Made by a program: the position numbers and the translations under genes. Below, in pieces: positions 1 to 64,000 of a stretch of DNA of 64,000 nucleotides; positions within the stretch are counted from its first letter, which is position 1; each line of letters begins with the position of its first letter. Location of the stretch: the sequence record MG383452; one strand, given 5' to 3'. The notes below the pieces were generated by a model. It had not been told where the DNA came from and searched no databases. It worked only from the letters and a program-made list of their open reading frames with translations. Source of the DNA: Escherichia phage FEC14.

Positions 1-2742
1 ATGAAAATGCGCAAGTCCGAGCATTTCGTGCGCTCTTCTTCTACCATCGTCGGACAGACATTCAATGTCAAGATGACGGATAAATTATTTGAAACATTAT
101 TTTCAAGTCTCTACAAATATAAAGAGGCGGCGTCTTTGCGTGAGACGTTGTGTAATGGTATAGACTCACATAATATGCGTGATCGCCAACAACGCTGGAT
201 GCCATCGCATTATGCTCCTCTCACTCCTATGCCTCAACGATACAGCAAACATCTTGCCCCCAAGGGAACTCCTGTTGTTGTACATTTACCGGATGTTATG
301 GAACCCTGGCTGGAAATTAAAGATTATGGGGTTGGTCTTCCATTAGAAATGATCATCGGCGAGCCTATTACAGCGCGTGAAGATGAAGTGCTGGTTGAAG
401 GTAATATCGTCGTGAAGGAAGACGAAATCCCTGATAGCACTGCTGTTATTGGTACACCTGGTTATTATAATGGGGTACTGGTATTCCGCGCTGAGGATGG
501 CGAGATCATTCGTGGTCCTGGTTTGTATACAACACTCTTCCATAGTACAAAAGAGGACGACGACGGGCAAATAGGGGCGTTTGGGCTAGGTTCTAAATCC
601 CCATTTGCGGTATCTGATTCATTTACAGTAGAAAGTCGCTATGAAGGGAAACTGTATCGCTTCCTGATGTATCTGAATGCGGACAGAATCCCAACTGTAG
701 ATCTCATTACCAAGGATTTAGATACCCGTGATCCTAAACCGGAAGACACTGATGAGTTCAACGGCCTGACTGTTAAAGTTCCTGTAAAGAATCAGCGTTT
801 TACCGCCTTTGAACAAGAGTTGGTCCGTTTGGGTCGAGTGATGCGACCTTCAATGCGACCGAAGGTTGAAAACGCCAGTTATTCTTTCCGTTGGTCTGAC
901 ATCAACTTCGAAAACCGTGTAGGCAACACATATATCCAACCGAAGTTAGATTCCGACAACATCCACTATGCTGTCATGGGCGGGGTTTCTTACCCGATAG
1001 ATCTCGACCAATTGGACTCTGAAATATGCACCGTGCTGGAAAAATTCCCGAGTTCCTATACCTTCTTCGAACTTGGAGAATTGAATGTTCCTCCATCACG
1101 TGAAGACTTGTCATATGACGAGTTCACCCGTGAAAGCCTGAACCGCGTGTTCAAGCATGTGGCTGACAATATTATGCAGGCGAAGATGTATGAACTTCGC
1201 CAGGCCGAATCTATGGGTCCTCTTATGTTGTATATGAAAAAGACTCAGCTGACTGATATGTTCGGTAGTGGTTTCCGTAAATTGGTCGAACGGGAATTTC
1301 CTGCAGATAACCGTTTCTACAAAGGCACGTTCCGTTATATCGGAGCGCCGGACGTCGTGCGCGATTACTCTTTGGATGCACCTTTCCGGTCTATTGGTAG
1401 TCCTTACGAAATTGAAGTACACGACAACGGTGTAGTACACGACAGCATTTATGTGAACTCTGTCGGAAATTGGTTGAAATCTAAATCAAAAATTGCTGTT
1501 ATTATTGATAACTCGAATCGTGCTCGAAACCTGAAGATACAAACAGCACGCAATAACTTCAATGTCGTTATCGTCGTCAAACCGAATGAAAATTATTTCA
1601 GTAATCGGAATCAGCTGGCGGCACATAAAGAATCATTTACCAACCATGAGGAATTGAAGTCTTATTTTGAATCATGGATCGGTGTACAAGAAACAACGCC
1701 GGACTACCTGGTCTTTGCCGATAAACTGATCGAGGTCTTTGGCGATTTATTCAATCCGGATGAAGTCTATTTCATGCATGAAATGGAATATGTTCGCCCG
1801 ACCGTTGAAAAAGATCCTGGGATGTTTAGTTTCCATTACAATTCATTTAACTTCGACCGCGTTTATGAATTAGATGGAAAAACCGTTTCAGATATTATTG
1901 ATTCGGGCAAAAAGATCGTATATATCGAAGTATCTGGCCGAGAAGGTATCCATAAAATTCATGGTAATACCTTACGACAATCCGCGGCTGGACATTTGCG
2001 TGAAGCGATGGAAAGAACGAAGTTCGGCGAGAATGGAAACGAAAACCTGTTTGATTTGCTGGGAGCACATCCAACAATCGTTCTTGCGCGTCGTAAATCT
2101 GTTCCAATGATGAAGAAATTCCCAGAAGTATTCATCCCCATTGACGCAGTGTTTGATATGTTGCTTGAGCATTATAAAGATGAATTTCAAGCACTTGAAT
2201 CCAAGAAACTTCTGACACTTCGAAAGGGCATAAACATCATGTCTCATCGCATTGATTATGGTGCCAAGCTGTTGATTGATTCCCATGGAAAAGTTACGGA
2301 TGGCTATGCCCATCATCAGCACAGGGTAAAAGCAATCATCAGTTATGCGAAACAACAAATCACTGAAGAAGAATGGAAGATTGTTCGTATGCTGGCCAAA
2401 CGAAATCCGTCTGGATCGGGGTACGGTTATTTCCGCAAGGCTGTTGAGGAATTACATTATCGTATAGAAATGCCTTTCTCAACTACGAGATTTTTCCGCG
2501 CCTGTAACCAGTTAACTCAAGTTGTTGATTTATTGAATGAAAAATTAACTGCTGAAGGATTTGATGAGATAAAGGTCACTAGCACTATATCTCAAAAGCA
2601 AAAGGCCAAAAACCGATACCGAGTTGAATGTCATCGTTTGGTGAAATTCATGATGTCAACATATCAGCCTTCGGCACACAACGCGATTGAAGATGCCACT
2701 AGATTTGTGAAGGCTATTTCAAAACGTATTCTCGGGGCATAA
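1..2742 (+). CDS. rIIA: rIIA-like protein with N-terminal GHKL (Hsp90/GyrB-type) ATPase domain
   Basis: 913-aa ORF. Bergerat-fold motifs visible: N-box 'RETLCNGIDSH', G1 'KDYGVGLP', G2 'IGAFGLGSKSPF'. Followed by a second large ORF and located upstream of the topo II genes, as rIIA/rIIB are in T4. ORF starts at window base 1, so the true 5' end may lie upstream. Confidence 0.5.
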   Translation: MKMRKSEHFVRSSSTIVGQTFNVKMTDKLFETLFSSLYKYKEAASLRETLCNGIDSHNMRDRQQRWMPSHYAPLTPMPQRYSKHLAPKGTPVVVHLPDVMEPWLEIKDYGVGLPLEMIIGEPITAREDEVLVEGNIVVKEDEIPDSTAVIGTPGYYNGVLVFRAEDGEIIRGPGLYTTLFHSTKEDDDGQIGAFGLGSKSPFAVSDSFTVESRYEGKLYRFLMYLNADRIPTVDLITKDLDTRDPKPEDTDEFNGLTVKVPVKNQRFTAFEQELVRLGRVMRPSMRPKVENASYSFRWSDINFENRVGNTYIQPKLDSDNIHYAVMGGVSYPIDLDQLDSEICTVLEKFPSSYTFFELGELNVPPSREDLSYDEFTRESLNRVFKHVADNIMQAKMYELRQAESMGPLMLYMKKTQLTDMFGSGFRKLVEREFPADNRFYKGTFRYIGAPDVVRDYSLDAPFRSIGSPYEIEVHDNGVVHDSIYVNSVGNWLKSKSKIAVIIDNSNRARNLKIQTARNNFNVVIVVKPNENYFSNRNQLAAHKESFTNHEELKSYFESWIGVQETTPDYLVFADKLIEVFGDLFNPDEVYFMHEMEYVRPTVEKDPGMFSFHYNSFNFDRVYELDGKTVSDIIDSGKKIVYIEVSGREGIHKIHGNTLRQSAAGHLREAMERTKFGENGNENLFDLLGAHPTIVLARRKSVPMMKKFPEVFIPIDAVFDMLLEHYKDEFQALESKKLLTLRKGINIMSHRIDYGAKLLIDSHGKVTDGYAHHQHRVKAIISYAKQQITEEEWKIVRMLAKRNPSGSGYGYFRKAVEELHYRIEMPFSTTRFFRACNQLTQVVDLLNEKLTAEGFDEIKVTSTISQKQKAKNRYRVECHRLVKFMMSTYQPSAHNAIEDATRFVKAISKRILGA

Positions 2743-2774
2743 TAGCCCCATTACCCCACAGTGAGAACTACAAG

Positions 2775-4358
2775 ATGAATGCTATAGAAAAACGTATTCT
2801 CAAGCTGTTGAATGAGAACAGAAGTCAAAGTTCAATAGCCAGTGAATTGGGCGTACCGCGCTCAATGATACAACGCGTGTCGGATAAAGAACTGGGAGTG
2901 GATCCGGCTTCGATTAAGTCTCTGACCACTGAACAGATTCAAGAAATACAAACCAAGAGCAGCAAAGGTGAAAGCAATTCTTCTCTGGCATCAGTTTATG
3001 GCGTCAGTGCCAAAACAATTGCCCGCGCCCTGATGGTTCGTATCATCAAAGAATCTAATAACGTGGTCGTGATTTCGCCAATTAAAGAATTGACTGAAGA
3101 AGGGAAAATCCCCGACACCTATGAAGTTCTGGAAGGTTCGGTGTCTGTCGATTCTGAAGGCGAAGAATGGTATGTTGGCCGTTTCCTGGAAAACCAAACA
3201 GTGTTTATCTGTATGCGTTACGATAGCTCTGCTGCTATTCAGGCCAAACTTTTCAGAAGCGAAGAACTGAAACCGTTAGAAACTCGGTCAAGCCGCTTCA
3301 ATGAAGAAAATATTTCTCCGTTGGTCGAATTGGCGACAGCACTGGTTGATGGCGTTACCAAAGTCAATGACGGCGTGGTAATCAGTGTACAACATGACGG
3401 CGAAACATACCCGATGCGCGGTTCCCTTGATGCCCGTCGGCGTGTGGGATACTTTGACGCAATTCTGGGGCGTACACTTCGACTGGCGTTGTCGTCTGTT
3501 GTTTTCTCGGTTAAGACAACGGCTGTTGAGGAAGAGTCTGGCGACAAACAAACTCAAAACTCATTTAAAGAAAAAGATCTGTCAGTGTTCTTGAATGAGC
3601 ACCAGATCATGATTTTACCGGAAAGCATCGTTATCGTTATGGATGGCAAACCGGAAACGATAACCACAAGCCATCAGGCGTATGACCGTATTGTTGAAGC
3701 GATTAAAAATCGTGACGTCAAAACAGCGTACACTCTGATGAAACCGCGTGAAGCCATCAAACAATTCACCACAGGCATGGTTGACCTTTCAGACAATCGT
3801 GTTCGCTGGGGTGGCTATGATATCACCGGAACTTCCGTTGCCAAACGCATTTTGGCTTTGGCATTAAAAGGCGATTATCCAAACTTAGAACGCTTGGGTC
3901 GTTTTCTGGACAAAATGTTCCAAAACCCGAGCGCCGCGCTGGTTCAGTCCGGTCGAATCTATGAATTCATGGCATATTCGGATATCGAAATTCATGAAGA
4001 CGGTGATATCATCCTGTATAAATCCGTTCGCGGTAACTACATGGACAAGCGCACAGGAAAAGTTAGTAATGCTCCTGGCACCATTGTTCGAATGGCTCGC
4101 TCATTCGTGAACGATAACAACAAAGACCTGTGCTCCTATGGTCTTCACGTTTGTTCTCTGGCGTATCTGAAACAATGTTTCGGTAGCCTGGGCCAGCGGG
4201 TTGTGCGTTGTAAGCTGAACCCGAAAGACATCGTGTCTATCACTGATGATTACGGTTCTAGTAAAATCCGCTGCTGTGAATATCTCGTGTTGGATGACTA
4301 TACTACGGAATACAACCGCCAACATAAATCTATTGATGTTGACGGTCTATACAAGTAA
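2775..4358 (+). CDS. rIIB-like partner protein with N-terminal helix-turn-helix-like repeats
   Basis: 527-aa ORF immediately after the rIIA-like gene. N-terminus has two HTH-like segments ('SIASELGVPRSMIQRV', 'LASVYGVSAKTIARAL'). Assignment is by position only. Confidence 0.35.
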   Translation: MNAIEKRILKLLNENRSQSSIASELGVPRSMIQRVSDKELGVDPASIKSLTTEQIQEIQTKSSKGESNSSLASVYGVSAKTIARALMVRIIKESNNVVVISPIKELTEEGKIPDTYEVLEGSVSVDSEGEEWYVGRFLENQTVFICMRYDSSAAIQAKLFRSEELKPLETRSSRFNEENISPLVELATALVDGVTKVNDGVVISVQHDGETYPMRGSLDARRRVGYFDAILGRTLRLALSSVVFSVKTTAVEEESGDKQTQNSFKEKDLSVFLNEHQIMILPESIVIVMDGKPETITTSHQAYDRIVEAIKNRDVKTAYTLMKPREAIKQFTTGMVDLSDNRVRWGGYDITGTSVAKRILALALKGDYPNLERLGRFLDKMFQNPSAALVQSGRIYEFMAYSDIEIHEDGDIILYKSVRGNYMDKRTGKVSNAPGTIVRMARSFVNDNNKDLCSYGLHVCSLAYLKQCFGSLGQRVVRCKLNPKDIVSITDDYGSSKIRCCEYLVLDDYTTEYNRQHKSIDVDGLYK

Positions 4359-4374
4359 CCGCGAACTGACATAA

Positions 4375-4402
4375 AAGAGGGGGCTTCGGCCTCCTTTTCT
4401 TT
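4375..4402 (+). terminator. rho-independent terminator (GC stem, TTCG loop, T-run)
   Basis: 'gagggggcttcggcctcc' followed by 'ttttctttg', 17 nt after the stop of the 2775..4358 gene. Confidence 0.6.
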
Positions 4403-4411
4403 GAGGTTGAT

Positions 4412-4711
4412 ATGGAAACCAGAGATGTTTACTTCGTGTATGAGCAACAGGCATTTGGATCACTGCGCCGAAAAACAAAGTTCCTTGTTGATTCATTCCA
4501 ATTTGAGGGTGAACTCAGAGAATACTCGTTCAGGAATTTTCCTCCTAGAGAAGTCATAGGCGACCAGTTCGTGAAATTATTTTGTCGTTGTGGCGGCTGT
4601 GATTTTAACGACGACGGATATTCCATGCATGTTTATTGCTGCAATTGTTGTGGTAAATATATTACAGTCTATAGGAGAACTGATCATGGCGAAGACACAA
4701 AAGAAAATTGA
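4412..4711 (+). CDS. small cysteine-rich protein
   Basis: 99-aa ORF with GAGG Shine-Dalgarno before the ATG; C-terminal 'CRCGGCDF...CCNCCGKY' cysteine cluster. Overlaps the next ORF start. Confidence 0.4.
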   Translation: METRDVYFVYEQQAFGSLRRKTKFLVDSFQFEGELREYSFRNFPPREVIGDQFVKLFCRCGGCDFNDDGYSMHVYCCNCCGKYITVYRRTDHGEDTKEN

Positions 4712-5099
4712 AAACACCCAAACCATTCAAGAAATCACTGCACAGGAAGAAAATAAACTTCCCAGTTATCTGCAACGCGTGGTGGATAACGTGCCTCAGG
4801 GCGGCGACGGCGGTATTGTCTACGCTGGTGACTACGGTTGGGTGTGTGAATACAAAGACGGCTCTAAGGAGCTTCTAGAGGAACTCACCGGACTTGCCGG
4901 AACTTTGCGCCGTTATGGGTTAGATAAATTCGGTAAGCCGATGAAACCAGGTACTGTGGTATCAACCGATATTACAGTTGAAGTTCTTCTTTTGCTCGAT
5001 ATCAATGATCTTAAAACACTTGCGGAACCCCTGGGTATCGACGCGACTGACCGTAATGAAATAATCTCGCAATTGACTGAAAAACTGCAGATTAAATAA
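4686..5099 (+). CDS. hypothetical protein
   Basis: ORF with 'taggag' SD 8 nt before the internal ATG (MAKTQKK...); the upstream extension in the ORF track lacks an SD. Confidence 0.5.
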   Translation: MAKTQKKIENTQTIQEITAQEENKLPSYLQRVVDNVPQGGDGGIVYAGDYGWVCEYKDGSKELLEELTGLAGTLRRYGLDKFGKPMKPGTVVSTDITVEVLLLLDINDLKTLAEPLGIDATDRNEIISQLTEKLQIK

Positions 5100-5131
5100 T
5101 CCCAGTGTATAACTGCTGATTATAATTCAAT

Positions 5132-5524
5132 ATGGCTATCGTTGACGAAAGCAATTTGATGGAGTACGCTCTAAGACATTATATCACCCCTGGTGTCTCA
5201 AGAGATGATTTGATGGTAGACATTCAGCGAATTTCGCTAATTAATCAATCATTGAAAAGATTTGTGCCAGGGAAAAGTCCTCGCGTACTTATCAATCAAT
5301 TGATTATCCTTTTCAATACCTTTGAAACCGAAGCCGTGTGTCGAATGTTGGTGTTGAAAACGGATAAGAACCAACATCCTCGTCTTAAAGCAGCGCTGTT
5401 GACGTTAGGTGTTTGGCGAGATGATTTATGTTCCGGTTCATACGAACCAGATAACGAGCTGATGATGGCTCTGAACAACGATTTGGATGAGTGGAGGAAA
5501 CCATGCCAACAATCACAGTATTAG
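5132..5524 (+). CDS. hypothetical protein
   Basis: 130-aa ORF, same-strand gene packing. Confidence 0.5.
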   Translation: MAIVDESNLMEYALRHYITPGVSRDDLMVDIQRISLINQSLKRFVPGKSPRVLINQLIILFNTFETEAVCRMLVLKTDKNQHPRLKAALLTLGVWRDDLCSGSYEPDNELMMALNNDLDEWRKPCQQSQY

Positions 5525-6312
5525 TCGCGCCGGAAGTTGTCCGCAACAAACCGGAAACCGAACGCAATCATGTCGTGACGGGTGTTGCAAAGGGTTGGCA
5601 AAAGACCAGCCTCAACCAAGATCCTGATGAGATCCTGACCGAATGTAAAGGTCTTGACGCTCTGCTCACCAAGAGCAATTTACAAGCGGACGGTGTCACC
5701 AAAGTGGATCCCACCAAGCCTATCGGCTTTCAAGTATCTTATGAAATCCACGATCCGAATGCCATTTTAACCACCGGACTTGTGATTACTCCAGCTACAG
5801 CCAGCGGAGAGATCGGACAATTTGTTGAATTGCTAGCGACGGTATCCCCTGCCAATGCCACATATCAAGGCGTTAATTGGTATTCTGGTGATATTACGAA
5901 AGCTGTACATGTCGGTGGTGGTAAATTCAAATTGCTGGCTTCAGGAACTGTAACGGTTTATGGTGTCACGGTTGAAGGGAATCACACAGATTCTACGGTT
6001 ATTACAGTTGCAGGCGCTCTGTCGCTGTCGACTGATTTACCTGCCACCAAAGACGTAACTTCTGGACAAGACGGAACCTTTAGTGTTGTTGCTGCGGGCG
6101 GTACAACTCCATACACTTATGTGTGGCATTTCTCTGATACTCCTGGGGGTGCGGGGTCAGTTATCGATGCTGGCACTAATGCCACCGCCGCCACTGCTAA
6201 CCTGGTTATCACAGCAGTTGAAGCCGCAAATGAAGGCGAATATTGGTGTGTGGTTTCTGATGCAGATGGCCATTCTGTCACGTCTACTCGTTGTGAAATG
6301 GCTGTGGTGTAA
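5503..6312 (+). CDS. Ig-like domain protein (BIG2-like plus Ig-like domain), possible virion decoration protein
   Basis: GGAGG SD before MPTITVL. Beta-rich segments 'GVNWYSGDITKA...TVTVYGVTVEG' and 'GEYWCVVSDADGHSVTSTRCEMAVV' are typical of Ig-like folds. Confidence 0.55.
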   Translation: MPTITVLVAPEVVRNKPETERNHVVTGVAKGWQKTSLNQDPDEILTECKGLDALLTKSNLQADGVTKVDPTKPIGFQVSYEIHDPNAILTTGLVITPATASGEIGQFVELLATVSPANATYQGVNWYSGDITKAVHVGGGKFKLLASGTVTVYGVTVEGNHTDSTVITVAGALSLSTDLPATKDVTSGQDGTFSVVAAGGTTPYTYVWHFSDTPGGAGSVIDAGTNATAATANLVITAVEAANEGEYWCVVSDADGHSVTSTRCEMAVV

Positions 6313-6315
6313 TTT

Positions 6316-6537
6316 ATGAAGAGCTTCCAGGATTTCCTTGAAGACTCTTCTGCTCCGGCAACCACGACCGCCGATGTGGGGAAACCCGAAGGCGGTATGG
6401 TCAAGGAGCCTGTCAAAAAACCAAAAGATCTTGAAGAAGAGTCTGATTTTAAAAAGATCTTTGGCAACATTTTCAAAGATTTGGATTTATCCAAGGCGCG
6501 AAAATGGAATTTCAGGACAGGCCAATACGACGATTAA
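6316..6537 (+). CDS. small protein with capsid-targeting-sequence-like N-terminus (candidate internal head / prohead core protein)
   Basis: N-terminus 'MKSFQDFLED' resembles the T4 internal-protein CTS 'MKTYQEFIAE'; lysine/glutamate-rich 73-aa product. Confidence 0.45.
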   Translation: MKSFQDFLEDSSAPATTTADVGKPEGGMVKEPVKKPKDLEEESDFKKIFGNIFKDLDLSKARKWNFRTGQYDD

Positions 6538-6560
6538 AGAGGCTTCGGCCTCTTTTTCAT
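6538..6560 (+). terminator. rho-independent terminator
   Basis: 'agaggcttcggcctct' followed by 'ttttcattt'. Confidence 0.6.
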
Positions 6561-6624
6561 TTCCAGCATTGGGTGTATAATGAACCCGTTCCCCATGAGC
6601 GGAACCTAACTGAGGATATACCAA

Positions 6625-7134
6625 ATGCAATCTATGATCAAACGTAAAATAGAAATCTCCATGAATGCCCATGTCGATATGATCCAGCAGCTTGTGGCAG
6701 ATGCGTATGAGATACAAAAGGAACGTCAAATTAGGGGAGTGATAGACCCTATTTGCTCCGGCAACATGCTCTACTACAGAATGCTCCGCCAGACCGGACA
6801 TACAGCCGCTCTGAAGAAACTACTTTCTAAAAAGTTTCAGGTCGAAAACGACGCATATGTGTTTGGCGTCTTCCATACTTCTCGTGAACGTGATGCATTC
6901 TTCTATCCTTCCCGCAACCCTCAGACGGGCGAAGAATTACTTATCCCTGATGTCGACAAGAAAGAGAGCACGACGACAATCACCCATTTCATGGGGACCA
7001 GGATCGATAAGGCTAACATAATCGTGTTCTCTGACACTCTACATGATGTAAAACGTTTAGCCGCTGCCCGTGAAATGTTGCAGGATGCTCGGACCAGTCT
7101 CACAAATTTGACTTTAGTAGTGTTTCTGGGCTAG
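6625..7134 (+). CDS. hypothetical protein
   Basis: 169-aa ORF. Confidence 0.5.
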   Translation: MQSMIKRKIEISMNAHVDMIQQLVADAYEIQKERQIRGVIDPICSGNMLYYRMLRQTGHTAALKKLLSKKFQVENDAYVFGVFHTSRERDAFFYPSRNPQTGEELLIPDVDKKESTTTITHFMGTRIDKANIIVFSDTLHDVKRLAAAREMLQDARTSLTNLTLVVFLG

Positions 7135-7181
7135 ATATCTGTGTGGGGAGAGAACTCCCCATTTTGAATCGGAGGTGATTT

Positions 7182-7373
7182 ATGTTACGTTGCAAGAGAG
7201 GTTCCAACTCCTTTAAGTTGGGCATGCTGACTGGAGTAACGTTCATGATTGCTTTAGACAGCCTTGTGGGACTGCTTTCCCTTCCTGATTTCAGGATGGA
7301 ACGATTCATATTGTTAGTTCTATTTGGCGGCGTCTCGGTTATTAGTGCTTTGAAAGCGTACAAAAAGATCTGA
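7182..7373 (+). CDS. small membrane protein
   Basis: GGAGG SD; two hydrophobic segments in 63 aa. Confidence 0.5.
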   Translation: MLRCKRGSNSFKLGMLTGVTFMIALDSLVGLLSLPDFRMERFILLVLFGGVSVISALKAYKKI

Positions 7374-7414
7374 TTTAACTTACACACAGCAATTTTGATT
7401 TGAGACCCTATATC

Positions 7415-7900
7415 ATGCTCCCATTACTCAATGTTCCAAAAGAACGTATGACGCCGGATAGTGAAGGCAAGACCCATTACAACATATACAGTCGAAGCCG
7501 CACAGAACTAGGCAGATTCCTTTCCCATTTTGCATACCATCCCATGGATACTGTTGATGGTAATTTCAATTCGTTAGAAGGCTACTGGTATTGGCTAAAA
7601 TATCGCCACGACGACTTGCGTAGTCTTTATGGGAACGACGCCAAGCAATTTGGACAAACCCTGGCCAAGTCACGCATCGTTGTATTGTCCCCTGATGATC
7701 CCAAATTTAAACGAGACATTATCGCAGCGACGAGTCAAAAATTGCTGACAATGCCATCCAAGTTGAGATTCCAATTGGCCCACAGCCGTCTTCCCCTGAT
7801 TCACGCTTATGAACATCAGGGGAAATACAGTTTTCAAAACTCTATGGATTTTATCATACAGCATATTAACCGCTTCCGTCTAGAAGGATATTTGAAATGA
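7415..7900 (+). CDS. hypothetical protein
   Basis: ORF; first ATG at 7415 (the track start at 7400 is TTG). Confidence 0.45.
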   Translation: MLPLLNVPKERMTPDSEGKTHYNIYSRSRTELGRFLSHFAYHPMDTVDGNFNSLEGYWYWLKYRHDDLRSLYGNDAKQFGQTLAKSRIVVLSPDDPKFKRDIIAATSQKLLTMPSKLRFQLAHSRLPLIHAYEHQGKYSFQNSMDFIIQHINRFRLEGYLK

Positions 7901-8475
7901 ATTTTCTAAAAACTATCTTCAACACATCATATGAACTCAGCCAGCGCGATCCTAATCGTTCTCCTGTGTTTGTATATTGCAAACTCGTGGAAGAGTCTTG
8001 TGAACTATCAGATGTGCTTTATGGAATCGCTGCATCCGAACCCCTGAACGGTGAAGTGGCGGACGTTATCATCTCGGCTCTGGATCTATTATATGTTGTG
8101 GATTATCAACAAGTTCAACAACATGGGTCTATGACCAAAGAAGAAATCTTTGACTCCATGGTGTTTGCTTTGGCTACGGCCAATCACACAACTGATCTCA
8201 GCCAACATACGTTGGAGGATTATTGGTTCTGCAGTGGTGTTGAAACTATAGACAAATATCTTGCGATGGTTAATCATTACAAAGGCCGCATCACTCGTTT
8301 ACTGAACCAACCTCAACGTTCAGAAGATAATATGGTGGACCTGGTTTCAAATCTGATACGCAATACTGCCAAATTGGCGTGTGGATATAATCAAAACCAT
8401 ATCAACACGATCGTTAAAGTGGAACATGCCATAGAACACAAAGTGGAAAAATGGCGCACTAAATTTGGTCTATAA
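7897..8475 (+). CDS. MazG-like all-alpha nucleoside triphosphate pyrophosphohydrolase (putative)
   Basis: 'KLVEESCELSDVL' and 'EVADVIISALDLL' resemble the MazG EExxE...D metal-binding helices. Confidence 0.4.
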   Translation: MNFLKTIFNTSYELSQRDPNRSPVFVYCKLVEESCELSDVLYGIAASEPLNGEVADVIISALDLLYVVDYQQVQQHGSMTKEEIFDSMVFALATANHTTDLSQHTLEDYWFCSGVETIDKYLAMVNHYKGRITRLLNQPQRSEDNMVDLVSNLIRNTAKLACGYNQNHINTIVKVEHAIEHKVEKWRTKFGL

Positions 8476-8524
8476 GCCAACCCCATACATAATCTTGTGT
8501 GTTTACCATTGACGGGATAGGCCG

Positions 8525-10438
8525 ATGTCCAACAAAATTGATATTGAACGCAAATACAAAAAGCTCACTCACATAGAGCATATCCTACTTCGCCCAGAGC
8601 GTCATCTGGGCAGTATCCGTTCGTCTGTGGGGACGGTGTGGGTGTATGACCCAACCAAAGACAAAGTCATCTTCCGTGACAACTTTGAGTACTCCCCTGC
8701 GCTGATCAAACAGTTTGATGAAATCATCACCAACTGTGTTGACCACAGCAAGACCCCTGAGGGTAAAGGCTTGACGGAAATCACCGTCACGGTCTCCCCT
8801 ATGAACGGTCAAATCATCGTTTCTGACAACGGGGGTATCCCTGTGGTCAAGCATGGCGTCACCAATGAGTGGCTCCCTGAGATGTTGTTTGGCTCGCTCT
8901 ATGCGGGCAGCAACTTCAACGATGAGGACGAGGAGTACAACAACCAGAAGTCCGGCGGCCAGAACGGTGAAGGGGCTTCGCTCGTCAACGTGTTCTCAAA
9001 GTGGTTCCGCGTTGCTACCAGTGACGGCAAGAAGTCTTATACTCAGCTGTTTGAAGACAACATGAGCAAGAAGTCCAATCCGGTCATCGGCAATACACCG
9101 AAAGAGTTCGGCACCACTATTGCCTGGATCCCTGATTATGCGCGCCTGGGTGTTAAGGGGCTTGACCAGAACAACCTGCTCATGATTTACCGTCGTGCAT
9201 TCGAAGTGGCGGCATGCAACCCGCGCCTGAAGGTTGTTCTCAACGGCAAGCAAATCCGCATTGATCGATTTGGTCATTTCGTTGATTACTTCTACGCTGG
9301 CTCGGCTGTTGATGAAACGGATGATTGGTCTGTTGCTATCACTCCCTCATCTGGTGCGTTCATGCATGCATCATACGTGAACTCAATCGCCACGCACATC
9401 GGTGGACCTCACGTTGATTATGTTGCTGACCAGATCGTGGCGGCTATACGCCCTCAGCTGGTTAAGAAGTTCAAGACCGAACTGAAGCCAGCGATGATCA
9501 AGAACCACATGTCATTGTTCATCGCCGCCGACATCAACAACCCTCGCTTTGACAGCCAGACCAAGGAGCGCATGACGACTCCTGTGAGCCAGTTTGGTAC
9601 GTCCTACAAGCCCAGCGATAAACTGATTCGCAAGGCGCTTGAGTTCGTGACAGCAGGGCTGAGTAAAGAACTGGCTTCATTACGCAATGAACAAGAAGAT
9701 GCCGAATTTGAAAAGGCGAAGAAGGATATCAGCAAACGGGATTATCGTGAGATTGAGAAGTATTATCCGGCGACCGCCAGAGGCGACCGCAGTGGGTGTT
9801 CGCTGCTACTGACAGAAGGTGATAGCGCATCCAACCCTATCCTGAACGCTCGTGATACCAAGAAAATTGGTTTGTTCCCGCTTCGTGGTAAGTTCATCAA
9901 CTGCCTGAACGCCCCGCGCTCAAAGGTGATGGCGAACGAAGAATTCAAGAATTTATGCACCATTCACGGCGGTGCTGTGCCAGGCCAGCCGCTTGATATC
10001 AGTCGCTATCCACAGACCGTCGTGGCAACAGACGCGGATGACGACGGCATTCATATCCGTGGGTTGTTAATAACTCTGTATTGTACGTTCTGGCCTGAAT
10101 ACGTTCGTCAGGGTAGGCTGAAGCTCCTTCGTACTCCATACATGCGCGTGTGGTGTGGTAATATAATGCACGAATTCATGAACAATGCCGAATATGAGGA
10201 GTTCCTGAAGACACCCGACGCCAAGAAGATCACGAAGAAGAAATATCTGAAAGGTCTTGGCGGTAACAGCACTGAAGACTTCAAGCGTATTCTAAACAAC
10301 CTGGATGCGTATACTACGACGGTCACGCTGGACGATGGATACAAGCAGTCACTGAAGAATGGTTTCGGTGATGAGGCTGCTGATTACCGAAAAACCTGGT
10401 TTAGCGATGTTTGCCTATTTGAAACCGAGGATGAATAA
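8525..10438 (+). CDS. DNA topoisomerase II large subunit (GyrB-like ATPase plus Toprim; gp39/gp60-type fusion)
   Basis: 'HIEHILLRPERHLGS' N-terminus, GHKL motifs, Toprim 'LLLTEGDSA'; 637 aa, consistent with T4 gp39 and gp60 fused. Confidence 0.9.
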   Translation: MSNKIDIERKYKKLTHIEHILLRPERHLGSIRSSVGTVWVYDPTKDKVIFRDNFEYSPALIKQFDEIITNCVDHSKTPEGKGLTEITVTVSPMNGQIIVSDNGGIPVVKHGVTNEWLPEMLFGSLYAGSNFNDEDEEYNNQKSGGQNGEGASLVNVFSKWFRVATSDGKKSYTQLFEDNMSKKSNPVIGNTPKEFGTTIAWIPDYARLGVKGLDQNNLLMIYRRAFEVAACNPRLKVVLNGKQIRIDRFGHFVDYFYAGSAVDETDDWSVAITPSSGAFMHASYVNSIATHIGGPHVDYVADQIVAAIRPQLVKKFKTELKPAMIKNHMSLFIAADINNPRFDSQTKERMTTPVSQFGTSYKPSDKLIRKALEFVTAGLSKELASLRNEQEDAEFEKAKKDISKRDYREIEKYYPATARGDRSGCSLLLTEGDSASNPILNARDTKKIGLFPLRGKFINCLNAPRSKVMANEEFKNLCTIHGGAVPGQPLDISRYPQTVVATDADDDGIHIRGLLITLYCTFWPEYVRQGRLKLLRTPYMRVWCGNIMHEFMNNAEYEEFLKTPDAKKITKKKYLKGLGGNSTEDFKRILNNLDAYTTTVTLDDGYKQSLKNGFGDEAADYRKTWFSDVCLFETEDE

Positions 10439-10439
10439 G

Positions 10440-11771
10440 ATGGTTGCTAAAAGTATTACCGTAACAGAATTTATCAACGGGGATCATAAAGAGTTTTCCG
10501 TGGTTAACAGCATCCGTCAAATCCCTCAGCTGATTGACAGCCTGAAGCCAAGCCAGCGCAAGATACTCTTTGCTGCTCTTGAATACAACAAGGAGGAGAT
10601 TGTTGACCGCCTTGGCATGTTCGCCGCCGCTCGCACGAATTACAAATCCGGTGGTGAGAACATGAGCGGTACGATCGTGAACATGGCTCAGGGGTTCCCA
10701 GGTACGAATAACATCCCATACTTTGACCGCGACGGACAGTTTGGTTCAATCATGGGGCGCGAAGCGTCTTCCGCTCGTTATATTTCAGTGGCAGTGTCTG
10801 AAGTTATCCGTAAGATCTTCCGAAAGGAGGACGATGGGATATTGGAATACAATTATCTTGGGGAAGAGAAACTGGAGCCGAAATTCTTTTTACCCATCCT
10901 GCCCATGTTTCTCGTGAATGGTATCAATGGTATCGGCTCGGGTTATGCCACCGACACCCCATGCCACTGCGTTAAGTCCGTGCTCAGTGCCCTGAGAGCA
11001 CTTCTCCGTGGCGAAGACCCGAAGGACTTAAAACCGTACTGGAATGGTTTCAAAGGAGAGACAGGCTATACTGAGGAAGGAAGAGCATACAGTCGTGGTT
11101 TGTTCACCCGCGTTAATGCAACCACTTTGAACATCACCGAGGTTCCTATTGGTTGGTTCTCTAAAACCTATGAGACCAAAGTGCTGTTGCCTCTGTACAA
11201 GGCGGGTGTCCTCACTGAGTACGCCAACGATACGACCGAAGATGGTTGGGATATCACTGTTGTATTCAAGCGGGGTGAATTGTCTAAGTTGAATGACGAA
11301 CAGGTTGAACAGATGTTCCGTCTCTACTCAGCTAATAAGCCCGTGTGGACAGCTTGGGATGAAGATGGTGTTATTCACCGTTACGATGGTTGGAAAGATA
11401 TGTTGCTTCCATTTTTCAATTATCGCCTGAGTCGCTATGAAGATAGACGTCAGTATCTTATCAAGGAATTGACCGACAAAATACACCGTTTGAACAATCG
11501 TGCCATATTCATTGGGTGGGCTGTCGTTACAGATATGCGCCGGAGCCTCACGGAACTGAAAGCGTTATTCCAGACAGACTATCCTGATTTTGATGGCGAT
11601 CTCGATGATTTATTCAAGATGTCTTTATCATCAATTACACTAGATGCCCGTGAACGTTTGTTGAACCAGATAAAGAATTTAGAAGTTCAACGAGAAGAAT
11701 TAAATAATAAGCAAGACATCGATCTTTATACTGAAGATTTAGATGATCTTGAAAAGGCATTGGGCCTATAA
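10440..11771 (+). CDS. DNA topoisomerase II medium subunit (GyrA-like, gp52-type)
   Basis: Immediately follows the large subunit (stop/start overlap; GAGG SD 9 nt before ATG 10440). GyrA-like N-terminal region. Confidence 0.8.
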   Translation: MVAKSITVTEFINGDHKEFSVVNSIRQIPQLIDSLKPSQRKILFAALEYNKEEIVDRLGMFAAARTNYKSGGENMSGTIVNMAQGFPGTNNIPYFDRDGQFGSIMGREASSARYISVAVSEVIRKIFRKEDDGILEYNYLGEEKLEPKFFLPILPMFLVNGINGIGSGYATDTPCHCVKSVLSALRALLRGEDPKDLKPYWNGFKGETGYTEEGRAYSRGLFTRVNATTLNITEVPIGWFSKTYETKVLLPLYKAGVLTEYANDTTEDGWDITVVFKRGELSKLNDEQVEQMFRLYSANKPVWTAWDEDGVIHRYDGWKDMLLPFFNYRLSRYEDRRQYLIKELTDKIHRLNNRAIFIGWAVVTDMRRSLTELKALFQTDYPDFDGDLDDLFKMSLSSITLDARERLLNQIKNLEVQREELNNKQDIDLYTEDLDDLEKALGL

Positions 11772-11813
11772 ATCCGGAGGGTGAATTCCCTCCAAACAAG
11801 CAAGGGGTTCACC

Positions 11814-12092
11814 ATGTTTGTATATTTCCGCAGTCTCTCATTGCTGACTTTCTTCTATTGGTTGTTCGATATCTTATGCCCTCGTTTTATTAAAGAGGAA
11901 GTTGCTTTTGTCAATCATGAAGGCCAACAAGATTTATGGATACCTCTTTGCGCTCTTTCTGATGTAACCGAATCGGATGAAGTGGGTATGGTTGGCACCA
12001 TGCGTTCATTTAATTTATTTGGATTCGCATTATTCCCTAAGTTAATTGGAGAATTACACCCATACAATCCTGATGAAGAAGTGGAGGCGTGA
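11814..12092 (+). CDS. small membrane protein
   Basis: 'aagggg' SD before ATG; hydrophobic N-terminus 'FVYFRSLSLLTFFYWLFDIL'. Confidence 0.45.
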   Translation: MFVYFRSLSLLTFFYWLFDILCPRFIKEEVAFVNHEGQQDLWIPLCALSDVTESDEVGMVGTMRSFNLFGFALFPKLIGELHPYNPDEEVEA

Positions 12093-12093
12093 T

Positions 12094-12405
12094 ATGTCAA
12101 AATTATTGACTCCAAAATTATTATCAATGGGTGGTTCCATATATTTTCATTGTCCTGGATGTAATATGCTTCATCCTTATCGCATTTCAGGGCAAATGCC
12201 TGGCCCAATATGGCAATGGAATCACGATCTCGAATCACCGACTTTCACTCCTAGTCTGTTGGTGAATCATTCTCATCCGGCGAGTCGTTGTCATTTGTTC
12301 TTGACTGATGGTAAATTACAATTCCTTGGTGACTGTTTCCACGAATTAAAGAATCAAACGGTGGAGATGGTTGATATCCCCGAACCTGAAATATGGATAG
12401 ATTAG
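12094..12405 (+). CDS. small zinc-finger-like protein
   Basis: 'ggagg' SD; 'HCPGCNMLHPY...CHLF...DCFHE' Cys/His cluster. Confidence 0.45.
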   Translation: MSKLLTPKLLSMGGSIYFHCPGCNMLHPYRISGQMPGPIWQWNHDLESPTFTPSLLVNHSHPASRCHLFLTDGKLQFLGDCFHELKNQTVEMVDIPEPEIWID

Positions 12406-12408
12406 ATT

Positions 12409-12822
12409 ATGAAATTACTTGGATATTTTCGTTCTTTACCTACTGGATCTCCTAATGGGTGTCAGTTATACTCTGAAGTGAAAGGGGACGTGAACGACAC
12501 TCACATCGCCTTGTATGCTCGTGATATACCTGACCCAACCAAGTTTGATCGGCGTGTTGTGGCTGCTGCCAACAAATATGGTGATGTGATCGTTGTAAGC
12601 GCCCGACATCACGACAAATTGATGAACACGCAACTCAAACGATTGAAGGAAGCAGGTATTATCGAAACCACCCACACTCGTGAACAAGGGTTTATTGATA
12701 ACTATGGGCAATGGATGTCCCGTGAAGAGGCCGCTGTGGTCGCCCGTGAAGCCGGACAAACTAATCAGGTCCGTTTGAAGAACACTCCTTTCAAAGAACT
12801 CTTTTCCGAAGACCTCTATTGA
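12409..12822 (+). CDS. hypothetical protein
   Basis: 137-aa ORF. Confidence 0.5.
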   Translation: MKLLGYFRSLPTGSPNGCQLYSEVKGDVNDTHIALYARDIPDPTKFDRRVVAAANKYGDVIVVSARHHDKLMNTQLKRLKEAGIIETTHTREQGFIDNYGQWMSREEAAVVAREAGQTNQVRLKNTPFKELFSEDLY

Positions 12823-12871
12823 ATAAATTGGCGGTATAATTGCCGCCTAACCCCATAATGAGACAAATAAC

Positions 12872-13096
12872 ATGGCAAATGAAATTGGTGATATTGCCCA
12901 GTTCCGTGCTATTTCACGCCGCCTGAAATCGTATGGACTCGTCATCGAAGAAATAGATGAAGATGTTCAGGGTGTATTGGAAGGGATGTTTGGGAGTACC
13001 GTTGGAACGGAATTATTTGAACTTTTAAAGATGGCAGCTGATAACCAATTTGTTGAATATATTTCTGAACACGCTATTGATGGCCTGAATAAATGA
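12872..13096 (+). CDS. hypothetical small protein
   Basis: 74-aa ORF. Confidence 0.4.
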   Translation: MANEIGDIAQFRAISRRLKSYGLVIEEIDEDVQGVLEGMFGSTVGTELFELLKMAADNQFVEYISEHAIDGLNK

Positions 13097-13329
13097 ACGA
13101 GTTATATGAATTTGAACGCGTGTATGAGTCCGCTTCAGTTTCAGGATACATGAAACGATTATATCAAGAAATCTGTGTTCGTTTGATGATGCGAGGAATA
13201 TCTGTCAATTGTGTTATGGCACAGACAGACAGTTTTATTATGACACTCACTGACCATCGCCAGAATATGTGTATCATCCAGGTTAGCTGTGTCAACAACG
13301 AAATTATACAATGGAGACGTTACGCATGA
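13093..13329 (+). CDS. hypothetical small protein
   Basis: 78-aa ORF; start overlaps the upstream stop. Confidence 0.4.
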   Translation: MNELYEFERVYESASVSGYMKRLYQEICVRLMMRGISVNCVMAQTDSFIMTLTDHRQNMCIIQVSCVNNEIIQWRRYA

Positions 13330-13931
13330 CCACATATGTTATCACAAACGGCGATTTACTGAAAGCCGCTACGAGTTTTAATCTCATCAATGCTTTCGCT
13401 CATGGCGCAAATTGTTGGTCTGTGATGGGCGCAGGTATCGCCAACCATGTTCGATTGGATTTCCCAGAAATTTACCGCGCCGACCAATTAGATGAACGTG
13501 GTCCGGAACAACGTTTGGGGAACATGTCCTATGCGTTTGATCATGACACTGGTGTCTGGGGATTCAATTTGTATACTCAGTTCTACCCTGGTCCTAACGC
13601 ACGCATGCCTTCCATTATCAGTTCAGTTCAGATTATGTTTGAACAAGTTCACGATATCATTGAGGCAAAAACTGACGAAACAGTCTATGTTGGTTTACCC
13701 GCCATCGGCTGTGGCATCGGTGGATTAAAACTGTTTCACGTGGTGAGTCAGATTAATAAAATCGCGGAGACTATCTTCGAAGATACCAGGCGTCGTGTCG
13801 TACCCGTCTTTTATATCCGACAGGGTGACGGGTTTGAACAAGATTTACAAGAACTTTCCCAGATGGTAGACTACGGAATCTCTGTCGTCGCTAGTGAAGA
13901 AGATATCATCGAAGAGGAAGGTATTGGATGA
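13326..13931 (+). CDS. macro domain protein (ADP-ribose binding / hydrolase-like)
   Basis: Macro signatures: 'VITNGDLLKA...LINAFAHGAN', 'MGAGIANHV', 'GLPAIGCGIGGL'. Confidence 0.65.
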   Translation: MTTYVITNGDLLKAATSFNLINAFAHGANCWSVMGAGIANHVRLDFPEIYRADQLDERGPEQRLGNMSYAFDHDTGVWGFNLYTQFYPGPNARMPSIISSVQIMFEQVHDIIEAKTDETVYVGLPAIGCGIGGLKLFHVVSQINKIAETIFEDTRRRVVPVFYIRQGDGFEQDLQELSQMVDYGISVVASEEDIIEEEGIG

Positions 13932-14272
13932 AGCGTGAAATAACAGAAGAGATGCTCGCCAAAGCCGTTCTTCATCCCAAGGTGCGTTTTGCATTTATCC
14001 CCACACGTTTACACGATGGAAATTGGGTATGGCTGGAGCATTACGTTCGCGCTCCTATCGGCCTATATGCCCAACTCCGTTATGGCGGCGAAGTCGAGTT
14101 AAAACAATATCGCGTCGGCGGGGGATTAGGCGGGTTGGATGACGGGGAATATTTCCCACATCGCAATTTCGCCATGAACGATAATTCATATTTCAAAGTC
14201 GAGTATGCCACCGCTTGTGGGACATATCCTTTGAAACTCCTTTTAGAGAAAGCAGGGGAAACTGATGTATAA
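13928..14272 (+). CDS. hypothetical protein
   Basis: 114-aa ORF overlapping neighbours by 4/8 nt (operon-like). Confidence 0.5.
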   Translation: MKREITEEMLAKAVLHPKVRFAFIPTRLHDGNWVWLEHYVRAPIGLYAQLRYGGEVELKQYRVGGGLGGLDDGEYFPHRNFAMNDNSYFKVEYATACGTYPLKLLLEKAGETDV

Positions 14273-14897
14273 ATCTAATTTCTTGGCCGTCGCTGATAGC
14301 GAAACTCTCGGTCGTTGGGATGATGCTGTCATGTTGTCTTGGGCACAGACTATCGCCGACCTGACCAAGCGTTATACTCTTCAGCAGCTTGTTGTAGAGC
14401 GCACGACATTTATCAAACTGGATGTCAAAGAACAGATTGAACTTGGCCGTGTGAAAGACCAGGGCACTGTGGAATGGTGGCTGGGTACAGGTAAACGCAA
14501 CCCGTGCGACGCCGCCCGAGCTATCAGTCTATATCCGACCGACAAGGATATTTCTATTTTCAAATTGGCCGATGAAATTCGCAAGGGATGCCATCGCCTT
14601 GGGATCGACCCGCGATCGGTTGACTGGTGTGATAGGAATCTGTTTGACCTACGCAAGGCTCAGCACATCATTGAGGTGACGTGTAAGCAAGATTCCAACG
14701 AACCTTGGGACTATCACCACACATTTGACATCGTAAGCTGGCTGAAGGGTATTGGGCAGCAGGATCGATATGCTGGTATCAAGGCGTGGGAACTGGAAGG
14801 TATGATCTATCATGACCCTCGTTATGATGCGGCGCTTGACTGGCTACGCATTCAGAAAACCATGGAAGACCTGATGGGGCTGAAGGTGGAAGGATGA
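14265..14897 (+). CDS. dexA: DEDDh-type 3'-5' exonuclease (DexA-like)
   Basis: Exo I motif 'AVADSETLG' near the N-terminus; Exo III 'YHDPRYDAALD' near the C-terminus; 'TVEWW' resembles T4 DexA as recalled. Confidence 0.55.
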   Translation: MYKSNFLAVADSETLGRWDDAVMLSWAQTIADLTKRYTLQQLVVERTTFIKLDVKEQIELGRVKDQGTVEWWLGTGKRNPCDAARAISLYPTDKDISIFKLADEIRKGCHRLGIDPRSVDWCDRNLFDLRKAQHIIEVTCKQDSNEPWDYHHTFDIVSWLKGIGQQDRYAGIKAWELEGMIYHDPRYDAALDWLRIQKTMEDLMGLKVEG

Positions 14898-14973
14898 ATC
14901 TTTCCTTGTTTCATGGTTGTTTACAATCATAGTTTTCTTCATAGTCTGTGTTCAATATTTTGGAGGTTCTTAA

Positions 14974-15264
14974 ATGTTCTTTCAAATTGTCGGGGTGATC
15001 ACGACCATTGTTTTTGTTGCCATAACGCTTTGGATATTGTATTCTTCATTTATCCATCCGATTTTTCAGGCTCTCAGTATTACGCGTTGGCTCACAGCGT
15101 GTTCTTTGAAATCCGGAAGCGAATGTCCTTCTTTATCGTCCAAATGGAAATTCTTCAAATGGGCGTATGAAGTCGGAGGAGTCCGAACAACCAGATATTC
15201 AAATAATGTGGGGGAATGGTTTAGCATCGGCAATTGGCGTTTGTACGAATCTGAAGACAAATAA
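14974..15264 (+). CDS. membrane protein
   Basis: GGAGG SD; N-terminal TM segment 'IVGVITTIVFVAITLWILY'. Confidence 0.55.
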   Translation: MFFQIVGVITTIVFVAITLWILYSSFIHPIFQALSITRWLTACSLKSGSECPSLSSKWKFFKWAYEVGGVRTTRYSNNVGEWFSIGNWRLYESEDK

Positions 15265-15288
15265 GCCCCGAAAGGGGCTTTTCTATTT
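15263..15288 (+). terminator. rho-independent terminator
   Basis: 'aagccccgaaaggggctt' followed by 'ttctattt'. Confidence 0.6.
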
Positions 15289-15336
15289 GTATAATGTATT
15301 ATCATTGTACCATCATATCTTTATGGCGCACAACAA

Positions 15337-15633
15337 ATGAAAGAGCAAGAAATTATCCAGCATTGTATTCGCTTAGGAACATTAAAACCTCTCTATCAGG
15401 CTTTGCGTTTCAATGCCATTAAATTCAAACCTTTACCAAGAACTATTGCAACGTTCTTTGCCATGCGTTCTGTTGGAAAAACGATTTTCTTTGAGCATGA
15501 CATTTATTTTTATACAAAGATTAATGGCGAAGATTTAGATAAAATGATTTTCGTGAACGACGATAAAAATATGAAGATAAAAGTGGAAAACGAATTGCGC
15601 AGGATAAATGATTCTTTAAGAGGAATATTTTAA
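15337..15633 (+). CDS. hypothetical protein
   Basis: 98-aa ORF. Confidence 0.45.
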   Translation: MKEQEIIQHCIRLGTLKPLYQALRFNAIKFKPLPRTIATFFAMRSVGKTIFFEHDIYFYTKINGEDLDKMIFVNDDKNMKIKVENELRRINDSLRGIF

Positions 15634-16295
15634 TGGAAATTGTTGTCTCAGTATCTGATTGTGATTTTGTATACCGTGTTCTTCAAGGGGATGCTCCATT
15701 GCCGCAGAATAATCAAGAAGTGACGTTGTTCTGGTCTGGTGGGGTGGATAGCACATACATGTTGATTTGGTTGTTATCGAAAGGATATTCAGTTCATACT
15801 GTGTATTGCCACCTCGAAAATAATAAATTTAAATCTAAGCGCGAAAATTGGGCGAGGAATAAAATACACAACTGGATTAATAAAAATGCCCCACTTCTCA
15901 TGTATCGTTGGACACATCATCAAGAACCTATCAGTAGCATCAACGTCCCGAACGGTGGTTTTCGCGCTTGTTTAGCACAAGCCCCGATATGGTTATTAAA
16001 CACGCAATTTAAAGGCAGTGGCTTGCCTTCCACGTATATCTTGGCATATGTTAACGGCGATGACGCAATACACTGGATACCCGCCTTTAATAAAGTCATT
16101 GAAGGGTACAACATGATGACCAGAGACGGGGAAAGACCTATTGAAATTTTATATCCATTGATTAGTCTCAAGAAATCTTGGTTCTATCATCACATGTCCC
16201 CAATACATGACTTAATGACATGGTGTGAATTGCCAATTTTGAAAAAGAATTGTGATTGCCCTGCGTGTGTTCGACATCGCCATGAGTTATCATAG
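15633..16295 (+). CDS. PP-loop ATPase, QueC-like (7-cyano-7-deazaguanine synthase family)
   Basis: PP-loop 'SGGVDS' and a C-terminal 'CDCPACVRHR' cysteine cluster resembling the QueC zinc site; about 220 aa. The N-terminus is ~35 aa longer than canonical QueC, so the start is uncertain. Confidence 0.5.
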   Translation: MEIVVSVSDCDFVYRVLQGDAPLPQNNQEVTLFWSGGVDSTYMLIWLLSKGYSVHTVYCHLENNKFKSKRENWARNKIHNWINKNAPLLMYRWTHHQEPISSINVPNGGFRACLAQAPIWLLNTQFKGSGLPSTYILAYVNGDDAIHWIPAFNKVIEGYNMMTRDGERPIEILYPLISLKKSWFYHHMSPIHDLMTWCELPILKKNCDCPACVRHRHELS

Positions 16296-16297
16296 AG

Positions 16298-16639
16298 ATG
16301 AAATGTTCGGTTGTTGTAAATGACATCACGAGATTGATAAATCTTATCAAAGACGTCTTCCCACAACAGGTGGATGTTGAGTATGTTGGGAAGAACGGAA
16401 AGTGCTATCAGGTTGCTCTGGTTCTGAAGCATGTGTATCCTCAAGCAGAGATCCATTACAGTCAGATCGAAGGTCATGTGTATACTCTGATTGACGGACA
16501 TTACTACGACATCGAAGGCATCCACTTCAGTGTCCCACCAGACACGTGTTTGCTCGAACATAATAGAGGTCACAAACCGCATCGTTGGCATAAAGGGTTT
16601 GTGGACGTGCCGATTTTAGAATGGCTGAGGAAACCATAA
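16298..16639 (+). CDS. hypothetical protein (His-rich)
   Basis: 113-aa ORF. Confidence 0.45.
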
Positions 16640-17222
16640 TGGCGGGAATTGTAAAGCACCTTGGTGACACTCATCTTGGGCATAAGAAGGTCTTTAAACC
16701 GCGTGGATTTGATACACAGGAAGCCCATGACGCTGCGGTCATTGACAGTATCTTTCAGGGGTTGAAGTCTCGGGACGTTCTTGAACTGGCTGGTGATATA
16801 TGCTTCATCGGGGCTGAAGGGTTCATTCGCCTGATGCGGGAGGGTGCCAAGCGAAACATTGATGAGTTTAAGCGACGCCCCGTTCCCGATGACTGGCGTC
16901 CGAACTTTATCATCAAGGTGGCACAAGGCAACCATGACAGCTTTAAGATGTTGTTGTCTCTGTATCTGGACGGCTGGATTAGCTCCTTCGGCGCTATGTA
17001 TGAACGTGACACGCCTGTTGGCCGTGTGTTGACACGCCTGTTGGCCGTGTGTTGACAACACATGTTCCTTATCAATTAGACCGTTGGGCGTATAATATCC
17101 ATGGTCATCTTCACGAAAATATTCGCGAAGAGCGCGAATACCTGAACTGCAGTTGGGAACAATTCAAGCGTCCTGTAACCCTGGCTGAGTTGTTATACAC
17201 AAATTTAGGAATTGTATTATGA
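16639..17222 (+). pseudogene. calcineurin-like metallophosphoesterase, frameshifted by a 23-bp tandem duplication
   Basis: N-terminal part carries 'GDTHLGH', 'GDICF', 'GNHD' motifs and stops at 17053-17055. The 'HGHLHE' motif continues in another frame to a TGA at 17220-17222. Removing one 23-bp copy restores a single ~192-aa ORF. Confidence 0.75.
17008..17053 (+). repeat. perfect 23-bp tandem direct duplication (2 copies) inside the metallophosphoesterase gene
   Basis: 'gacacgcctgttggccgtgtgtt' twice in tandem, followed by a partial 'gaca'. Two track ORFs end in the same 'TRLLAVC*' with stops exactly 23 nt apart (17032, 17055). Confidence 0.9.
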
Positions 17223-17551
17223 AAATATTCTTTCCTGGTCAGAAAGTACCCGAAGAAATAGAAAAGGTCGAGTTATTTGGTTATAAAAGCGGTGATCCGT
17301 TCCTGCGATTTTCTTCACCATGTATCGTGAAGCGCAATCATGAAGGGTATTATGTGCGCCCAATCATTCTCATGGGTTCTATCATGACGCTGAGAGCCAA
17401 AACAGACTCCGTCGTTATTACCGGAAGTCCTAACATACCCAATGGGAAGACCACGCTCAATGGAAAGCCTATCCTGTCGTCTTGGGCGTTAATTGGATTT
17501 CTGTCTATAATCTTGTTTTATCGTTACCTTACCGACTTGGGGATCTTATGA
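17219..17551 (+). CDS. hypothetical protein
   Basis: 110-aa ORF. Confidence 0.45.
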   Translation: MKIFFPGQKVPEEIEKVELFGYKSGDPFLRFSSPCIVKRNHEGYYVRPIILMGSIMTLRAKTDSVVITGSPNIPNGKTTLNGKPILSSWALIGFLSIILFYRYLTDLGIL

Positions 17552-17898
17552 AAAAGCCACGCATCACAGGACATCAACTCTGCGTCCTTTTAGGAATGTT
17601 GAATTTTGAAAAAGGTGAAGCCAGACGCCTTTGTCATTGGTATTTCAATCCCAAATCTTGGACGAACGATAAAGGGAAAACGGTTTGGACTTTTCATGCG
17701 CCACCGATATCTGGCGGGTTTCGTTCTGTAAAGGGTGATCCATGGGATACGCGTTCAGGTCAATCCTTGTTGTCTAAAGGTCTGATCGAACCTGCGTTTA
17801 CAATGGTTCATGACAACTCTGAAGAGTATAAGCATTGGCCGAAGTCTGAAGTAACATTCTATAGACTTACAGACCTCGGTAAAGCATGTACTGAATAA
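17548..17898 (+). CDS. hypothetical protein
   Basis: ORF; internal ATG (MKKPRITGH...) overlaps the upstream stop. Confidence 0.45.
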   Translation: MKKPRITGHQLCVLLGMLNFEKGEARRLCHWYFNPKSWTNDKGKTVWTFHAPPISGGFRSVKGDPWDTRSGQSLLSKGLIEPAFTMVHDNSEEYKHWPKSEVTFYRLTDLGKACTE

Positions 17899-17916
17899 TA
17901 TTTTAGGTTATTGAAG

Positions 17917-17948
17917 AAAGGGGAAGGTATACTTCCCCTTAATTTATT
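17917..17948 (+). terminator. rho-independent terminator
   Basis: 'aaaggggaaggtatacttcccctt' followed by 'aatttatt'. Confidence 0.55.
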
Positions 17949-17961
17949 GGGAGAGACAAAC

Positions 17962-18303
17962 ATGATTTCATTAAAAGAAATGTACGAACGCCTCGAAGAA
18001 CTGAAATCTAAAGAACGTCTGTATTCAGAAGAGAATGCAGAAATGTCAGATCTTATCGAAAAAATTGCGTTGCGTGAAAAGTATCTTCAACGTTATATCA
18101 ATCACCCACCTCACATTGTTGAACGTGTGAACGTTGAACTGGAAAAACTGTCCCCAATCACGTATGACAAATTGGGTATGGATAAAGTCCACACGGCTAT
18201 CTCTGGTGTTGTGAACTCTATGTTGGCGTTGGGACAAGTATTTGGTCGCCAGGACCATGATGATCTTATTTTCTACATTGAGAAAAATGTGGTGGTCAAA
18301 TGA
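17962..18303 (+). CDS. hypothetical protein
   Basis: 'gggagag' SD before ATG (MISLKEMYERL...). Confidence 0.5.
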   Translation: MISLKEMYERLEELKSKERLYSEENAEMSDLIEKIALREKYLQRYINHPPHIVERVNVELEKLSPITYDKLGMDKVHTAISGVVNSMLALGQVFGRQDHDDLIFYIEKNVVVK

Positions 18304-18707
18304 AACGTTATCGCCTGAAGTTTGAGTTAACTCGAAGGGAAGACAACGAACTCATATATGGGGAAATTTTCATATATGATCCTTATGATACGGAATACAC
18401 TGAATGGCTGAAGATAATATTGGCTGGTGAAGTCGATAAAGTATACCGTGCCATTGAAAAGGACGCCAAAGGAGTATTAAGTTTTGGTCATCTTCGAGTC
18501 GCGGCCATGATTGGTTCAGCTTTAGAAATAGTGTCTGAAGCGATAGCCATAGATCTACCAGGGGAACATATCTTCATCCGTGAATCTAAAGTTGATATGG
18601 CAACGAATTATGTGATGAAATTGACCTTGGCAGAAAATATGGAAAATAACAAACCAAGCATTTTCCGCCGTTTCATGAACAAATTAAAGGGTGTTAAAAA
18701 TGATTAA
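18300..18707 (+). CDS. hypothetical protein
   Basis: 135-aa ORF with 4-nt overlaps on both sides. Confidence 0.5.
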   Translation: MKRYRLKFELTRREDNELIYGEIFIYDPYDTEYTEWLKIILAGEVDKVYRAIEKDAKGVLSFGHLRVAAMIGSALEIVSEAIAIDLPGEHIFIRESKVDMATNYVMKLTLAENMENNKPSIFRRFMNKLKGVKND

Positions 18708-19218
18708 ACCACGAATGATGTTCGCCCATATGCGATCAGCTGCAGCATATGGTGTAACCAGTTATGCTCGGCGTCTGCAAGTCGGTTGTGTTATCGTAAA
18801 CCCTGAAACTGATCAGCCTGTGGCTATCGGATGGAACGGAACGCCTCCTGGCATGCCGAATGTTTGTGAGATGGAACAACACGGGCAAATTGTTACAAAC
18901 CCGTGTGTCATTCATGCGGAGGAAAATGCTCTAATGCGTATCCCCGAAAATGCAGATGATTTCACAGGGTTGGTTATGTTTGTGACACATAGCCCATGCC
19001 CTGATTGCACTCAGAAGATCATCGACAACGGCAAGATCGATAAAGTATATTATCAAGAGCCATATCGTATCATGGATGGAATCAAAAGATTGATGAACTC
19101 CGGAATTGAAGTTTACCGGATGGTGGGCGATATGGCAATCCTTAAACACGTTTTCGACGATCAAGGCGAAGTCGGATACGAACAAATCTTATCCAACCCA
19201 GACAAAGTAAGGAATTAA
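18700..19218 (+). CDS. cd: dCMP deaminase (zinc-dependent cytidine/deoxycytidylate deaminase family)
   Basis: 'HAEENAL' and 'PCPDC' zinc-binding motifs; 'aaggg' SD before ATG 18700. Confidence 0.8.
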   Translation: MIKPRMMFAHMRSAAAYGVTSYARRLQVGCVIVNPETDQPVAIGWNGTPPGMPNVCEMEQHGQIVTNPCVIHAEENALMRIPENADDFTGLVMFVTHSPCPDCTQKIIDNGKIDKVYYQEPYRIMDGIKRLMNSGIEVYRMVGDMAILKHVFDDQGEVGYEQILSNPDKVRN

Positions 19219-19219
19219 A

Positions 19220-19627
19220 ATGCGTTATGTAGACCGCATGCTCGGCGAAAATGAACATGTCATCGCTTTCACCCGCCCGACTTGGTGGAGCGGTTTTTGG
19301 ATTTATGTTCTGGTTATTTTAACGATTATCCCAACATTTGGATTCAGTTTGTTATTTCTGATACCAACAATTTTAAATGTATTGACAACTGAATTCGCAG
19401 TCACCAACAAGCGTGTTATTGTCAAACGAGGATTTATTCGTCGTGATGCTGATGAACTCCGTCTTGGTAAAGTAGAAACCATTAAGGTGGACCAGTCTAT
19501 TACAGGCCGTATCCTGAAGTTTTCGACCATCAGTGTTATTGGTACGGGCGGTACTCGCCTGTTGGCTACAGGTTGTTCTAAAGGGAACGAATTCCGTCAA
19601 AAAATTTATGATCATCTGGGTGACTAA
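19220..19627 (+). CDS. membrane protein with bacterial PH-like (bPH_2) domain
   Basis: Two TM helices followed by 'TNKRVIVKRGFIRRDADELRLGKVETIKV'. Confidence 0.45.
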   Translation: MRYVDRMLGENEHVIAFTRPTWWSGFWIYVLVILTIIPTFGFSLLFLIPTILNVLTTEFAVTNKRVIVKRGFIRRDADELRLGKVETIKVDQSITGRILKFSTISVIGTGGTRLLATGCSKGNEFRQKIYDHLGD

Positions 19628-19846
19628 ATGATTACTGCAGGATACACCGTCGATTTGTATTGTGAGTGTGTTGAATGCAAATCTTGTAATTGGGCTTGGG
19701 AAGAACATCACCCCAGATGTGGGATGAAGTCTTATGCTGGTGAATCTTGGGGAGACTGTGCTAGACAAGCCCGTGCTGATGGATGGATGATATGCAGGGA
19801 CAAACAAACTTGCTTTGCCCCTGGACATCCAAGGAAATCAGGGTAG
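19628..19846 (+). CDS. small cysteine-rich protein
   Basis: 'CECVECKSCNWAWEEHHPRCG...C...C' in 72 aa. Confidence 0.4.
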   Translation: MITAGYTVDLYCECVECKSCNWAWEEHHPRCGMKSYAGESWGDCARQARADGWMICRDKQTCFAPGHPRKSG

Positions 19847-20458
19847 TAACAAACCATCATCTTCCGATTGCGTTGGTTGTTTATTAGCAGTTTCCTTCTT
19901 CATTTGCTCTTTCAACGCATTAATCCTTTGAGCGCGGCGTCGATCTTCCATTTCGACTTCGCGCTTTTTCTTAGAACGAAGAGCAAATTGTTTTTTAACT
20001 TCTGGGTCTTCACCTGGCACCAAATGTTCTTCTGTCCAGATAATGAATTTCCAACCCACCTTTGCACAATGTTCTTTAGTTGCTGTCCACTTTGCCTGAT
20101 TTACCAACCAAGTGCGCATTGAATTATTGAATGTTGATTCCTTCATCGTTTTAGTTTTGCGAGGTTCTTTAATCTGGTCTTTGGGTTTTATTTCAATAAG
20201 AGTAATTTGTAATTCATCGGAATCCTGCCGACGAGTCCAAACCTTCAAATCCATGAAATAACGATGGGCGCGGCCATCAACCGGAGATATGTAAGGGATT
20301 ACAGTTTCTTCTGAAGACCAATAGACGATAGCAGGATTCATATCACAAAATTTAAAGGCGACAAGTTCTAGCGAAGAACGAAATACTATTTTGTTCACGT
20401 CGCCTTTATATTTCTTGGGATTTACGGGAACATACTTCCCCTGCAAATACATAGCCAT
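19838..20458 (-). CDS. PD-(D/E)xK nuclease-fold-like protein with lysine-rich C-terminus
   Basis: 'RYFMDLKV...ITLIEIKPK' resembles a D...ExK core. Function not established. Confidence 0.35.
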   Translation of the reverse strand: MAMYLQGKYVPVNPKKYKGDVNKIVFRSSLELVAFKFCDMNPAIVYWSSEETVIPYISPVDGRAHRYFMDLKVWTRRQDSDELQITLIEIKPKDQIKEPRKTKTMKESTFNNSMRTWLVNQAKWTATKEHCAKVGWKFIIWTEEHLVPGEDPEVKKQFALRSKKKREVEMEDRRRAQRINALKEQMKKETANKQPTQSEDDGLLLP

Positions 20459-20511
20459 ATTCTAGTCCTAAATAGTGTCATCACTCTATTCTAATTAAAG
20501 GGCTTCAGACC

Positions 20512-21480
20512 ATGGCGAATTTCAAGTCGACCATCGATAAGATCAAAGTTCTGAACACAAAAGGCTTGGCCAAGTCTCAGAAGCAATTGGTCTATCCATT
20601 AGACATAACAGGGGGTAAAACCCTCGGCCATTATGTTCTATTCAACATCAACCGAATATCTGGTTCTTCATATGGGGACACCACAACCCAAACCGTCGAA
20701 AATCCGATACAAAATCCATTGGGTAAGACTCCTGTGGTTTATGGTTCTAAATCGGGTTCTATTAGCAAATATGCTTGGGCGCGTCATGTCCGCTCTAACG
20801 AGTCAATTGTGTTGTGTATGCCCGAATCCATTACAACCAACTATGGCGTTGGCTGGAACGGCTCCGAGTTGGGATTAGCAGGTATGGGTGCCCAATTCTT
20901 ATCACGCGCCGCCCAAGATATGAGTCAATTCAAACTTGGGGATGCTTTGAATGTTGGGAAAGAAATGGGGAGATTTGCGGCGACAAAGGCCATCCAATCT
21001 GCTTCGGAAGCAATTCCTTTCTTGCCGACAATTAATGCTCATGATACATTAGAATTGTTTACAGGTACGATGACCAACCCGTATGTGGAAATGATTTTCC
21101 AAGGGGTGCGCAACCGAGAAATCCCGTTCACATTCAAATTCACTCCAAGATCGCAAAAAGAGGCGAAAATGGTGCGGGAGATTATCCGTTTATTCAAGAT
21201 GCACATGTATCCAGAATACAAATACAACAAGAATTCCAGCGCATTCTATCTTCATCCATCCACGTTTGATATCACGTTCATGGTCCAGGGAGAACGCAAC
21301 AAATGGTTGCATCGGATATCGACTTGCGTCCTATCAAATATGTTTGTCAACGAGACGCCTGACTCTTCATATGCTGTACACAAAGATGACAGCATCGTGT
21401 CGACACAAATCGACATGACGTTTATAGAACTAGAACCGTTGCACAAAGGCCGCTTTGATACCGAAGGCGACAGCTTCTAA
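20512..21480 (+). CDS. putative baseplate/tail module protein
   Basis: 322-aa ORF opening a co-oriented block that ends with the gp29-like gene; assignment by context only. Confidence 0.3.
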   Translation: MANFKSTIDKIKVLNTKGLAKSQKQLVYPLDITGGKTLGHYVLFNINRISGSSYGDTTTQTVENPIQNPLGKTPVVYGSKSGSISKYAWARHVRSNESIVLCMPESITTNYGVGWNGSELGLAGMGAQFLSRAAQDMSQFKLGDALNVGKEMGRFAATKAIQSASEAIPFLPTINAHDTLELFTGTMTNPYVEMIFQGVRNREIPFTFKFTPRSQKEAKMVREIIRLFKMHMYPEYKYNKNSSAFYLHPSTFDITFMVQGERNKWLHRISTCVLSNMFVNETPDSSYAVHKDDSIVSTQIDMTFIELEPLHKGRFDTEGDSF

Positions 21481-21492
21481 GGAGAAGATGCC

Positions 21493-22050
21493 ATGAAATA
21501 TTTTGAGAAATTTCCACTCGTATGGCATCAACTAATTGGTGTCAAAGAGGATGACCAAGTCCTGTTGCAGAACTTAACACGACGGGTTATGGTTGTTAAG
21601 AAAATTAGGGACATAGAAGGGCTTCTCCTGCCGTATACTGTTTTTGATGGGGAAACCCCAAGGTCTTTTACCGAACGCGTCTACGGTTCCTTCGAGCTGT
21701 TTTGGATCCCATGTCTTATCAATGGTATCATGGACATCGCAGAGGACTGGCCGAAACCGGAGCGCCGTATCATTGAAGAACTGACTGCTCGATACGGCCT
21801 TGACGGAATGTGGGATGTGAAATACTATGTTGACGAATTCGGTCATGAAACAGATCCTAGAGCAATACGTTTAGCATATGGCCTTGGTTCTATGGATGAT
21901 TCCACGATTATCGCCAACTATGGTCTGACAGGTATTACATATCATGATGATGCTATAAACAAAAACGAAGCCAAACGGAATATTCAGGTTCTAGACCCAG
22001 ATTATGTTTCTTCCTTTGTTAATCAGCTGGAACAGGAGCTGACCAAATGA
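21493..22050 (+). CDS. putative baseplate hub module protein
   Basis: 185-aa ORF, translationally coupled to the next gene. Confidence 0.3.
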   Translation: MKYFEKFPLVWHQLIGVKEDDQVLLQNLTRRVMVVKKIRDIEGLLLPYTVFDGETPRSFTERVYGSFELFWIPCLINGIMDIAEDWPKPERRIIEELTARYGLDGMWDVKYYVDEFGHETDPRAIRLAYGLGSMDDSTIIANYGLTGITYHDDAINKNEAKRNIQVLDPDYVSSFVNQLEQELTK

Positions 22051-23435
22051 TCGAAAATAAAGAATCCCAGGACGGAATTTTAACTCCGTCCACAACATTT
22101 GATTTGAAATATATGGCGATATTACCGCACACACCTGAAGGCGGTACTCCCAAGCCTTATGACCTTTCATCGTTGTTTCAAGAATTCAACGTATATCAGG
22201 ATCTTGGTCTGGAAGGGAATGCTTCACCGTCGCTGACAGCTAATATTCTGATCAAAGAAGGCTGGGATATATTGGATACAATGCCAATCCTCGGAGGTGA
22301 GGAAGTAGTGGTATCGTTCAAATCACCTGCGGCTTCCGACTACACTACGCTTTCATTGCGAGTCAGTCGGGTGGGGAGAGTTGCTGACGAATCGAACTCT
22401 TCTTCGAAAAAGGCATTCTGGTTGCACTTGGTGACAACAGACGCGTATCGAGATAGCATGTTGCGTAAATCTGTTGGATTAAGCGGTTCTTATTCTGAGA
22501 TGGCAGCTAAAATCTTTGAGCAACTGAATTCACGCACCAAATTTGAAGACATAGATCCTTCATATGGGATACAAGAAAGGTTCGCTACCCCTCTTTGGCC
22601 TGTACTCCGCTCCATAGATTATATGGCCAGCCGTGCATATGACGAATTATTCATGCCATTCGTTTTCTATGAAGACTTTACGGGTTATCACTTCAAAAGC
22701 ATGACGACGTTGTTCAACCAGGGCAACCAGTCTATGACTGCTGAAGAGAAGCAAGAGGCTTCTATTGAAAAGAAATTCTTCCGAGACCCTCAAGACGCGC
22801 CGTTGATGCAGGATAACAATTTCAACTCAGAACGTTTCATGCGGACTATCATCAAGGCTGAAAAGAAACTGGCGCGTGATCAGTACATGGCGAACTATCG
22901 GGATATATTGGCTGTAAACGAACGTGTCTATGATTTCAGTACAAAATCCACTACAGCAACGCAACGCATTTATTCGGAATGGTTTGATAGCACGGCTCAC
23001 CTTGATCCGTTCCCTTTGTTCTCTGATCAATTCGACCGCGAGAACGTTAGGTACATTGAAGCGCAACCGGATGGTGCCGAACAAATAGATTACGCACGAC
23101 GCGTTATAGAATTCAGCCTCGCGTCAACGGTTATGCGTTTACTGGTCGTGGGGGATAACCGTCTGAATGTTGGGCAGGTTTATTATATTGAAGATTTGTC
23201 GAACCGCCCGAAATCTAATGAAAACATTGCCGAGTTAAGTAAGTTATCAACAGGCCATTATATCGTCACAAAGATACGCCACAAGATTTCACGCCTGACA
23301 AATGATTATCAATGCGTCGCCGAGATTGCCAAAGATAGTATGATCCAGAAGGTCTTACCGCCTCAGACTGGTCAAACTGTGGCTTCTACACCAACTCCGA
23401 CGCCAATAGAGAAAGGACAAGCCCAGAAGGTCTGA
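22047..23435 (+). CDS. putative baseplate hub module protein
   Basis: 462-aa ORF within the same operon-like block. Confidence 0.3.
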   Translation: MIENKESQDGILTPSTTFDLKYMAILPHTPEGGTPKPYDLSSLFQEFNVYQDLGLEGNASPSLTANILIKEGWDILDTMPILGGEEVVVSFKSPAASDYTTLSLRVSRVGRVADESNSSSKKAFWLHLVTTDAYRDSMLRKSVGLSGSYSEMAAKIFEQLNSRTKFEDIDPSYGIQERFATPLWPVLRSIDYMASRAYDELFMPFVFYEDFTGYHFKSMTTLFNQGNQSMTAEEKQEASIEKKFFRDPQDAPLMQDNNFNSERFMRTIIKAEKKLARDQYMANYRDILAVNERVYDFSTKSTTATQRIYSEWFDSTAHLDPFPLFSDQFDRENVRYIEAQPDGAEQIDYARRVIEFSLASTVMRLLVVGDNRLNVGQVYYIEDLSNRPKSNENIAELSKLSTGHYIVTKIRHKISRLTNDYQCVAEIAKDSMIQKVLPPQTGQTVASTPTPTPIEKGQAQKV

Positions 23436-23445
23436 GAGGTGACAA

Positions 23446-25386
23446 ATGGCAGATAACAATCAACCGACACCAGGGCAGCAAGACATCGTCAAGGTTTTGG
23501 ATAAAATCAAAAAAGAAATGATGGAGCGCAAGCAATTGCGCGCCCAATCCGAGACGAATAAACAGCTCGCAGATGTCAACAAACAACTGCAATCTCTGAA
23601 GACACGCCAGGCGTCTAATCAGGAGCAGAAAGTCCCGCCAATTAAATTCCCATCGGTGAATGATATTGTTGGTGGGTTTGTCCGCGTCAGTCCTATTTTC
23701 ACAAGGGATTACAGCACTTGGATGAAAGACACCGTCAGTCTTTCCAAGGACGGAAATGAAGAACTGATGCGAATCGCAACCAAAATAGAAAAATTTGGCG
23801 AAGCGGCGAATGGTCCGGTTGACGACATGTCAGTTGAATATCTTGACATGATATCAGATCAATTGGGCGCGGCCAACGAAGATAGTCTTGAACGCCTTGA
23901 TGGATTAAAGGATAAGCTGGCGTTGGTCGGAGGGGAGATCGTAAACCTGACTGACATAATGCTTCAAACGCATAAGGACACGCTGGATTTCAATAAAGAT
24001 GCCAGTAACGAAACTGTTACCCGCCTCGACAGCATTGATGACAAATTGGGATACATGAACGAAGATCTTAATGATACTCTGACACGTATCTATGAAAGTG
24101 ATCAAAAATATAGAGAAGAAGAGAAATTCCGTCGTGGCGAAGAAGGTAAGGAAAACAAGAACAACCCAGAGGCTGGTTCTATCCCTCCGTCTGAGCCTAA
24201 ACAAGATGGTCAATCTTCTGGGTTAGGCGCGGCGCTGGGGGCACTCCTTGGACTGGGTGCGTTAAAACTCCTGATGTCCCCATTAAAACTTGTTGGTGGC
24301 TTCATTAAATTATTCATGGGGTTTGGTGCTGGGATCGGCGGGTTACTTGCGCCTCTGAAAGCAGCAACCAAGATGCTTCGAGTTGGACCTCTGGCGTTAA
24401 TAACATCTGTATTTGAATTCGGTAAAGGTTTCTTTAATGCTAAAGAAATCCTTGGTAAAGCGCAAGTATCGATCGTTGATCGGGTTCAGGCAGGGATAAC
24501 AGAGCTGGTCGGTAGTTTCGGGGATCTCGCTGATTGGGTTGCTGAAATATTCGGATGGAACAATGCTGGGTTTGGAAAGGCGTTCCGTGAACAAGTGCTG
24601 AAAATGACCGAAGCGCCCGTGCGTTGGTTGAACTCGATTGTTGATTGGGTCACCAACGATTTGTTTGCGGGTATCGGGAAGAGTACATCACTGACCGAAA
24701 TCCCTGGTAAACTTGCAGACAACTTACAAGGCCAATTGATAAAATTGGTTGATTGGGTAACGGGCGGGATATCGGGATTGATTGATGATGGCATGGCGGC
24801 TGCAAATAAAGTCGTTGAAGATATGAAGAAAGGATTTGCGGAAAACGTGAAGAAACCATTCTTTAATATGTTGAATGCCATAACCAATGCCATGTTTGAT
24901 ATCGTGGATAAATTCGTGAGTATCATACCTGATGCTCTGGGTGGTGAAGCAGCCAGGAACAAAATGGCGGAAGCAAGACAGTCTATGCTAATCAGCCAAG
25001 ACGATAAGGCTCCTGAGAATGCGTCTACGCCGCCAAGCAGCCAATCACCAGCACAACCCAATGCCAATATCAGCACGTTAACTCCAATGCCTTCTGGGGT
25101 GTCCTCAGACGCTGTCAACGTTACGGATAGAACTTCACAATTGAAAGACGCATACGCAGGGATTGGGGGAGGTACTCTGGGCGGGGCTTATCCGGTTCAA
25201 GGAAGAGCAGCCAATAACATCGAAGAAGTTAAATCCGCCTATGCTAACCCGCCAGCCAGTGTTGTGGTTCCAGTACAACAAAATGTGGACAACTCGAAGA
25301 AAGTCAGTACGACGAACAACTTCAATAGTTCACAGTTGGAGCCGTCCAACCGTACTGATACAGGGCGCATTCTCTGGGATTGGTAA
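23446..25386 (+). CDS. gp29-like baseplate hub / tail-length determining protein (putative)
   Basis: 646 aa; N-terminal coiled-coil; central Gly/Ala/Leu-rich hydrophobic segment 'GLGAALGALLGLGALKLL...GFGAGIGGLLAPL'; size close to T4 gp29. Confidence 0.4.
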   Translation: MADNNQPTPGQQDIVKVLDKIKKEMMERKQLRAQSETNKQLADVNKQLQSLKTRQASNQEQKVPPIKFPSVNDIVGGFVRVSPIFTRDYSTWMKDTVSLSKDGNEELMRIATKIEKFGEAANGPVDDMSVEYLDMISDQLGAANEDSLERLDGLKDKLALVGGEIVNLTDIMLQTHKDTLDFNKDASNETVTRLDSIDDKLGYMNEDLNDTLTRIYESDQKYREEEKFRRGEEGKENKNNPEAGSIPPSEPKQDGQSSGLGAALGALLGLGALKLLMSPLKLVGGFIKLFMGFGAGIGGLLAPLKAATKMLRVGPLALITSVFEFGKGFFNAKEILGKAQVSIVDRVQAGITELVGSFGDLADWVAEIFGWNNAGFGKAFREQVLKMTEAPVRWLNSIVDWVTNDLFAGIGKSTSLTEIPGKLADNLQGQLIKLVDWVTGGISGLIDDGMAAANKVVEDMKKGFAENVKKPFFNMLNAITNAMFDIVDKFVSIIPDALGGEAARNKMAEARQSMLISQDDKAPENASTPPSSQSPAQPNANISTLTPMPSGVSSDAVNVTDRTSQLKDAYAGIGGGTLGGAYPVQGRAANNIEEVKSAYANPPASVVVPVQQNVDNSKKVSTTNNFNSSQLEPSNRTDTGRILWDW

Positions 25387-26049
25387 TCAAATTCCGTGGG
25401 CAAGGATTAGCTCACGGAGTTTTCCTTTTGTGTATTCTGTGTTTTCATCAGGAACAACTGAATTGGTTTTCTTTAATAAAAAAGACTCAGAGTTCCAATA
25501 GATGTCATCCTTGAGTATTGTATCATATAAATGGATGAACCCCACTACTTTATTCAATCCAACGAGAAACCAAATTGGATAGCGTTTAACAATAATATCT
25601 GTCAGTAAAGGTGGATGCCCATTACCATTTCCTTTGATATATTGGATAAAATTCACGCCTCTTTCTTTTATCTCAGGGATCATATATCTCTCAAAATGTT
25701 CAAGAAAATTATATGAGAAGTTGTCATACAGGCGGCGATATTCATTATAATTTTCTTGGGCCTGTCTTGTAAGTAATGTTGTCACCCATGTTTTTGGTGA
25801 TTTAACAAAGTTGGCGATGATATAATTTTCCACCACTTCACCCTGGGAAGATTCAAACCGACGAGCAAGTTTGGCAAATTGTTTGGCCACACCCTGTTTA
25901 GAATAGAACGTTTCAAACTTGTAATTGTTCATCGGCCCATACAGGCCATAATCAAAGTCTTTTGTGGTGAAATGCAATTTGATCGCCATATAGATGCAAT
26001 AAACGTTGAATGCCCTTTCATATTGCATTTTCTCCCACTCAGTTATCAT
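25387..26049 (-). CDS. gp59-like helicase loader (putative)
   Basis: 220 aa. Local resemblance to T4 gp59 as recalled ('VENYIIANFV' vs 'ALIFISNLVAN'); adjacent to ligase. Confidence 0.45.
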   Translation of the reverse strand: MITEWEKMQYERAFNVYCIYMAIKLHFTTKDFDYGLYGPMNNYKFETFYSKQGVAKQFAKLARRFESSQGEVVENYIIANFVKSPKTWVTTLLTRQAQENYNEYRRLYDNFSYNFLEHFERYMIPEIKERGVNFIQYIKGNGNGHPPLLTDIIVKRYPIWFLVGLNKVVGFIHLYDTILKDDIYWNSESFLLKKTNSVVPDENTEYTKGKLRELILAHGI

Positions 26050-26192
26050 GGCGTTTCTCCCTGCTTTTCTGTTTCTGTAATCTGCGGCGTTCAGAACAGA
26101 ACTGATTGAACTCCGTCACCAAGCCTTTCTCCTTTATAAAGAGAATGGCGTTTCGAAAAGCAATTCCAATCTTGGCATATGACGGCGGATTT

Positions 26193-26456
26193 TTACCAAC
26201 CACGTGATCTCTCCTCTGTGCGAACGAAACGTTGAAACTCTTCTGTCTTCCCTTGTCGGTGAATAAAAACCAACGCCAGAATAAAACGCCGAAAAGATTT
26301 TGGGATAAGACGATAACCGTTTGTCCAATTATAGACAACGTCAGAACAATTCATCATCTTCATCATCTGTAATTCAGAAACTCCCAATTCCCTCATAATG
26401 TTTATGAGATTAAGAGAATCATTGTCTTTCCTTGGTTTCTTATCAATAAGTTTCAT
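26193..26456 (-). CDS. small HTH-like DNA-binding protein (putative)
   Basis: 87-aa ORF; overlaps a second same-strand ORF (26039..26338) in another frame, so the gene model is uncertain. Confidence 0.35.
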   Translation of the reverse strand: MKLIDKKPRKDNDSLNLINIMRELGVSELQMMKMMNCSDVVYNWTNGYRLIPKSFRRFILALVFIHRQGKTEEFQRFVRTEERSRGW

Positions 26457-26533
26457 AATAACACCTGGTAATGATTTCTTGGAATTATACTGCTACTGTC
26501 TTTATTGAATGGGGTTCCGAAGAACCCCAATTT

Positions 26534-27961
26534 TCATGCCGCTTCCAACAACACCAAAATATTTTCGATATATGCTTTCTGGATAGCATAGACTTCAGCC
26601 AGTGTATTAGCGACTTTCTTGTCTGTGCGTACTTCAACGAGACGTGGAAGGAATAGAGACTTCATGGCGTCATCGGTTTTATCCTGTACGCCATTAGAGA
26701 GCACGGCGGCAATCTTACCAATGAAGTCCTCTTGGTTTTCCCACATTCGTAGTCTCAACTCATCCGAGATCCCCGATACGCCAACAACTAAGAGGCTATC
26801 AGAGGTCTTGCAGAGGAGAGATCCAAATGTCTTGGCGTGCTTCCCTTTCTTATCGGCCTCGTTGAAGCCAACGATTTCAAGGTCACATTCTACTTCCATT
26901 TTTAGCTTTAACCCTTCAGATGATGTTCCATCTTCCCAAGGCATATCTGCGGCCTTACAAATCGTGCCTTCTTCCCGACGAGACAAAGCGTCTTTGAAGT
27001 GTTCGACAGCTTCTTCAAATGAATGAACAACACGGGTTTCTTGAACCTGAACCAGTCCGTCATCCCCTTCGAACAACTGTTGTATGATATCAAAACGGCG
27101 CTCATATGGGGTGTCCACACGCTGAGCATTGAACCAATTATCATACGGCACAACGTCCCATACCCGATAGATCACCTTGTAACGATCTTCCAGGGGTTCA
27201 CCCGTTTGGATAACACTGTTGAGCTTACCATTGCCGATAGCCCGAGGCAACACTGTATTCGTTTTCAGATCAATGACGAGCAGTTCACCATGGAAGACGC
27301 TTTCACCAATCCCCGCATCGTAGATCAGGTCTTTGAAAACCAATGATAGGTTATCAACGGAACCACCCGCAATAAGAGAACCGGAACGAGAACGAATCTC
27401 TGGGTCTCTTCCATAACGACAGATGATGTTGGCAAACATGCCATCTGACTTCAGCTGGCTGAAGACGCCGCGCTTGAAGTCCATCTTCTTCAGCAAGTCA
27501 ATCGTCATGTTATCATAACGGTGATATGGAAGGATATTAATCAGACGCCCTGTACCACCTGCTGCGTTGAATGCTGCGTTTATACCTTTTTCGGCAATTC
27601 CCGCTTTGATGTCTCTGTCGAGTATAATTTGTATCAGGGTATGGTAATCCGGATGGATGTTGGTCGCGGCCTTCGCAAGTTCTTGATCTGCCTTCATCCC
27701 ACCGATCTTGCGTTCGGCCATCATATCGAGAACATCATAAACCTGATCCCAGCTACCGACAACGCCGCGCGAGAGCATGCGAGGGAATGCATTCAGATTG
27801 AATTGAGTGCGGTAATAAGAACGCATCGGGTCGTAGACGTATTGAAGGAAATCAACCAGTTCCGGATTGGTTCTGAACGCTTCGGTCAACACGGCTTTCT
27901 TAGCATTAGTGCCTTTGGTATCACGAAGATTTTGGATTATTTCTAAGAGAGGAAGCATCAT
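26534..27961 (-). CDS. ATP-dependent DNA ligase
   Basis: N-terminus 'MMLPLLEIIQNLRDTKGTNAKKAVL...YVYDP' parallels T4 gp30; adenylation motif 'FSQLKSDG' (KxDG). Confidence 0.85.
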   Translation of the reverse strand: MMLPLLEIIQNLRDTKGTNAKKAVLTEAFRTNPELVDFLQYVYDPMRSYYRTQFNLNAFPRMLSRGVVGSWDQVYDVLDMMAERKIGGMKADQELAKAATNIHPDYHTLIQIILDRDIKAGIAEKGINAAFNAAGGTGRLINILPYHRYDNMTIDLLKKMDFKRGVFSQLKSDGMFANIICRYGRDPEIRSRSGSLIAGGSVDNLSLVFKDLIYDAGIGESVFHGELLVIDLKTNTVLPRAIGNGKLNSVIQTGEPLEDRYKVIYRVWDVVPYDNWFNAQRVDTPYERRFDIIQQLFEGDDGLVQVQETRVVHSFEEAVEHFKDALSRREEGTICKAADMPWEDGTSSEGLKLKMEVECDLEIVGFNEADKKGKHAKTFGSLLCKTSDSLLVVGVSGISDELRLRMWENQEDFIGKIAAVLSNGVQDKTDDAMKSLFLPRLVEVRTDKKVANTLAEVYAIQKAYIENILVLLEAA

Positions 27962-28014
27962 GTGTCTCCAGGGTTATTCGTCTTGTTATTATAACCCCAG
28001 AGACTTCAATAGAT

Positions 28015-28197
28015 TTATTTGCTGCGTCTTTTTCTAGCCTTATCTACAATCTGAAGAACATCCACTCCATATTTGCGCATTCTTCTATTATTGATCCATT
28101 CGGCCCAAAACGGTTGAAAAAGAATAATCAAGATCCCGAAAAATAATATTGCAGACCAAATATAAAATGAAATATCTTTCATATGTCTTCCTTCCAA
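28015..28197 (-). CDS. small membrane protein
   Basis: 60 aa with one TM helix 'IWSAILFFGILIILF' and a basic C-terminus. Confidence 0.4.
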   Translation of the reverse strand: MEGRHMKDISFYIWSAILFFGILIILFQPFWAEWINNRRMRKYGVDVLQIVDKARKRRSK

Positions 28198-28757
28198 ACA
28201 AATCCATACTTGGAAAGATAATCTGGTTTCGTTCCATTACGAGTTCGAGCACGATACACGATAGATTCTACAGTTTCTGCCTTGTGAATAGGGACATTTC
28301 CGTTGTTCATATACTCTTTAAACAACCTGTGAAGATATATCAAAAATTGTTTATTGTGAGTGTCGTTGTAATTCCAAAACCATACAACCTGATATTCATC
28401 TTTACGTGCTATTTTCGCATAAAAACCATTTGATTTTGATTTTAATTCACACGATTCTATGAACGGCCAACCCAAACCTTTCATGAAATATTGAAAATAT
28501 TCTTCAGGAGTAGTGTCTGGGTCTTTGTGTTCTAAGTTGAAATCATCTATGCTCGGAACCAAACTTTTGGACACACGACTACTCAGAATAAGTTTTATGT
28601 CTTTAACATTTTTCGTGGTATTTTCTGGTTGTAAATCTGAGGAGACGGCCTCAACAACCCGTTTTCCCAAAGATTTTTTGATTCTCATAACGAGAACACA
28701 GACCCCAACCATACTAAGAACAGCAATCAAAATATCTGTTGAGTCAATAATGACCAT
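28179..28757 (-). CDS. membrane-anchored protein
   Basis: Internal ATG with 'GGGGGA' SD, placed after the intercistronic hairpin; N-terminal signal-anchor 'ILIAVLSMVGVCVLV'. The longer track ORF (to 28901) reads through the hairpin and overlaps the upstream gene. Confidence 0.45.
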   Translation of the reverse strand: MVIIDSTDILIAVLSMVGVCVLVMRIKKSLGKRVVEAVSSDLQPENTTKNVKDIKLILSSRVSKSLVPSIDDFNLEHKDPDTTPEEYFQYFMKGLGWPFIESCELKSKSNGFYAKIARKDEYQVVWFWNYNDTHNKQFLIYLHRLFKEYMNNGNVPIHKAETVESIVYRARTRNGTKPDYLSKYGFVWKEDI

Positions 28758-28770
28758 AAATCCCCCAAAT

Positions 28771-28790
28771 GAAGGGGCATATGCCCCTTC
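28771..28790 (-). terminator. perfect 20-bp palindrome (intercistronic hairpin / possible terminator)
   Basis: 'gaaggggcatatgccccttc', 5 nt past the stop of the PspA-like gene and directly upstream of the next SD. Confidence 0.45.
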
Positions 28791-28794
28791 TATA

Positions 28795-29403
28795 TTATTT
28801 TGATAAACTTGCCAGATAATTGTCCGCTTCTGTTGATGAAGGGCTATTGGTAGAATAATTGGAATCAGCGATTTCAGCTTCCCGCAGGATAGCATCAACA
28901 TCTACATTAATCATTCCAGCCGCGTAATCGATGTCTTCCGGTAAAGTTAACCCAAGATCATTTGATTCTTTCTGAATTCGGACCAATTCGAGATTAGACT
29001 TAACAGCGTCCAGTTTGTCACCTAATTCAACAATTGCCGAATTCAATTTCACGCTGCCAGATTCGATCTCTTTGACTTTATCCAGCAGAGCTTCACCAAT
29101 ACGACGACGGTGGAGTATGATCAAGGCTTCAGCGCGGGTAGGAGTTACTCCGCGAGCGATCGCATCTTTCAAAATGGTTTCTCGCTTGATGGCTTCAGCC
29201 AGATTTTCATCAGCGGTCTTCTTCATCTTAACGCCATGGTGGACATTGGTTACACGGGCTTCTTCTAAACGCCGGATTTCATCAGATAGTTTCCGTGCAG
29301 CCAGATTCAAACGCTTCTCAGTATCTGTGAGTTTATCCAAACCTGCAGTTAAATTGGCCTCGACAGTGCTGAACAGGCGGTTTAAAAAGGTTTTCAGTGA
29401 CAT
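28795..29403 (-). CDS. PspA/IM30 (phage-shock protein A)-like coiled-coil protein (putative)
   Basis: 'gaggaa' SD before ATG 29403. N-terminal amphipathic helix 'MSLKTFLNRLFSTVEANLTAGLDKL' and a long coiled-coil resembling PspA. Confidence 0.45.
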   Translation of the reverse strand: MSLKTFLNRLFSTVEANLTAGLDKLTDTEKRLNLAARKLSDEIRRLEEARVTNVHHGVKMKKTADENLAEAIKRETILKDAIARGVTPTRAEALIILHRRRIGEALLDKVKEIESGSVKLNSAIVELGDKLDAVKSNLELVRIQKESNDLGLTLPEDIDYAAGMINVDVDAILREAEIADSNYSTNSPSSTEADNYLASLSK

Positions 29404-29418
29404 TAATATATTCCTCAA

Positions 29419-29760
29419 TTATTTCTTAGGTGGTGTGACAGAGGTGAAGGATTCCTTCCAACTCTTGAATTTTTCAATCAGGGATTCTTTCCCCATCTCG
29501 CCGTTGGAAACATCATGGATATAAGCAAATGCGTCATACCCATATCCTGGTAAAGCAGAACAGATTCGAAGGTGAACCAAAGATTCTCCCACAGAAACCA
29601 AATAATGATCGCGACGATCATTCAGAGCATAATGATTGTCGTGAAACTTGTCGATGATGGTGCAGTTTTTAGGCTCAACATCAATCGCTAACCCATTGGC
29701 CTCAGAGCCGCCGCGCCCAAGCGTACAACCTGGGAATAATGTTTCTACGAGTGTGGGCAT
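29419..29760 (-). CDS. hypothetical protein
   Basis: 113-aa ORF. Confidence 0.45.
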   Translation of the reverse strand: MPTLVETLFPGCTLGRGGSEANGLAIDVEPKNCTIIDKFHDNHYALNDRRDHYLVSVGESLVHLRICSALPGYGYDAFAYIHDVSNGEMGKESLIEKFKSWKESFTSVTPPKK

Positions 29761-29814
29761 TGTTTATTCCTTCTGTTTAATTCCCATGTATTATATGGGT
29801 AAACGTTTATTGAA

Positions 29815-30162
29815 TTATTTGTTGTGATAGCCAAGAGCTTTGCGGACTTTTTCACGGTCATATGTATCGACCTGAATTGCTTCACGATTAATCCGACGCC
29901 TGTGATGTCGGGTGAGCGCTTTATACACGGCCTTGGCCTCATGGTATGGCAGACAATCGAAACAAAAACCGATATCGACTCTATACCCTGCGCTGCTATT
30001 GACTGTATATGCACATACCCTTACGCCGTTATAGATGACAGCATCGATACCGACAAAGCGTTCACCATTCCATTCAACGTCATCAGCGTCGACAGCATCA
30101 ATAAGACAACGGATTTCGACGCTTAGGGGTTTCCCCAACAACCAGTTAAAATATTTGCGCAT
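29815..30162 (-). CDS. hypothetical protein
   Basis: 115-aa ORF. Confidence 0.45.
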   Translation of the reverse strand: MRKYFNWLLGKPLSVEIRCLIDAVDADDVEWNGERFVGIDAVIYNGVRVCAYTVNSSAGYRVDIGFCFDCLPYHEAKAVYKALTRHHRRRINREAIQVDTYDREKVRKALGYHNK

Positions 30163-30163
30163 G

Positions 30164-30376
30164 TCATTTACTCATCAGTGAAAGAAGATTGACTTTATCT
30201 GAACGTGCGTTTGGTGAGTAATGCACGTCCTGAGAGTGCCTCTTACAGCACGGACAATCCTTGGTGGCAATTACACAGGGAGCCTTATCCACGGCATATC
30301 CGGCTTCTTCGGCTTCCTTCACGGTGTTAAATGGCAAGTATGCACTTGTGCCTTGCCCTCCGCATGAACATTCCAT
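30164..30376 (-). CDS. small cysteine-rich protein
   Basis: 'MECSCGG...CPCCKRH' in 70 aa. Confidence 0.4.
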   Translation of the reverse strand: MECSCGGQGTSAYLPFNTVKEAEEAGYAVDKAPCVIATKDCPCCKRHSQDVHYSPNARSDKVNLLSLMSK

Positions 30377-30576
30377 TAGAAATCCTCCTTGGTAATGAAG
30401 AGCAAATCAGATTTCAGATTTTGGCGCTTGACACGGCGGACATGTCGATGCTCCTTTTTAATACCGTCTGAACGTTTTGATTTAGAGCGGCGATTTTTGT
30501 ATGTGTCCGCTGGGTACTTGTCATGGCCTGGACAACAAGATCCAGGGTAGTAAACATCCAAGATTTCCCGTTTCAT
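30376..30576 (-). CDS. small basic protein
   Basis: 66-aa Lys/Arg-rich ORF. Confidence 0.35.
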   Translation of the reverse strand: MKREILDVYYPGSCCPGHDKYPADTYKNRRSKSKRSDGIKKEHRHVRRVKRQNLKSDLLFITKEDF

Positions 30577-30688
30577 TAACGTTTCCTCTTAAATGGGATG
30601 ATCAGGGCTATGATTAACAGCATAGCTGTGATCACTCCGCATGCGATAAGACCGAATGCAAATGCTTTCAAAACAAATTGTAAAAGAA

Positions 30689-31882
30689 TCATAATTTCCT
30701 CAGTTTTGCCCTTGTAATCTGAGTTTGTTTAATACCTTTGAATTCGGTCAATTCTTTGACACGACCTCGAATGATCATATCGCCTTCTAAAAACTCGGTT
30801 TCCATATAGGAAGTCTTCCATGTAATGGTATTGCCTTCCTTGGTTTTGAAAGTATACAGATACGTGTCACCATAATCAGATGAATACAGGAAAATCCTTG
30901 CTTCAAATTTGACCTGTGCTTCTAACATTTCACCAACTTCACCAACCCAATTTGATACAGTGCGCGTTTGGCGGGGGGTGTGGATATAATCATAATACTT
31001 TGCTGCTCCCCAACGAACTGTTGTTGAGTCTTTAACAAGGTGATAACCAGGTTCGCACATACGTTTCAGCCGGACGTTGAAATCGTTATTTTCAGACAAC
31101 GATGCGATGAAAAGCATCATATGATACATCTCTGATTGAGCATCTTCACGGGCTTTAACAGCCTTGTTATAGAATATATCAATGTCAGAACCTTTCTCCG
31201 GACGAGTCCCGCTAGAGATATGACCAAGAACTCGACCAAAATCATCACTTTTAATGCTCATGCCCGACAGCAAAACCTGAAAGCATTTACACAAATATCC
31301 TTCTGTGTCAACATAATCTGGTTCATTAACCCGATAAATCCCTTCTGGGTCATCTTCATCGGGGGTAAACATTTCGTGAATAGACATGTAATAAGACATA
31401 ACCGCATCAAGGGATTTCTGATGCGGGACATAATGATGCATACAGCTGCTACCCACGAGCATCTGTGCGCCAGATTGTTCGTTACGAACGACATATGTGT
31501 TATGACGACGCACAGATTTGTTGCAATGCTCGCACCAAGATACGTTTTCAGCTTCAAATCTTTGAACGAAATTTGGGTGGATGTCATCTGACAGTTTATT
31601 CAGAATGACTTTTGGATACTGGTGGTTGAATTGTCCAATAATGCTCCACCCGCCGTAGGAAACGGGGCGGTCGATGCCTTCACCAGTGAGTGTACAATCC
31701 TGCCACCACCGATAGAATTTTTCACCAGTGATAGAATCGCGGTGTTGTGTTTTGTATGGTTCACTGAACTCAACAAGAGGGAACTCGAGTTTCAGGCGGT
31801 TTGCCGTTCTTTCAAGTTTGGCAAGACGTTCCTTGACACGACCAATGTTATCAATTGGGATGCTGAAGGTCTTGGCTTTCAT
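30689..31882 (-). CDS. hypothetical protein
   Basis: 397-aa ORF with 'GAGAGG' SD; central 'SWCEHCNKS...H' Cys/His segment. Confidence 0.6.
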   Translation of the reverse strand: MKAKTFSIPIDNIGRVKERLAKLERTANRLKLEFPLVEFSEPYKTQHRDSITGEKFYRWWQDCTLTGEGIDRPVSYGGWSIIGQFNHQYPKVILNKLSDDIHPNFVQRFEAENVSWCEHCNKSVRRHNTYVVRNEQSGAQMLVGSSCMHHYVPHQKSLDAVMSYYMSIHEMFTPDEDDPEGIYRVNEPDYVDTEGYLCKCFQVLLSGMSIKSDDFGRVLGHISSGTRPEKGSDIDIFYNKAVKAREDAQSEMYHMMLFIASLSENNDFNVRLKRMCEPGYHLVKDSTTVRWGAAKYYDYIHTPRQTRTVSNWVGEVGEMLEAQVKFEARIFLYSSDYGDTYLYTFKTKEGNTITWKTSYMETEFLEGDMIIRGRVKELTEFKGIKQTQITRAKLRKL

Positions 31883-31919
31883 TTTTGCCTCTCATGATGT
31901 AGTGAAACTTTTCAATGTA

Positions 31920-31970
31920 GGTTAAATGATAGCCGCAAGTTTTATTGAAGTAAAGTTTTATTGAAGTAAA
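31920..31970 (-). promoter_or_regulatory. putative T4-early-type promoter with duplicated -35 region (coordinates approximate)
   Basis: Minus strand reads 'CTTTACTTCAATAAAAC' x2, then 17 nt, then 'TATCAT', upstream of the 30689..31882 gene. Confidence 0.4.
31938..31969 (-). repeat. perfect 16-bp tandem direct repeat (2 copies)
   Basis: 'agttttattgaagtaa' twice in tandem, directly abutting the hairpin 'aaagcccaacaaatgttgggcttt' (31967-31990). Confidence 0.85.
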
Positions 31971-31999
31971 GCCCAACAAATGTTGGGCTTTAACCGATA

Positions 32000-32302
32000 T
32001 TATTCATCCGTGCGATCAGGCGCGGCGTTAGGATACAGCGACTCATAAAGATCTTGGTATTTGGCGCTGGTCTCGATGGTCTTGGTATAAGTTCCACCAG
32101 CGCGATCGGTAACGACTTTGCGCAGATCAACGGCTTTGATGCCTGTTTCTTTTGCCAATTCAGCCAGGGCTTCGGTAACAAAGGTCTGTTCAGACTTGAT
32201 ACGGATCTGGGCGGCGCGACAATTTTCTAAAGTCTGCATCATCTTTTGACGCAGTTTTGGATCAGAAGGGAGTTGATAAAAACCAATTTGTTCAACTGAC
32301 AT
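32000..32302 (-). CDS. hypothetical protein
   Basis: 100-aa ORF. Confidence 0.45.
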   Translation of the reverse strand: MSVEQIGFYQLPSDPKLRQKMMQTLENCRAAQIRIKSEQTFVTEALAELAKETGIKAVDLRKVVTDRAGGTYTKTIETSAKYQDLYESLYPNAAPDRTDE

Positions 32303-32314
32303 AATATATCCTCA

Positions 32315-32647
32315 TTAATGACGAGAACCGAGTGGACCGATACTGGTTCCCAAACGGCGCAGGAAGAAATAAACGATACTGTGAAAACCAAACTTAGGAA
32401 TAATATCAACGCCTTCAACATTGTAATATTCCTGAGTGTTGGTCTGTACTGGCAACGGAAAAGACGGAAGATCAAGCTGAACCAATTCACCTGGTTCGCA
32501 ATGTATCTTGACATTCTTACCCCAATGCCGACGATTCTTATAAAATTCTAGAGTCTGCTCTGTAGTGAGTTTGAGACTGGTTTCTCCAGACTGGCACACC
32601 TGTTGTGCCGCCCGAATCAGGTCAGCTATAAATGCAACATCCGACAT
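32315..32647 (-). CDS. hypothetical protein
   Basis: 110-aa ORF. Confidence 0.45.
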   Translation of the reverse strand: MSDVAFIADLIRAAQQVCQSGETSLKLTTEQTLEFYKNRRHWGKNVKIHCEPGELVQLDLPSFPLPVQTNTQEYYNVEGVDIIPKFGFHSIVYFFLRRLGTSIGPLGSRH

Positions 32648-32710
32648 GATGTGCTCCTGGGTTAATATTCAGATCATAGAGATTATACCCTATGATCACC
32701 ATTATTGAAG

Positions 32711-34141
32711 TTAACCGAAATTCCAATTATTCACGGTCTCGGCTTTCTTGACATCATTTACGTCGCCTGTTTTGTTTAAGTCATGTTTGATATGAACATT
32801 CTCAACATAACGGGCTTCCTCTTCTGTCAGGTCTCGCTTGACTTCATTCCAATCCAAGTCAAACAATATCTGTTTATCTTGATCCATACCGAACAAGAAC
32901 GATTTGAGTTTCTGTTTATTGGCATAACGGTTTTTCAAGATAGACGCTCGGGCTTTCTTAACAGCCGCCAGTTCATCAGGGGCATAGAACGCCATGATGA
33001 AGTCTGCAACCTTCGGAATACCGATAGCATCTGCCAGGTCGCTAATATTACCATCAGTCGCCGATTGTTTTTCACGGATAAATTGCATACCTGTCCATAC
33101 AGGGCAATCAAATTCAAATCCAAGCGCACGGAATTCACGCGCCACCGACGTATAATACACGTTGGTGTTCTGCATTAAATGGGCAGGAAGGCGAGAAGAC
33201 GCTGATTCACCCAAGTAGTCTATAATAATGACGTCCGGCGTAATTCCCGTGGATGTCGCATAATCAAGGATATCGCGGCGATATAGTCCTGTATGCCCAG
33301 CGCCTGAAGGATATTCCTTGATAACAATATCACCCTTCATGGAACCGTCTTGACGAGTTCGCAACTTTTGTATCGTGGCGACATATTCATGTCGTGAGAG
33401 CTTCTCTAAGGACTCGAAGTCCCTGCGCATCATACGGGCATCAAGGCGGTGACGCCAGACGTTCTCAGCCACTTCTAGGGTGAATACGAATACGTTCAAC
33501 CCTTGCTCGGAGTAACCAGCAGCCAAATCAATCAGAGTTGTTGTCTTACCCGCATTAATTGCACCCGTCACGATGTTCAGCGTTTTCTTACCAACACCAC
33601 CACGAGTCGCTTTGTTGAATATCTCTACAGCGAAAGGAATCTTCGCTTCATTAGAGTTCATGTGGTCGTATTGTTGTTCAGCCATTTCCCAATAGATATG
33701 GCCAAGATAAGAATCAAAACTTATCGCCAACGCCTCTTGTAGGAGAGTTGGAATCGTGTTCATCTCATCTTTACGTTTCTCATCACCATAGATGTTGACG
33801 GCGTGTTTGATCGCATTATGAACAGCTTTCTGCCGCGCCCAACTTTCTGTTTCTTTTACAAGCCATTCCTGATGGAATGTGTTGTCATTGATATTCTCAA
33901 GAGCAGAAATAGCTTGTTCAAATACGTGTTCGTTGAGCGAAGTCTTTTCCAGCATAATAGACAACGCTTCAACCGAAGGACGAGCATTATATTCGCAAGT
34001 GTAATGGTCAATGAGACCGAATATAATTTTCTCGCCTTCGTTATCGAAATAATCGGCTTTCAAATACGGCTGGATCTTTCTTTGATATTCTTCGTTATAG
34101 ATTAATTGGGAAAGCACGACAGATTCGAGTAACATTGGCAA
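32711..34141 (-). CDS. replicative DNA helicase (DnaB family, gp41-like)
   Basis: Walker A 'GAINAGKTT'; N-terminus 'VLSQLIYNEEYQ' and 'WLVKETE' parallel T4 gp41; 476 aa. Confidence 0.85.
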   Translation of the reverse strand: MPMLLESVVLSQLIYNEEYQRKIQPYLKADYFDNEGEKIIFGLIDHYTCEYNARPSVEALSIMLEKTSLNEHVFEQAISALENINDNTFHQEWLVKETESWARQKAVHNAIKHAVNIYGDEKRKDEMNTIPTLLQEALAISFDSYLGHIYWEMAEQQYDHMNSNEAKIPFAVEIFNKATRGGVGKKTLNIVTGAINAGKTTTLIDLAAGYSEQGLNVFVFTLEVAENVWRHRLDARMMRRDFESLEKLSRHEYVATIQKLRTRQDGSMKGDIVIKEYPSGAGHTGLYRRDILDYATSTGITPDVIIIDYLGESASSRLPAHLMQNTNVYYTSVAREFRALGFEFDCPVWTGMQFIREKQSATDGNISDLADAIGIPKVADFIMAFYAPDELAAVKKARASILKNRYANKQKLKSFLFGMDQDKQILFDLDWNEVKRDLTEEEARYVENVHIKHDLNKTGDVNDVKKAETVNNWNFG

Positions 34142-34471
34142 CTACCCCACCAAAATTTTGTTGTAATCCTGAGCATTTTGCTGTATCAGATCAACTAAGA
34201 TATCCCCAGACACCACAGTGAACAAGTCATTTTCTTTCAAATTAACAAATAACAAACGCCATGGTTTCTTCAATATATCTGTTGTAAAGGATAACCGAGG
34301 CTCTCCATTGTCTAAATGGACACCCACTTTCCCTATACGAAATTGAACGCCACGGAATTTGCCTTCCGTTATTTCGATTATTGCTAACTGATCAGAACCA
34401 GGGTCGATGATTTTGTAATTAACGGGGGAGTCTCCTCCCCCTGCAATATTACTCGGTTGTTTTGATGACAT
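34142..34471 (-). CDS. hypothetical protein
   Basis: 109-aa ORF between uvsX and the helicase gene. Confidence 0.45.
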   Translation of the reverse strand: MSSKQPSNIAGGGDSPVNYKIIDPGSDQLAIIEITEGKFRGVQFRIGKVGVHLDNGEPRLSFTTDILKKPWRLLFVNLKENDLFTVVSGDILVDLIQQNAQDYNKILVG

Positions 34472-35534
34472 TATCGAGGCGCTCCAGCATATCTGCAGGC
34501 ATAACCGAACTCTGAGAGATACCGAACATGTTGTTCACATCGTCAACAAAGTCTGGGTTTTCCAGCAGCGGATACCAGAAGTCATCCCCCAGCTCTGCCT
34601 TACGATATTTCTTTTCTTTTTCTGGATCAAACCCGCCTTTGGCAGTGCGTTGATACCAAGAACCACTCACCAAATCCACATACCCCAGCATGCGCGCAAT
34701 TTCTAACATACCGGACCAACGGTCAATACCGCCTTCATACAACACAGTGACAGGGAACTTGGCTTTTTCACGGACAAAGCGGCCTTTCATAATGTTGACT
34801 GTAAACTGCCATCCCAAAAGGTCTTTGTCTTCTTTAACTTGAGAACGCGTGATGAACCACAATTGGTTAGAAGACAGGAACCCCTGTTTACCGCCTTTGA
34901 TGTTCGGCTCGGCGTATTGGTTCCCGATTTCATCATAGTACGAGTTGATCCATACCAAAACGAATTTCTTTTCAGTGACCAACGGGGTGATAACACGCCA
35001 AAAACTATTGAGAGCGCGAGCGCGGGTCATATCTTGTGTGTCTTTGCCCGCGATGGCATCATCAACTTCTTTGGTAGACGGCAACTGGCTGATTGAGTCA
35101 ATGAATACGATGATCTTGTCACCTTTCTGTGCATCGTTCAGAAGCTGTGTCAGCTTGATCTTCGTCTTTTCAACGTTTTCAATTGGCAGATACAAGACAC
35201 GGTCCATGTCAATACCCATAGATGTCCAGTAGTTTTCATTCGCACCGCCTTCTGAATCCGCGAAGATACAAATTGCATCAGGAAACTTATCCATGTAAGC
35301 CTTAACATCCACCAGCCCAAACATGGTTTTGAATGTACGAGAATCCCCCACCAACTGTTTGATGCCTGATATCAGACCACCATCAATACGACCGGACCAG
35401 GCCAAATTCAGAATAGGAATACCCGTACTGCAAATAATGTCAGGCTTCAGCGCATCGGTCTTTGACAGCACTTCGGCATTCGGGTCCAGTTTCTTTGCTG
35501 TCTTGAGCATGCGAGCCATCAATGAATCGGCCAT
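34449..35534 (-). CDS. uvsX: RecA-like recombinase UvsX
   Basis: 'PILNLAWSGRIDGGL', 'VFIDSISQL' and 'DMTRARAL' parallel T4 UvsX. Confidence 0.85.
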   Translation of the reverse strand: MADSLMARMLKTAKKLDPNAEVLSKTDALKPDIICSTGIPILNLAWSGRIDGGLISGIKQLVGDSRTFKTMFGLVDVKAYMDKFPDAICIFADSEGGANENYWTSMGIDMDRVLYLPIENVEKTKIKLTQLLNDAQKGDKIIVFIDSISQLPSTKEVDDAIAGKDTQDMTRARALNSFWRVITPLVTEKKFVLVWINSYYDEIGNQYAEPNIKGGKQGFLSSNQLWFITRSQVKEDKDLLGWQFTVNIMKGRFVREKAKFPVTVLYEGGIDRWSGMLEIARMLGYVDLVSGSWYQRTAKGGFDPEKEKKYRKAELGDDFWYPLLENPDFVDDVNNMFGISQSSVMPADMLERLDNVIKTTE

Positions 35535-36049
35535 TTCGTTTCCTCTTGCTTGTTGATCGTAATTAATAAATCGGTGCCCAAGACTTTCTTGGACAATATA
35601 TTGATTGCTTCGTGAATCGCCATTATTGACGGGAGTTTTTCATCGTTAATTTCGGAACCCCCGCGTTCTGTTAAATACATATTACGCAGACGATTGTGCT
35701 GTGCCCTGTTGACACAAGAAACATTCAATGCGATATTCAGGATATACATCATTTGTTCAGTTGTAACATCCTTTGGAATAGCATGAACATAATATATCGC
35801 ATCTTCAAAATAGATATGCTGTAATGACTCTGGAATTTCTTCCCCGCCAAAAGCAAAATCTTCAATGCGTTTAAATAGTGTTTCCGGCTCTGGTGTTGTA
35901 ATATGTTGTGTTACAGTAGCCGCACCATCTGGCTCTTTCTTGAAATTGGTCGCAATAACGACATGACCGCCTGGTTTAATAAACTCAGCGAAGTTCTCTG
36001 CCATGTACGGGGCATGTTCCGCATAATATGATACGACAACTGTAAACAT
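35519..36049 (-). CDS. hypothetical protein
   Basis: 176-aa ORF in the nucleotide-metabolism operon. Confidence 0.5.
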   Translation of the reverse strand: MFTVVVSYYAEHAPYMAENFAEFIKPGGHVVIATNFKKEPDGAATVTQHITTPEPETLFKRIEDFAFGGEEIPESLQHIYFEDAIYYVHAIPKDVTTEQMMYILNIALNVSCVNRAQHNRLRNMYLTERGGSEINDEKLPSIMAIHEAINILSKKVLGTDLLITINKQEETKWPIH

Positions 36050-36600
36050 TAGAACTCCAGAGTCAGAGGGGTTTCGGCAGACTTGTCATAGTTCGCACCG
36101 CCAGCAGCACGTAGACGATTGCGATCGTTCTTGCGCTTGTGGGCCAGCATATAGGTTTCGGTGTCCAGATCCAAATAACCACAAGCCTTTGATAAAAACC
36201 GCACAAAACGGATAACATCTGGTTGAACCATAAATGACGTAAAACATTCTGTGACCGATTCCAGATTGGCCGATTTGTCTATCACTCGTCCGTCCTTGAA
36301 GAAAAGGTCAATCTGCATTTCAACTGGGAAAGCAGAACCAAATCCAGATAAAATGGAAGACAACATAAAATGTACCACGTCCACCAATTCGTAGACAGCT
36401 GCTTCTCGGTCATATTGTATCCCACCGCCATAGATTTTCCAGTCCTGGGTTGTTTCGTCAAGAAACTCTGCCCACTCACGATAGATGGAGTTCACCACCG
36501 CCACATGAGTCCAATGTTTACGCCACTCTTCCCCAAAATAGGCCACGTTGGTGGCCTTTTGAAGTTCGAGCAGACTTTTGATATGCTCTGCTGTGATCAT
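36049..36600 (-). CDS. all-alpha NTP pyrophosphatase-like protein (MazG / dimeric dUTPase-dCTPase-like, putative)
   Basis: 'REWAEFLDETTQD' and 'ELVDVVHFMLS' helices resemble the all-alpha NTP-PPase fold. Confidence 0.35.
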   Translation of the reverse strand: MITAEHIKSLLELQKATNVAYFGEEWRKHWTHVAVVNSIYREWAEFLDETTQDWKIYGGGIQYDREAAVYELVDVVHFMLSSILSGFGSAFPVEMQIDLFFKDGRVIDKSANLESVTECFTSFMVQPDVIRFVRFLSKACGYLDLDTETYMLAHKRKNDRNRLRAAGGANYDKSAETPLTLEF

Positions 36601-37166
36601 TTCCGTTCCCTATAAAATTTGACGAATGGTTGCCAACCTTCAAATGGGTTAACAAATTCATAATCAACTTTCATCTCATCAATGAAAGCCTCTATGTCGT
36701 CCTCTATGATACCGCCGCGATCTGCCTTTGAAATGCGGGTGATGGGACATTTAGTGCTCAGCGCCCATTCATATTCTTGAGGCGTCCGTAGATCACTCAC
36801 AATATAATGAATGTTAGGATTCTGTTCAACTAATGGGAGTTGGTAACGCTTAAAGAAAGACAAAAACAGATCCGGTTGGACATAACGAAGCCCCGTATCG
36901 CTGCCGAGATGAAGCCAGATCTGCCTTGGGGTTAATCCCTTGGGGTTATCTGGGTGAACATATGGCAAGTCCTTGATATCGTCCTCTACTTCCTCTGGCA
37001 ACCAAGGATAGATGTAATGAGCCACCCGACGCAACTCGTCCGAGAAAGATAAGCGCTGGATGTCCATATCACCCTGTAAATGGTGATAGCTGATGAGGGA
37101 CTCCAAACAGAAGTCCTTGCCGGAGCGCTTGCGCCCCGTAAAGAATTCAAGGTTCGGATACATCAT
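36597..37166 (-). CDS. deoxynucleoside monophosphate kinase (gp1-like)
   Basis: P-loop 'FTGRKRSGKD' matches T4 gp1 'LSGVKRSGKD'. Confidence 0.7.
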   Translation of the reverse strand: MMYPNLEFFTGRKRSGKDFCLESLISYHHLQGDMDIQRLSFSDELRRVAHYIYPWLPEEVEDDIKDLPYVHPDNPKGLTPRQIWLHLGSDTGLRYVQPDLFLSFFKRYQLPLVEQNPNIHYIVSDLRTPQEYEWALSTKCPITRISKADRGGIIEDDIEAFIDEMKVDYEFVNPFEGWQPFVKFYRERK

Positions 37167-38212
37167 ACTGCACCTTCCAAGAACTTGGGATCAACGATCT
37201 TGCGGTCAATCGGAGAATGGGCGAGCGCGATGTTCAAACCATGATCCTGAATCAGGTTCATGTTGATGAGCTTGTCGTTCAGTTTGCAGTACAGGCAGTA
37301 CGCCATCTGCACGATCAGGCCGCGATCCGCGCCGTACTCCTTCAGGTGAGCGACAACAGTTTCCCACGGGCTGCCGATATCACAGTGATGAAGCACACCA
37401 GTGAACAGATTGCGGATATGGTTCTGGTTGGTCACGTTCGTGAAGTAGATCATGGAGTTGATGAAACCACCAGTGACTTTTGTGTCTTTGGTGATCTTGC
37501 CAAGCTGCTTCTGGCTGACTTCATTGTTGTAGTAATGAAGATTGTTAGAGAATAGCTTGTACTGACCGACATCAACATCTAACACCTGAGCAATCACTTC
37601 CTGAAGAATAGAGAACTCAATGAAGTTGATTGAACTCATCCCCCACAGAACATCCTGTGAGCGGTTGATGACCGTCAGGTTCAGACGACCTTCAACGATG
37701 GCGAACAACAGAGCCAGGTTACACACCATGTCCTTAGTCTTTGCTTCGCCGCTCTCGCTGAACTTCGCCAGACCAGCATCCGAATCTAGAGCCGGATCAT
37801 AGATGGTGAGGTACGCTTGACGAGTATTTGGGTTCTTGCGTAGGCGGTTGATAACGCTATCCAGCTGGCCATGGGCGTACAGACGCGGACCATAAGCGGC
37901 TCGCCATGTATGGCCATTATCAGAGAAGTTGGCGGCGCGAGGGAGGACACGGGACAAGAAGCGCACATCATCGCGCCCAGACAGAACCCAGAAGGTCTCG
38001 CCGATGGCAGCAATAGCCGATGAGTTGCGTCCTTCAACAGACAGCCAACGGTCGCGGATGTCAGAGACGGTGATCGTCACGCCATCAATAAAACGAGTGC
38101 CGTCTGTGTTGATCTCCGCGTTACCAGGGTCAGATTCAATCCCGTGCTCACGGATAGCCAAGACAGCCTGTTTCAGCATGTCGTTGTTGTTAATTGCTTT
38201 GATTTCCATCAA
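37163..38212 (-). CDS. thymidylate synthase-family enzyme (ThyA-like or pyrimidine hydroxymethylase) with C-terminal extension
   Basis: TS-fold motifs 'AYGPRLYAHG', 'NPNTRQAYLTIYDP', Cys-containing 'DMVCNLALLF', 'LTVINRSQDVLWGMSSINF'; 349 aa, longer than ThyA (~264-286) or T4 gp42 (246). Confidence 0.65.
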   Translation of the reverse strand: MMEIKAINNNDMLKQAVLAIREHGIESDPGNAEINTDGTRFIDGVTITVSDIRDRWLSVEGRNSSAIAAIGETFWVLSGRDDVRFLSRVLPRAANFSDNGHTWRAAYGPRLYAHGQLDSVINRLRKNPNTRQAYLTIYDPALDSDAGLAKFSESGEAKTKDMVCNLALLFAIVEGRLNLTVINRSQDVLWGMSSINFIEFSILQEVIAQVLDVDVGQYKLFSNNLHYYNNEVSQKQLGKITKDTKVTGGFINSMIYFTNVTNQNHIRNLFTGVLHHCDIGSPWETVVAHLKEYGADRGLIVQMAYCLYCKLNDKLINMNLIQDHGLNIALAHSPIDRKIVDPKFLEGAV

Positions 38213-38883
38213 TAAATACTCCCAAAATCACGATTGAGAAACGCAAAAACAGCCTGCTCTACAGTCAGGCCATCGGACTTCATCATACCTGCGGGAACGG
38301 TAGGGAACAAGCCTTTATGCCGTTGACGATGATCATGAACTCTCTCCCACTTCTCGACCACCAGACTTTCATTGAAGTCTGCGCCACCGTTACGCGATTT
38401 GACACGGGCAATACAGGTTTCAAGAGGGGTATCCATAAAGAGGACGACCAATTCACGTGGTGGGCGTGTCAGGCGGGGAATCCAAGAACTCAATAATGTA
38501 GACGGAATGATGCCTTCGAAAATCACATCATATTTCAGGTATTCTGGTTGGTCAGCAATAGACAACGCGAACAACATCTGCTCAGTATCCTTCAGAGAAT
38601 CAACCCCTTTGGACTTAGACTTGTCATATTTACCGACACAGACAATATTGTAAGATGGACAAACCGTGAGCATGATCTTACTGTTATGGGTTACGACATA
38701 CGCCTGAGGATCATTCTCCGCCAAATAAGAGGGCACAGTAGACTTACCACTACCATTGGAGCCTTTAATGTAATACAACTCTCCTCGTGCCGAATATTCC
38801 CCTTCTACAGTAGGTGGTTTGACAAACAAATGCACAGGGCGCTTCAACAGCCCTTTGAGCGAATAAGACATGACATGCTCCAA
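38209..38883 (-). CDS. P-loop kinase-like protein
   Basis: Walker A 'GSNGSGKST'; 4-nt overlap with the TS-family gene. Confidence 0.5.
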   Translation of the reverse strand: MEHVMSYSLKGLLKRPVHLFVKPPTVEGEYSARGELYYIKGSNGSGKSTVPSYLAENDPQAYVVTHNSKIMLTVCPSYNIVCVGKYDKSKSKGVDSLKDTEQMLFALSIADQPEYLKYDVIFEGIIPSTLLSSWIPRLTRPPRELVVLFMDTPLETCIARVKSRNGGADFNESLVVEKWERVHDHRQRHKGLFPTVPAGMMKSDGLTVEQAVFAFLNRDFGSIY

Positions 38884-38943
38884 TAAACAAAAGGAGCTGC
38901 TATTATAGCAGCCCCTTTATCTATTGAACGCTTCTGAATTAAA

Positions 38944-39903
38944 TTACGCAGCAGCTTTCGCTTCGGCCAACGCCTGAGGCAACCATTCATTGATTGCTTT
39001 CACCAGAGATTCGGCATCAGTTTCTTTGATTTTCTGGCGTTTGGTGAATGATTTACCATTCACATACAGACTGAACCCCCAGCCGCCGGAAACGATCGGC
39101 GCCAGATCAACATAAGTATTGGTGCGGGCGTGTGGATTGGCTTCATCTGCCAGTTCGGTAACAGGGAACTGGAACCAGCGCATATCCGGATTCACATAGC
39201 TCAAATAAACCCCAGGCACAACCCCTGATTCAACCGCAGCCAGGATAGGACCATAATTGGATGCGCGAGCCGCTTCAACCATTTCTTCACGCTTGTTATG
39301 ACGACGCTTGCGTTCTTCGGTAGAAGATGCAGGGCGCATTTCAGAAGATTTCTTGGCCAGAACCGCCTTCGCGTTCGCTAAAGCCTGATCATCCTTCGGA
39401 TTTTCAACGTCGGCGATTGCTTCAGCAACGGTTGTGCCCAGCATACGACGGCGAACTTCTTCAGCACGGGCTTGCGCTTCTTCGTCAAGAACTTCTTCGC
39501 CTTCAACTACCAGGGAAATGGAACCGTCTTTGTTGACTTCAAGAGAACCGTCTTCGACGGTCTGGGAATTTTGATCACCGACAGGTTGCCCAACCGTTTC
39601 TTCGGCGTCAATCACCGGATTTGATTCACCGTCGCCCTGTTTAACCCCCGCATCTTCGGTCGGTTTAACTTTTTCGGCTTCAGCGCGGTCAAGAGCTTCG
39701 AGAGTCTCTTCTTTCTCTTCCTGGCTCAGACCTTCGATGAGTTCAAAGCCATTGGCTGACTGGAGGACGCCTTCCATCATACGGCGTAACGTGACGTTGC
39801 CGATGATAAGGTCTGCACCTTTGATTTCTGCTTGAAGATCAGCAGCGGTTTTACCATCAATTTCAAATTTCAGGCCGGACTCGATATGAAGAATATAGGA
39901 CAT
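38944..39903 (-). CDS. hypothetical acidic protein
   Basis: 319-aa ORF with a long Glu/Asp-rich central region; early-type promoter upstream. Confidence 0.55.
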   Translation of the reverse strand: MSYILHIESGLKFEIDGKTAADLQAEIKGADLIIGNVTLRRMMEGVLQSANGFELIEGLSQEEKEETLEALDRAEAEKVKPTEDAGVKQGDGESNPVIDAEETVGQPVGDQNSQTVEDGSLEVNKDGSISLVVEGEEVLDEEAQARAEEVRRRMLGTTVAEAIADVENPKDDQALANAKAVLAKKSSEMRPASSTEERKRRHNKREEMVEAARASNYGPILAAVESGVVPGVYLSYVNPDMRWFQFPVTELADEANPHARTNTYVDLAPIVSGGWGFSLYVNGKSFTKRQKIKETDAESLVKAINEWLPQALAEAKAAA

Positions 39904-39964
39904 AATAAAAACCCTTTTGTGTAGTAACCTTCTTTGGCAGTTTAATGTTCAACTGTGCGTCTGG

Positions 39965-40000
39965 AACATTAATATACTGCCTTTTTAGAAGATGTAAACC
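39965..40000 (-). promoter_or_regulatory. putative T4-early-type promoter (coordinates approximate)
   Basis: Minus strand reads 'GTTTACA', 16-17 nt, 'TATATT', preceded by A/T-rich 'ttcaataaaaa'. Confidence 0.45.
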
Positions 40001-40076
40001 ACTTTTTATTGAAAAGTTGGTTAACACTTCTGTGTTAGACAACGGAACGCTGTATCAGCGCGGACTGGCGTGAATA

Positions 40077-40364
40077 TTAACTTTGTATATCAATATTGAA
40101 AACTGTTTCAGGTGGCCACATGGCAGACAACTCGATTTGTGTGAATTTGGGTTGAACATACTGGTCCAAAACTTCGTCCCAGAGAGCATGTTCTATGTTG
40201 GCAATCAACAATTCGTCGTCCACTATTTCGACGGAATGAACCACTATCCGGTGGTCATAAGTCAAAGCATCGCTCACATGATCATTTTCTGCTCTCAGGT
40301 GCTGCATTATGAAATATTCGATTACAGATTCCAGTACCGTGTTCAGGCGAACATATTTCTTCAT
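40077..40364 (-). CDS. hypothetical protein
   Basis: 95-aa ORF. Confidence 0.4.
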   Translation of the reverse strand: MKKYVRLNTVLESVIEYFIMQHLRAENDHVSDALTYDHRIVVHSVEIVDDELLIANIEHALWDEVLDQYVQPKFTQIELSAMWPPETVFNIDIQS

Positions 40365-40381
40365 ACAGCCCCCTGCTTGTG

Positions 40382-41128
40382 CTACAGATAGAAATTAGGG
40401 ATTTCGCCGGATTCACAACCAAACCCGTTAAAATTCTGCTCAACGTGTAAGCGAATTTTATTCACCACTACCTGACGATGCTCTTCTTCCATACAACGTT
40501 CAATCAAAGAATACGCTGTATATGACAGACTGTTGAACAATCTGGAAATAACAAGGCAATTCTCTTCATTGTAAACGACTTCAGTATGGATTGCGAAAGC
40601 GTGGTCTTCGTCGGTAAGAATTTTACAGCCTTTGACCACAAATGGTTTTTCAAAGAAATCACGAGCTGAATCAGTGCCAGATTCTGGCATTAAACGGAAA
40701 TCGCCTTCTTCGCCGAAAACCGCTTTCAGATTTTCTTTACTGAATTCCGCTTCCATCTGTATACGTTTGTCGGCAAGATATTTCGCCGCAAAGTAGAATT
40801 TACCCACTGCATCATTAGCAGCGCGGCGGTTCGTAGCGGCTTGGGTATAACCAGAAACGAAGTCTTCAATGAATTCCAATGCTTCTGGTTTGCCAAAACG
40901 AATTTCGTCGCCCAGATCCAAGCTGGCTTCGGAATCAAGTTCAATACCCATAACCTTAAGAAGATCCGTTTCATTCAGCCTGTGCTGATTAAACAATTGT
41001 TCCTTGGAATATCCCAACTGGCTACCGAGTTCATATCCGGTTTTACCACCCGAATCTTTATGGGTGCGATCATATCGAACGCAATTAGAACTGAATTCAA
41101 TACCAAAAATACGATGTAGCTGTGACAT
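40382..41128 (-). CDS. hypothetical protein
   Basis: 248-aa ORF. Confidence 0.5.
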   Translation of the reverse strand: MSQLHRIFGIEFSSNCVRYDRTHKDSGGKTGYELGSQLGYSKEQLFNQHRLNETDLLKVMGIELDSEASLDLGDEIRFGKPEALEFIEDFVSGYTQAATNRRAANDAVGKFYFAAKYLADKRIQMEAEFSKENLKAVFGEEGDFRLMPESGTDSARDFFEKPFVVKGCKILTDEDHAFAIHTEVVYNEENCLVISRLFNSLSYTAYSLIERCMEEEHRQVVVNKIRLHVEQNFNGFGCESGEIPNFYL

Positions 41129-41189
41129 ATCATAACCTCATGTTTATAGAAAGCCGTTCGCGAATTATCACGTAGAACGGCTTTTAGAA

Positions 41190-41894
41190 CTAACCATTTT
41201 TGTGTTTACGACGTGCGTCCTTCCAAACAGACATCTGACTCTGTTTCTGGAATCGAGCAGTACGCATAAACAAAACGACCTCCCAATATTGCGGTTCAAT
41301 TTCATAAAGTTGTGAACGAAATTGATCTGCGCGGTATAATTTGACACAATGATTGTACAAAGGGTGATTCGCAAACCGCTTTAGCGCATCCCAGGTAAGT
41401 CTCAAACGTGTTTTAGAACGATATGCCCGTTCATTTCTCAATTTAATGAGATCTTCAAATACCAACAATCTGAGTTTAGGCGGTAAATAATGGAGGTTTA
41501 GGCCATAAAGATAGGTCACACCACGTTCACCGAATTTCACCCCATCCCCCTTCACAAAATTGAAGAAGAACACCAGAGGATACATATCCCAATACGGGAG
41601 TTCATCTTTAGTCAGCGCATCATATTTGAAATAATACATGCGACCAACAATATAACGCACACCCTGAACAGGACGTTTATTTTCAGCGAATGCTTTCATC
41701 ATGTGATTCGGAGATAAGTTAGCATCTTTCGACACGCGCTCCATAAACCACACATGAGAACGACGGATATTACGCTTCGCTTCCGGCCCAAAATGTTGAC
41801 GATATTTGCGGATGTAACGCTTGACCAGTTCTGGGGCGTCCATCTCGGCGGGAAGCAACAACGGGTCTTCTTCACCCATAGCGTTCTTAGCCAT
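41190..41894 (-). CDS. hypothetical protein
   Basis: 234-aa ORF. Confidence 0.5.
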   Translation of the reverse strand: MAKNAMGEEDPLLLPAEMDAPELVKRYIRKYRQHFGPEAKRNIRRSHVWFMERVSKDANLSPNHMMKAFAENKRPVQGVRYIVGRMYYFKYDALTKDELPYWDMYPLVFFFNFVKGDGVKFGERGVTYLYGLNLHYLPPKLRLLVFEDLIKLRNERAYRSKTRLRLTWDALKRFANHPLYNHCVKLYRADQFRSQLYEIEPQYWEVVLFMRTARFQKQSQMSVWKDARRKHKNG

Positions 41895-41906
41895 TTGTCA
41901 ACTCCT

Positions 41907-41914
41907 TATAAATA
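41907..41914 (+). promoter_or_regulatory. T4-type late promoter box TATAAATA
   Basis: Exact 'tataaata' about 35 nt upstream of the 41949 start. Confidence 0.45.
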
Positions 41915-41948
41915 TCAACAGATATATTATTTAAATGGAGTCCTCATC

Positions 41949-42893
41949 GTGGAAGACTATCGCAATTTTCTAACGCAACTGCTTCAACGGGGTATTTCCC
42001 GCAAGAACAGATTTCGTGTTACAATTCCGTTGCCGCCTGGGATATTTGATTCCAATGCAACACTAGCAAATGATGGGAACGCGTATCCTTCATCTTCATC
42101 ATTTGGGGATCTGTTCAAACAAAGCGCCCGTATTGTAAACGCATTCTTTGGAGGGACAAACCAAACATCTCGTTCCCTGCAAATGATGTGTATGGTCGCA
42201 TCTTTACCTGGTACAGGGATTGACACTACTCCCATGACCAACAACGGCAACCACATTAAAATGCCGAACAACAAGACGAACATTGATCTGGAGTTGTCGT
42301 TCCTCCTCGCCAACGATTATTATGAAAAGTCGGTCATGGACAAATGGAAGAATCTGATATTCGACCCATACACAACCAAGATGGGTTATTATGAAGATTT
42401 CGTGACCGATATTTGTATAGAACAAATGGATACAGAAGATCAGGTTGTTCATCGCGTTTATGTGACTGAGGCTCACCCCATCAACTTCAGTTCTATAGAT
42501 CTGGATAAAAGCGCCGCCGATCAATTTAATCAGTACAACATTTCCTTTTCTTATAACAAAGTATTATCGGAGACTGAATATGAAACGCGCAGCCTCGCCA
42601 GCGATTTTCTTCCTTTGGGTATTACTGATGCTCTTGCTTCCGGAGACTGGGAAACCGCTGCGTCAAAAGCCGGACAGCTGTATAAAAAGATCAAAGAAGG
42701 AAACTTCACAGGTGAAGCCCTGCTGGCTTATAAGCAACTCGATCAGCTTGTAAACAATCTGGCTGGTATCAGCCTGGCTGATTTCGAAAGGATCTCTATC
42801 GGCATCCAGAGGGATATCTTAGGCAATGATAACCTGACGGCGTCTGAGAAGAGTAGTCTGTTGGGATTGTTACAGGATGTTGTCAAAAACTAA
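41949..42893 (+). CDS. hypothetical late protein (GTG start)
   Basis: 'GGAG' SD 8 nt before GTG 41949; the track ORF start (41754) lies inside the opposing gene; late promoter box upstream. Confidence 0.45.
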   Translation: MEDYRNFLTQLLQRGISRKNRFRVTIPLPPGIFDSNATLANDGNAYPSSSSFGDLFKQSARIVNAFFGGTNQTSRSLQMMCMVASLPGTGIDTTPMTNNGNHIKMPNNKTNIDLELSFLLANDYYEKSVMDKWKNLIFDPYTTKMGYYEDFVTDICIEQMDTEDQVVHRVYVTEAHPINFSSIDLDKSAADQFNQYNISFSYNKVLSETEYETRSLASDFLPLGITDALASGDWETAASKAGQLYKKIKEGNFTGEALLAYKQLDQLVNNLAGISLADFERISIGIQRDILGNDNLTASEKSSLLGLLQDVVKN

Positions 42894-42912
42894 AAAGCCC
42901 CCGAAGGGGCTT
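42893..42912. terminator. bidirectional rho-independent terminator between convergent genes
   Basis: 'aaagcccccgaaggggcttt' between the 42893 stop (+) and the 42921 stop (-). Confidence 0.6.
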
Positions 42913-42920
42913 TAGCGAAA

Positions 42921-43952
42921 TTAGTCTTGCTTCAGGAACTGCTCGAACTCATCAATGGAAGCCGTCTGTTTCGCATCGGCACCACCATTATTGGCTGGAA
43001 CAGATTGCTGTGCATTAGAAGGCTGAGATTGTTGTTGGTTCAGACTTTCCTGCGCTGTTGGGCGCTGTGGTTCCTGAGACTGGGTAGGCGCATGTGCCAT
43101 AGTAGAAGCACCACCTTCAACCAGAGGCTGATTATCAGGGATGGCCAGAACTTTGCGCAAACGTTTTTCCAGATCTTCGTACGATTTGAAGTTGGCCGGA
43201 TTAAAGAACTCAAACAAGCTGTGCTCTTTTTCCCAGATCTCTTCAATGTATTCGTCTGTCCCCAAAGGTGCCGGAGTATCCCACTTCACATTGGTGAAGT
43301 TGGCCACCAGGCCTTTCCAGTTTCCGAACTCTTTCTCTTCGCCGTACAGATTCAGAATCAGATTCGCGCCTTCCCACATATCGAACGGGTCGAATTTCGG
43401 GTCAGTTGAGAACTTAGGATTCTGAGCCGAATCCAGGATTTTCTTGACGGCATTACCGAACTCAAGCAAGAAGACCTTGCCGTTGTTTTCCGGATTGTTG
43501 CCATCTTTGATCACCAGGATGTTGGCGTAGTATTTGGTGTCCGGCAGACGTTTTTTGAGAACTGTTTTCAGCTTTTCATCATTCGTTTCTTTCTGTTGTG
43601 CCCACAGAGGACGGTCATGGTCACGAACAGGATCATCGTTACCGAAAGTCTGAGGAGAGTTTTCGATATACCAACCACCAGCACCCTGGAATGCGTGTTT
43701 CATGATCATGGCACACGGAGTTAACACAGCATCTTCAGGGATGGTGCCTTCTTCTTTAGCCTTCATGTCCACCAAAGGGATCGACAGGAAACGAATGATG
43801 TTTTCAGAAGTACCCTTATCATTCCAGGTCCACTTCCAGATGCGTGGGTCACGACCGCCACCAACACGCTGGCCTTGCTGAGCGAGTCGCTGTTGCATAG
43901 CTTCGGCTTGTTGGCCACGAGATTGTTTAAGACGATCAAATAAATTACCCAT
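42921..43952 (-). CDS. single-stranded DNA-binding protein (gp32-like)
   Basis: 'IIRFL', 'YANILVIKDGNNPENNGKVFLLEFG' and 'WEGANLILNL' parallel T4 gp32; acidic/Gln-rich C-terminus. Confidence 0.8.
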   Translation of the reverse strand: MGNLFDRLKQSRGQQAEAMQQRLAQQGQRVGGGRDPRIWKWTWNDKGTSENIIRFLSIPLVDMKAKEEGTIPEDAVLTPCAMIMKHAFQGAGGWYIENSPQTFGNDDPVRDHDRPLWAQQKETNDEKLKTVLKKRLPDTKYYANILVIKDGNNPENNGKVFLLEFGNAVKKILDSAQNPKFSTDPKFDPFDMWEGANLILNLYGEEKEFGNWKGLVANFTNVKWDTPAPLGTDEYIEEIWEKEHSLFEFFNPANFKSYEDLEKRLRKVLAIPDNQPLVEGGASTMAHAPTQSQEPQRPTAQESLNQQQSQPSNAQQSVPANNGGADAKQTASIDEFEQFLKQD

Positions 43953-44048
43953 TTTAATATTCCTCTATAATCCGCCCCTTCGGGCTATTCTGTAAATGTA
44001 TTTGTCAATTATTCCGACGGTGTAATTATACTGCGTTTTGCTATTGAG

Positions 44049-44288
44049 TTAACCCGCAATCATTTGTTTTGCTGGGTCTATTTCAATAATGTCGTACACA
44101 TCCGAGAAGGTTTTGTGTCCTTCCAAGAATGTATGGTATTCGATGACATAGGATTTACCTTCCGGCGTCGTGTAACGTACACGATCCATATCATCAGCAT
44201 GTTCATTGAGGCTACCGTGACGCCAGCGGATAGAACCTGGCAGATACTCTTGCGCCTTCAACATTTTATAGATTTGCTCTTTGCTCAT
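44049..44288 (-). CDS. hypothetical protein
   Basis: 79-aa ORF. Confidence 0.45.
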   Translation of the reverse strand: MSKEQIYKMLKAQEYLPGSIRWRHGSLNEHADDMDRVRYTTPEGKSYVIEYHTFLEGHKTFSDVYDIIEIDPAKQMIAG

Positions 44289-44297
44289 GTTACAACC

Positions 44298-44540
44298 TTA
44301 AATGAGTTTTTTAGATTTCAATTCACCCTTCAACAACCGAGCATCAGAACATTCAGCTGTTAGCCTTGACAGAAGAGGAGGCGTGATCAATTTTTTGACC
44401 TTTGCTTCTTCGATGTCATACTCTTCACAAACACTGGCCATCGTTTCAAGGATTGATTCCTTGCGTTGGCTTGCTCTCATCAACACCAATTCGGAAAAAG
44501 AATCTGGTGTGAGCACTTGTGCTATTTGTTGATCAGACAT
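44298..44540 (-). CDS. hypothetical protein
   Basis: Internal ATG (MSDQQIAQ...) chosen to give an 8-nt overlap with the FmdB-like gene. Confidence 0.4.
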   Translation of the reverse strand: MSDQQIAQVLTPDSFSELVLMRASQRKESILETMASVCEEYDIEEAKVKKLITPPLLSRLTAECSDARLLKGELKSKKLI

Positions 44541-44778
44541 CGATTGTATTCCCCTTCCCTGATTGCTTCTTAATATGACGCAAAACGTCTTTGAAGCCAT
44601 CAGGCGCGGACTGAGGACCACGAACACCAGATACGATCTTTGGTGCTCCGATAATCATTTTTATTTCGCCGCCACATTCAGAACATGGCTCTAATTCAGG
44701 CGTGTGACGTTCAGCACAAGATTTTCGAGCACTAAACGAATTTCCACAACCTGTACAGGCATAATCATAAAACGGCAT
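44533..44778 (-). CDS. FmdB-family zinc-ribbon protein
   Basis: 'MPFYDYACTGCGNSF...CSECGG' matches the FmdB 'MPxYxYxCxxCG' pattern; 'GGAGG' SD. Confidence 0.6.
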   Translation of the reverse strand: MPFYDYACTGCGNSFSARKSCAERHTPELEPCSECGGEIKMIIGAPKIVSGVRGPQSAPDGFKDVLRHIKKQSGKGNTIDV

Positions 44779-45061
44779 GAATCGCCTCCAATACGTGTCG
44801 TAGAAATATAATAACTGCTCCCACCAGCGTAGAAAACAGGACAATCCTGCTTGCTTTATCACGCAGCAAAACATATTCGGCCAACATATCAGATTGATTT
44901 GCAGCTCTTACATTGACGTCACTATGTGGTGAAACCGCATAGAAAGATACCATGGCACTTAATGAATGAAGGAATGTCAAGAATCCCTTAATCCAAACAA
45001 ACGCCGTCATCAACAGCAAGGCGAAAAGCAGTATATCTGCCAGCAGCCAGTAGTTAATCAT
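44765..45061 (-). CDS. membrane protein
   Basis: 98 aa with 2-3 hydrophobic helices. Confidence 0.4.
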   Translation of the reverse strand: MINYWLLADILLFALLLMTAFVWIKGFLTFLHSLSAMVSFYAVSPHSDVNVRAANQSDMLAEYVLLRDKASRIVLFSTLVGAVIIFLRHVLEAIHAVL

Positions 45062-45665
45062 TTCTTACACCTCTATTGAAATCAGGATAATTTTCTATGA
45101 AGTAAGGACCAGAAACCATATTTGCAAACGAATCCACGAGGTCATCGATTGGCTTTGGATCCTTCACATCCAACATGTCCATTATACCGCGCATCTTAAC
45201 GTTGAACAGCTTCTCAAAGTGATCTATCATGACCAATTTGTCGGCATTTCCTTTACCACAAAAATGTTTCTTAACAAAAGACGGGGTAACAATCTGAAAT
45301 TCCATATTGTTACGGCGCATCGCTTGTTTCAATAGAGATGTGTTCTCGGCGGTTTGGCATATGTTGTTGGAGTTTTTTGAATTCCCCATAGCATAGCCTT
45401 CTAGGGTGATGAAATCCGGCTTCTCTGTAAGAAGTACGGCTTCAGCCCATTTGGAAATGTTATAAAACCGTTCTTCGGGGGATTCATATTTGGGTTGACG
45501 TAAAATAAGAATATTGTGTCGCACTTGACGACAGTGCTTCTCAACGGTATGATGTGCATAGAAATGAAGATGATCAAAATCCAGAGGATCTTTGTCGTCC
45601 CAGAAGCACATGGCTGGACAGCCGTAAGAATAGTCGATTCCGCAAAATTTCATAAAAATACCCAT
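45054..45665 (-). CDS. RNase H-fold (RuvC/YqgF-like) nuclease (putative)
   Basis: N-terminal 'KFCGIDYSYGCPAMCF' resembles the hGhDxG motif of RuvC-like resolvases. Weak evidence. Confidence 0.3.
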   Translation of the reverse strand: MGIFMKFCGIDYSYGCPAMCFWDDKDPLDFDHLHFYAHHTVEKHCRQVRHNILILRQPKYESPEERFYNISKWAEAVLLTEKPDFITLEGYAMGNSKNSNNICQTAENTSLLKQAMRRNNMEFQIVTPSFVKKHFCGKGNADKLVMIDHFEKLFNVKMRGIMDMLDVKDPKPIDDLVDSFANMVSGPYFIENYPDFNRGVRND

Positions 45666-45702
45666 AACGAAGTTTCATTGTGTTATGGGTATTTAGACCG
45701 GA

Positions 45703-46188
45703 TTATCTGGTGACGATTTTGCTTTCCGGTAAAATCAGGCGAGGTTTGGAGTCCATTTCTTCTTGCATCTGACGTATCTGTTGCAGTAATGCAGAAGTGT
45801 CCACATGACGTTTGATCCCCCGCGCTTCATCACCATATGACACATGGCCGTTGGCGTCCACATAATGCGCGGTGCAAACCATCAAAACATAACCCAACTC
45901 ACCGACGGCAACTGTCAGATCGACCACTTCGGAAGCCAAAGACTCACCATCAACACTGAGATTGGGAGAATAATGGATTTTACCATCAGCCATAAATTCG
46001 CTATTCAGCATAATCATGCCAGCGATCGTTTGTACAACGGGGTTCCCCTGATCATCAGCAACGAAACCGTCGAATGCGCCTTCAAACCCTGGCGCAATTT
46101 CTCCCTTTTCATTTGTGATCACAGCGCGAAGGCGTTGAAGGATGACGTCTTGTACCTGCTGAATATCAGCGCGTTCTACGTTTGGCAT
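45703..46188 (-). CDS. hypothetical protein
   Basis: Internal ATG with 'GGAGAACAATA' upstream selected to avoid a 92-nt overlap with the upstream gene. Confidence 0.4.
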   Translation of the reverse strand: MPNVERADIQQVQDVILQRLRAVITNEKGEIAPGFEGAFDGFVADDQGNPVVQTIAGMIMLNSEFMADGKIHYSPNLSVDGESLASEVVDLTVAVGELGYVLMVCTAHYVDANGHVSYGDEARGIKRHVDTSALLQQIRQMQEEMDSKPRLILPESKIVTR

Positions 46189-46690
46189 TATTGTTCTCCA
46201 GTTCATAATCCCGTTCTTTAACATATTCATAAAGACGAGAAGTAATTCGGTCGGCATTGCCTGTGGTATTCTTCACAACCCAACCGCTCGTAAGGACATC
46301 CATTTTATATCCGTCATCGCTATCTTGAAAATAACTTTTAATTGATTCAAGCCGACGACGTTTATGAAAATATGGTATTAATTCGCCAATGATGACACAC
46401 TCGGGATAATGCTTATCCAGAGTGTTTATGTCTCGTTGTACCCAAACCGGAATAACATCATCCTCTTCAATTGGGCTGTACGTTGGATCAACGATAATCA
46501 CATTGAATCCATAATTCAATAAATCTTTAACTCCCAGCCACCCGAATTTCATATCGGACACGGTCATGGCGACATTCTTTATCCCCAATTTATTTGCAAA
46601 ATCTGTGAGTAATACAAAAAAGTCCGTGTTTGCATCCGGATAATTAATTGCGAGTTGCTCCCCCACTTTACTGAAACAGAACGCGTGCAT
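46166..46690 (-). CDS. hypothetical protein
   Basis: 174-aa ORF. Confidence 0.45.
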   Translation of the reverse strand: MHAFCFSKVGEQLAINYPDANTDFFVLLTDFANKLGIKNVAMTVSDMKFGWLGVKDLLNYGFNVIIVDPTYSPIEEDDVIPVWVQRDINTLDKHYPECVIIGELIPYFHKRRRLESIKSYFQDSDDGYKMDVLTSGWVVKNTTGNADRITSRLYEYVKERDYELENNNAKRRTR

Positions 46691-46703
46691 TTTCAGTCCT
46701 CGT

Positions 46704-46711
46704 TATAAATA
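46704..46711 (+). promoter_or_regulatory. T4-type late promoter box TATAAATA
   Basis: Exact 'tataaata' about 30 nt upstream of ATG 46740. Confidence 0.45.
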
Positions 46712-46739
46712 CAATTACAATATACCGTGGAGATACATT

Positions 46740-47546
46740 ATGAATTTACCATCATTGCCCAAAACTGAGAGAACACATAAAAGTGATTTCTGGCCGACTG
46801 TGATCAAATACCGCGCCTTTACAGCAGGGCAACAGACCATGTTACTTCAGGTTGCTGATCCGAACACTCCTATGAGTGAGCGCGTGGCAACATTGGAGCA
46901 ACTATTTGACAGTTGTGTTGATGCTGGCGTTCCCTTTAGTAAACTGCCAATCGGTGTTACTGAAGAAGTATTTTTAAAGATGCGCTGTATATCTATCGGC
47001 GAGGTCATGAAGATACGTTACAAATGTAATAACAAAGTTCAAGCCGAAACCAATGAAGGTGGTGAAGAACCAGTTTCTGGCCTTAAAGATTGTGGTCAAG
47101 AGCTTGTGTTACCGATCCCGCTCAATCAAGTAAAATGCGTGTCCCCAGAAGGCTTCAGGGAGACGTTTGATCTACCAGGTGGTTATCATATAAAGATGCG
47201 CCAGCCGTCCTTCTCGGATGCCTCAGTGCTTAATGAAGCATCCTCTGTTGAACAAATGATTGCCACCTTTATCGATTGTCTGTATGACGACGATGGTCAG
47301 GTTTGGAAGGTGGAAAATCCGGCTGAACCTGGTATCGATCCAGAAGTTGCTAAAGAACGCCAACGCATTAAGGATGAATTTGTCAAATGGGTTGGGGACA
47401 ATATTGAATCCGAGATTGTTCAGGACATTTCGAATGATTTCTTTAAAAAGATTCCGCGTATTCGTTACGCGACAAAAATTAAATGCCCTTCGTGTGGGAA
47501 AGAACACGAAGTCAAATTTAACAGTGTCACTGAGATTTTCATTTAA
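46740..47546 (+). CDS. late protein with C-terminal zinc ribbon (possible baseplate assembly protein)
   Basis: 268 aa; C-terminal 'KCPSCGKEHE'; late promoter box upstream; 'GGAGATACATT' before ATG. Confidence 0.5.
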   Translation: MNLPSLPKTERTHKSDFWPTVIKYRAFTAGQQTMLLQVADPNTPMSERVATLEQLFDSCVDAGVPFSKLPIGVTEEVFLKMRCISIGEVMKIRYKCNNKVQAETNEGGEEPVSGLKDCGQELVLPIPLNQVKCVSPEGFRETFDLPGGYHIKMRQPSFSDASVLNEASSVEQMIATFIDCLYDDDGQVWKVENPAEPGIDPEVAKERQRIKDEFVKWVGDNIESEIVQDISNDFFKKIPRIRYATKIKCPSCGKEHEVKFNSVTEIFI

Positions 47547-47694
47547 TTTTTGAAATTGATTTACTCTCCTATTTTGTGATGTGTGACGAATTAAAGGCAC
47601 ACGGCTATAGCATATTTGAAATCAGTGAATCGATGCCGTGGCATCTTGATTTGCTTACCGAGACACTGAAAATTAGATTGTCTAAGAAATCTTC

Positions 47695-47722
47695 CAACCC
47701 CACGTAATGTGGGGTTTTCTTT
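47695..47722 (+). terminator. rho-independent terminator
   Basis: 'aaccccacgtaatgtggggtt' followed by 'ttctttg'. Confidence 0.6.
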
Positions 47723-48064
47723 GCTTACCTGTATTACCGTTTAAGAAAGGATTGTTTAACCCGAAATTGCTATAACACCATTGTTCCTGATATGAATGTT
47801 GTGTAAATCTGTTTTGAATTTGTTTTGAAACAAAAATAATGCTTTTCTACGCATGTTCTGAGGTGTACAGTATTTTCCTCGCCTTTATGCCTCCATGGCA
47901 TTGGAATGGGACTGCCTGTCAAGGCGGTGTTACGAGCTTCAGCGAGTAGGAACGAAAAGAATAAAGGTTGAACGGAAGCAGAGCTTCCTATAATATATTA
48001 TTCGACAGATTTCAAATCCCCGCCATAAATATCACATGATTCTAATTGACTAATGGGTTTCAAT

Positions 48065-49678
48065 ATGTTAGACAACTTGCGTTGGTTTTACGGGCGCGTT
48101 GAAGACGTGAATGATCCCGATCAAAACGGGCGCGTCGCAGTACGCATCTATGGGGTACACACGGAGGATACCACTCTCCTGCCTACCGAATTATTGCCTT
48201 GGGGTAAAATGCTTATGCCAGCATCTAACGCCTCCTCGGCAGGTTTAGGCTGGTCTCCGACGGGTATCACTGTCGGCTCTGACGTTATGGGGTTTGCTTT
48301 GGATGAAGCATATCAGAACATCCGTATTGCATGGGTATGGCCAGCAGCAACACCAACAGATGGGTCAGATACAAACCCATTGGCGCTGGGTCAGGTCGTT
48401 CAATCTATAGAAAGGCAGAAGTATAATGCCGTCGAGAATGTTCCTGTTAAGATTGAGGATGAACCACAACCGGATCCACAACCACCAGTAGACGGATATG
48501 ATCCTGAGAAGTGGATGACCGTGGCTCGTGGGGAATTGGGTGTCAAAGAATATTCTGGTAAGTTCAATAACAACCCAAGGATATTGGAATATCATAAGAC
48601 AACTTCCCTGGGGGCTTCAGAAGATGAAGTTAGTTGGTGCGCGTCGTTTGTCGGATGGGTTCTGATACAGGCCGGATATACATCAACACGTTCTGCTTTG
48701 GCTCGTTCATATTTACAATGGGGATCTCCTCTGTCAGAACCACGTTACGGCGCTGTTGTTGTATTCCGGCGTGGGAACAACCCAACATTTGGTCACGTCG
48801 CATTCGTTCAGAAATTTGACGCCAACTACGTCTGGTGTATCGGGGGAAACCAATCCGATTCTGTGAAGGTGAGTCGCTTCAGCCGCTCATCTGTGTTGGG
48901 TTATCGTTGGCCTGGTCCTGCTACGACAGCATCGGCGGCTCCTGCGCAACAAAATGGTAAATGGTCTGAGCCAATCCCTGATCGTACACCAAAAGTTCAG
49001 GAAACTCCGCCTCCTTCTGGCCGTGTTCAGGATATTGACAACACAGGAGAGGTATCGGTTCCTTCGGCTGGAGGGTCTCGTTATCCATACAACAATGTTA
49101 TGGCTTCTCGAGCTGGGCATATTATGGAGGTCGATGACACTCCAGGCGGGGAACGTTTGCATTGGATGCACTCTTCTGGGTCTTACAAGCAAATGCTTCC
49201 TGACGGTGATGTTGTTAATAAATCAGTCAAAGATCATTATGACCTGACGATGTTCGACAAACGTTATTATGTGGGGGGTGATCATAACCTGACAATTGGT
49301 GGGACTGAAGTACAGCGCAAGAAAGGAGAAGTTTACCACTTACACTCTTCTAACTATTCCAATGTGGTCGCTGGAACAGCGTTGATGAAATTTTCCCAAT
49401 TGGCTGAGATACAGGCACAGAACGTGTTGCGTCTCATCTGTGAAATGTTGGAAGTTTCCAATACTTTGAAAGTGCCTAAAATACTGGCTAGTGAAATAGT
49501 TTGTGATAAGTTGTCGGTGGCGCAGACTATTGAAGGCAACATCAAATATGCTGAAGGCGCTGGTCGCGCCGCCTCACGTGCGGGGGCAACTCCTGTAACA
49601 ACTACAGGCCCAGGTCCAATTGATATAAAACCGGAGTTAGAGGATAACGGTGGCAATTTTGGTGGTAAAGGCGCATGA
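48065..49678 (+). CDS. baseplate hub/central spike protein (gp5-like) with CHAP peptidoglycan hydrolase domain
   Basis: N-terminus 'MLDNLRWFYGRVEDVNDPDQNGRVAVRIYGVHTED' parallels the T4 gp5 OB domain; CHAP-like 'SWCASFVGWVL...GHVAFV'. Confidence 0.65.
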   Translation: MLDNLRWFYGRVEDVNDPDQNGRVAVRIYGVHTEDTTLLPTELLPWGKMLMPASNASSAGLGWSPTGITVGSDVMGFALDEAYQNIRIAWVWPAATPTDGSDTNPLALGQVVQSIERQKYNAVENVPVKIEDEPQPDPQPPVDGYDPEKWMTVARGELGVKEYSGKFNNNPRILEYHKTTSLGASEDEVSWCASFVGWVLIQAGYTSTRSALARSYLQWGSPLSEPRYGAVVVFRRGNNPTFGHVAFVQKFDANYVWCIGGNQSDSVKVSRFSRSSVLGYRWPGPATTASAAPAQQNGKWSEPIPDRTPKVQETPPPSGRVQDIDNTGEVSVPSAGGSRYPYNNVMASRAGHIMEVDDTPGGERLHWMHSSGSYKQMLPDGDVVNKSVKDHYDLTMFDKRYYVGGDHNLTIGGTEVQRKKGEVYHLHSSNYSNVVAGTALMKFSQLAEIQAQNVLRLICEMLEVSNTLKVPKILASEIVCDKLSVAQTIEGNIKYAEGAGRAASRAGATPVTTTGPGPIDIKPELEDNGGNFGGKGA

Positions 49679-49742
49679 TTACGCTGGTGAGGGCAGATAA
49701 TGCCCTCTCGTGCTGGAGAGGCAATATCCAAAGGGGTTTAAC

Positions 49743-50123
49743 ATGAAAGAGTACAAGGACATTGACCTGAAGTTTGGCATGCATCCGGTCACCAAAGATG
49801 TCACTAAGAAAACAGGCATTTATGCTGTACTACAATCTGTGCGTAATATAGTGATGTCGACGGTAGGTGATTGGCCGACGTATCCGAGTATTGGGGCGGG
49901 GTTGTATACCATGCTGGGAGAAAACACAAATCCCACGATACAGGTCGACGTGAAGAACAAAGTTGAAGATGCCATTGCTCTTTTTGAGCCAAGAGCTGAA
50001 TTGCAATCTGTTGATGTATCATTGTCGGACGATTATCATTCTCTGGGCGTAACCATCACGTTCTATGTGGTCAACAACCCAGAGCCGATAACAGACACCA
50101 TATGGTTGAAACGGACAAATTGA
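49743..50123 (+). CDS. baseplate wedge protein (gp25 / GPW family)
   Basis: 'aagggg' SD; pattern 'LFEPRAELQSVDV...VTITFYVVNNPE' parallels T4 gp25 'NYEPRIDKLAVNV...IVEIRFSVIDNPD'. Confidence 0.7.
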   Translation: MKEYKDIDLKFGMHPVTKDVTKKTGIYAVLQSVRNIVMSTVGDWPTYPSIGAGLYTMLGENTNPTIQVDVKNKVEDAIALFEPRAELQSVDVSLSDDYHSLGVTITFYVVNNPEPITDTIWLKRTN

Positions 50124-50462
50124 TTAAAGAACGTCCGTGGCAGAGCATTTTGTCACCAACTCAAAATGAGTTAATAAACGATATAATATTTTCCCACCCG
50201 TTCTGTGGACTATGGTGGTTGGTTTCAGATTAACCACCATACCGTCCAGATTACCTGTCAACACAAATGTCAGACGGATGCGTAAGACGTTGGTGCCTTC
50301 AGAACGCATTATTTGGCAGTCATGGCTATATCCTATTTGCTTTCCCTTTAGAACCAGAGGGATACGGACATTTTCCTTTAACAGAATATCCAAATTTTCA
50401 AATAATGGACCTTCCTTTTTGTGAACAGAGTACACTGTTTCTAATATCGGGAATTTGTACAT
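50124..50462 (-). CDS. hypothetical protein (weak gene model)
   Basis: 112-aa ORF whose stop abuts the gp25-like stop and whose start sits 1 nt from the upstream ORF stop in another frame. Confidence 0.3.
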   Translation of the reverse strand: MYKFPILETVYSVHKKEGPLFENLDILLKENVRIPLVLKGKQIGYSHDCQIMRSEGTNVLRIRLTFVLTGNLDGMVVNLKPTTIVHRTGGKILYRLLTHFELVTKCSATDVL

Positions 50463-50463
50463 A

Positions 50464-50925
50464 TCACGGCACCAAAGTAATGACGATCATATTGAGTACT
50501 GTATCAACCGCGACACCAGAATCTTCTTCATGGATAGTTGATGCACGTAAATGAATGTCAGAAATATAATTGTCTATATGCATCGACGTCAAATAAGGAC
50601 GGTGTTGATACACAGGACGGTTGACCTGAACATATTCACGCAGAATGCTGAATGAAAAGTCTTCACATTGAGTGGTGTCAATGCGCAAAAATCTTTGAGC
50701 ATGGCAGGTCTTTAACTCGGTCACTTTCCCCAAATAATGGAGGTCTCCGGATGAACCGATGCGGAACATCACGTCTACTTCAGATTTGAAAATTTCGCGT
50801 TCAATAAGGGTCGCTGGTGCCCAACAAACTTCTTCCTTGTCTTCAGCAAACAACGTGTCTATCACTTCTGGTAATTGGATATAACCAAAGTTGTGGCGGG
50901 GGTTGGTGAGTAATTTGTTGGACAT
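50464..50925 (-). CDS. hypothetical protein
   Basis: 153-aa ORF. Confidence 0.45.
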   Translation of the reverse strand: MSNKLLTNPRHNFGYIQLPEVIDTLFAEDKEEVCWAPATLIEREIFKSEVDVMFRIGSSGDLHYLGKVTELKTCHAQRFLRIDTTQCEDFSFSILREYVQVNRPVYQHRPYLTSMHIDNYISDIHLRASTIHEEDSGVAVDTVLNMIVITLVP

Positions 50926-50926
50926 G

Positions 50927-51160
50927 TTATGCTCCTATTACGTGCTGTTTGGCTTGTTCATAGGCTGTGCGGAGTTCAAGATAAGAATCTGCCAACAACG
51001 GTGATTTGTCGTTTTTCCGATTCATGATTATTTGGTGGTTAACGACAGCACGGCGTAATCTGAGTTCTGCCACCCAGAATGCTTTTTGTTTTGCGTGTCC
51101 TGGACGGGCGCGTAGGTCGTGATAATGCATAGAAGCATGATATATTTCAGAGTTGGTCAT
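50927..51160 (-). CDS. hypothetical small protein
   Basis: ATG preceded by 'AGCAGGAACTATATC'. Confidence 0.45.
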   Translation of the reverse strand: MTNSEIYHASMHYHDLRARPGHAKQKAFWVAELRLRRAVVNHQIIMNRKNDKSPLLADSYLELRTAYEQAKQHVIGA

Positions 51161-51237
51161 GATATAGTTCCTGCTATTCAATTTGTGGCGTTTGCCAATA
51201 AATTACTGGGAAGTATAGGCGGAAAGGTTTCAAAAGT

Positions 51238-51260
51238 AAAGCCCCTCATTGAGGGGCTTT
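51238..51260. terminator. rho-independent terminator
   Basis: 'aaagcccctcattgaggggcttt', 7 nt downstream of the glutaredoxin gene stop. Confidence 0.6.
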
Positions 51261-51266
51261 GAAAGA

Positions 51267-51491
51267 TCAGCGTTTCAAACTTGCGGCGAGTCCAGTAACG
51301 TCGGTCACGGTTTGATCAGCCAGGACAATCACGGGCATAGACATGCGCTGTTTACCAGTGATTTTCTGTAATTCTTCCAGCTTGTAATCTTTGTCTAGCT
51401 TCAGAATTTGGTGTTCAATACCGCGAATGCGACAGATGTTTTCAGCTTGTAAACATTGCGCACAACCTTGTTTGGAATAAATCGTAATCAT
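51267..51491 (-). CDS. glutaredoxin/thioredoxin-like protein (NrdC/NrdH-type)
   Basis: 74 aa, 'CAQC' redox motif near the N-terminus; adjacent to nrdB. Confidence 0.65.
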   Translation of the reverse strand: MITIYSKQGCAQCLQAENICRIRGIEHQILKLDKDYKLEELQKITGKQRMSMPVIVLADQTVTDVTGLAASLKR

Positions 51492-51500
51492 TTCTCACCT

Positions 51501-52604
51501 TTAGGCAAATTTCAGACCGTCGGAGACTGATCCAGTAAGGACACCAGTCAGATAATCAGGGGCTTCCGCTTCCTGTAATGCATATTGCATTGTTTTATTA
51601 TCTAGCCACTCATTTATCCATGGCACCGGATTGTCTTTACGGGCTTGTCCTGGATATGGGTGGCCAATGGCTCCCATACGGTGTGTTGCCAACCAGTCCA
51701 CCATTTGATGAAGGATATTTGCATTCAGTCCCAGCATTGAGCCGTCTTTGAACAGATAATTCGCCCATTCTTTTTCTTGGTTGACAACGTCGACATACAT
51801 CTGGGTCATTTCGCCGCGCAGTTCTTCTCTAATAATGGCAAAATCAGGGTCCATCAGTGGCAGACGGTTCAGGAAAGTCTGGGTCAGGATGAGGTGATCT
51901 TGCTCATCACGAGCAATCTGACGGATGATTTTAGCGTTGCCTTCCATTTTGTTGAGGAATTGCATGAAAGCCCAAGAACACGCGAATGAAACATAGAAAC
52001 GAACGCCTTCGAGGGAGTTAGCAGCAAACAGAGCACGCCAGAATGCACGCTTGGCGTTCATGATGTCTTCACGGGTGAACGCGCGTCCAGCCATACGCAT
52101 CCCGCTGTAACGCACCATGTCGTCGTAGTATACGCTGATCTGTCCGGCGCAATCGACGATCTCCTGAACGTCCAGAACATGGTCAAAAACGATACCAGGA
52201 TCATTCACTGTGTTACGAAGGATATGCGTGTAAGATAGTGAGTGGATGGCTTCTTGGCGCGTCCACTCCAGAATAGCAAATTGCGCTTCTGGTGTTGATG
52301 CCCATGGGCCAAACGCTTCGAACGGAGCAGCACCCTGGATAGAATCCAGCATGGTCTGTCGTTTCAGGTTGCTGAAGTAGATGTGTTGTTCCGCAGCGGA
52401 TAGAGTGGCAAAGTCTGCTTTGTCTTTGGTGACATCCACTTCTTCCGGACGCCAGAATTGGCTGAGGCCTTTTTCATACCATTTTTGAACAAAAGGCCAA
52501 GCCACTTTGTCATAACGCTGGATACTTACAGGGTCGCCAAAGAATGGCAGTCCTGTATTATTTGAAGATGGATCGAATACTGAGAATTGCTTTTGTTCGT
52601 TCAT
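51501..52604 (-). CDS. nrdB: ribonucleotide reductase small (beta) subunit
   Basis: 367 aa; di-iron/tyrosyl-radical family features (e.g. 'EAIHSLSY', 'FAANSLEGVRFYVSFACSWAF'); directly downstream of nrdA. Confidence 0.85.
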   Translation of the reverse strand: MNEQKQFSVFDPSSNNTGLPFFGDPVSIQRYDKVAWPFVQKWYEKGLSQFWRPEEVDVTKDKADFATLSAAEQHIYFSNLKRQTMLDSIQGAAPFEAFGPWASTPEAQFAILEWTRQEAIHSLSYTHILRNTVNDPGIVFDHVLDVQEIVDCAGQISVYYDDMVRYSGMRMAGRAFTREDIMNAKRAFWRALFAANSLEGVRFYVSFACSWAFMQFLNKMEGNAKIIRQIARDEQDHLILTQTFLNRLPLMDPDFAIIREELRGEMTQMYVDVVNQEKEWANYLFKDGSMLGLNANILHQMVDWLATHRMGAIGHPYPGQARKDNPVPWINEWLDNKTMQYALQEAEAPDYLTGVLTGSVSDGLKFA

Positions 52605-52623
52605 GTTTCTTTCCTGATGAATA

Positions 52624-52643
52624 AGGGGTGACGAATCACCCCT
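52624..52643 (-). other. intercistronic hairpin between nrdA and nrdB
   Basis: 'aggggtgacgaatcacccct' lying between the nrdA stop and the nrdB SD. Confidence 0.5.
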
Positions 52644-52674
52644 GATATTAAACGTTTGTGTTGTATAGACCTAA

Positions 52675-54951
52675 TCAAACAACACAGGTATCACAAATTT
52701 CTTCAACTTGTTTCAACTCTTCATCTTCCTTGGAGTCTTTGTTGGTGTTGTAATACAGAGTTTTACCACCCCACATGTAGAAAGACAGAATATCCTGCAT
52801 CATAAGAGAGCGCGGGATCTTGCCTTCTGGATATTTCTCTGGGTCATACCATGTGTTGGTGCTGATAGATTGATCTACCCAACGTTGTATGACCGCAGCC
52901 GTCTTCAGGTATTCAATACAATCCAGATTCCATTTCAGGTCATATAGAGGACCAAGGGTTTCTACATCCGGAACGATCTGTTTATAGACGCCGTCCTTGC
53001 TGCCTTTGATGCTGATGAGACCTTTTGGTGGCTCTATACCGTTCGTTGCGTTCAGCACCTGAGAGGAGCTTTCAGTTGGTGCTACGGCTAACAACGTGGC
53101 GTTACGGATCCCATACTCGGATAGGTTCTGCTTAAGACCTTCCCAGTCAAGACCATAGGCTTGCCCAACAGGCTTTTTGCCATTGGGTAGGATGTCCAGC
53201 GGGAGAGGCTGAAGGTCGGCTGTTACAAATCCGGAATCATGGATAGTTGATTTCTTACAAGATCCGAAACGCATGGCCAGACGGTTGGACGCTTTGACCA
53301 AGTAGAAATGAAGATGCGCCATCCACTTGTCTAGAAGTTCTAATCCGATAGGCGATCCATAACCCGTGAAATTCTTGGCCAGGAAATGTGCGACGTTGAC
53401 GATACCGATACCCAGAGGACGATATTCTTCTACGGCCAAACGGGCTTGGCGAGCTGGGTAGTCCTGATATTCCAACAACATATCCAAAGCTGAAACCAGA
53501 ACGAAAGCAACATCTTCCATTTCTGTTGGATCTTCAAATGCCGTCAGGTTAAATGATGCGAGTGTACACAGGGCAATGCGACCATCTTCATCATCATACT
53601 GTTGGAACTCACGAGTCGGGAGCGCGATTTCTAAACACAGATTAGAGCTATAAATCGTGTCCAAATTGAACGGACTATACTCGTTCATGTGATCAACGAA
53701 TGCGATGTAGATCCGTCCAGTGTCAGAACGCTGGTCTAGTAGCATTTGGAACACTTCTTCAGCTTGCAGCTTTTTGGAACGACATAACCCGGCGTCGGCG
53801 GCCTTGATCATATTGTCGTACATTTCGCGGAATTTATTGACGTCTGCGAAAAATGCTTCATACATTTCGCGGTTGTCTTTTGGATCAAACAGGTATAGAG
53901 GCTGTTTGTTCACCAGGCGCTCGAACATGACGCGGTTAATCTGAATCCCATAGTCGATACGGCGTTCACGGTTCTCTTCCAATCCACGGTTGTTTTTGAG
54001 AACAACGACATCATCAAATTGATAATGCCAGATGGGAACATAGCATGTTGCCGATCCACCACGGATACCGCCTTGAGAGCAAGACTTCAGGGCACCAGTC
54101 AAATACTTGATGAATGGAACCAGACCTGTATGGACCATTTCCCCTTTACGGATAGGGCTACCGATGCCACGAATTGCTCCAACATCGAATCCGATGCCAG
54201 CACGTTTGGAAACATAATCCACGATGCTTTTCGCAGTGGCATTAATTGAGTCCAATGTATCACCAGTTTTGATCAATACACAAGAGCTGAACTGTCGGGT
54301 CGGGGTGCGGACGCCGGACATAATAGGTGTTGGAAGACTGAATTTGCCTGTACTGGCGTATTCATAGAACTTCTTCACCATTGTCAGTCTGCTTTCTTTA
54401 TCCCACGCTGAGAATAATGCCATAGCGATTGCCATGTACATGACTTGAGGGGTTTCATAATACACTTTGCTGTCAGAAGAACGATCACGCAAAAGATATT
54501 TTTGAGTCAGCTGGCCCATTGCTGCCCAAGTGAAATTCTTGTCGCGTTTGTGGTTGATGACTGTGTTAAGTTCTTCGAATTCTTCTTTAGAGTAAAGTTC
54601 GAGGAATTCGCGGTCATAAACACCCAGCTTGGTGTTCTTTGCAAAGATATCCAGCAAATGAGGTGGCTTGTACTGACCATAGACAACCTTGCGCAGGTCA
54701 TACGACTTCAGGCGGGCAGCAACATATTGATAATTGGGTTTATCAACAGAAATTAAGGTGGCCGCAGCTTGGATAATGATATCCTGAATGCGTTCGGTTT
54801 TCATGTTATCGGTGAATTGAATCTTCGATGCAGCTTCCACCTCAGACACTGATACTCCTTCAAGGCCGTCACATGCTCGTTCAATAACGGTATGGAGTTT
54901 TTCAATGTCAAAGGGGACAGAAGATCCGTCCCGCTTTATGATGTTAATCAT
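52675..54951 (-). CDS. nrdA: ribonucleotide reductase large (alpha) subunit, class I
   Basis: ATG with 'GAGGA' SD gives 'MINIIKRDGSSVPFD' (ATP-cone N-terminus); about 758 aa. Confidence 0.85.
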   Translation of the reverse strand: MINIIKRDGSSVPFDIEKLHTVIERACDGLEGVSVSEVEAASKIQFTDNMKTERIQDIIIQAAATLISVDKPNYQYVAARLKSYDLRKVVYGQYKPPHLLDIFAKNTKLGVYDREFLELYSKEEFEELNTVINHKRDKNFTWAAMGQLTQKYLLRDRSSDSKVYYETPQVMYMAIAMALFSAWDKESRLTMVKKFYEYASTGKFSLPTPIMSGVRTPTRQFSSCVLIKTGDTLDSINATAKSIVDYVSKRAGIGFDVGAIRGIGSPIRKGEMVHTGLVPFIKYLTGALKSCSQGGIRGGSATCYVPIWHYQFDDVVVLKNNRGLEENRERRIDYGIQINRVMFERLVNKQPLYLFDPKDNREMYEAFFADVNKFREMYDNMIKAADAGLCRSKKLQAEEVFQMLLDQRSDTGRIYIAFVDHMNEYSPFNLDTIYSSNLCLEIALPTREFQQYDDEDGRIALCTLASFNLTAFEDPTEMEDVAFVLVSALDMLLEYQDYPARQARLAVEEYRPLGIGIVNVAHFLAKNFTGYGSPIGLELLDKWMAHLHFYLVKASNRLAMRFGSCKKSTIHDSGFVTADLQPLPLDILPNGKKPVGQAYGLDWEGLKQNLSEYGIRNATLLAVAPTESSSQVLNATNGIEPPKGLISIKGSKDGVYKQIVPDVETLGPLYDLKWNLDCIEYLKTAAVIQRWVDQSISTNTWYDPEKYPEGKIPRSLMMQDILSFYMWGGKTLYYNTNKDSKEDEELKQVEEICDTCVV

Positions 54952-54990
54952 AGCGATCCTCGGTTTGTGTTTATGCAGGCTGTTATTATA

Positions 54991-55017
54991 CACCGCCTCC
55001 ATGGATTGAAGGCGGTG
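54991..55017 (-). terminator. hairpin (possible terminator) between phoH and nrdA
   Basis: 'caccgcctccatggattgaaggcggtg'; on the minus strand it is followed by 'TATAAT'. Confidence 0.4.
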
Positions 55018-55035
55018 GGGAAGTTCGTGTGGTAT

Positions 55036-55875
55036 TTAAATGTTGTACAGGTCGTTAATTTCTAACATTAGGCGGGTGAAGTTGCCGCGACCATTACGAT
55101 CAGACTTATCGAATTCGATGATGCTGAATGGTTGAACCCACTCTGGATATTCATCTCCGATTTCTACGCCGTCAATTTGCAAGGAACCTGTTTCCAGCTT
55201 GTTGTTGAAGTCTTTAAAGGAATCCACATACGTCTGTAACGCACTATCACGCAGTCTCTTGTTAGACTGTTTGATATCTCCATTCACGAAGATGTACGAA
55301 GAATCTGAAGCACGGGTCAGTAAGTTCTTCAGCTGCTCCATATCGCATTCCTGCGCCTCTTCGATAATCAGGAAACAATCATCGAAAGTCATCCCTTTTA
55401 CAGTTTCAAGGTCTTGAATTTCTATGATGCGTTTCTCCCACAGATAGTTGAAGAAACCGTCGGAACCCGTATCTGTTTTGAGAACCTTTTTAAATGTCTG
55501 TATGAGCGGCATCAAATAAGGCATCAGCTTTTCATATGTGTCACCAGGCCGGAACCCTGCTGTGGTGCCAGTTGGAAGGGGAGAACGTGTGATGATGATC
55601 TTGTTGATTGTTTTGTCTATCAGATGTTTTGCTGCAGCAGATGCACCACAATAGGATTTGCCTGTACCTGCCGGACCGATAGCGATAGTGAGGTGTTCGT
55701 TTAATGCGGATTGATATGCGAGGTTCTGATTTTCTGAGAGGCCATTGAACGGAGCAATTTTGAAATCACCTTTAGAAAATTTCATCCAGTCTTCTTCCTT
55801 CTGGATGGTGTCTTTCTTACGAGCAGATTTTGTCTTCGCTGGCTTCATGGATACAACTTTAGACGCAGATTGCAT
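55036..55875 (-). CDS. phoH: PhoH-family ATPase
   Basis: Walker A 'GPAGTGKSY'; 'aggaagg' SD before ATG 55875. Confidence 0.75.
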   Translation of the reverse strand: MQSASKVVSMKPAKTKSARKKDTIQKEEDWMKFSKGDFKIAPFNGLSENQNLAYQSALNEHLTIAIGPAGTGKSYCGASAAAKHLIDKTINKIIITRSPLPTGTTAGFRPGDTYEKLMPYLMPLIQTFKKVLKTDTGSDGFFNYLWEKRIIEIQDLETVKGMTFDDCFLIIEEAQECDMEQLKNLLTRASDSSYIFVNGDIKQSNKRLRDSALQTYVDSFKDFNNKLETGSLQIDGVEIGDEYPEWVQPFSIIEFDKSDRNGRGNFTRLMLEINDLYNI

Positions 55876-55954
55876 GTTGAACCTTCCTATATCTACAGGG
55901 GTTGTCGACACCTTTAATTAAGCGACACGCCCAGCATACCTGTATATCAGATAA

Positions 55955-55978
55955 AGAAAAAGGCCGTTTCCGGCCTTG
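55955..55978 (-). terminator. rho-independent terminator
   Basis: Minus strand 'aggccggaaacggcct' followed by 'ttttctttat', just past the endolysin stop. Confidence 0.6.
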
Positions 55979-55982
55979 AGGA

Positions 55983-56777
55983 TTAGCAGAAACTCTTGTA
56001 TGCTGCCGCCAGTTTAGTATCATACTGGTTTTTCGCATATGCCGGACCATTGTACCGACGAGCAAACTCGGCCCAATTCTTGTTCTTCAGGGCTTTCCAC
56101 ATATTGGCATCAGCCTTGATGAACTTGACAAATGCCAGAAGATGAGCGCGTTCACCAGTCAGGAAATCAGTGAACATCTCTTTGGCATTTGAATAGCCAC
56201 AGATTTGGCAGTTGAACCCCATGATCTGGAATAGGCCGTAGGAAGCACTCTCGTAAGCGCAGTCCTCGTCAAGGGCGATTGCACCCTGAAGGCGTTCCAA
56301 CTCCGCGTCTCCGCCGATATACCCGCCAGAATTGGGGTTAACCAATGTTGGGTAGAGTTGGTACAGAGCATTGGCTCTTGCTTGCCCGAATTTGGCCGTC
56401 ACCTTTTTGTACATGATGTGGCGCTCAAACAGAGTTTTGATCTTGCCAGTTTTGGTAAAACCCGTGCCACGGGATTCTACCTGGTTCACCGCTTTCATAC
56501 TGGCCAGCTCAACACCAAGTTCACGTGCTGCGTCAACCAAGTCCGCTTCGGTCAGATGTTCCTGGTGAGCGTCTCCAGCGTTGCGGATAGCATAGAAGGT
56601 CTTTGGCCCAGCAATACCATCAATAACCAATCCAGCACCTGCCTGAACGGATTTGACGGCATTCTCTGTTGCCTTACCAAATATGCCATCGGCTGTAAGA
56701 GAGAAACCGATTTTGTTGAGGCTTTGTTGAAGTGCTTTGACTTCAGAACCTCGGTTGCCAAGTTTTAGAATGGCCAT
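55983..56777 (-). CDS. endolysin: peptidoglycan-binding domain plus N-acetylmuramidase-like catalytic domain
   Basis: N-terminal PG-binding repeat 'LKLGNRGSEVKALQQSLNKIGF...DGIFGKATENAVKSVQ'; C-terminal 'ASYGLFQIMGFN' muramidase-like motif. Confidence 0.65.
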   Translation of the reverse strand: MAILKLGNRGSEVKALQQSLNKIGFSLTADGIFGKATENAVKSVQAGAGLVIDGIAGPKTFYAIRNAGDAHQEHLTEADLVDAARELGVELASMKAVNQVESRGTGFTKTGKIKTLFERHIMYKKVTAKFGQARANALYQLYPTLVNPNSGGYIGGDAELERLQGAIALDEDCAYESASYGLFQIMGFNCQICGYSNAKEMFTDFLTGERAHLLAFVKFIKADANMWKALKNKNWAEFARRYNGPAYAKNQYDTKLAAAYKSFC

Positions 56778-56846
56778 AAGAAAATACCTCCGCAATGTAT
56801 GCGAAGGTATTTAAAGTGAAAGTCGAACTTGAGGATTTAGTGTCGA

Positions 56847-57035
56847 TTATCTGACTACGACGATAGGCATGATTTCTTTGAAGGAAGTCCTAACTTCGGA
56901 ATCATACCCATATTTTTCAAATATTTTCAACATCGCTTGTTCCAGTTCCTCTTGGAACTGAGGAAAGTGCGCGTTGGGAATTCGGTCGGCAACCCATAGA
57001 GCGCCAGGAGAGGCTTGGATAATTGCTCTACTCAT
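56847..57035 (-). CDS. hypothetical small protein
   Basis: 62-aa ORF. Confidence 0.4.
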   Translation of the reverse strand: MSRAIIQASPGALWVADRIPNAHFPQFQEELEQAMLKIFEKYGYDSEVRTSFKEIMPIVVVR

Positions 57036-57065
57036 GTCTCATTCTCCTACCAAAACTTTGAAAGG

Positions 57066-57086
57066 GGGAGGTTTCCCCCTTGCGGT
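57066..57086 (-). terminator. rho-independent terminator
   Basis: 'agggggaggtttccccct' at the 3' end of the 57086..57574 gene. Confidence 0.5.
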
Positions 57087-57574
57087 TAAGCCAGTTTGTT
57101 CACCAGAGTTTCTACTGCGTCGGCGCTCAGTTTACCCATTTTGACATACTGGGATTTCGCTTCACCGCCAGCGGCTTTCACGATATCGCTGTTGTCATAA
57201 CCCTTTTTCGGGAATACCATCACGGAGAAGGTTCCGTTGTTCAGCGGGTTCAGCTGAATGCGACCTTTACCGACTACGATGGTGCCGTAAGTTTCGGTGT
57301 TCGCTTCGACAACGTGGATGTCATGGCCCAGGTCTTTCAGCATGCCAACCTTGTCAGCAGTCTTGGCAACCACGGCTTTGTCTACGACAACCTGCTCTAC
57401 CAGGGTGAAGCCGTTGGTCGCTTTCACTTTGCCGTTCAGCAGATTCATGAAGGAAGTTTTGCCACCAGTGAAGCCAGCTGCCTGAGCGATGCGGAACATT
57501 TCAACTTTTGCAACTTCGGTGTTCAGTTCAAAAGAGATGGTGCCGTTGGTGATCAGAGTTTTGGTAGTAGCCAT
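57086..57574 (-). CDS. hypothetical protein
   Basis: ATG with 'GAGGAATTACATC' upstream; early-type promoter ('CTTTACT', 17 nt, 'TATTAT') about 60 nt upstream. Confidence 0.55.
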   Translation of the reverse strand: MATTKTLITNGTISFELNTEVAKVEMFRIAQAAGFTGGKTSFMNLLNGKVKATNGFTLVEQVVVDKAVVAKTADKVGMLKDLGHDIHVVEANTETYGTIVVGKGRIQLNPLNNGTFSVMVFPKKGYDNSDIVKAAGGEAKSQYVKMGKLSADAVETLVNKLA

Positions 57575-57724
57575 GATGTAATTCCTCATAATGTAGTTGG
57601 GTCGTTTCACTTTTCATTCGGCGGGGTGTTGTGTACCGCCCTATGTGAACTATAATAGTGCATGATTATTGAAGAGTAAAGTCTTTTTCAATAAATTTTT
57701 AAATTATTTTTGAAGTATTTTAAA

Positions 57725-57747
57725 AGGCCTCGTAGAATGAGGCCTAG
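57725..57747 (-). terminator. rho-independent terminator
   Basis: 'aaggcctcgtagaatgaggcct'; on the minus strand followed by 'tttt'. Confidence 0.55.
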
Positions 57748-57773
57748 AGAGAAGGTTTTTGAGTTAAAAAGTT

Positions 57774-57983
57774 TTAGGTCGGCTTCTTTTTCAAATACTG
57801 GCGAGCCAAATTCATTTGTTCTTCAGTGATAGGACAACCGCCGAAGTCCACCATTCCGTTCCTCCAACCATGGATGAAACTCTTAGATTCTAAACCAGAT
57901 AGGACATATCCTTCACGGGCTTGCATATACCCGCGAAGAATCTCTTCATCGTCCATACTATTCAGTTCTTTCAAATCCATCAT
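57774..57983 (-). CDS. hypothetical small protein
   Basis: 69-aa ORF overlapping the primase stop by 4 nt. Confidence 0.45.
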   Translation of the reverse strand: MMDLKELNSMDDEEILRGYMQAREGYVLSGLESKSFIHGWRNGMVDFGGCPITEEQMNLARQYLKKKPT

Positions 57984-59044
57984 ATCTTCCTCAAGTCAGA
58001 AAATCGTAAGGACGCCGACAGTCCCTGATATACGTTCTTGGCTATGATCTGAAGCAGATCCCGTATCGGGATATTTCCCTTGTCGGGGCGAACCATATCA
58101 TTGATATCCTTCCACGGTATTTCCGGTGGAAACAGAACGACTTTGACTCCGCTGTCTATCATCTTCTGTATACCGTCACAAACTTGTTTGTTCCTGTATT
58201 GGTTATCGGGGATATAGATGTCTCCCTTAGCACTTAATAAGTCGGCATCGGCAGTCGCAAGACAATTAGGTAGAAACAAGCTATCAATTGGACCTTCTAC
58301 TACCAACTTTGTTTTGTTCCAAATGATGCGCTCTTCCCCGTAGATTTTAGTGTCTTCGTTCTTAGGCTTGACAGTGGCATACCGTAATACCCCATCAGGA
58401 AGGTTATCGCCGAATGCGCGCCCCTGAACTATCTTCATGCGCCCGTCTTGGGTCCAGAATGGGATTACCAGCCGCTCATCTTCGGGTATCTTCTTTTGCT
58501 TCTCAACATCCGTTTCGAAACTCAGAAGATCTTGACGAAAATTCCTGCTGTAATACAACAAAGATAACGTGCTCTCCGGCATTCCCCTGCCTTCAACGTA
58601 ACGACGGGCGATATGATCACGGTCAAGAAGATCAAGGCGTATCATATTCCCAAGGTGCTCTTCATCTCGTTTGGCGACCTGAGAACCGATACGCGCTGTC
58701 TGGGTCAGGCGCTGTAGTGGTTTGAGTTTTTGTAACGGGCGGGAACTGGTATCCCCCATGATCCTGAATTTTTCAAGGTTGTATTCATTATACAGACGCT
58801 CGTCAAACTTCTTCAACCAGAATTCAAACGCCCAACCGCTCATTTCATTACAGTTGTGGCACTTGAAACGAAACACATCGTCATCACGATCATAAAAGAA
58901 GTGACCACGACGCTTGTTGGCACTCTTCTTAGAATCCCCGCATAATGGGCAACGAAATTTGGCGACAGCGCCAACACGTTCCCAGCTGAATTTATCAAGT
59001 CGGGGGGCGAGAAAATTGATGTATTGTTCGTCCAAGAATTTCAT
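57980..59044 (-). CDS. DNA primase (gp61-like)
   Basis: Zinc ribbon 'FRCPLCGDSKKS...CHNC'; 'KIYGEERI', 'EGPIDSLFLP' and 'WKDINDM' parallel T4 gp61. Confidence 0.85.
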   Translation of the reverse strand: MKFLDEQYINFLAPRLDKFSWERVGAVAKFRCPLCGDSKKSANKRRGHFFYDRDDDVFRFKCHNCNEMSGWAFEFWLKKFDERLYNEYNLEKFRIMGDTSSRPLQKLKPLQRLTQTARIGSQVAKRDEEHLGNMIRLDLLDRDHIARRYVEGRGMPESTLSLLYYSRNFRQDLLSFETDVEKQKKIPEDERLVIPFWTQDGRMKIVQGRAFGDNLPDGVLRYATVKPKNEDTKIYGEERIIWNKTKLVVEGPIDSLFLPNCLATADADLLSAKGDIYIPDNQYRNKQVCDGIQKMIDSGVKVVLFPPEIPWKDINDMVRPDKGNIPIRDLLQIIAKNVYQGLSASLRFSDLRKI

Positions 59045-59661
59045 TAGATATTTGGCCTCTGGAACACTTCTGTCACATTATAATCCACCCCGCGACTTTG
59101 AGCTATGCAAAGCTGTCGCCAAGCCCCATACAGAATATTTTGTTCCGCAACCTGATTGCGTTCAAAGTGGGCGAATTCTTCCAGCATCTGTTTGTACCCT
59201 AATAGATAATGAGGGATATCTGTAGGACTTCTTTTGCCCAAAGATTTAGACAAATATGATGCATAATGTTCCGGTGAAGACAAAGAGGAATATTGCATAT
59301 TTGGAACGTGAACGGGCTTCAAAGATTTTCTAGGGGTGAAGTACAACAAACCCCATTTGGGAGGGAGGTCTTCAATTTTAATAACATCTGCTGGGCAAAC
59401 ATAGAAACGATATGCTCCCATGCCTATGGAAGGATTCATGCGATGAGGTTTCTTTTTGTCTGTCAGGAAGTCGGCGCGGGAGACTTTAACTTCCATTAAT
59501 ATAGAACAACCCCCAGGTCTGAACCCGATGGCGTCAGGGGATTCACGATTATCGAATGAATTTGGTTCTACGAACACAGCACCACAATTCATTTGTTTGT
59601 GTAGAAATTTTGCAGCGATTTGACAACCTTCTGAGTGAGAAGGTATAAAGATTTTGCCCAT
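59044..59661 (-). CDS. PD-(D/E)xK nuclease-like protein (putative)
   Basis: 'PDAIGFRPGG...LMEVKVS' resembles the D...ExK catalytic core. Confidence 0.35.
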   Translation of the reverse strand: MGKIFIPSHSEGCQIAAKFLHKQMNCGAVFVEPNSFDNRESPDAIGFRPGGCSILMEVKVSRADFLTDKKKPHRMNPSIGMGAYRFYVCPADVIKIEDLPPKWGLLYFTPRKSLKPVHVPNMQYSSLSSPEHYASYLSKSLGKRSPTDIPHYLLGYKQMLEEFAHFERNQVAEQNILYGAWRQLCIAQSRGVDYNVTEVFQRPNI

Positions 59662-59724
59662 TGTTATCTGTATCCTATTGATGACGAATGGGCAAAATTA
59701 TAACCTGACGATGATCCTATTGAG

Positions 59725-60078
59725 TTAGGACAATTGCTTCAGTTTGTAAATCGTTTGATAGCACAAAGTTTTGATTTCGTCAAGCGTGTTTTGTAAATGG
59801 CTATCACACTGATTGTAGATCCCATTAACGTCGATGACCACGCTGTTGATATACGATATCGGTTCAGGATTGTATAATTTGATGTTCTCGAATCCTGGAA
59901 TGTATATACCACCCGCACCAATATACGCTTCCGTAAAGGTGTCTAGCAAGTCCTCCAGTTCCCCGTAGAACTCCCCGAGTGCCTTGTGCTTGGCGTAGGA
60001 CGTTGTAACGAAGTGCAGGGCATGAGAGTGGGCTATAGCAAGCAGTCCACGGTTGATGAAAATACTCGCGTTAACCAT
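59725..60078 (-). CDS. hypothetical protein
   Basis: 117-aa ORF. Confidence 0.45.
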   Translation of the reverse strand: MVNASIFINRGLLAIAHSHALHFVTTSYAKHKALGEFYGELEDLLDTFTEAYIGAGGIYIPGFENIKLYNPEPISYINSVVIDVNGIYNQCDSHLQNTLDEIKTLCYQTIYKLKQLS

Positions 60079-60167
60079 GATTTGTTTCCTGTATTGTGAA
60101 CCATCTAGTATTTAGTGTTAATGGGTTCATGAGGTACTATATAGAATAATATAACTGGAGAAAGAAA

Positions 60168-60773
60168 ATGAAAACTTTTCAAGACTTTTTGACCGAAGCC
60201 GCGCCGCCGATGTCTGTTCATATCAAGGCAGACAAGATCGGCAAATCCACCGAAGACAATATCGGTACTTTCTTGCGAGTTAGTGTTAGTGGCGACAAAG
60301 CCACCTTTGAAACCCCTGATGGTCGTAAGATAATCCTGACGGGTGCCAGAGACATCATTTCCGCATCTGGTCTGAAAGATGGACAGTTTGCCAGTGCCCA
60401 GATGATTGACAAGGTTGATACTGACACCGCTGTCAAGTACAACAAATCAGGCAAATATATTGACTTGTTGGATGTCAAATCAGGTATGGGCAATTCCTTT
60501 ATCTCCATTGACGGCAACAAGCAATGGAAAGAAATGACTGAAGGTGGTTGGTATGCGTATAAAGGCGGTCGCCCCGGCTTGGCTCGTTATAAGATCGCCA
60601 TGGTTATGGGACCTCATGCGGGTATGCCATCTCCTGGGGAAGATATTGAATACGAGTTACCGAATGGCGGCAAAGAACGCGGAACCGTCATGAAACTGAA
60701 TGGTGCATCCAAGCTGATGGACGTCAAAAACGAAAAAGGTAAGAAAGTACAAGTCAGTATGTATGTGAAATAA
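60168..60773 (+). CDS. protein with capsid-targeting-sequence-like N-terminus (candidate internal head protein)
   Basis: N-terminus 'MKTFQDFLTEA' closely resembles the T4 CTS 'MKTYQEFIAEA'; 201 aa. Confidence 0.55.
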   Translation: MKTFQDFLTEAAPPMSVHIKADKIGKSTEDNIGTFLRVSVSGDKATFETPDGRKIILTGARDIISASGLKDGQFASAQMIDKVDTDTAVKYNKSGKYIDLLDVKSGMGNSFISIDGNKQWKEMTEGGWYAYKGGRPGLARYKIAMVMGPHAGMPSPGEDIEYELPNGGKERGTVMKLNGASKLMDVKNEKGKKVQVSMYVK

Positions 60774-60775
60774 CA

Positions 60776-60798
60776 AAACCCCGCGAAAGCGGGGTTTC
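60776..60798. terminator. bidirectional rho-independent terminator
   Basis: 'aaaaccccgcgaaagcggggttt' followed by 'cttttat', between convergent genes. Confidence 0.6.
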
Positions 60799-60800
60799 TT

Positions 60801-61040
60801 TTATGGCTTGACCAGAGTCATCTTGACGGTTTCACCCGTGTCGGTGTCTGTCAGGGTCATGACGTCTTGTGCGTTCACAGACTTCACTTTCCCCTGCCGC
60901 TTGTCGCCGTTGCGGTTGTAGTAGTCGATCAGTTCGCCTTTGGTTGGGCGGCCAACATCGGTGATGTCATACTGACCGCGCTTCCCCAGCGCCCGATGGT
61001 CTGTTGCTTCCTTCAGCAGGAAGTCCTGGAACCCTTTCAT
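60801..61040 (-). CDS. small protein with capsid-targeting-sequence-like N-terminus
   Basis: N-terminus 'MKGFQDFLLKEA'; 79 aa. Confidence 0.5.
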   Translation of the reverse strand: MKGFQDFLLKEATDHRALGKRGQYDITDVGRPTKGELIDYYNRNGDKRQGKVKSVNAQDVMTLTDTDTGETVKMTLVKP

Positions 61041-61048
61041 ACATCCCC

Positions 61049-61618
61049 CTAGACAGGCTTAACGCCGAGGAACTTGGCGATATCAGCAGCCAGGTTTTTA
61101 CCCTTGCTGATGTCCTGCTCTTTGCCGTTGCAGGTGACGATCACATATGGGTCGTCTTCGCCGCCGAAGTTCACGGTGATCGCCTTGCCGATGCCTGGGA
61201 TACCAGAGTATTCGAACTCAGTGCGACCACTTTTGCGGGACTTGCCAACACCCAGTGCTTTACCGATCATCTTGTCCATGTTCGCCAGTTCCTGAGCATA
61301 GGCTTCGGTCACCTGGCCTTTGTCAGCAGACTTGCCAAAGAAGAATTCGAAACCGTCATGGACAGCAACGACTTCCTGACCTTGGGAGATACCGTGAGTC
61401 TGGTCTGGGGTTAGTTTGACTTTTGCTGTGTTACCGTCAGTGAGTTCCAGGTTGTAGACATCCGCCTGATTGTCAGGGGTGATCTGGGTGATGACAGCTC
61501 CAGAGCACCACAATGTTCCATCAGCTTGGCTTTTGATGGATATACTCTTGCCCTGGATGCCAGCATGGGTCTGAGGCTGAGCGGCTTGTTCTTTGAAATA
61601 TTGAAGGAACGGTTTCAT
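61049..61618 (-). CDS. protein with CTS-like N-terminus (candidate internal head protein)
   Basis: N-terminus 'MKPFLQYFKEQA'; 189 aa. Confidence 0.45.
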   Translation of the reverse strand: MKPFLQYFKEQAAQPQTHAGIQGKSISIKSQADGTLWCSGAVITQITPDNQADVYNLELTDGNTAKVKLTPDQTHGISQGQEVVAVHDGFEFFFGKSADKGQVTEAYAQELANMDKMIGKALGVGKSRKSGRTEFEYSGIPGIGKAITVNFGGEDDPYVIVTCNGKEQDISKGKNLAADIAKFLGVKPV

Positions 61619-61649
61619 CTTAATCTCCTCGGGGATTTCAGTTATTTAT

Positions 61650-61667
61650 AAGCCCCCGAAGGGGCTT
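61650..61667 (-). terminator. rho-independent terminator
   Basis: 'aagcccccgaaggggctt', 8 nt past the stop of the 638-aa gene. Confidence 0.55.
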
Positions 61668-61674
61668 TCGATGA

Positions 61675-63591
61675 TCAGATCTTAATCTGCATATTGCCGC
61701 CCAGGGACTGCTCGTACTCGCTGTACGCGCTTTCCCCGTTGCTTGCAGCCCATTCGTCAGACTGCTGAGCGCGAGACAGAGTCATCAGGTTTGGTTCAGT
61801 CGGGTTGTATCCCTTGGACTTAGCATCCTGGTACAGAGTCTGCAGGTACTGGTTAGCGCGATCGATTTGAGCCTTGAACTCGCGATATGCACCTTCGGTT
61901 GTGTTACGACGGAAGGTGATATCCCAGTCCACGTTCAGAGTCTGACCATCACGGCTTGCATAGATCTGCCAATCCAGGTCGCGACCTTTTGGAGCGTTGT
62001 CGCGGATGGAGCCTGCATATGTTGCCAGGTCTACACCAGTCTTTTTAGCGGTCGCTAAAACCAAGGGTGCCAAGCGATCAATAGCGGTTTGCACTATTGC
62101 GGTCAGTTTGGACGGTTTGGTGATGTCGATGTCTCGGATGACGATAGGCTGGCCGATGGTCTTCCCATTCGGTCCATATTCGGTAATTGCTTTGACAGTC
62201 AGCACAATAGGATCACTTCCTTTGGTGATACCACGGTTGATCGTCGCTGTTACAGCCCCTTTCGCGCCAAAAGAGACACTACCGGAGGCCATCGTAGAAG
62301 AAGACACACCACGAAGTTCATTTACTTTGTAGAATGCGTTCACCAGAGCACGCCAGCGGTCTGTTGTGAGTTCGGCTGCCGTGGTTTGAGCAGGAGCCAC
62401 AGCCCCAACGCCAAATTCAACATAAGCCACAATCTTGCCACCCGACTTCAGTTCCCAACCCATACCCTGACGGTCAGAAGCCGCCATGAGTTTACGATCC
62501 ACTTCCCCACGACCAACATATTCTTTGTTGAATACGGTCACCTGAGCGATAGATTGGGAGCGGGCAATCTTCGCCATTGCGCCATCTTTGACCATGATGG
62601 CCAGATCATTGGAACTCAGAGTCACGTCGTTGGCACCGACTACCTTCACAACAGAACTGAAGATGCCGTTGGATTTCGCCATGACGGAAATGTTCCAGTC
62701 AGGGTTGGCATCACTGGTCGGGAAGTTAATTTCACGCCAGTCTTTGACGCGTTGGTTGAAATTATTGAGCAGATCCGAAGGAGGAACAGGAACACCAAAT
62801 TCACGACAAATATCTTCTACGGTCGGTTCTACCACCTGCTTTCTACCGTTCTGACCAACGAGGACATCGGCCTCACTCAGGCTTGGGGTAATGTCCAAGT
62901 CAAATGTGCCACGCTGATAATAGTTGATGCGAGGAGGCTGACCGATCTTACCACGCCATGACCAGGTTGCGGGATTGTTGGTAGTAGCGCCAACATTAGT
63001 GTCTTGAGTATCGTTCTGAACCGGAACGTCGCCGACCTTGTCTGGATCATCCCATGTGACACCTTTCATTTTCGGACCATCGAATACCTGAGCAGGATCC
63101 TTACCTTTACGCACAACCCATACGAATGCACGATCAGGGATAGGGGTATACGTCAGGTCCATGACATTGAGCTTCTGCTTCAGGCCGGACTGACGGATGA
63201 TCTTCGGCAGGAGGGTAACACCACGTTCCAATGCTTTCTTGGAGAAGTTAATTGCAAAGCCGTCAATGGTTTTCCCCAAAGGCGTCGCCATGAATTGCTT
63301 TGTTGCTTCGATCATGGATGCGATGACACGCATTGGGTTTTTGAAACGACCGATTGCGTCTGGATAGGTCGAACCACGTTTCTGGCCTATGAAGACCTGA
63401 CGAACGTTCTTGCCCAGCCCCTGCGGGGTATAAAATTGGATGCGGAATTCTTTTTCGTCTTCATCAACAAATGTGAAGAAAATGTCACCAGCGTTCTTCT
63501 TACCGAATGTCAATTCATACGGGGATGAGTTAAACGCTTCGTCTAATTGTTTAGACTCTTCAAGAAAGTTCAAGAAAGATGGGATGGCCAT
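61675..63591 (-). CDS. large protein with CTS-like N-terminus (candidate packaged protein, Alt-like size)
   Basis: 638 aa; N-terminus 'MAIPSFLNFLEES' has the hydrophobic-x-Glu pattern of gp21-cleaved CTS. No catalytic motif identified. Confidence 0.45.
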   Translation of the reverse strand: MAIPSFLNFLEESKQLDEAFNSSPYELTFGKKNAGDIFFTFVDEDEKEFRIQFYTPQGLGKNVRQVFIGQKRGSTYPDAIGRFKNPMRVIASMIEATKQFMATPLGKTIDGFAINFSKKALERGVTLLPKIIRQSGLKQKLNVMDLTYTPIPDRAFVWVVRKGKDPAQVFDGPKMKGVTWDDPDKVGDVPVQNDTQDTNVGATTNNPATWSWRGKIGQPPRINYYQRGTFDLDITPSLSEADVLVGQNGRKQVVEPTVEDICREFGVPVPPSDLLNNFNQRVKDWREINFPTSDANPDWNISVMAKSNGIFSSVVKVVGANDVTLSSNDLAIMVKDGAMAKIARSQSIAQVTVFNKEYVGRGEVDRKLMAASDRQGMGWELKSGGKIVAYVEFGVGAVAPAQTTAAELTTDRWRALVNAFYKVNELRGVSSSTMASGSVSFGAKGAVTATINRGITKGSDPIVLTVKAITEYGPNGKTIGQPIVIRDIDITKPSKLTAIVQTAIDRLAPLVLATAKKTGVDLATYAGSIRDNAPKGRDLDWQIYASRDGQTLNVDWDITFRRNTTEGAYREFKAQIDRANQYLQTLYQDAKSKGYNPTEPNLMTLSRAQQSDEWAASNGESAYSEYEQSLGGNMQIKI

Positions 63592-63669
63592 TGTAATTCT
63601 CCTGATTATAAAATCGGTGCGGTTTCCCTTAATTAGCGAAAAGAAAGGGATGCTAACACCCCTTTATTC

Positions 63670-63945
63670 TTAACGACGGAACGGGCGAGACGCGTTTTGG
63701 CGATTGTTGTAATTCTTATCAAATTGTGCCAACGCCGCCGGACTCCATTCGCGTTCCCATTCTTTGTCAACTTCGGTTTGGTTGGCAGGTTCAATCATTT
63801 CAGCAGTAGGAAAATCGCGTTTCATAATTTCACGCAATTGTTCAGAAGGGGCGGTTTGGGCGTGGACTAATTCTTCACCGTCGTAAACTTTGGCCATCAA
63901 CCATTTGCTGCCGTAACGGATATATGCGTCGAGGATGATTTTCAT
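63670..63945 (-). CDS. hypothetical small protein
   Basis: ATG preceded by 'AGCAGGAACTACATT'. Confidence 0.45.
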   Translation of the reverse strand: MKIILDAYIRYGSKWLMAKVYDGEELVHAQTAPSEQLREIMKRDFPTAEMIEPANQTEVDKEWEREWSPAALAQFDKNYNNRQNASRPFRR

Positions 63946-64000
63946 AATGTAGTTCCTGCTTTTCAAGTTGGTGTCGTACTGCTTATGTTTAGAATTATAC

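Follow-up and report, generated by a model that had tools for sequence, protein, structure and literature searches.

The window analysed here, a 64,000-nt stretch of the DNA of Escherichia phage FEC14 (Kuttervirus, Ackermannviridae; Vi1-like), shared approximately 99% identity with genomes of Kuttervirus across 20 kb. Five genes in it had been listed in an earlier note for the similar N-termini of their products, and an ORF check found all five, with the N-termini quoted there, at the following positions:

60168-60773, plus strand: p201, 201 aa, starting MKTFQDFLTEA
60801-61040, minus strand: p79, 79 aa, starting MKGFQDFLLKEA
61049-61618, minus strand: p189, 189 aa, starting MKPFLQYFKEQA
61675-63591, minus strand: p638, 638 aa, starting MAIPSFLNFLEES
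6316-6537, plus strand: p73, 73 aa, starting MKSFQDFLED

The first four are adjacent, as had been stated, but do not form a single operon, p201 being located on the plus strand and convergent with p79. Three transcription signals were found at the cluster:

61643-61650, minus strand: late promoter box of the T4 type, TATAAATA, about 25 nt ahead of the start of p189
60775-60798, both strands: bidirectional intrinsic terminator common to the convergent genes p201 and p79
63644-63665, minus strand: terminator-like hairpin between p638 and the upstream gene of 91 aa

The window has just two further TATAAATA boxes (41907 and 46704), both of which precede baseplate genes, and a putative late promoter is annotated at the equivalent place in LIMEstone1. 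The box probably drives p189 and p79, while p638 appears to be a transcription unit of its own, because the hairpin sets it apart.

The tags of the five proteins share the consensus M-K-x-F-x-[D/E]-[F/Y]-[L/F]-x-E, shifted by two residues in p638. The propeptide pattern of the T4 internal proteins (IP), MKT[Y/F]x[E/D]F[I/L]xE, is fitted directly by p201, p79, p189 and p73, and by p638 with the same shift. When 92 greedy gene calls in the window were scored for F-x-x-[FY]-[LIFM]-x(0-3)-E, its first F having to lie at residue 4-6, the motif was found at these five N-termini and at no other. Internally it occurred only 5 times at 18,524 positions, so that 0.07 would be expected at N-termini; the resulting Poisson P of about 2e-8 is generous, since the motif was defined after the data had been seen. 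As a control, the same kind of pattern was applied to 50 kb of T4, where it marked, at annotated gene starts, ipI, ipII and ipIII only. Codons differ at synonymous sites among the five tags, indicating that the likeness has been kept at the protein level and does not stem from a recent DNA copy.

Orthologues in five genera of Ackermannviridae retain the tag, while the remainder of the proteins diverges. Invariant positions were M1, K2, F4, L8, E10 and A11 in the p201 family, with F or Y at position 7, and M1, F4 and E10 in the p189 family, with an aromatic residue at position 7. The tag is also present in distant T4-like metagenome contigs, in one of which MKSFQDFLTEAK starts a gene located between portal/gp67-like genes and an S77 protease gene. 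The T4 sequence cited for comparison in the earlier note was correct: both ipII and ipIII start with MKTYQEFIAE, followed by A, and ipI, which begins MKTFKEF (PMC8442874), reads MKTFKEF...ITE/A (a slash marks the cut). Seven of the first 11 residues of p201 are identical to those of T4 ipII, and in BLASTP the likeness is limited to residues 1-11. Amber-suppressor mutagenesis of T4 IPIII assigned positions 4 and 7 to targeting and positions 8 and 10 to processing (PMC9026906); the residues thus mapped are kept in the tag families as F4, F/Y7, L/F8 and E10 (E11 in p79). Taken from sequence comparison, these data support reading the tag as the Ackermannviridae counterpart of the T4 capsid targeting sequence.

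The tags and the positions relevant to processing were as follows:

60168-60197, plus strand: p201 tag, aa 1-10, MKTFQDFLTE/A
61008-61040, minus strand: p79 tag, aa 1-11, MKGFQDFLLKE/A
61589-61618, minus strand: p189 tag, aa 1-10, MKPFLQYFKE/Q
61304-61306, minus strand: invariant Glu105 of p189 (GQVTE/A), in the linker joining the two domains, where the module-swap breakpoint also falls
63538-63591, minus strand: p638 propeptide, aa 1-18, with the IP-like motif F6..F9-L-E, then LDE18/A19
6316-6345, plus strand: p73 tag, aa 1-9/10, MKSFQDFLE-D

Sites of the gp21 type are predicted in p201 (FLTE10/A), p79 (LLKE11/A), p189 (YFKE10/Q) and p638 (LDE18/A). The canonical [L/I]-x-E followed by a small residue is present in p201 (LTE/A), p79 (LKE/A) and p638 (LDE/A), and the p201 site, FLTE/A, is that of gp23 maturation in T4, SFLTE65/AEIGG (PMC9026906). 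Position P3 is off-canonical in p189 (F, L, M or Y; x-E/Q), which possibly has a second predicted site at VTE105/A, and in p73 (F; F-L-E/D). In p638, where a cut at LEE had been proposed, the likely site is instead after Glu18 (LDE/AFNS). Cleavage of p73 is uncertain, because its E9 is followed by D10 and Asp at position 10 of T4 IPIII blocked processing, though not targeting (PMC9026906). A prohead protease (Vi01_154c, Peptidase_S77, 97 bits) and a gp22-type scaffold (Vi01_153c, T4_CASP, 153 bits) are encoded beyond the region corresponding to the window and were verified only in Vi01; PhiSH19 is likewise annotated with both (PMC3220722).

The largest of the five proteins, p638, is recorded for Escherichia phage FEC14 as a hypothetical protein (100% identity). 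It had no Pfam domain, and its AF2 model (pLDDT 68) gave no significant fold match. Behind the propeptide, the following parts could be distinguished:

63022-63537, minus strand: Alt-N-like domain, aa 19 to about 190, from profile comparison
about aa 206-512, minus strand: mosaic middle with beta-rich modules, from the modular map
61678-62055, minus strand: conserved C-terminal domain, aa 513-638, from the modular map

In hhalign, the profiles of the p638 and T4 Alt N-terminal domains matched over 168 columns with a probability of 97.0% (E 9.7e-11; negative control 0.13%). The alignment begins at residue 1, and the [L/I]-x-E cleavage sites line up. Reciprocal HMMER searches ranked the true pairs above every decoy in both directions, while one Alt sequence alone reached only 5% against the profile. 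Judged by these profiles, the N-terminal domain of p638 is homologous to that of T4 Alt, a relationship that is new here. F6, E18, A19, F20 and N21 were invariant in the p638 family alignment. Among 85 diverse relatives of the N-domain, with propeptides of about 4 to 45 aa, P1 was E in 83, P1' was A or S in 81 and P3 was L, I, F, V or M in 83. The 6-aa propeptide of T4 Alt is annotated as cleaved off (record X15811). T4 Alt carries Pfam ADPrib_exo_Tox at residues 374-614 (124 bits); no ADP-ribosyltransferase domain was found in p638 or in 45 close relatives, and of 71 distant N-domain relatives only 4 carried ADPrib_exo_Tox. Since the Alt-type N-domain is present and ADPrib_exo_Tox is absent, p638 can be placed in the Alt N-domain superfamily, but not with the Alt enzyme.

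The view that the five proteins are unrelated past the N-terminus held only in part. The C-terminal approximately 50 aa of p201 form a module common to p79 (BLASTP, 29% identity over 48 aa; hhalign, E 2.7e-4, probability 42%). The p79 protein consists of the tag and this single small module, which is also placed after other modules in MK-13 gp181, P0152, P0153 and P0154, and the modules of p79 and of p189, a tagged two-domain protein, are fused together in relatives. Tag-bearing orthologues of p79 (PHROG 5709, a family without assigned function) were found in Limestonevirus, Kuttervirus and Miltonvirus, and p189 in nearly all Ackermannviridae (275 records). By contrast, p201 is a rare accessory gene with only five homologue clusters in a database of 5.8 billion proteins; it had no match in Pfam, PHROG, NCBIfam or PDB sequences and no orthologue in LIMEstone1 or Vi01, the latter also lacking p79. 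The mature parts of the tagged proteins showed no homology to T4 IPI, IPII or IPIII, and searches of Pfam, NCBIfam and PHROG gave no internal-protein match among them; such homology is not a strict criterion, because T4's own three internal proteins are unrelated past the tag. Gene content of the locus differs among phages that are otherwise 99% identical, and no phage record covering at least 80% of 59.7-63.7 kb was found, versus 160 records for 30-50 kb. On this sequence evidence the locus is a recombination-prone cassette, in which cargo modules appear to be shuffled behind tags or behind each other.

The remaining gene, p73, begins 3 nt past the end of a head-decoration gene and is followed by a terminator-like hairpin:

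5503-6312: Hoc-like head-decoration gene

The product of this neighbour is annotated in Vi01 as a structural protein with an Ig domain, and the equivalent LIMEstone1 ORF as Hoc. p73 belongs to PHROG 4805 and is kept in Kuttervirus and Limestonevirus. A sixth tagged protein, Vi01_183 (MKTFLEFYRES), is encoded at 142 kb of the Vi01 genome and matched Pfam ART-PolyVal (43 bits); its LIMEstone1 orthologue is annotated as 'unknown structural protein', i.e. a confirmed virion protein.

Published mass spectrometry of purified LIMEstone1 virions detected ORF080, the p189 orthologue, and both ORF081 and ORF082, the halves of a split p638 orthologue, with 23 peptides covering 55% of ORF081; the whole particle was analysed, which gives no position of proteins within it. 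ORF079, 100% identical to p79, and the p73 orthologue are absent from the list of 39 virion proteins, and none of the phages whose published virion proteomes were consulted has an orthologue of p201. Vi01_093c and Vi01_094c carry the annotation 'phage associated'.

The capsid-targeting reading offered in the earlier note is supported by the conservation of the tag, the protease and scaffold genes of relatives, the LIMEstone1 virion data, the homology to Alt and the sixth tagged protein of Vi01. We consider it likely that the products of the five genes are internal head proteins of Kuttervirus FEC14, loaded by way of a T4-type tag. Given this tag and the front domain that p638 shares with Alt, the tagged proteins are very probably packaged in the head and, by analogy with T4, probably injected. 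For p201, p79 and p73 packaging is inferred, and cleavage, ejection and any effector activity of the set would follow the T4 precedent. Judging from promoter motifs and gene position, the genes would be expressed late. During prohead assembly the tag would then dock each protein on a scaffolding core of the gp22 type and, once the shell is closed, the S77 (gp21-type) prohead protease would cut after Glu, as the site sequences and the Alt homology suggest. The mature proteins would remain in the DNA-filled head, consistent with detection of the p189 and p638 orthologues in virions of relatives, and, as proposed from T4 IPI and Alt, might leave the particle together with the DNA during infection and then affect the host. 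In this scheme p638 is a member of the Alt N-terminal-domain superfamily with other C-terminal modules in place of the ADP-ribosyltransferase. The mechanism itself is known from T4; the new element is its probable occurrence in the Vi1-like phage family, for which no earlier description of T4-style tag loading was found in the literature.

We regard it as unlikely that the set serves in the prohead core or in assembly, in the manner of T4 gp67 and gp68: drawn into the core by the tag, the proteins would help to build or size the head, would then be degraded or persist as inert remnants, and would not be injected effectors. The near-ubiquity of p189 resembles a structural need more than an arms-race gene, but the family can do without p201 and p79, as seen from the few clusters of p201 and the lack of both in Vi01, and the locus is hypervariable. 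The p189 and p638 orthologues, among them the well-covered ORF081, also persist in mature virions, and p638 is homologous to Alt, an ejected protein. Consistent with a core function are the acidity of p189 and p73, an internal F-A-D-F-L near the N-terminus of Vi01_155c (head scaffolding, PHROG 3503), and the tagged genes of a distant contig (L100/L053), which occupy the place of T4 genes 67/68 in the portal-protease interval.

It is very improbable that p638, and perhaps others, are external tail, neck or decoration parts, with a variable middle serving host-surface interaction and a motif unrelated to head targeting. In some records the p638 orthologue is called 'putative tail completion protein' or 'Tail fiber protein', but these names cite no experiment in their records, and none of 46 members of the p638 family had a tail or fibre domain of Pfam. 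The beta-rich, mosaic central modules would suit such a part, and virion mass spectrometry does not place the orthologue within the particle; its N-domain is, however, homologous to that of head-internal Alt and the protease site is kept in 83 of 85 relatives. Equally improbable is a view of the shared N-termini as a relic of common descent or of a common translation-initiation context without targeting role: although three of the genes are adjacent, so that duplication is possible, and modules common to p201, p79 and p189 show recombination inside the cluster, five genera retain the tag against varying synonymous sites and downstream sequence, it heads proteins that are unrelated and encoded at unlinked sites (p73 at 6.3 kb, Vi01_183 at 142 kb of the Vi01 genome), it is present in distant T4-like metagenome contigs, and the positions that it conserves are those functionally mapped in T4.

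As internal head proteins, the FEC14 set can be compared with several known systems. The ejection proteins of the giant phages phiKZ and SPN3US are likewise head-internal, cut after Glu by a related prohead protease and delivered to the host (PMC5694885), but their propeptides are mostly longer than 100 aa and not short IP-type tags. The Dar proteins of P1 are head-internal, dependent on head assembly and host-delivered, some of this ejected class being anti-restriction proteins (PMC5694885; PMC12810830); packaging of the Dar proteins depends on protein-protein hierarchies and not on a cleavable decapeptide. T4 gp67 and gp68, both small, join the core of the prohead and undergo cleavage by gp21, and their gene position is held by tagged genes in one distant T4-like contig; they lack an IP-type tag at the start and are mostly degraded, however, and the FEC14 tagged genes lie outside the head-gene module.

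With T4 Alt, p638 shares an N-terminal propeptide closing in [L/I]-x-E (MELITE/LFDED in T4 Alt and MSEQLNE/VFDSD in Alt homologues; QLDE/AFNSS in p638 and QLNE/AFDSE in its relatives). Both are large, non-essential-looking virion proteins, and the ADPrib_exo_Tox domain of Alt is also borne by distant members of the p638 N-domain family. In contrast to Alt, p638 has a mosaic middle and another conserved C-terminal domain without ADP-ribosyltransferase, and an 18-aa propeptide with IP-like F-x-x-F-L-x-E as opposed to one of 6 aa; in Ackermannviridae, an ADP-ribosyltransferase from a different Pfam family (ART-PolyVal) is encoded separately, as a small protein with a tag.

Compared with T4 IPI, IPII and IPIII, the FEC14 consensus differs at three positions (F4/D6/L8 against Y4/E6/I8 in T4), two members of the set are acidic (p189, pI 5.9; p73, pI 5.1) whereas the T4 internal proteins are basic, the cluster genes share and fuse cargo modules, and the mature parts are not homologous to the T4 ones. 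The likeness to these proteins comprises an N-terminal propeptide of 10-19 aa, M-K-T-[Y/F]-x-[E/D]-F-[I/L]-x-E, with a small residue behind it in p201, p79 and p638, which fronts otherwise unrelated, small, often basic proteins, as well as non-core genes that vary between close relatives and are scattered over more than one locus of a phage encoding a gp21-type protease and a gp22-type scaffold. It extends to gene order: T4 ipII and ipIII are located between regB/vs.1 and gene e, and the main FEC14 cluster is flanked by a RegB/Vs.1-like gene on one side and the endolysin region on the other.

Reading of the open reading frames in the window returned five genes with exactly the coordinates and N-termini claimed in the earlier note: p201, p79, p189 and p638 at 60-63.6 kb and p73 elsewhere (names are lengths in amino acids). 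Each product begins with a putative short capsid targeting sequence (CTS, or tag) of the T4 internal-protein (IP) type. The four clustered genes are adjacent, as that note had described, but p201 is a + strand gene that runs towards p79, and the other three lie on the - strand.

59725-60078, - strand: untagged 117-aa DUF5856 protein ("starvation-inducible regulator", Dps-like), adjoining the cluster
60168-60773, + strand: p201
60775-60798: bidirectional terminator between the convergent p201 and p79
60801-61040, - strand: p79
61049-61618, - strand: p189
about 25 nt upstream of p189: T4-type late-promoter box TATAAATA, with two further boxes in the window, each before baseplate genes
61675-63591, - strand: p638, 100% identical to a hypothetical protein of Escherichia phage FEC14
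6316-6537, + strand: p73

The tag motif was absent from every other protein among the 92 gene calls in the window, and its five N-terminal occurrences compare with about 0.07 expected from the internal frequency of the motif. A topoisomerase subunit that seemed to be absent near 10.4-11.8 kb was an artefact of the overlap filter behind these gene calls, and the sequence itself has no such gap. Synonymous codons differ among the five tags, which argues for selection on the peptide. The T4 start MKTYQEFIAE, with which the tags had been compared, is that of ipII and ipIII, ipI beginning MKTFKEF (PMC8442874). In a T4 control with the same kind of pattern over 50 kb, ipI, ipII and ipIII alone matched among annotated gene starts. 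Amber-suppressor mutagenesis of T4 IPIII assigned residues 4 and 7 to targeting and residues 8 and 10 to processing, and Asp10 blocked processing while targeting was kept (PMC9026906); the positions conserved in the FEC14-type tags are those mapped in IPIII. The p201 sequence FLTE/A (a slash marks a known or predicted cleavage point) is identical to the T4 gp23 maturation site SFLTE65/AEIGG, the gp23 propeptide having 65 residues (PMC9026906). No convincing sigma-70 promoter or exact late-promoter box was found upstream of p201 or p638, and p73 starts 3 nt past a Hoc-like gene. A CTAAATA late-like box was observed at 60115, upstream of the DUF5856 gene.

Between 30 and 50 kb the window showed 99.2% identity to Kuttervirus genomes (e.g. 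SFP10, S117 and CBA120), with at least 80% of this part covered in 160 records, and it is collinear with Salmonella phage Vi01 from rIIA on. Identity and collinearity together place the window phage in the Ackermannviridae (Vi1-like), distant relatives of T4. Between 59.7 and 63.7 kb, coverage of at least 80% was reached in none of the phage records, and the best match, an Agtrevirus, showed 91% identity over 79%. The tagged-gene locus is the variable part of its region, and the targeting-tag reading accounts for its being the least conserved in an otherwise 99%-conserved region. The main cluster is flanked by a RegB/Vs.1-like gene and by a primase and endolysin region; ipII and ipIII of T4 sit between regB/vs.1 and gene e, a loose positional parallel.

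Orthologous clusters were compared in six relatives, MK-13 (Agtrevirus), LIMEstone1 (Limestonevirus), CBA120 and D5lw (Kuttervirus), 0507-KN2-1 (Taipeivirus) and 2050H1 (Miltonvirus), and all six have kept the tag. Tags of the 189-aa family read MKPF[L/I][Q/E]YF[K/N]E, MKTFLEFFTE or MKKFSEFLIE, each followed by QAAQP, and the only residues invariant among 31 members were M1, F4, E10 and E105. Tags of the 79-aa family were MKGFQDFLLKEA or MKSFGDYLLKERA. Homologues of p201 formed just five clusters in a search of 5.8 billion proteins; M1, K2, F4, L8, E10 and A11 were invariant despite 60% overall identity. For 0507-KN2-1 orf7 (L009:6974-7567) and for protein P0061 of phage Gloob, the start codons in the annotation precede the conserved M-K-T-F or M-S-K-P-N-F tag by 9 and 17 codons. 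These start codons are probably mis-called, and the tag could serve for correcting gene starts in the family.

Proteins of the p638 family in the Ackermannviridae range from 546 to 1,025 aa and consist of a conserved N-domain (residues about 1-205), a mosaic middle and a conserved C-domain (residues 513-638). A phmmer search of 1.84 billion representatives with p638 residues 1-205 as the query found the N-domain in at least 91 clusters (at 50% identity), with proteins of 50-1,677 aa, all exceeding 279 aa except one fragment. The domain sits at the extreme N-terminus in almost all 91 clusters. In 85 relatives the residues preceding it form a protease site, with Glu at P1 in 83, L (57), I (16), F (6), V (3) or M (1) at P3, a variable P2, and Ala (65) or Ser (16) at P1′; the propeptide comprises about 4 to 45 residues. 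Judged by sequence, this site is the consensus of the T4 prohead protease gp21. T4 Alt starts MELITE/LFDED, 6 amino acids being cleaved off according to record X15811, and its homologues start MSEQLNE/VFDSD, resembling the N-termini of the p638 N-domain relatives.

In hhalign, a profile built from 26 diverse N-domains and one built from eight Alt N-termini aligned from residue 1 over 168 columns with their cleavage sites in register (probability 97.0%, E 9.7e-11); an unrelated control profile gave 0.13%. HMMER ranked every true pair over all 92 window proteins in either direction. A single T4 Alt sequence reached a probability of just 5% against the N-domain profile, and an alignment of close p638 relatives reached 0.25% against Alt; the homology emerged solely when the profiles on both sides were diverse. 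The profile comparison identifies p638 as an Alt relative through its N-domain. Given the aligned Alt-like site, p638 is likely cut after Glu18 (QLDE/AFNS), and the residues F6-L-N-F9-L-E read as an IP-like tag ahead of this predicted site. There is no Pfam family for the N-terminal region of Alt, and the link to p638 gives a role to Alt's N-terminal third. The Pfam domain ADPrib_exo_Tox, as in T4 Alt, was not found in a Pfam search of p638, and was present in 4 of 71 distant N-domain relatives, one of which showed 26% identity to the Alt catalytic domain (E 6e-8). Most cluster members had no Pfam domain behind the N-domain, and one gave a weak DinI-like match. These clusters, which share the domain and its conserved protease site and whose cargo is mostly unassigned, probably constitute a large, unexplored set of head-delivered proteins.

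The claim that the five proteins are unrelated beyond the N-terminus did not hold for p201 and p79, which have a related C-terminal module, nor for p189 and p79, whose modules are fused in relatives. The last ~50 residues of p201 matched the p79 module with 29% identity over 48 residues (BLASTP) and with E 2.7e-4 and a probability of 42% (hhalign). In MK-13 gp181 an extra module separates the tag from an exact copy of the p79 sequence. Divergence in the 189-aa family begins directly past the invariant GQVTE105, which is followed by the usual C-terminal domain, by a CBA120-type module, which recurs as the insert in MK-13 gp181, by the p79 module (P0153 and P0154) or by a stop codon (P0155 and 2050H1 gp128). 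In P0152 the tag is followed by the p189 C-domain, and the p79 module comes last. An AF2 model of p189 (pLDDT 76) showed a short helix at 4-10, disorder at 11-20, and two domains with a linker ending at E105. These comparisons suggest that the protease might also cut at E105 and that junctions of this kind might be where modules are exchanged. The VTE/A junctions fit the protease motif; LKTE/G in MK-13 gp181 and VKVE/G in P0152 are off motif with Lys at P3, and cleavage at junctions is therefore retained just as speculation.

The head machinery is present in relatives. Vi01 has genes for a prohead protease that matches Peptidase_S77 (97 bits) and for a scaffolding protein of the T4 type (153 bits), both genes lying outside the window, and a prohead protease and a scaffold are also annotated in PhiSH19 (PMC3220722). 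The LIMEstone1 paper reported 39 virion proteins by ESI-MS/MS and remarked that structural proteins cluster, without explanation, between ORF78 and ORF85. When the record was matched to the sequences, ORF080 in the virion list proved to be the p189 orthologue, and ORF082 and ORF081 the split p638 orthologue, ORF081 having been detected with 55% coverage and 23 peptides. ORF078, the DUF5856 orthologue, was also confirmed in virions by mass spectrometry (28% coverage). In the Vi01 record the 189-aa and 799-aa orthologues are labelled 'phage associated protein'. ORF079, which is identical to p79, and the p73 orthologue were not among the 39 virion proteins, and this counts weakly against packaging of these small proteins. 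ORF082 and ORF081 (L008:5348-6944) overlap, have 163 aa and 375 aa, and were each detected in virions. Either a 454 homopolymer error or a real frameshift could account for their split; in the second case ORF081 would enter the virion although it has no tag itself. By inference, p201, p79 and p73 would be packaged as well, the tags would be removed and the proteins ejected, and they may act against host defences. Alternatively, p189 and p73, which are acidic in contrast to the T4 internal proteins, could serve in the prohead core or in assembly and not as effectors; the finding of the p189 orthologue in LIMEstone1 virions speaks against this.

An exact-pattern scan of IMG/VR (ATG-AAR-NNN-TTY-CAR-GAY-TTY-YT) yielded 110 stretches, comprising Ackermannviridae orthologues and real tagged ORFs in distant T4-like contigs; the latter indicate that the tag is widespread in the T4 supergroup. 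In agreement with this, further proteins with CTS-like sequences are found in T2, T6 and other T4-like phages (PMC9026906). The clearest distant case was that of the metagenome loci L053 (IMGVR_UViG_3300006426_000515) and L100, where two neighbouring genes, one of 101 aa with the start MKSFQDFLTEAK and the other with the start MALKDYLAEK, have portal/gp67-like genes on one side and, on the other, a gene for an S77 protease (140 bits). In Vi01 the head scaffolding protein Vi01_155c (L006:5844-6161, PHROG 3503), which adjoins the prohead protease gene and starts MMEITEIATFADFLAS, has an F-x-D-F-L motif 9 residues in; the L100 genes at the same position begin with the tag itself. An unrelated viral contig (L025:61-329, IMGVR_UViG_3300046018_000097) contained three tandem mini-ORFs of 8 codons, MKIFQDFL-stop, 123 nt apart and with identical upstream sequences. 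Two further tag-like starts were observed in Vi01.

L006:43852-44301, outside the window: Vi01 gene 183, 149 aa, start MKTFLEFYRES, Pfam ART-PolyVal
L006:39427-39624 (Vi01 137427-137624): unannotated 65-aa ORF, start MKTFGEFLAE (MKTFGEFLAEWDG), PHROG 3684, weak DUF2188

Gene 183 matched ART-PolyVal with 43 bits (cut-off 31); it is 'phage associated' in its record, and the LIMEstone1 orthologue is an 'unknown structural protein'. By analogy it would be a tagged, virion-borne functional counterpart of T4 Alt from a different ADP-ribosyltransferase family, and it is the best hint of host-modifying enzymes among the tagged proteins. FEC14 probably carries a counterpart outside the window. The 65-aa ORF sits in a ~4-kb stretch that has no annotated CDS in the Vi01 record and may be a further tagged protein.

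Pfam, NCBIfam and PHROGs gave an informative family for none of the five tagged proteins, and PDB sequence searches with p638, p201, p189 and the N-domain profile gave no match. Orthologues of the tagged proteins are annotated as hypothetical. No description of a CTS or of internal proteins in the Ackermannviridae was found in the literature searched; the CBA120 and phiSboM-AG3 papers mention neither, and EspM4VN proteomics covered major bands only.

It is conceivable, though we would rather doubt it, that a general delivery system of the T4 supergroup, one open to recombination, is built on the IP-type tag together with the Alt-type N-domain, with cargo cut at its junctions and an effector cassette at 60-63.6 kb. 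If so, the joints between cargo modules would be sites for the prohead protease, candidates being the invariant VTE105/A of p189 and the Glu always found ahead of the p79 module, and the modules would be freed as separate proteins in the capsid and then injected. The cassette would be polymorphic, and the genes in it, the rare p201 and the mosaic p638 among them, would decide which host defence systems the phage overcomes.

The Ackermannviridae, among them Vi01, CBA120, LIMEstone and Klebsiella and Serratia relatives, are phages with hypermodified DNA in wide use for biocontrol and therapy. For these phages the tag yields a testable list of candidate injected proteins, five in the window, one of them an Alt relative, and at least one more beyond it, the ADP-ribosyltransferase of Vi01. 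Foreign proteins have already been packaged by means of the T4 tag, and the tag described here is a plausible handle for loading them into Ackermannviridae phages. Tag-directed head packaging is textbook T4 biology. The mechanism is known, and what is new is the link to the Alt N-domain and the shuffling of modules; current understanding stands, and T4 head biology is extended to a neighbouring family.

Follow-up and report, generated by a model that had tools for sequence, protein, structure and literature searches.

Background and related systems

PeSL cassettes have been described in the T4-like phages RB49/phi1, T4/PST and KVP40/nt-1 (PMC2839356, PMC4122927). Each comprises an AT-rich region, a stem-loop, a sigma-70-like promoter and, at the 3' end, a Shine-Dalgarno (SD) sequence with a start codon; half elements also occur, and crossovers have been mapped between the -10 hexamer and the ATG (PMC4122927, PMC2839356). 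In RB49, promoter activity, terminator activity and mini-circles were shown by experiment (PMC2839356). A second related system is the RegA operator of T4 and RB69, a short single-stranded site that lies between the SD and the AUG, or overlaps the AUG, in a few dozen mRNAs; these sites are A+U-rich with little sequence conservation, for example AAAAUUAUGUAC and AAUAAUAAUAA (PMC3014915).

For ViI-like phages, the papers on phiSboM-AG3 (PMC3121705) and LIMEstone1 (PMC3296691) report a few sigma-70-like promoters classed as 'early' and 31-40 terminators in intergenic regions. These papers treat the signals singly and describe no composite cassette, initiation unit or cargo swapping. The literature searched contained no description of PeSLs in ViI-like phages, and a search on early promoters and transcriptomes of Ackermannviridae returned nothing useful and no reports on transcription, translation or recombination for the family. 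The leader of T7 gene 10 is conserved and unstructured, carries an SD and a defined spacer, gives efficient initiation and is portable between genes; it is present in one copy, and an enhancer complementary to rRNA has been proposed in it. Unlike it, the unit described below is multi-copy with gene swapping as its hallmark, and by eye no rRNA complementarity of the unit was seen beyond AGGA.

A shared sequence precedes two start codons

The window analyzed is a 64,000-nt stretch of Escherichia phage FEC14 (MG383452), a segment of a Kuttervirus (Ackermannviridae, ViI/CBA120-like) genome. The preliminary description had pointed to near-identical sequences before the ATGs of the genes at 63670-63945 and 50927-51160, and both strings were confirmed there on the minus strand. 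Upstream of the ATGs at 63945 and 51160, 21 of 25 nucleotides match (24 of 28 with the ATG counted). This pair is the sole outlier among the 92 called gene starts in the window, the next pairs reaching 17/25; in column-permuted controls, the largest pair identity was 15.8 on average and never above 19 (500 runs). With up to three mismatches allowed, the window contains exactly two copies of the 20-mer TTGAAWAGCAGGAACTAYAT, against 0.02 expected.

The initiation unit shared by the two sites is about 21 nt long and reads yTGAA-N3-mAGGAACTAyATy-ATG. Its bare 11-mer core AGCAGGAACTA, allowed two mismatches anywhere in the window, was not enriched (17 vs 11.8 expected); the signal resides only in register with start codons. 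Paralogy of the 91-aa and 77-aa proteins encoded downstream was rejected, since they show no similarity by eye, and the upstream identity thus does not stem from gene duplication.

Cassette architecture

A larger repeat, a cassette of about 100-125 nt made up of putative terminator, promoter and leader, has the unit as its 3' end. From 5' to 3', the cassette starts with an AT-rich tract; a GC hairpin with a T-run often follows, and then come a predicted sigma-70-type promoter (TTTACT-N17-TATAMT), a variable leader of 25-45 nt and the unit, which ends at the ATG in every copy. Four cassettes lie in the window, namely A (63943-64000), B (51158-51260), G (57572-57720) and E (31880-31991), and all four intergenic TTTACT-type promoters of the window have ACTAYATYATG downstream. 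A cassette HMM recovered three copies, with E-values of 1.1e-25 for B (match spanning 51286-51158), 2.4e-15 for G and 1.5e-11 for A, the last being the score for a copy cut by the window end. Cassette E scored weakly against the full-cassette HMM (E 4.2 for a fragment) and was therefore assigned by inspection of shared blocks. In BSP101, a relative that is 96% identical, the cassette HMM found five full copies and one unit-only copy, and there are at least three unit-only copies in all.

Cassette A, on the minus strand, comprises a predicted -10 hexamer TATAAT (63999-63994, within 63967..64000), the leader CATAAGCAGTACGACACCAAC (63987-63967) and the initiation unit TTGAAAAGCAGGAACTACATT (63946..63966), which stands directly before the ATG at 63945-63943 and was found in register by the unit-only HMM (E 1.9e-7). 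The cassette ends at the window edge; its -35 TTTACT and terminator hairpin were read from BSP101, whose counterpart has 58 nt identical to the window. A reading of the unit as a second promoter (TTGAAA-N17-GAAAAT, 63966-63938) was discarded as a chance match, because the equivalent spacing is absent at site B.

In cassette B, also on the minus strand, a terminator-like GC hairpin with a T-run, AAAGCCCCTCAATGAGGGGCTTT (51238..51260), overlaps the -35 hexamer. The predicted promoter (51212..51240) has TTTACT at 51240-51235, a 17-nt spacer and TATACT at 51217-51212, and the unit TTGAATAGCAGGAACTATATC (51161..51181; unit HMM E 8.9e-8) precedes the ATG at 51160-51158.

Cassette G (57572..57720, minus strand) begins with an AT-rich tract (57720-57681), followed by the -35 TTTACT (57680-57675), the -10 TATTAT (57657-57652) and a leader hairpin (57641-57620). 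A first unit without an SD (57610-57590) leads to ATG1 (57589-57587), and a second, AGGAATTACATC (57586-57575), leads to ATG2 (57574-57572). The gene at 57086 does carry tandem units with two in-frame ATGs, as had been proposed, at 57587-57589 and 57572-57574, 15 nt apart.

Cassette E (31880..31991, minus strand) is degenerate. It retains a terminator hairpin (31991-31968), a tandem duplication of CTTTACTTCAATAAAA (31971-31940), a predicted -10 TATCAT (31931-31926) and a unit without an SD, TTGAAAAGTTTCACTACATC (31915-31896), which is followed by an out-of-frame ATG1 (31895-31893), the start of a 14-codon ORF, and then by the gene's own SD and ATG2, AGAGGCAAAAATG (31892-31880).

The individual parts vary among copies. 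Upstream of the -35, AAATTATTCAATAAA-like AT-rich tracts are carried by A, C and F of BSP101, and the tract of B is weak. The hairpin is present in B, E and A (A from BSP101), the stem of C brackets the -35 and the promoter spacer, and G and F are without a hairpin. At site D, the unit stands behind a late-type TATAAATT promoter.

These cassettes have the same part order as PeSLs: AT-rich region, stem-loop, promoter and a 3' SD with start codon. The T4/PST PeSL consensus TTTACW-N17-TAYWAT matches TTTACT-N17-TATAAT here, and the -10 hexamers of B (TATACT) and E (TATCAT) are each one base off this published consensus. Both kinds of element occur in several similar copies per genome together with degraded half copies, lie next to ORFans that differ between related phages, and show an apparent crossover zone from the -10 to the ATG. 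In anatomy and behavior, as far as sequence comparison goes, the Ackermannviridae cassette matches the PeSLs already described in T4-like phages. The hosts of the element differ, Ackermannviridae here and Straboviridae for T4-type PeSLs, and cassette blastn detected no sequence homology to the latter. Unlike in PeSLs, the last ~21 nt, SD-to-ATG spacer included, show as strong a conservation as the promoter hexamers, and the unit also circulates alone, after stop codons and behind a late-type promoter.

The spacer word in register with start codons

The frequency of the spacer word CTAYATY exceeds the expectation from SD and base composition in both the window and BSP101. In the window, the word stands in exact register at 3 genes against 0.08 expected, and none of 2000 permutations reached 3. 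In BSP101, it lies exactly at -7..-1 in 11 of the 219 annotated genes; the expectation is 0.42, and 11 was reached in 0 of 2000 permutations. Both expectations come from a null that keeps position-specific SD and spacer composition and has the shared descent of cassette copies outside the model. When the unit HMM was run on the 157-kb BSP101 genome, the seven best matches all ended exactly at annotated start codons.

Four shorter versions had been listed at other genes, and all are present there; three resemble the word to differing degrees and the fourth does not. GGAGATACATTATG (46727-46742, gene 46740) has one mismatch to the 7-nt word CTAYATY, as does AGGAATTACATCATG (57572-57586, the 57086 gene), which is unit 2 of cassette G. 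The rIIB initiation region at gene 2775 (GAGAACTACAAGATG; GTGAGAACTACAAG-ATG; 2761..2777, plus strand) has two mismatches and is a weak relative of the unit, on its own indistinguishable from chance. GGAGAACAATAATG, before the gene at 45703-46188, has five mismatches and is thus just an SD.

Some words lie outside full cassettes. A diverged, promoter-less unit, TTTGATTTGAGACCCTATATC-ATG (7394..7417, plus strand), precedes gene 7415, whose orthologue in BSP101 is gp028; it has the exact CTAYATY in register and is a half cassette. About eight BSP101 genes have CTAYATY without a TTTACT promoter nearby. These fit half cassettes, and they would fit equally well if the unit had a role of its own apart from the cassette.

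Conservation across genera

Among 11 cassette copies from four genera, mean identity was 1.00 for the -35, 0.86 for the -10 and 0.80 for the unit, against 0.53 for the promoter spacer and 0.41 for the leader. The unit is therefore an island of conservation (0.80 vs 0.41 in the adjoining leader), which bears out the proposal that conserved sequence extends beyond the SD in a fixed register with the ATG. Between Kuttervirus and LIMEstone1, cassette A has 86% identity, and the genomes are about 59% similar overall (PMC3296691); by this comparison, cassette A is conserved above the genome average. The LIMEstone1 record (NC_019925) annotates a terminator and a promoter in the intergenic region of cassette A. 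The promoter is labeled 'middle', and the features are shifted in position relative to the hexamers and hairpin in the sequence; they were used solely as a sign that a terminator and a promoter had been recognized in this region by the annotators.

IMG/VR contains 43 occurrences of the 23-nt unit, on contigs of Ackermannviridae size, 152-162 kb, and on two short fragments, with up to five exact units per genome. Cassette blastn gave matches essentially only in Ackermannviridae. Two apparent matches outside the family were rejected: 'Salmonella phage selz' derives by deletion from a phage of the Ackermannviridae, and in Av-05 just 24 nt of the terminator aligned. An Rfam 15 search of the whole window matched no family at or above the gathering score.

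Exchange of the genes behind the cassettes

Slot A of the window holds a 91-aa ORF (MKIILDAY...; 63670..63945, minus strand) of PHROG 5704, to which no function is assigned, and slot B a 77-aa ORF (MTNSEIYH...; 50927..51160, minus strand) found only in Kuttervirus. The cassette-driven genes had no Pfam match and fell in PHROG families without assigned function, so that the function of the cargo says nothing about timing.

In other genomes, the proteins encoded behind the conserved cassette A are unrelated (blastp E 9.2). Slot A contains, by genome, MKIIL, MTKTEL, MNAIK, MTQLK, MKIIL+MTQLK or MTQLK+MEKLT (at least five alternatives), and in L044 it has a second gene with a unit-only half cassette. 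The 77-aa protein of slot B has no homologue in SKML-39 or 0507-KN2-1 by tblastn; in both phages, cassette B is joined directly to the homologue of the gene that comes next in the window (50464-50925). At site D, endonuclease V lies downstream in BSP101 and an unrelated ORF in SKML-39. The most conspicuous trait of the repeat lies in the DNA: across IMG/VR, the 23-nt unit precedes 13 unrelated ORF families. In these genome comparisons, genes downstream of the cassettes are replaced; the association at sites A, B and D is descriptive and drawn from the sites listed.

Proposed function of the cassette

We consider it probable (roughly 0.75) that the near-identical sequences before the ATGs are copies of an initiation unit which ends a repeated Ackermannviridae cassette, and that this cassette serves as a fixed expression socket for exchangeable small ORFs. 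The hairpin, a putative terminator, would end upstream transcripts, and host RNA polymerase would start about 7 nt after the -10 of the candidate promoter, possibly early in infection. The leader is short, and its copies share little structure or none; it would present a moderate AGGA SD 8 nt from the AUG. The SD-to-AUG spacer is G-poor with A at -3, and the unit matches the genome's own consensus initiation region. In DNA, the repeats, cassette and unit alike, would serve as homology handles, and recombination between copies would insert, delete or replace the ORF starting at the ATG. With ORFs swapped in this way, the cassette would be the fixed socket and the small ORFans its exchangeable cargo. 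Recombination alone leaves the cross-genus invariance of the spacer unexplained, and some selection at the RNA level, for ribosome or factor binding, is needed in addition.

Such a socket, supplying terminator, promoter and ribosome site, would show how ViI-like phages, which are widely used in biocontrol of Salmonella, E. coli O157, Klebsiella and Dickeya, exchange small accessory genes. With it, the PeSL idea would reach beyond T4-like phages to a second family of myoviruses, one distantly related to them. It also offers a family-specific model for the strongest predicted sigma-70-type promoters, cargo slots in which to seek accessory ORFan genes and, for engineering, natural insertion sites and a predicted compact natural part combining promoter and ribosome site.

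Alternative explanations

The conserved spacer had been taken to suggest a shared translational operator. Conservation beyond the SD was upheld, but the similarity is the 3' end of a larger repeated cassette and not an isolated operator. In its fuller form, this alternative holds that the unit is a ribosome-binding site and translational operator through which a phage RNA-binding protein, a candidate RegA homologue or another factor, co-regulates mostly small ORFans; we regard it as unlikely. As suggested in the preliminary description, a RegA-like regulator was sought, and BSP101 gp165, outside the window, belongs to the RegA family (Pfam PF01818, E 4e-35). It is full-length and has the same genomic position as in T4, after the clamp-loader genes, and T18, R21 and W81, RNA-binding residues of T4 RegA named in PMC3014915, are conserved in the alignment to 1REG. 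From the 96% identity and synteny with BSP101, the window's own genome probably also encodes a homologue. The unit is placed like T4 RegA sites, which overlap the AUG or directly precede it (PMC3014915), and the RNA around it shows no common fold. The word is common to about 11-20 of the 219 BSP101 genes, a regulon-like number, and rIIA and rIIB have near versions of it, rIIB being a known T4 RegA target (PMC3014915). Since the unit also stands at promoter-less internal genes and behind the late-type promoter of site D, it behaves as a promoter-independent module.

The sequence of the unit speaks against this alternative. RegA operators are A+U-rich and loosely conserved, whereas the unit is a well-defined word; its RNA, GGAACUAYAUYAUG, contains C, matches neither AAUUAUG nor UAA repeats, and bears no resemblance to known RegA sites (aaAAUUGUUAUGUAA; AAAUUAUG; UAA repeats; PMC3014915). 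The unit is missing from the orthologues of the genes classically targeted by RegA (clamp, clamp loaders and regA; genes 45, 44, 62 and regA), and in its place the regA leader carries AAUUGUUA, which is like the T4 SELEX consensus (comparison with PMC3014915). Moreover, K14 and F106 of T4 RegA are not conserved in the homologue, so that its specificity is not predictable.

When the leaders of A, B, E and G were folded, no shared RNA structure emerged. Leaders A (z +1.27) and E fold less well than shuffled sequences, B folds modestly better (z -2.07), and G is unremarkable save for its leader hairpin. A riboswitch- or thermometer-type reading was dropped.

That a phage factor, either a respecified RegA homologue or another protein or RNA, reads the 21-nt unit as an operator or enhancer dedicated to it seems to us decidedly unlikely. 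If it were so, any ORF that entered the socket by recombination would thereby become a member of a regulon of host-takeover genes under common post-transcriptional control, a plug-and-play regulon whose membership evolves through cassette recombination and not through point mutation.

It is very improbable that the unit is a product of convergence alone, with enterobacterial hosts favoring an optimal initiation region and with no common descent of the copies or role in recombination. The unit does coincide with the consensus initiation region of the genome as a whole (G-rich at -12..-8, T at -6, A at -5, A at -3, T at -2), comparable initiation regions are found at the major head and tail sheath genes, and leader A, as noted, is less structured than its shuffled controls. 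However, the copies are still alike well outside the initiation region, in the promoter, its spacer and the leader (CATAAGCAGTACGACAC, common to A and C, is one such stretch), mosaic patterns occur between cassette copies, and homology between genomes stops at the ATG, beyond which the cargo differs. The whole word, moreover, co-occurs in 11 BSP101 genes against the 0.42 that position-wise preferences give. Chance resemblance from an SD and an AT-rich spacer, which would suit the lack of enrichment of the bare 11-mer core at two mismatches and the one short version that is only an SD, has a negligible probability, being refuted by the permutation tests and by conservation across four genera and 43 IMG/VR sites.

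Start codons at the cassettes

The socket reading also bears on start-codon annotation: two ATGs, the second one of the 57086 gene and the out-of-frame one at 31895, are recognized by it as scars of the cassette. The annotation of BSP101 starts the counterpart of the 57086 gene at the second ATG.

Recurrent sequence upstream of the start codons

In megablast, window positions 50000-64000 were 95-97% identical to approximately 100 genomes of Kuttervirus, a genus of Ackermannviridae (group of ViI, CBA120, and Det7). The best annotated match, Salmonella phage BSP101 (NC_049382), served as the reference with its whole genome and annotation. The window corresponds to BSP101 from 119647 across the record origin to 25094 in the reverse orientation, the 25094 end being rIIA (window 1-2742).

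The near-identity proposed in the preliminary description for the sequences directly preceding the ATGs at 63945 and 51160 (minus strand) was confirmed, with 24 of 28 positions identical (21 of 25 without the ATG). The pair stands alone among the 25-nt upstream segments of the 92 called genes, the next pairs sharing 17/25; in 500 permutations of the columns, each preserving the composition of SD and spacer position by position, the largest pair identity averaged 15.8 and never exceeded 19. At up to 3 mismatches, the window contains exactly two copies of the 20-mer consensus, whereas 0.02 would be expected. The shorter versions described before four other genes were all present, and in three of them part of the spacer word CTAYATY recurs (1, 2, and 1 mismatches), but the one preceding gene 45703-46188 is an SD only (5 mismatches). 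The gene at 57086 does carry two in-frame ATGs, at 57589-57587 and 57574-57572.

The initiation profile of 219 annotated BSP101 genes is G-rich from -12 to -8, followed by T at -6, A at -5, A at -3 (0.55), and T at -2, and therefore the motif represents the consensus initiation region of the genome. As a whole word at -7 to -1, CTAYATY was found in 11 BSP101 genes versus 0.42 expected (column permutation; the highest count among 2000 runs was 4), in 19 versus 5.6 when one mismatch was allowed, and in 3 versus 0.08 in the window alone; AGGAACTAYATY occurred 12 times in BSP101 genes at up to 2 mismatches, versus 1.3 expected. From these counts, the spacer exceeds what SD plus base composition would produce, although the permutation null ignores the common descent of cassette copies and the excess thus shows that positions do not vary independently, but not necessarily that they were selected independently. 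The bare 11-mer core was not enriched when searched anywhere in the window.

Architecture and copies of the cassette

Both sites share a larger architecture consisting of a GC hairpin with a T-run, TTTACT, 17 nt, TATAAT or TATACT, a leader of 48-51 nt, and ATG; the window is cut off within the -10 hexamer of site A, and the part upstream of it was read from BSP101. A mismatch search of the BSP101 genome revealed further copies before gp179 (site C), gp061 (site F), and the endonuclease V gene gp150 (site D), all in exactly the same register to the start codon, the unit of site D being placed after a late-type TATAAATT and a hairpin. Eleven copies from four genera (Kuttervirus, Limestonevirus, Agtrevirus, and Taipeivirus) were aligned. 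The 5' part comprises a AAATTATTCAATAAA-like tract, an optional hairpin, TTTACTT(c/t)TT(c/g)AAtAa, ~6 nt, and cTATAMTTC, and the 3' part a variable leader followed by the ~21-nt unit, yTGAA-N3-mAGGAACTAyATy-ATG.

A cassette HMM built from these 11 aligned copies detected cassettes B (51286-51158; E 1e-25), G (57713-57587; E 2e-15), and A (63999-63943; E 1.5e-11, cut off by the window end) on the minus strand of the window, and in BSP101 five complete copies as well as site D, which has the unit only. The degenerate cassette E (31991-31880, minus strand) contains a hairpin, TATCAT, a unit without SD, and an out-of-frame ATG, followed by the gene's own SD and ATG. In a regular-expression search of the window, TTTACN-N16-18-TAYNMT matched only cassettes E, B, and G and one coding region; counting the cut-off A, 4/4 intergenic promoters of this type have ACTAYATYATG downstream. 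The seven best BSP101 matches of a unit-only HMM all fell exactly at annotated start codons.

Within cassette E, a 16-nt -35 block, CTTTACTTCAATAAAA, is present in exact tandem duplication (31940-31971, minus strand), which looks like recombinational slippage. From the out-of-frame ATG at 31895, a short ORF of 14 codons runs into the 397-aa gene, overlapping its start.

Conservation and the possibility of a translational operator

The mean pairwise identity over the 11 cassette copies was 1.00 for the -35 hexamer, 0.53 for the promoter spacer, 0.86 for the -10 hexamer, 0.41 for the leader, and 0.80 for the unit, indicating that the unit is an island with conservation on a par with that of the promoter hexamers. 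Kuttervirus and Dickeya phage LIMEstone1 share 86% identity in cassette A, compared with an overall genome similarity of ~59% (PMC3296691). No common secondary structure was found among the folded window leaders (leader A folded below shuffled controls, z +1.27; leader B was modest, z -2.07), and Rfam gave no match; therefore, the conservation resides in the primary sequence. Some selection at the RNA level is needed to keep the spacer invariant across genera, and its reader would be the ribosome alone or a factor.

As for such a factor, the unit had been suggested to be a shared translational operator or RNA-binding site, with RegA-like regulators to be looked for elsewhere in the genome. A full-length RegA-family protein is indeed encoded in the relative BSP101 (gp165; PF01818, E 4e-35), albeit outside the window; its gene follows the clamp-loader genes, as in T4, and residues T18, R21, and W81 of T4 RegA are conserved, but not K14 and F106. 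Near versions of the unit were found at rIIA and rIIB. However, the unit is unlike the known RegA sites, which are rich in A+U and show little conservation (rIIB AAAAUUAUGUAC, gene 44 AAAUUAUGAUU, SELEX consensus aaAAUUGUUAUGUAA, and the UAA repeats of RB69; PMC3014915), and it is absent from the orthologues of the clamp, clamp-loader, and regA genes. Nothing specific supports an operator, and this role is considered unlikely. The leader of the regA homologue itself (BSP101 ~93210-93250; locus L003 43208-43250; outside the window) has AAUUGUUA, the core of the T4 SELEX consensus, which hints at a possible T4-like autoregulation.

Gene replacement behind the cassettes

Slot A, the gene position after cassette A, lies between the gp128 homologue and a conserved large protein (window 61675-63591). 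Its 91-aa gene in the window (MKIIL...) has no similarity (blastp E 9.2) to the 111-aa gene (MTQLK...) that comes after the same cassette in LIMEstone1 and Salmonella phage SKML-39. Depending on the genome, the slot holds MKIIL, MTKTEL, MNAIK, MTQLK, MKIIL+MTQLK, or MTQLK+MEKLT. In one of the genomes compared (L044), a unit-only half cassette precedes the second gene directly after the stop codon of the first, and deletion between two such units would yield the arrangements found in other genomes. Cassette A of LIMEstone1 is mosaic, both ends resembling BSP101 copy C and the middle copy A.

In slot B, behind cassette B, the 77-aa gene (MTNSE...) occurs in Kuttervirus only; in SKML-39 and 0507-KN2-1, the gene immediately after cassette B and its unit is instead the homologue of 50464-50925, the next gene in the window. 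SKML-39 (L007 33402-34354) has a homing endonuclease gene inside cassette B, between duplicated TTTACTTT(T)G, flanked by the terminator and TTTACTTTG on one side and by a second TTTACTTTTG and the remaining cassette on the other. Site D precedes endonuclease V in BSP101 and an unrelated ORF in SKML-39, both flanking genes being conserved. An exact scan of 2.9 million IMG/VR contigs for TGAANNGMAGGAACTAYATYATG gave 43 sites, at most 5 per genome, on 152-162-kb contigs and two short fragments; the 42 complete ORFs downstream fall into 13 families with no detectable mutual similarity.

The large gene adjoining slot A (61675-63591, minus strand) encodes a protein of 638 aa in the window against 890 aa in BSP101, with 99% identity over only 400/638 aa (tblastn), and its homologues elsewhere range from 163 to 800 aa with a conserved N-terminus (...QLDEAFNSAPYELT); the protein is mosaic or variable. 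A 201-aa ORF (60168-60773, plus strand), opposite to its neighbours and followed by a bidirectional terminator (60775-60798), had no counterpart at that position in BSP101, SKML-39, or 0507-KN2-1 and matched nothing in Pfam or PHROG; apparently it is an inserted ORFan.

Comparison with PeSL cassettes

The anatomy and behaviour of this Ackermannviridae cassette are those of the PeSL (promoter-early stem-loop) cassettes of T4-like phages. PeSLs comprise an AT-rich region, a stem-loop, and a sigma-70-like promoter (T4/PST consensus TTTACW-N17-TAYWAT), with the SD and start codon at the 3' extremity; degraded half elements exist, PeSLs are located near ORFan indels, and crossovers in those of RB49 were mapped to the stretch between the -10 and the ATG (PMC4122927; PMC2839356). 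In contrast to PeSLs, the present cassette ends in ~21 nt that equal the promoter hexamers in conservation and that also circulate on their own. The feature is real and statistically solid, and is explained as a variant, specific to this phage family, of an already known type of regulatory cassette. No description of PeSLs in ViI-like phages was found in the literature searched; the genome papers of phiSboM-AG3 and LIMEstone1 give individual sigma-70-like promoters and terminators only (PMC3121705; PMC3296691), and in the LIMEstone1 record the cassette A region is annotated with a terminator and a 'putative middle promoter', both at coordinates offset from the elements visible in the sequence.

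We consider it probable (approximately 75%) that the recurrent sequence belongs to a PeSL-like terminator-promoter-leader cassette. The unit at its 3' end would serve as a consensus, unstructured ribosome-binding region for the downstream gene, and the repeated copies would act as recombination handles with which ORFan cargo is swapped at the ATG. The sequence comparisons themselves show the anatomy and copy number of the cassette, its register to start codons, its conservation, and the replacement of cargo. Judging from its parts, the cassette would have terminator and promoter activity, presumably with early timing, and the unit may determine translational strength.

Other intergenic signals

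A second recurrent intergenic design, 25-45 nt upstream of start codons, is a GC-stemmed hairpin with a -10-like hexamer as its loop (e.g., ggcggTATAATTGccgcc and gctgcTATAATAgcagc). Such hairpins were found on the plus strand at 2734-2749 (before rIIB), 12830-12847 (gene 12872), 17918-17940 (gene 17962), and 49689-49707 (gene 49743), and on the minus strand at 38912-38896 (gene 38871), 32697-32672 (gene 32647), and 29799-29783 (gene 29760). Their layout resembles that of RB49-type PeSLs, whose stem-loop and -10 box overlap (PMC2839356).

T4-type late promoter boxes, TATAAATA, are present upstream of baseplate and other late genes (46690-46742; 41907-41914, plus strand; 61650-61643, minus strand), and one AT-rich region, TTATAAATACAATTACAATATA, is common to the divergent pair 46690 (minus)/46740 (plus). 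In BSP101, a good unit-like TTGAACAGACGAAGGAACTTCATC-ATG (E 0.05) at 41875-41901 (plus strand, outside the window), on the strand opposite the annotated gp065 and gp066, could be due to chance or mark an unannotated small ORF.
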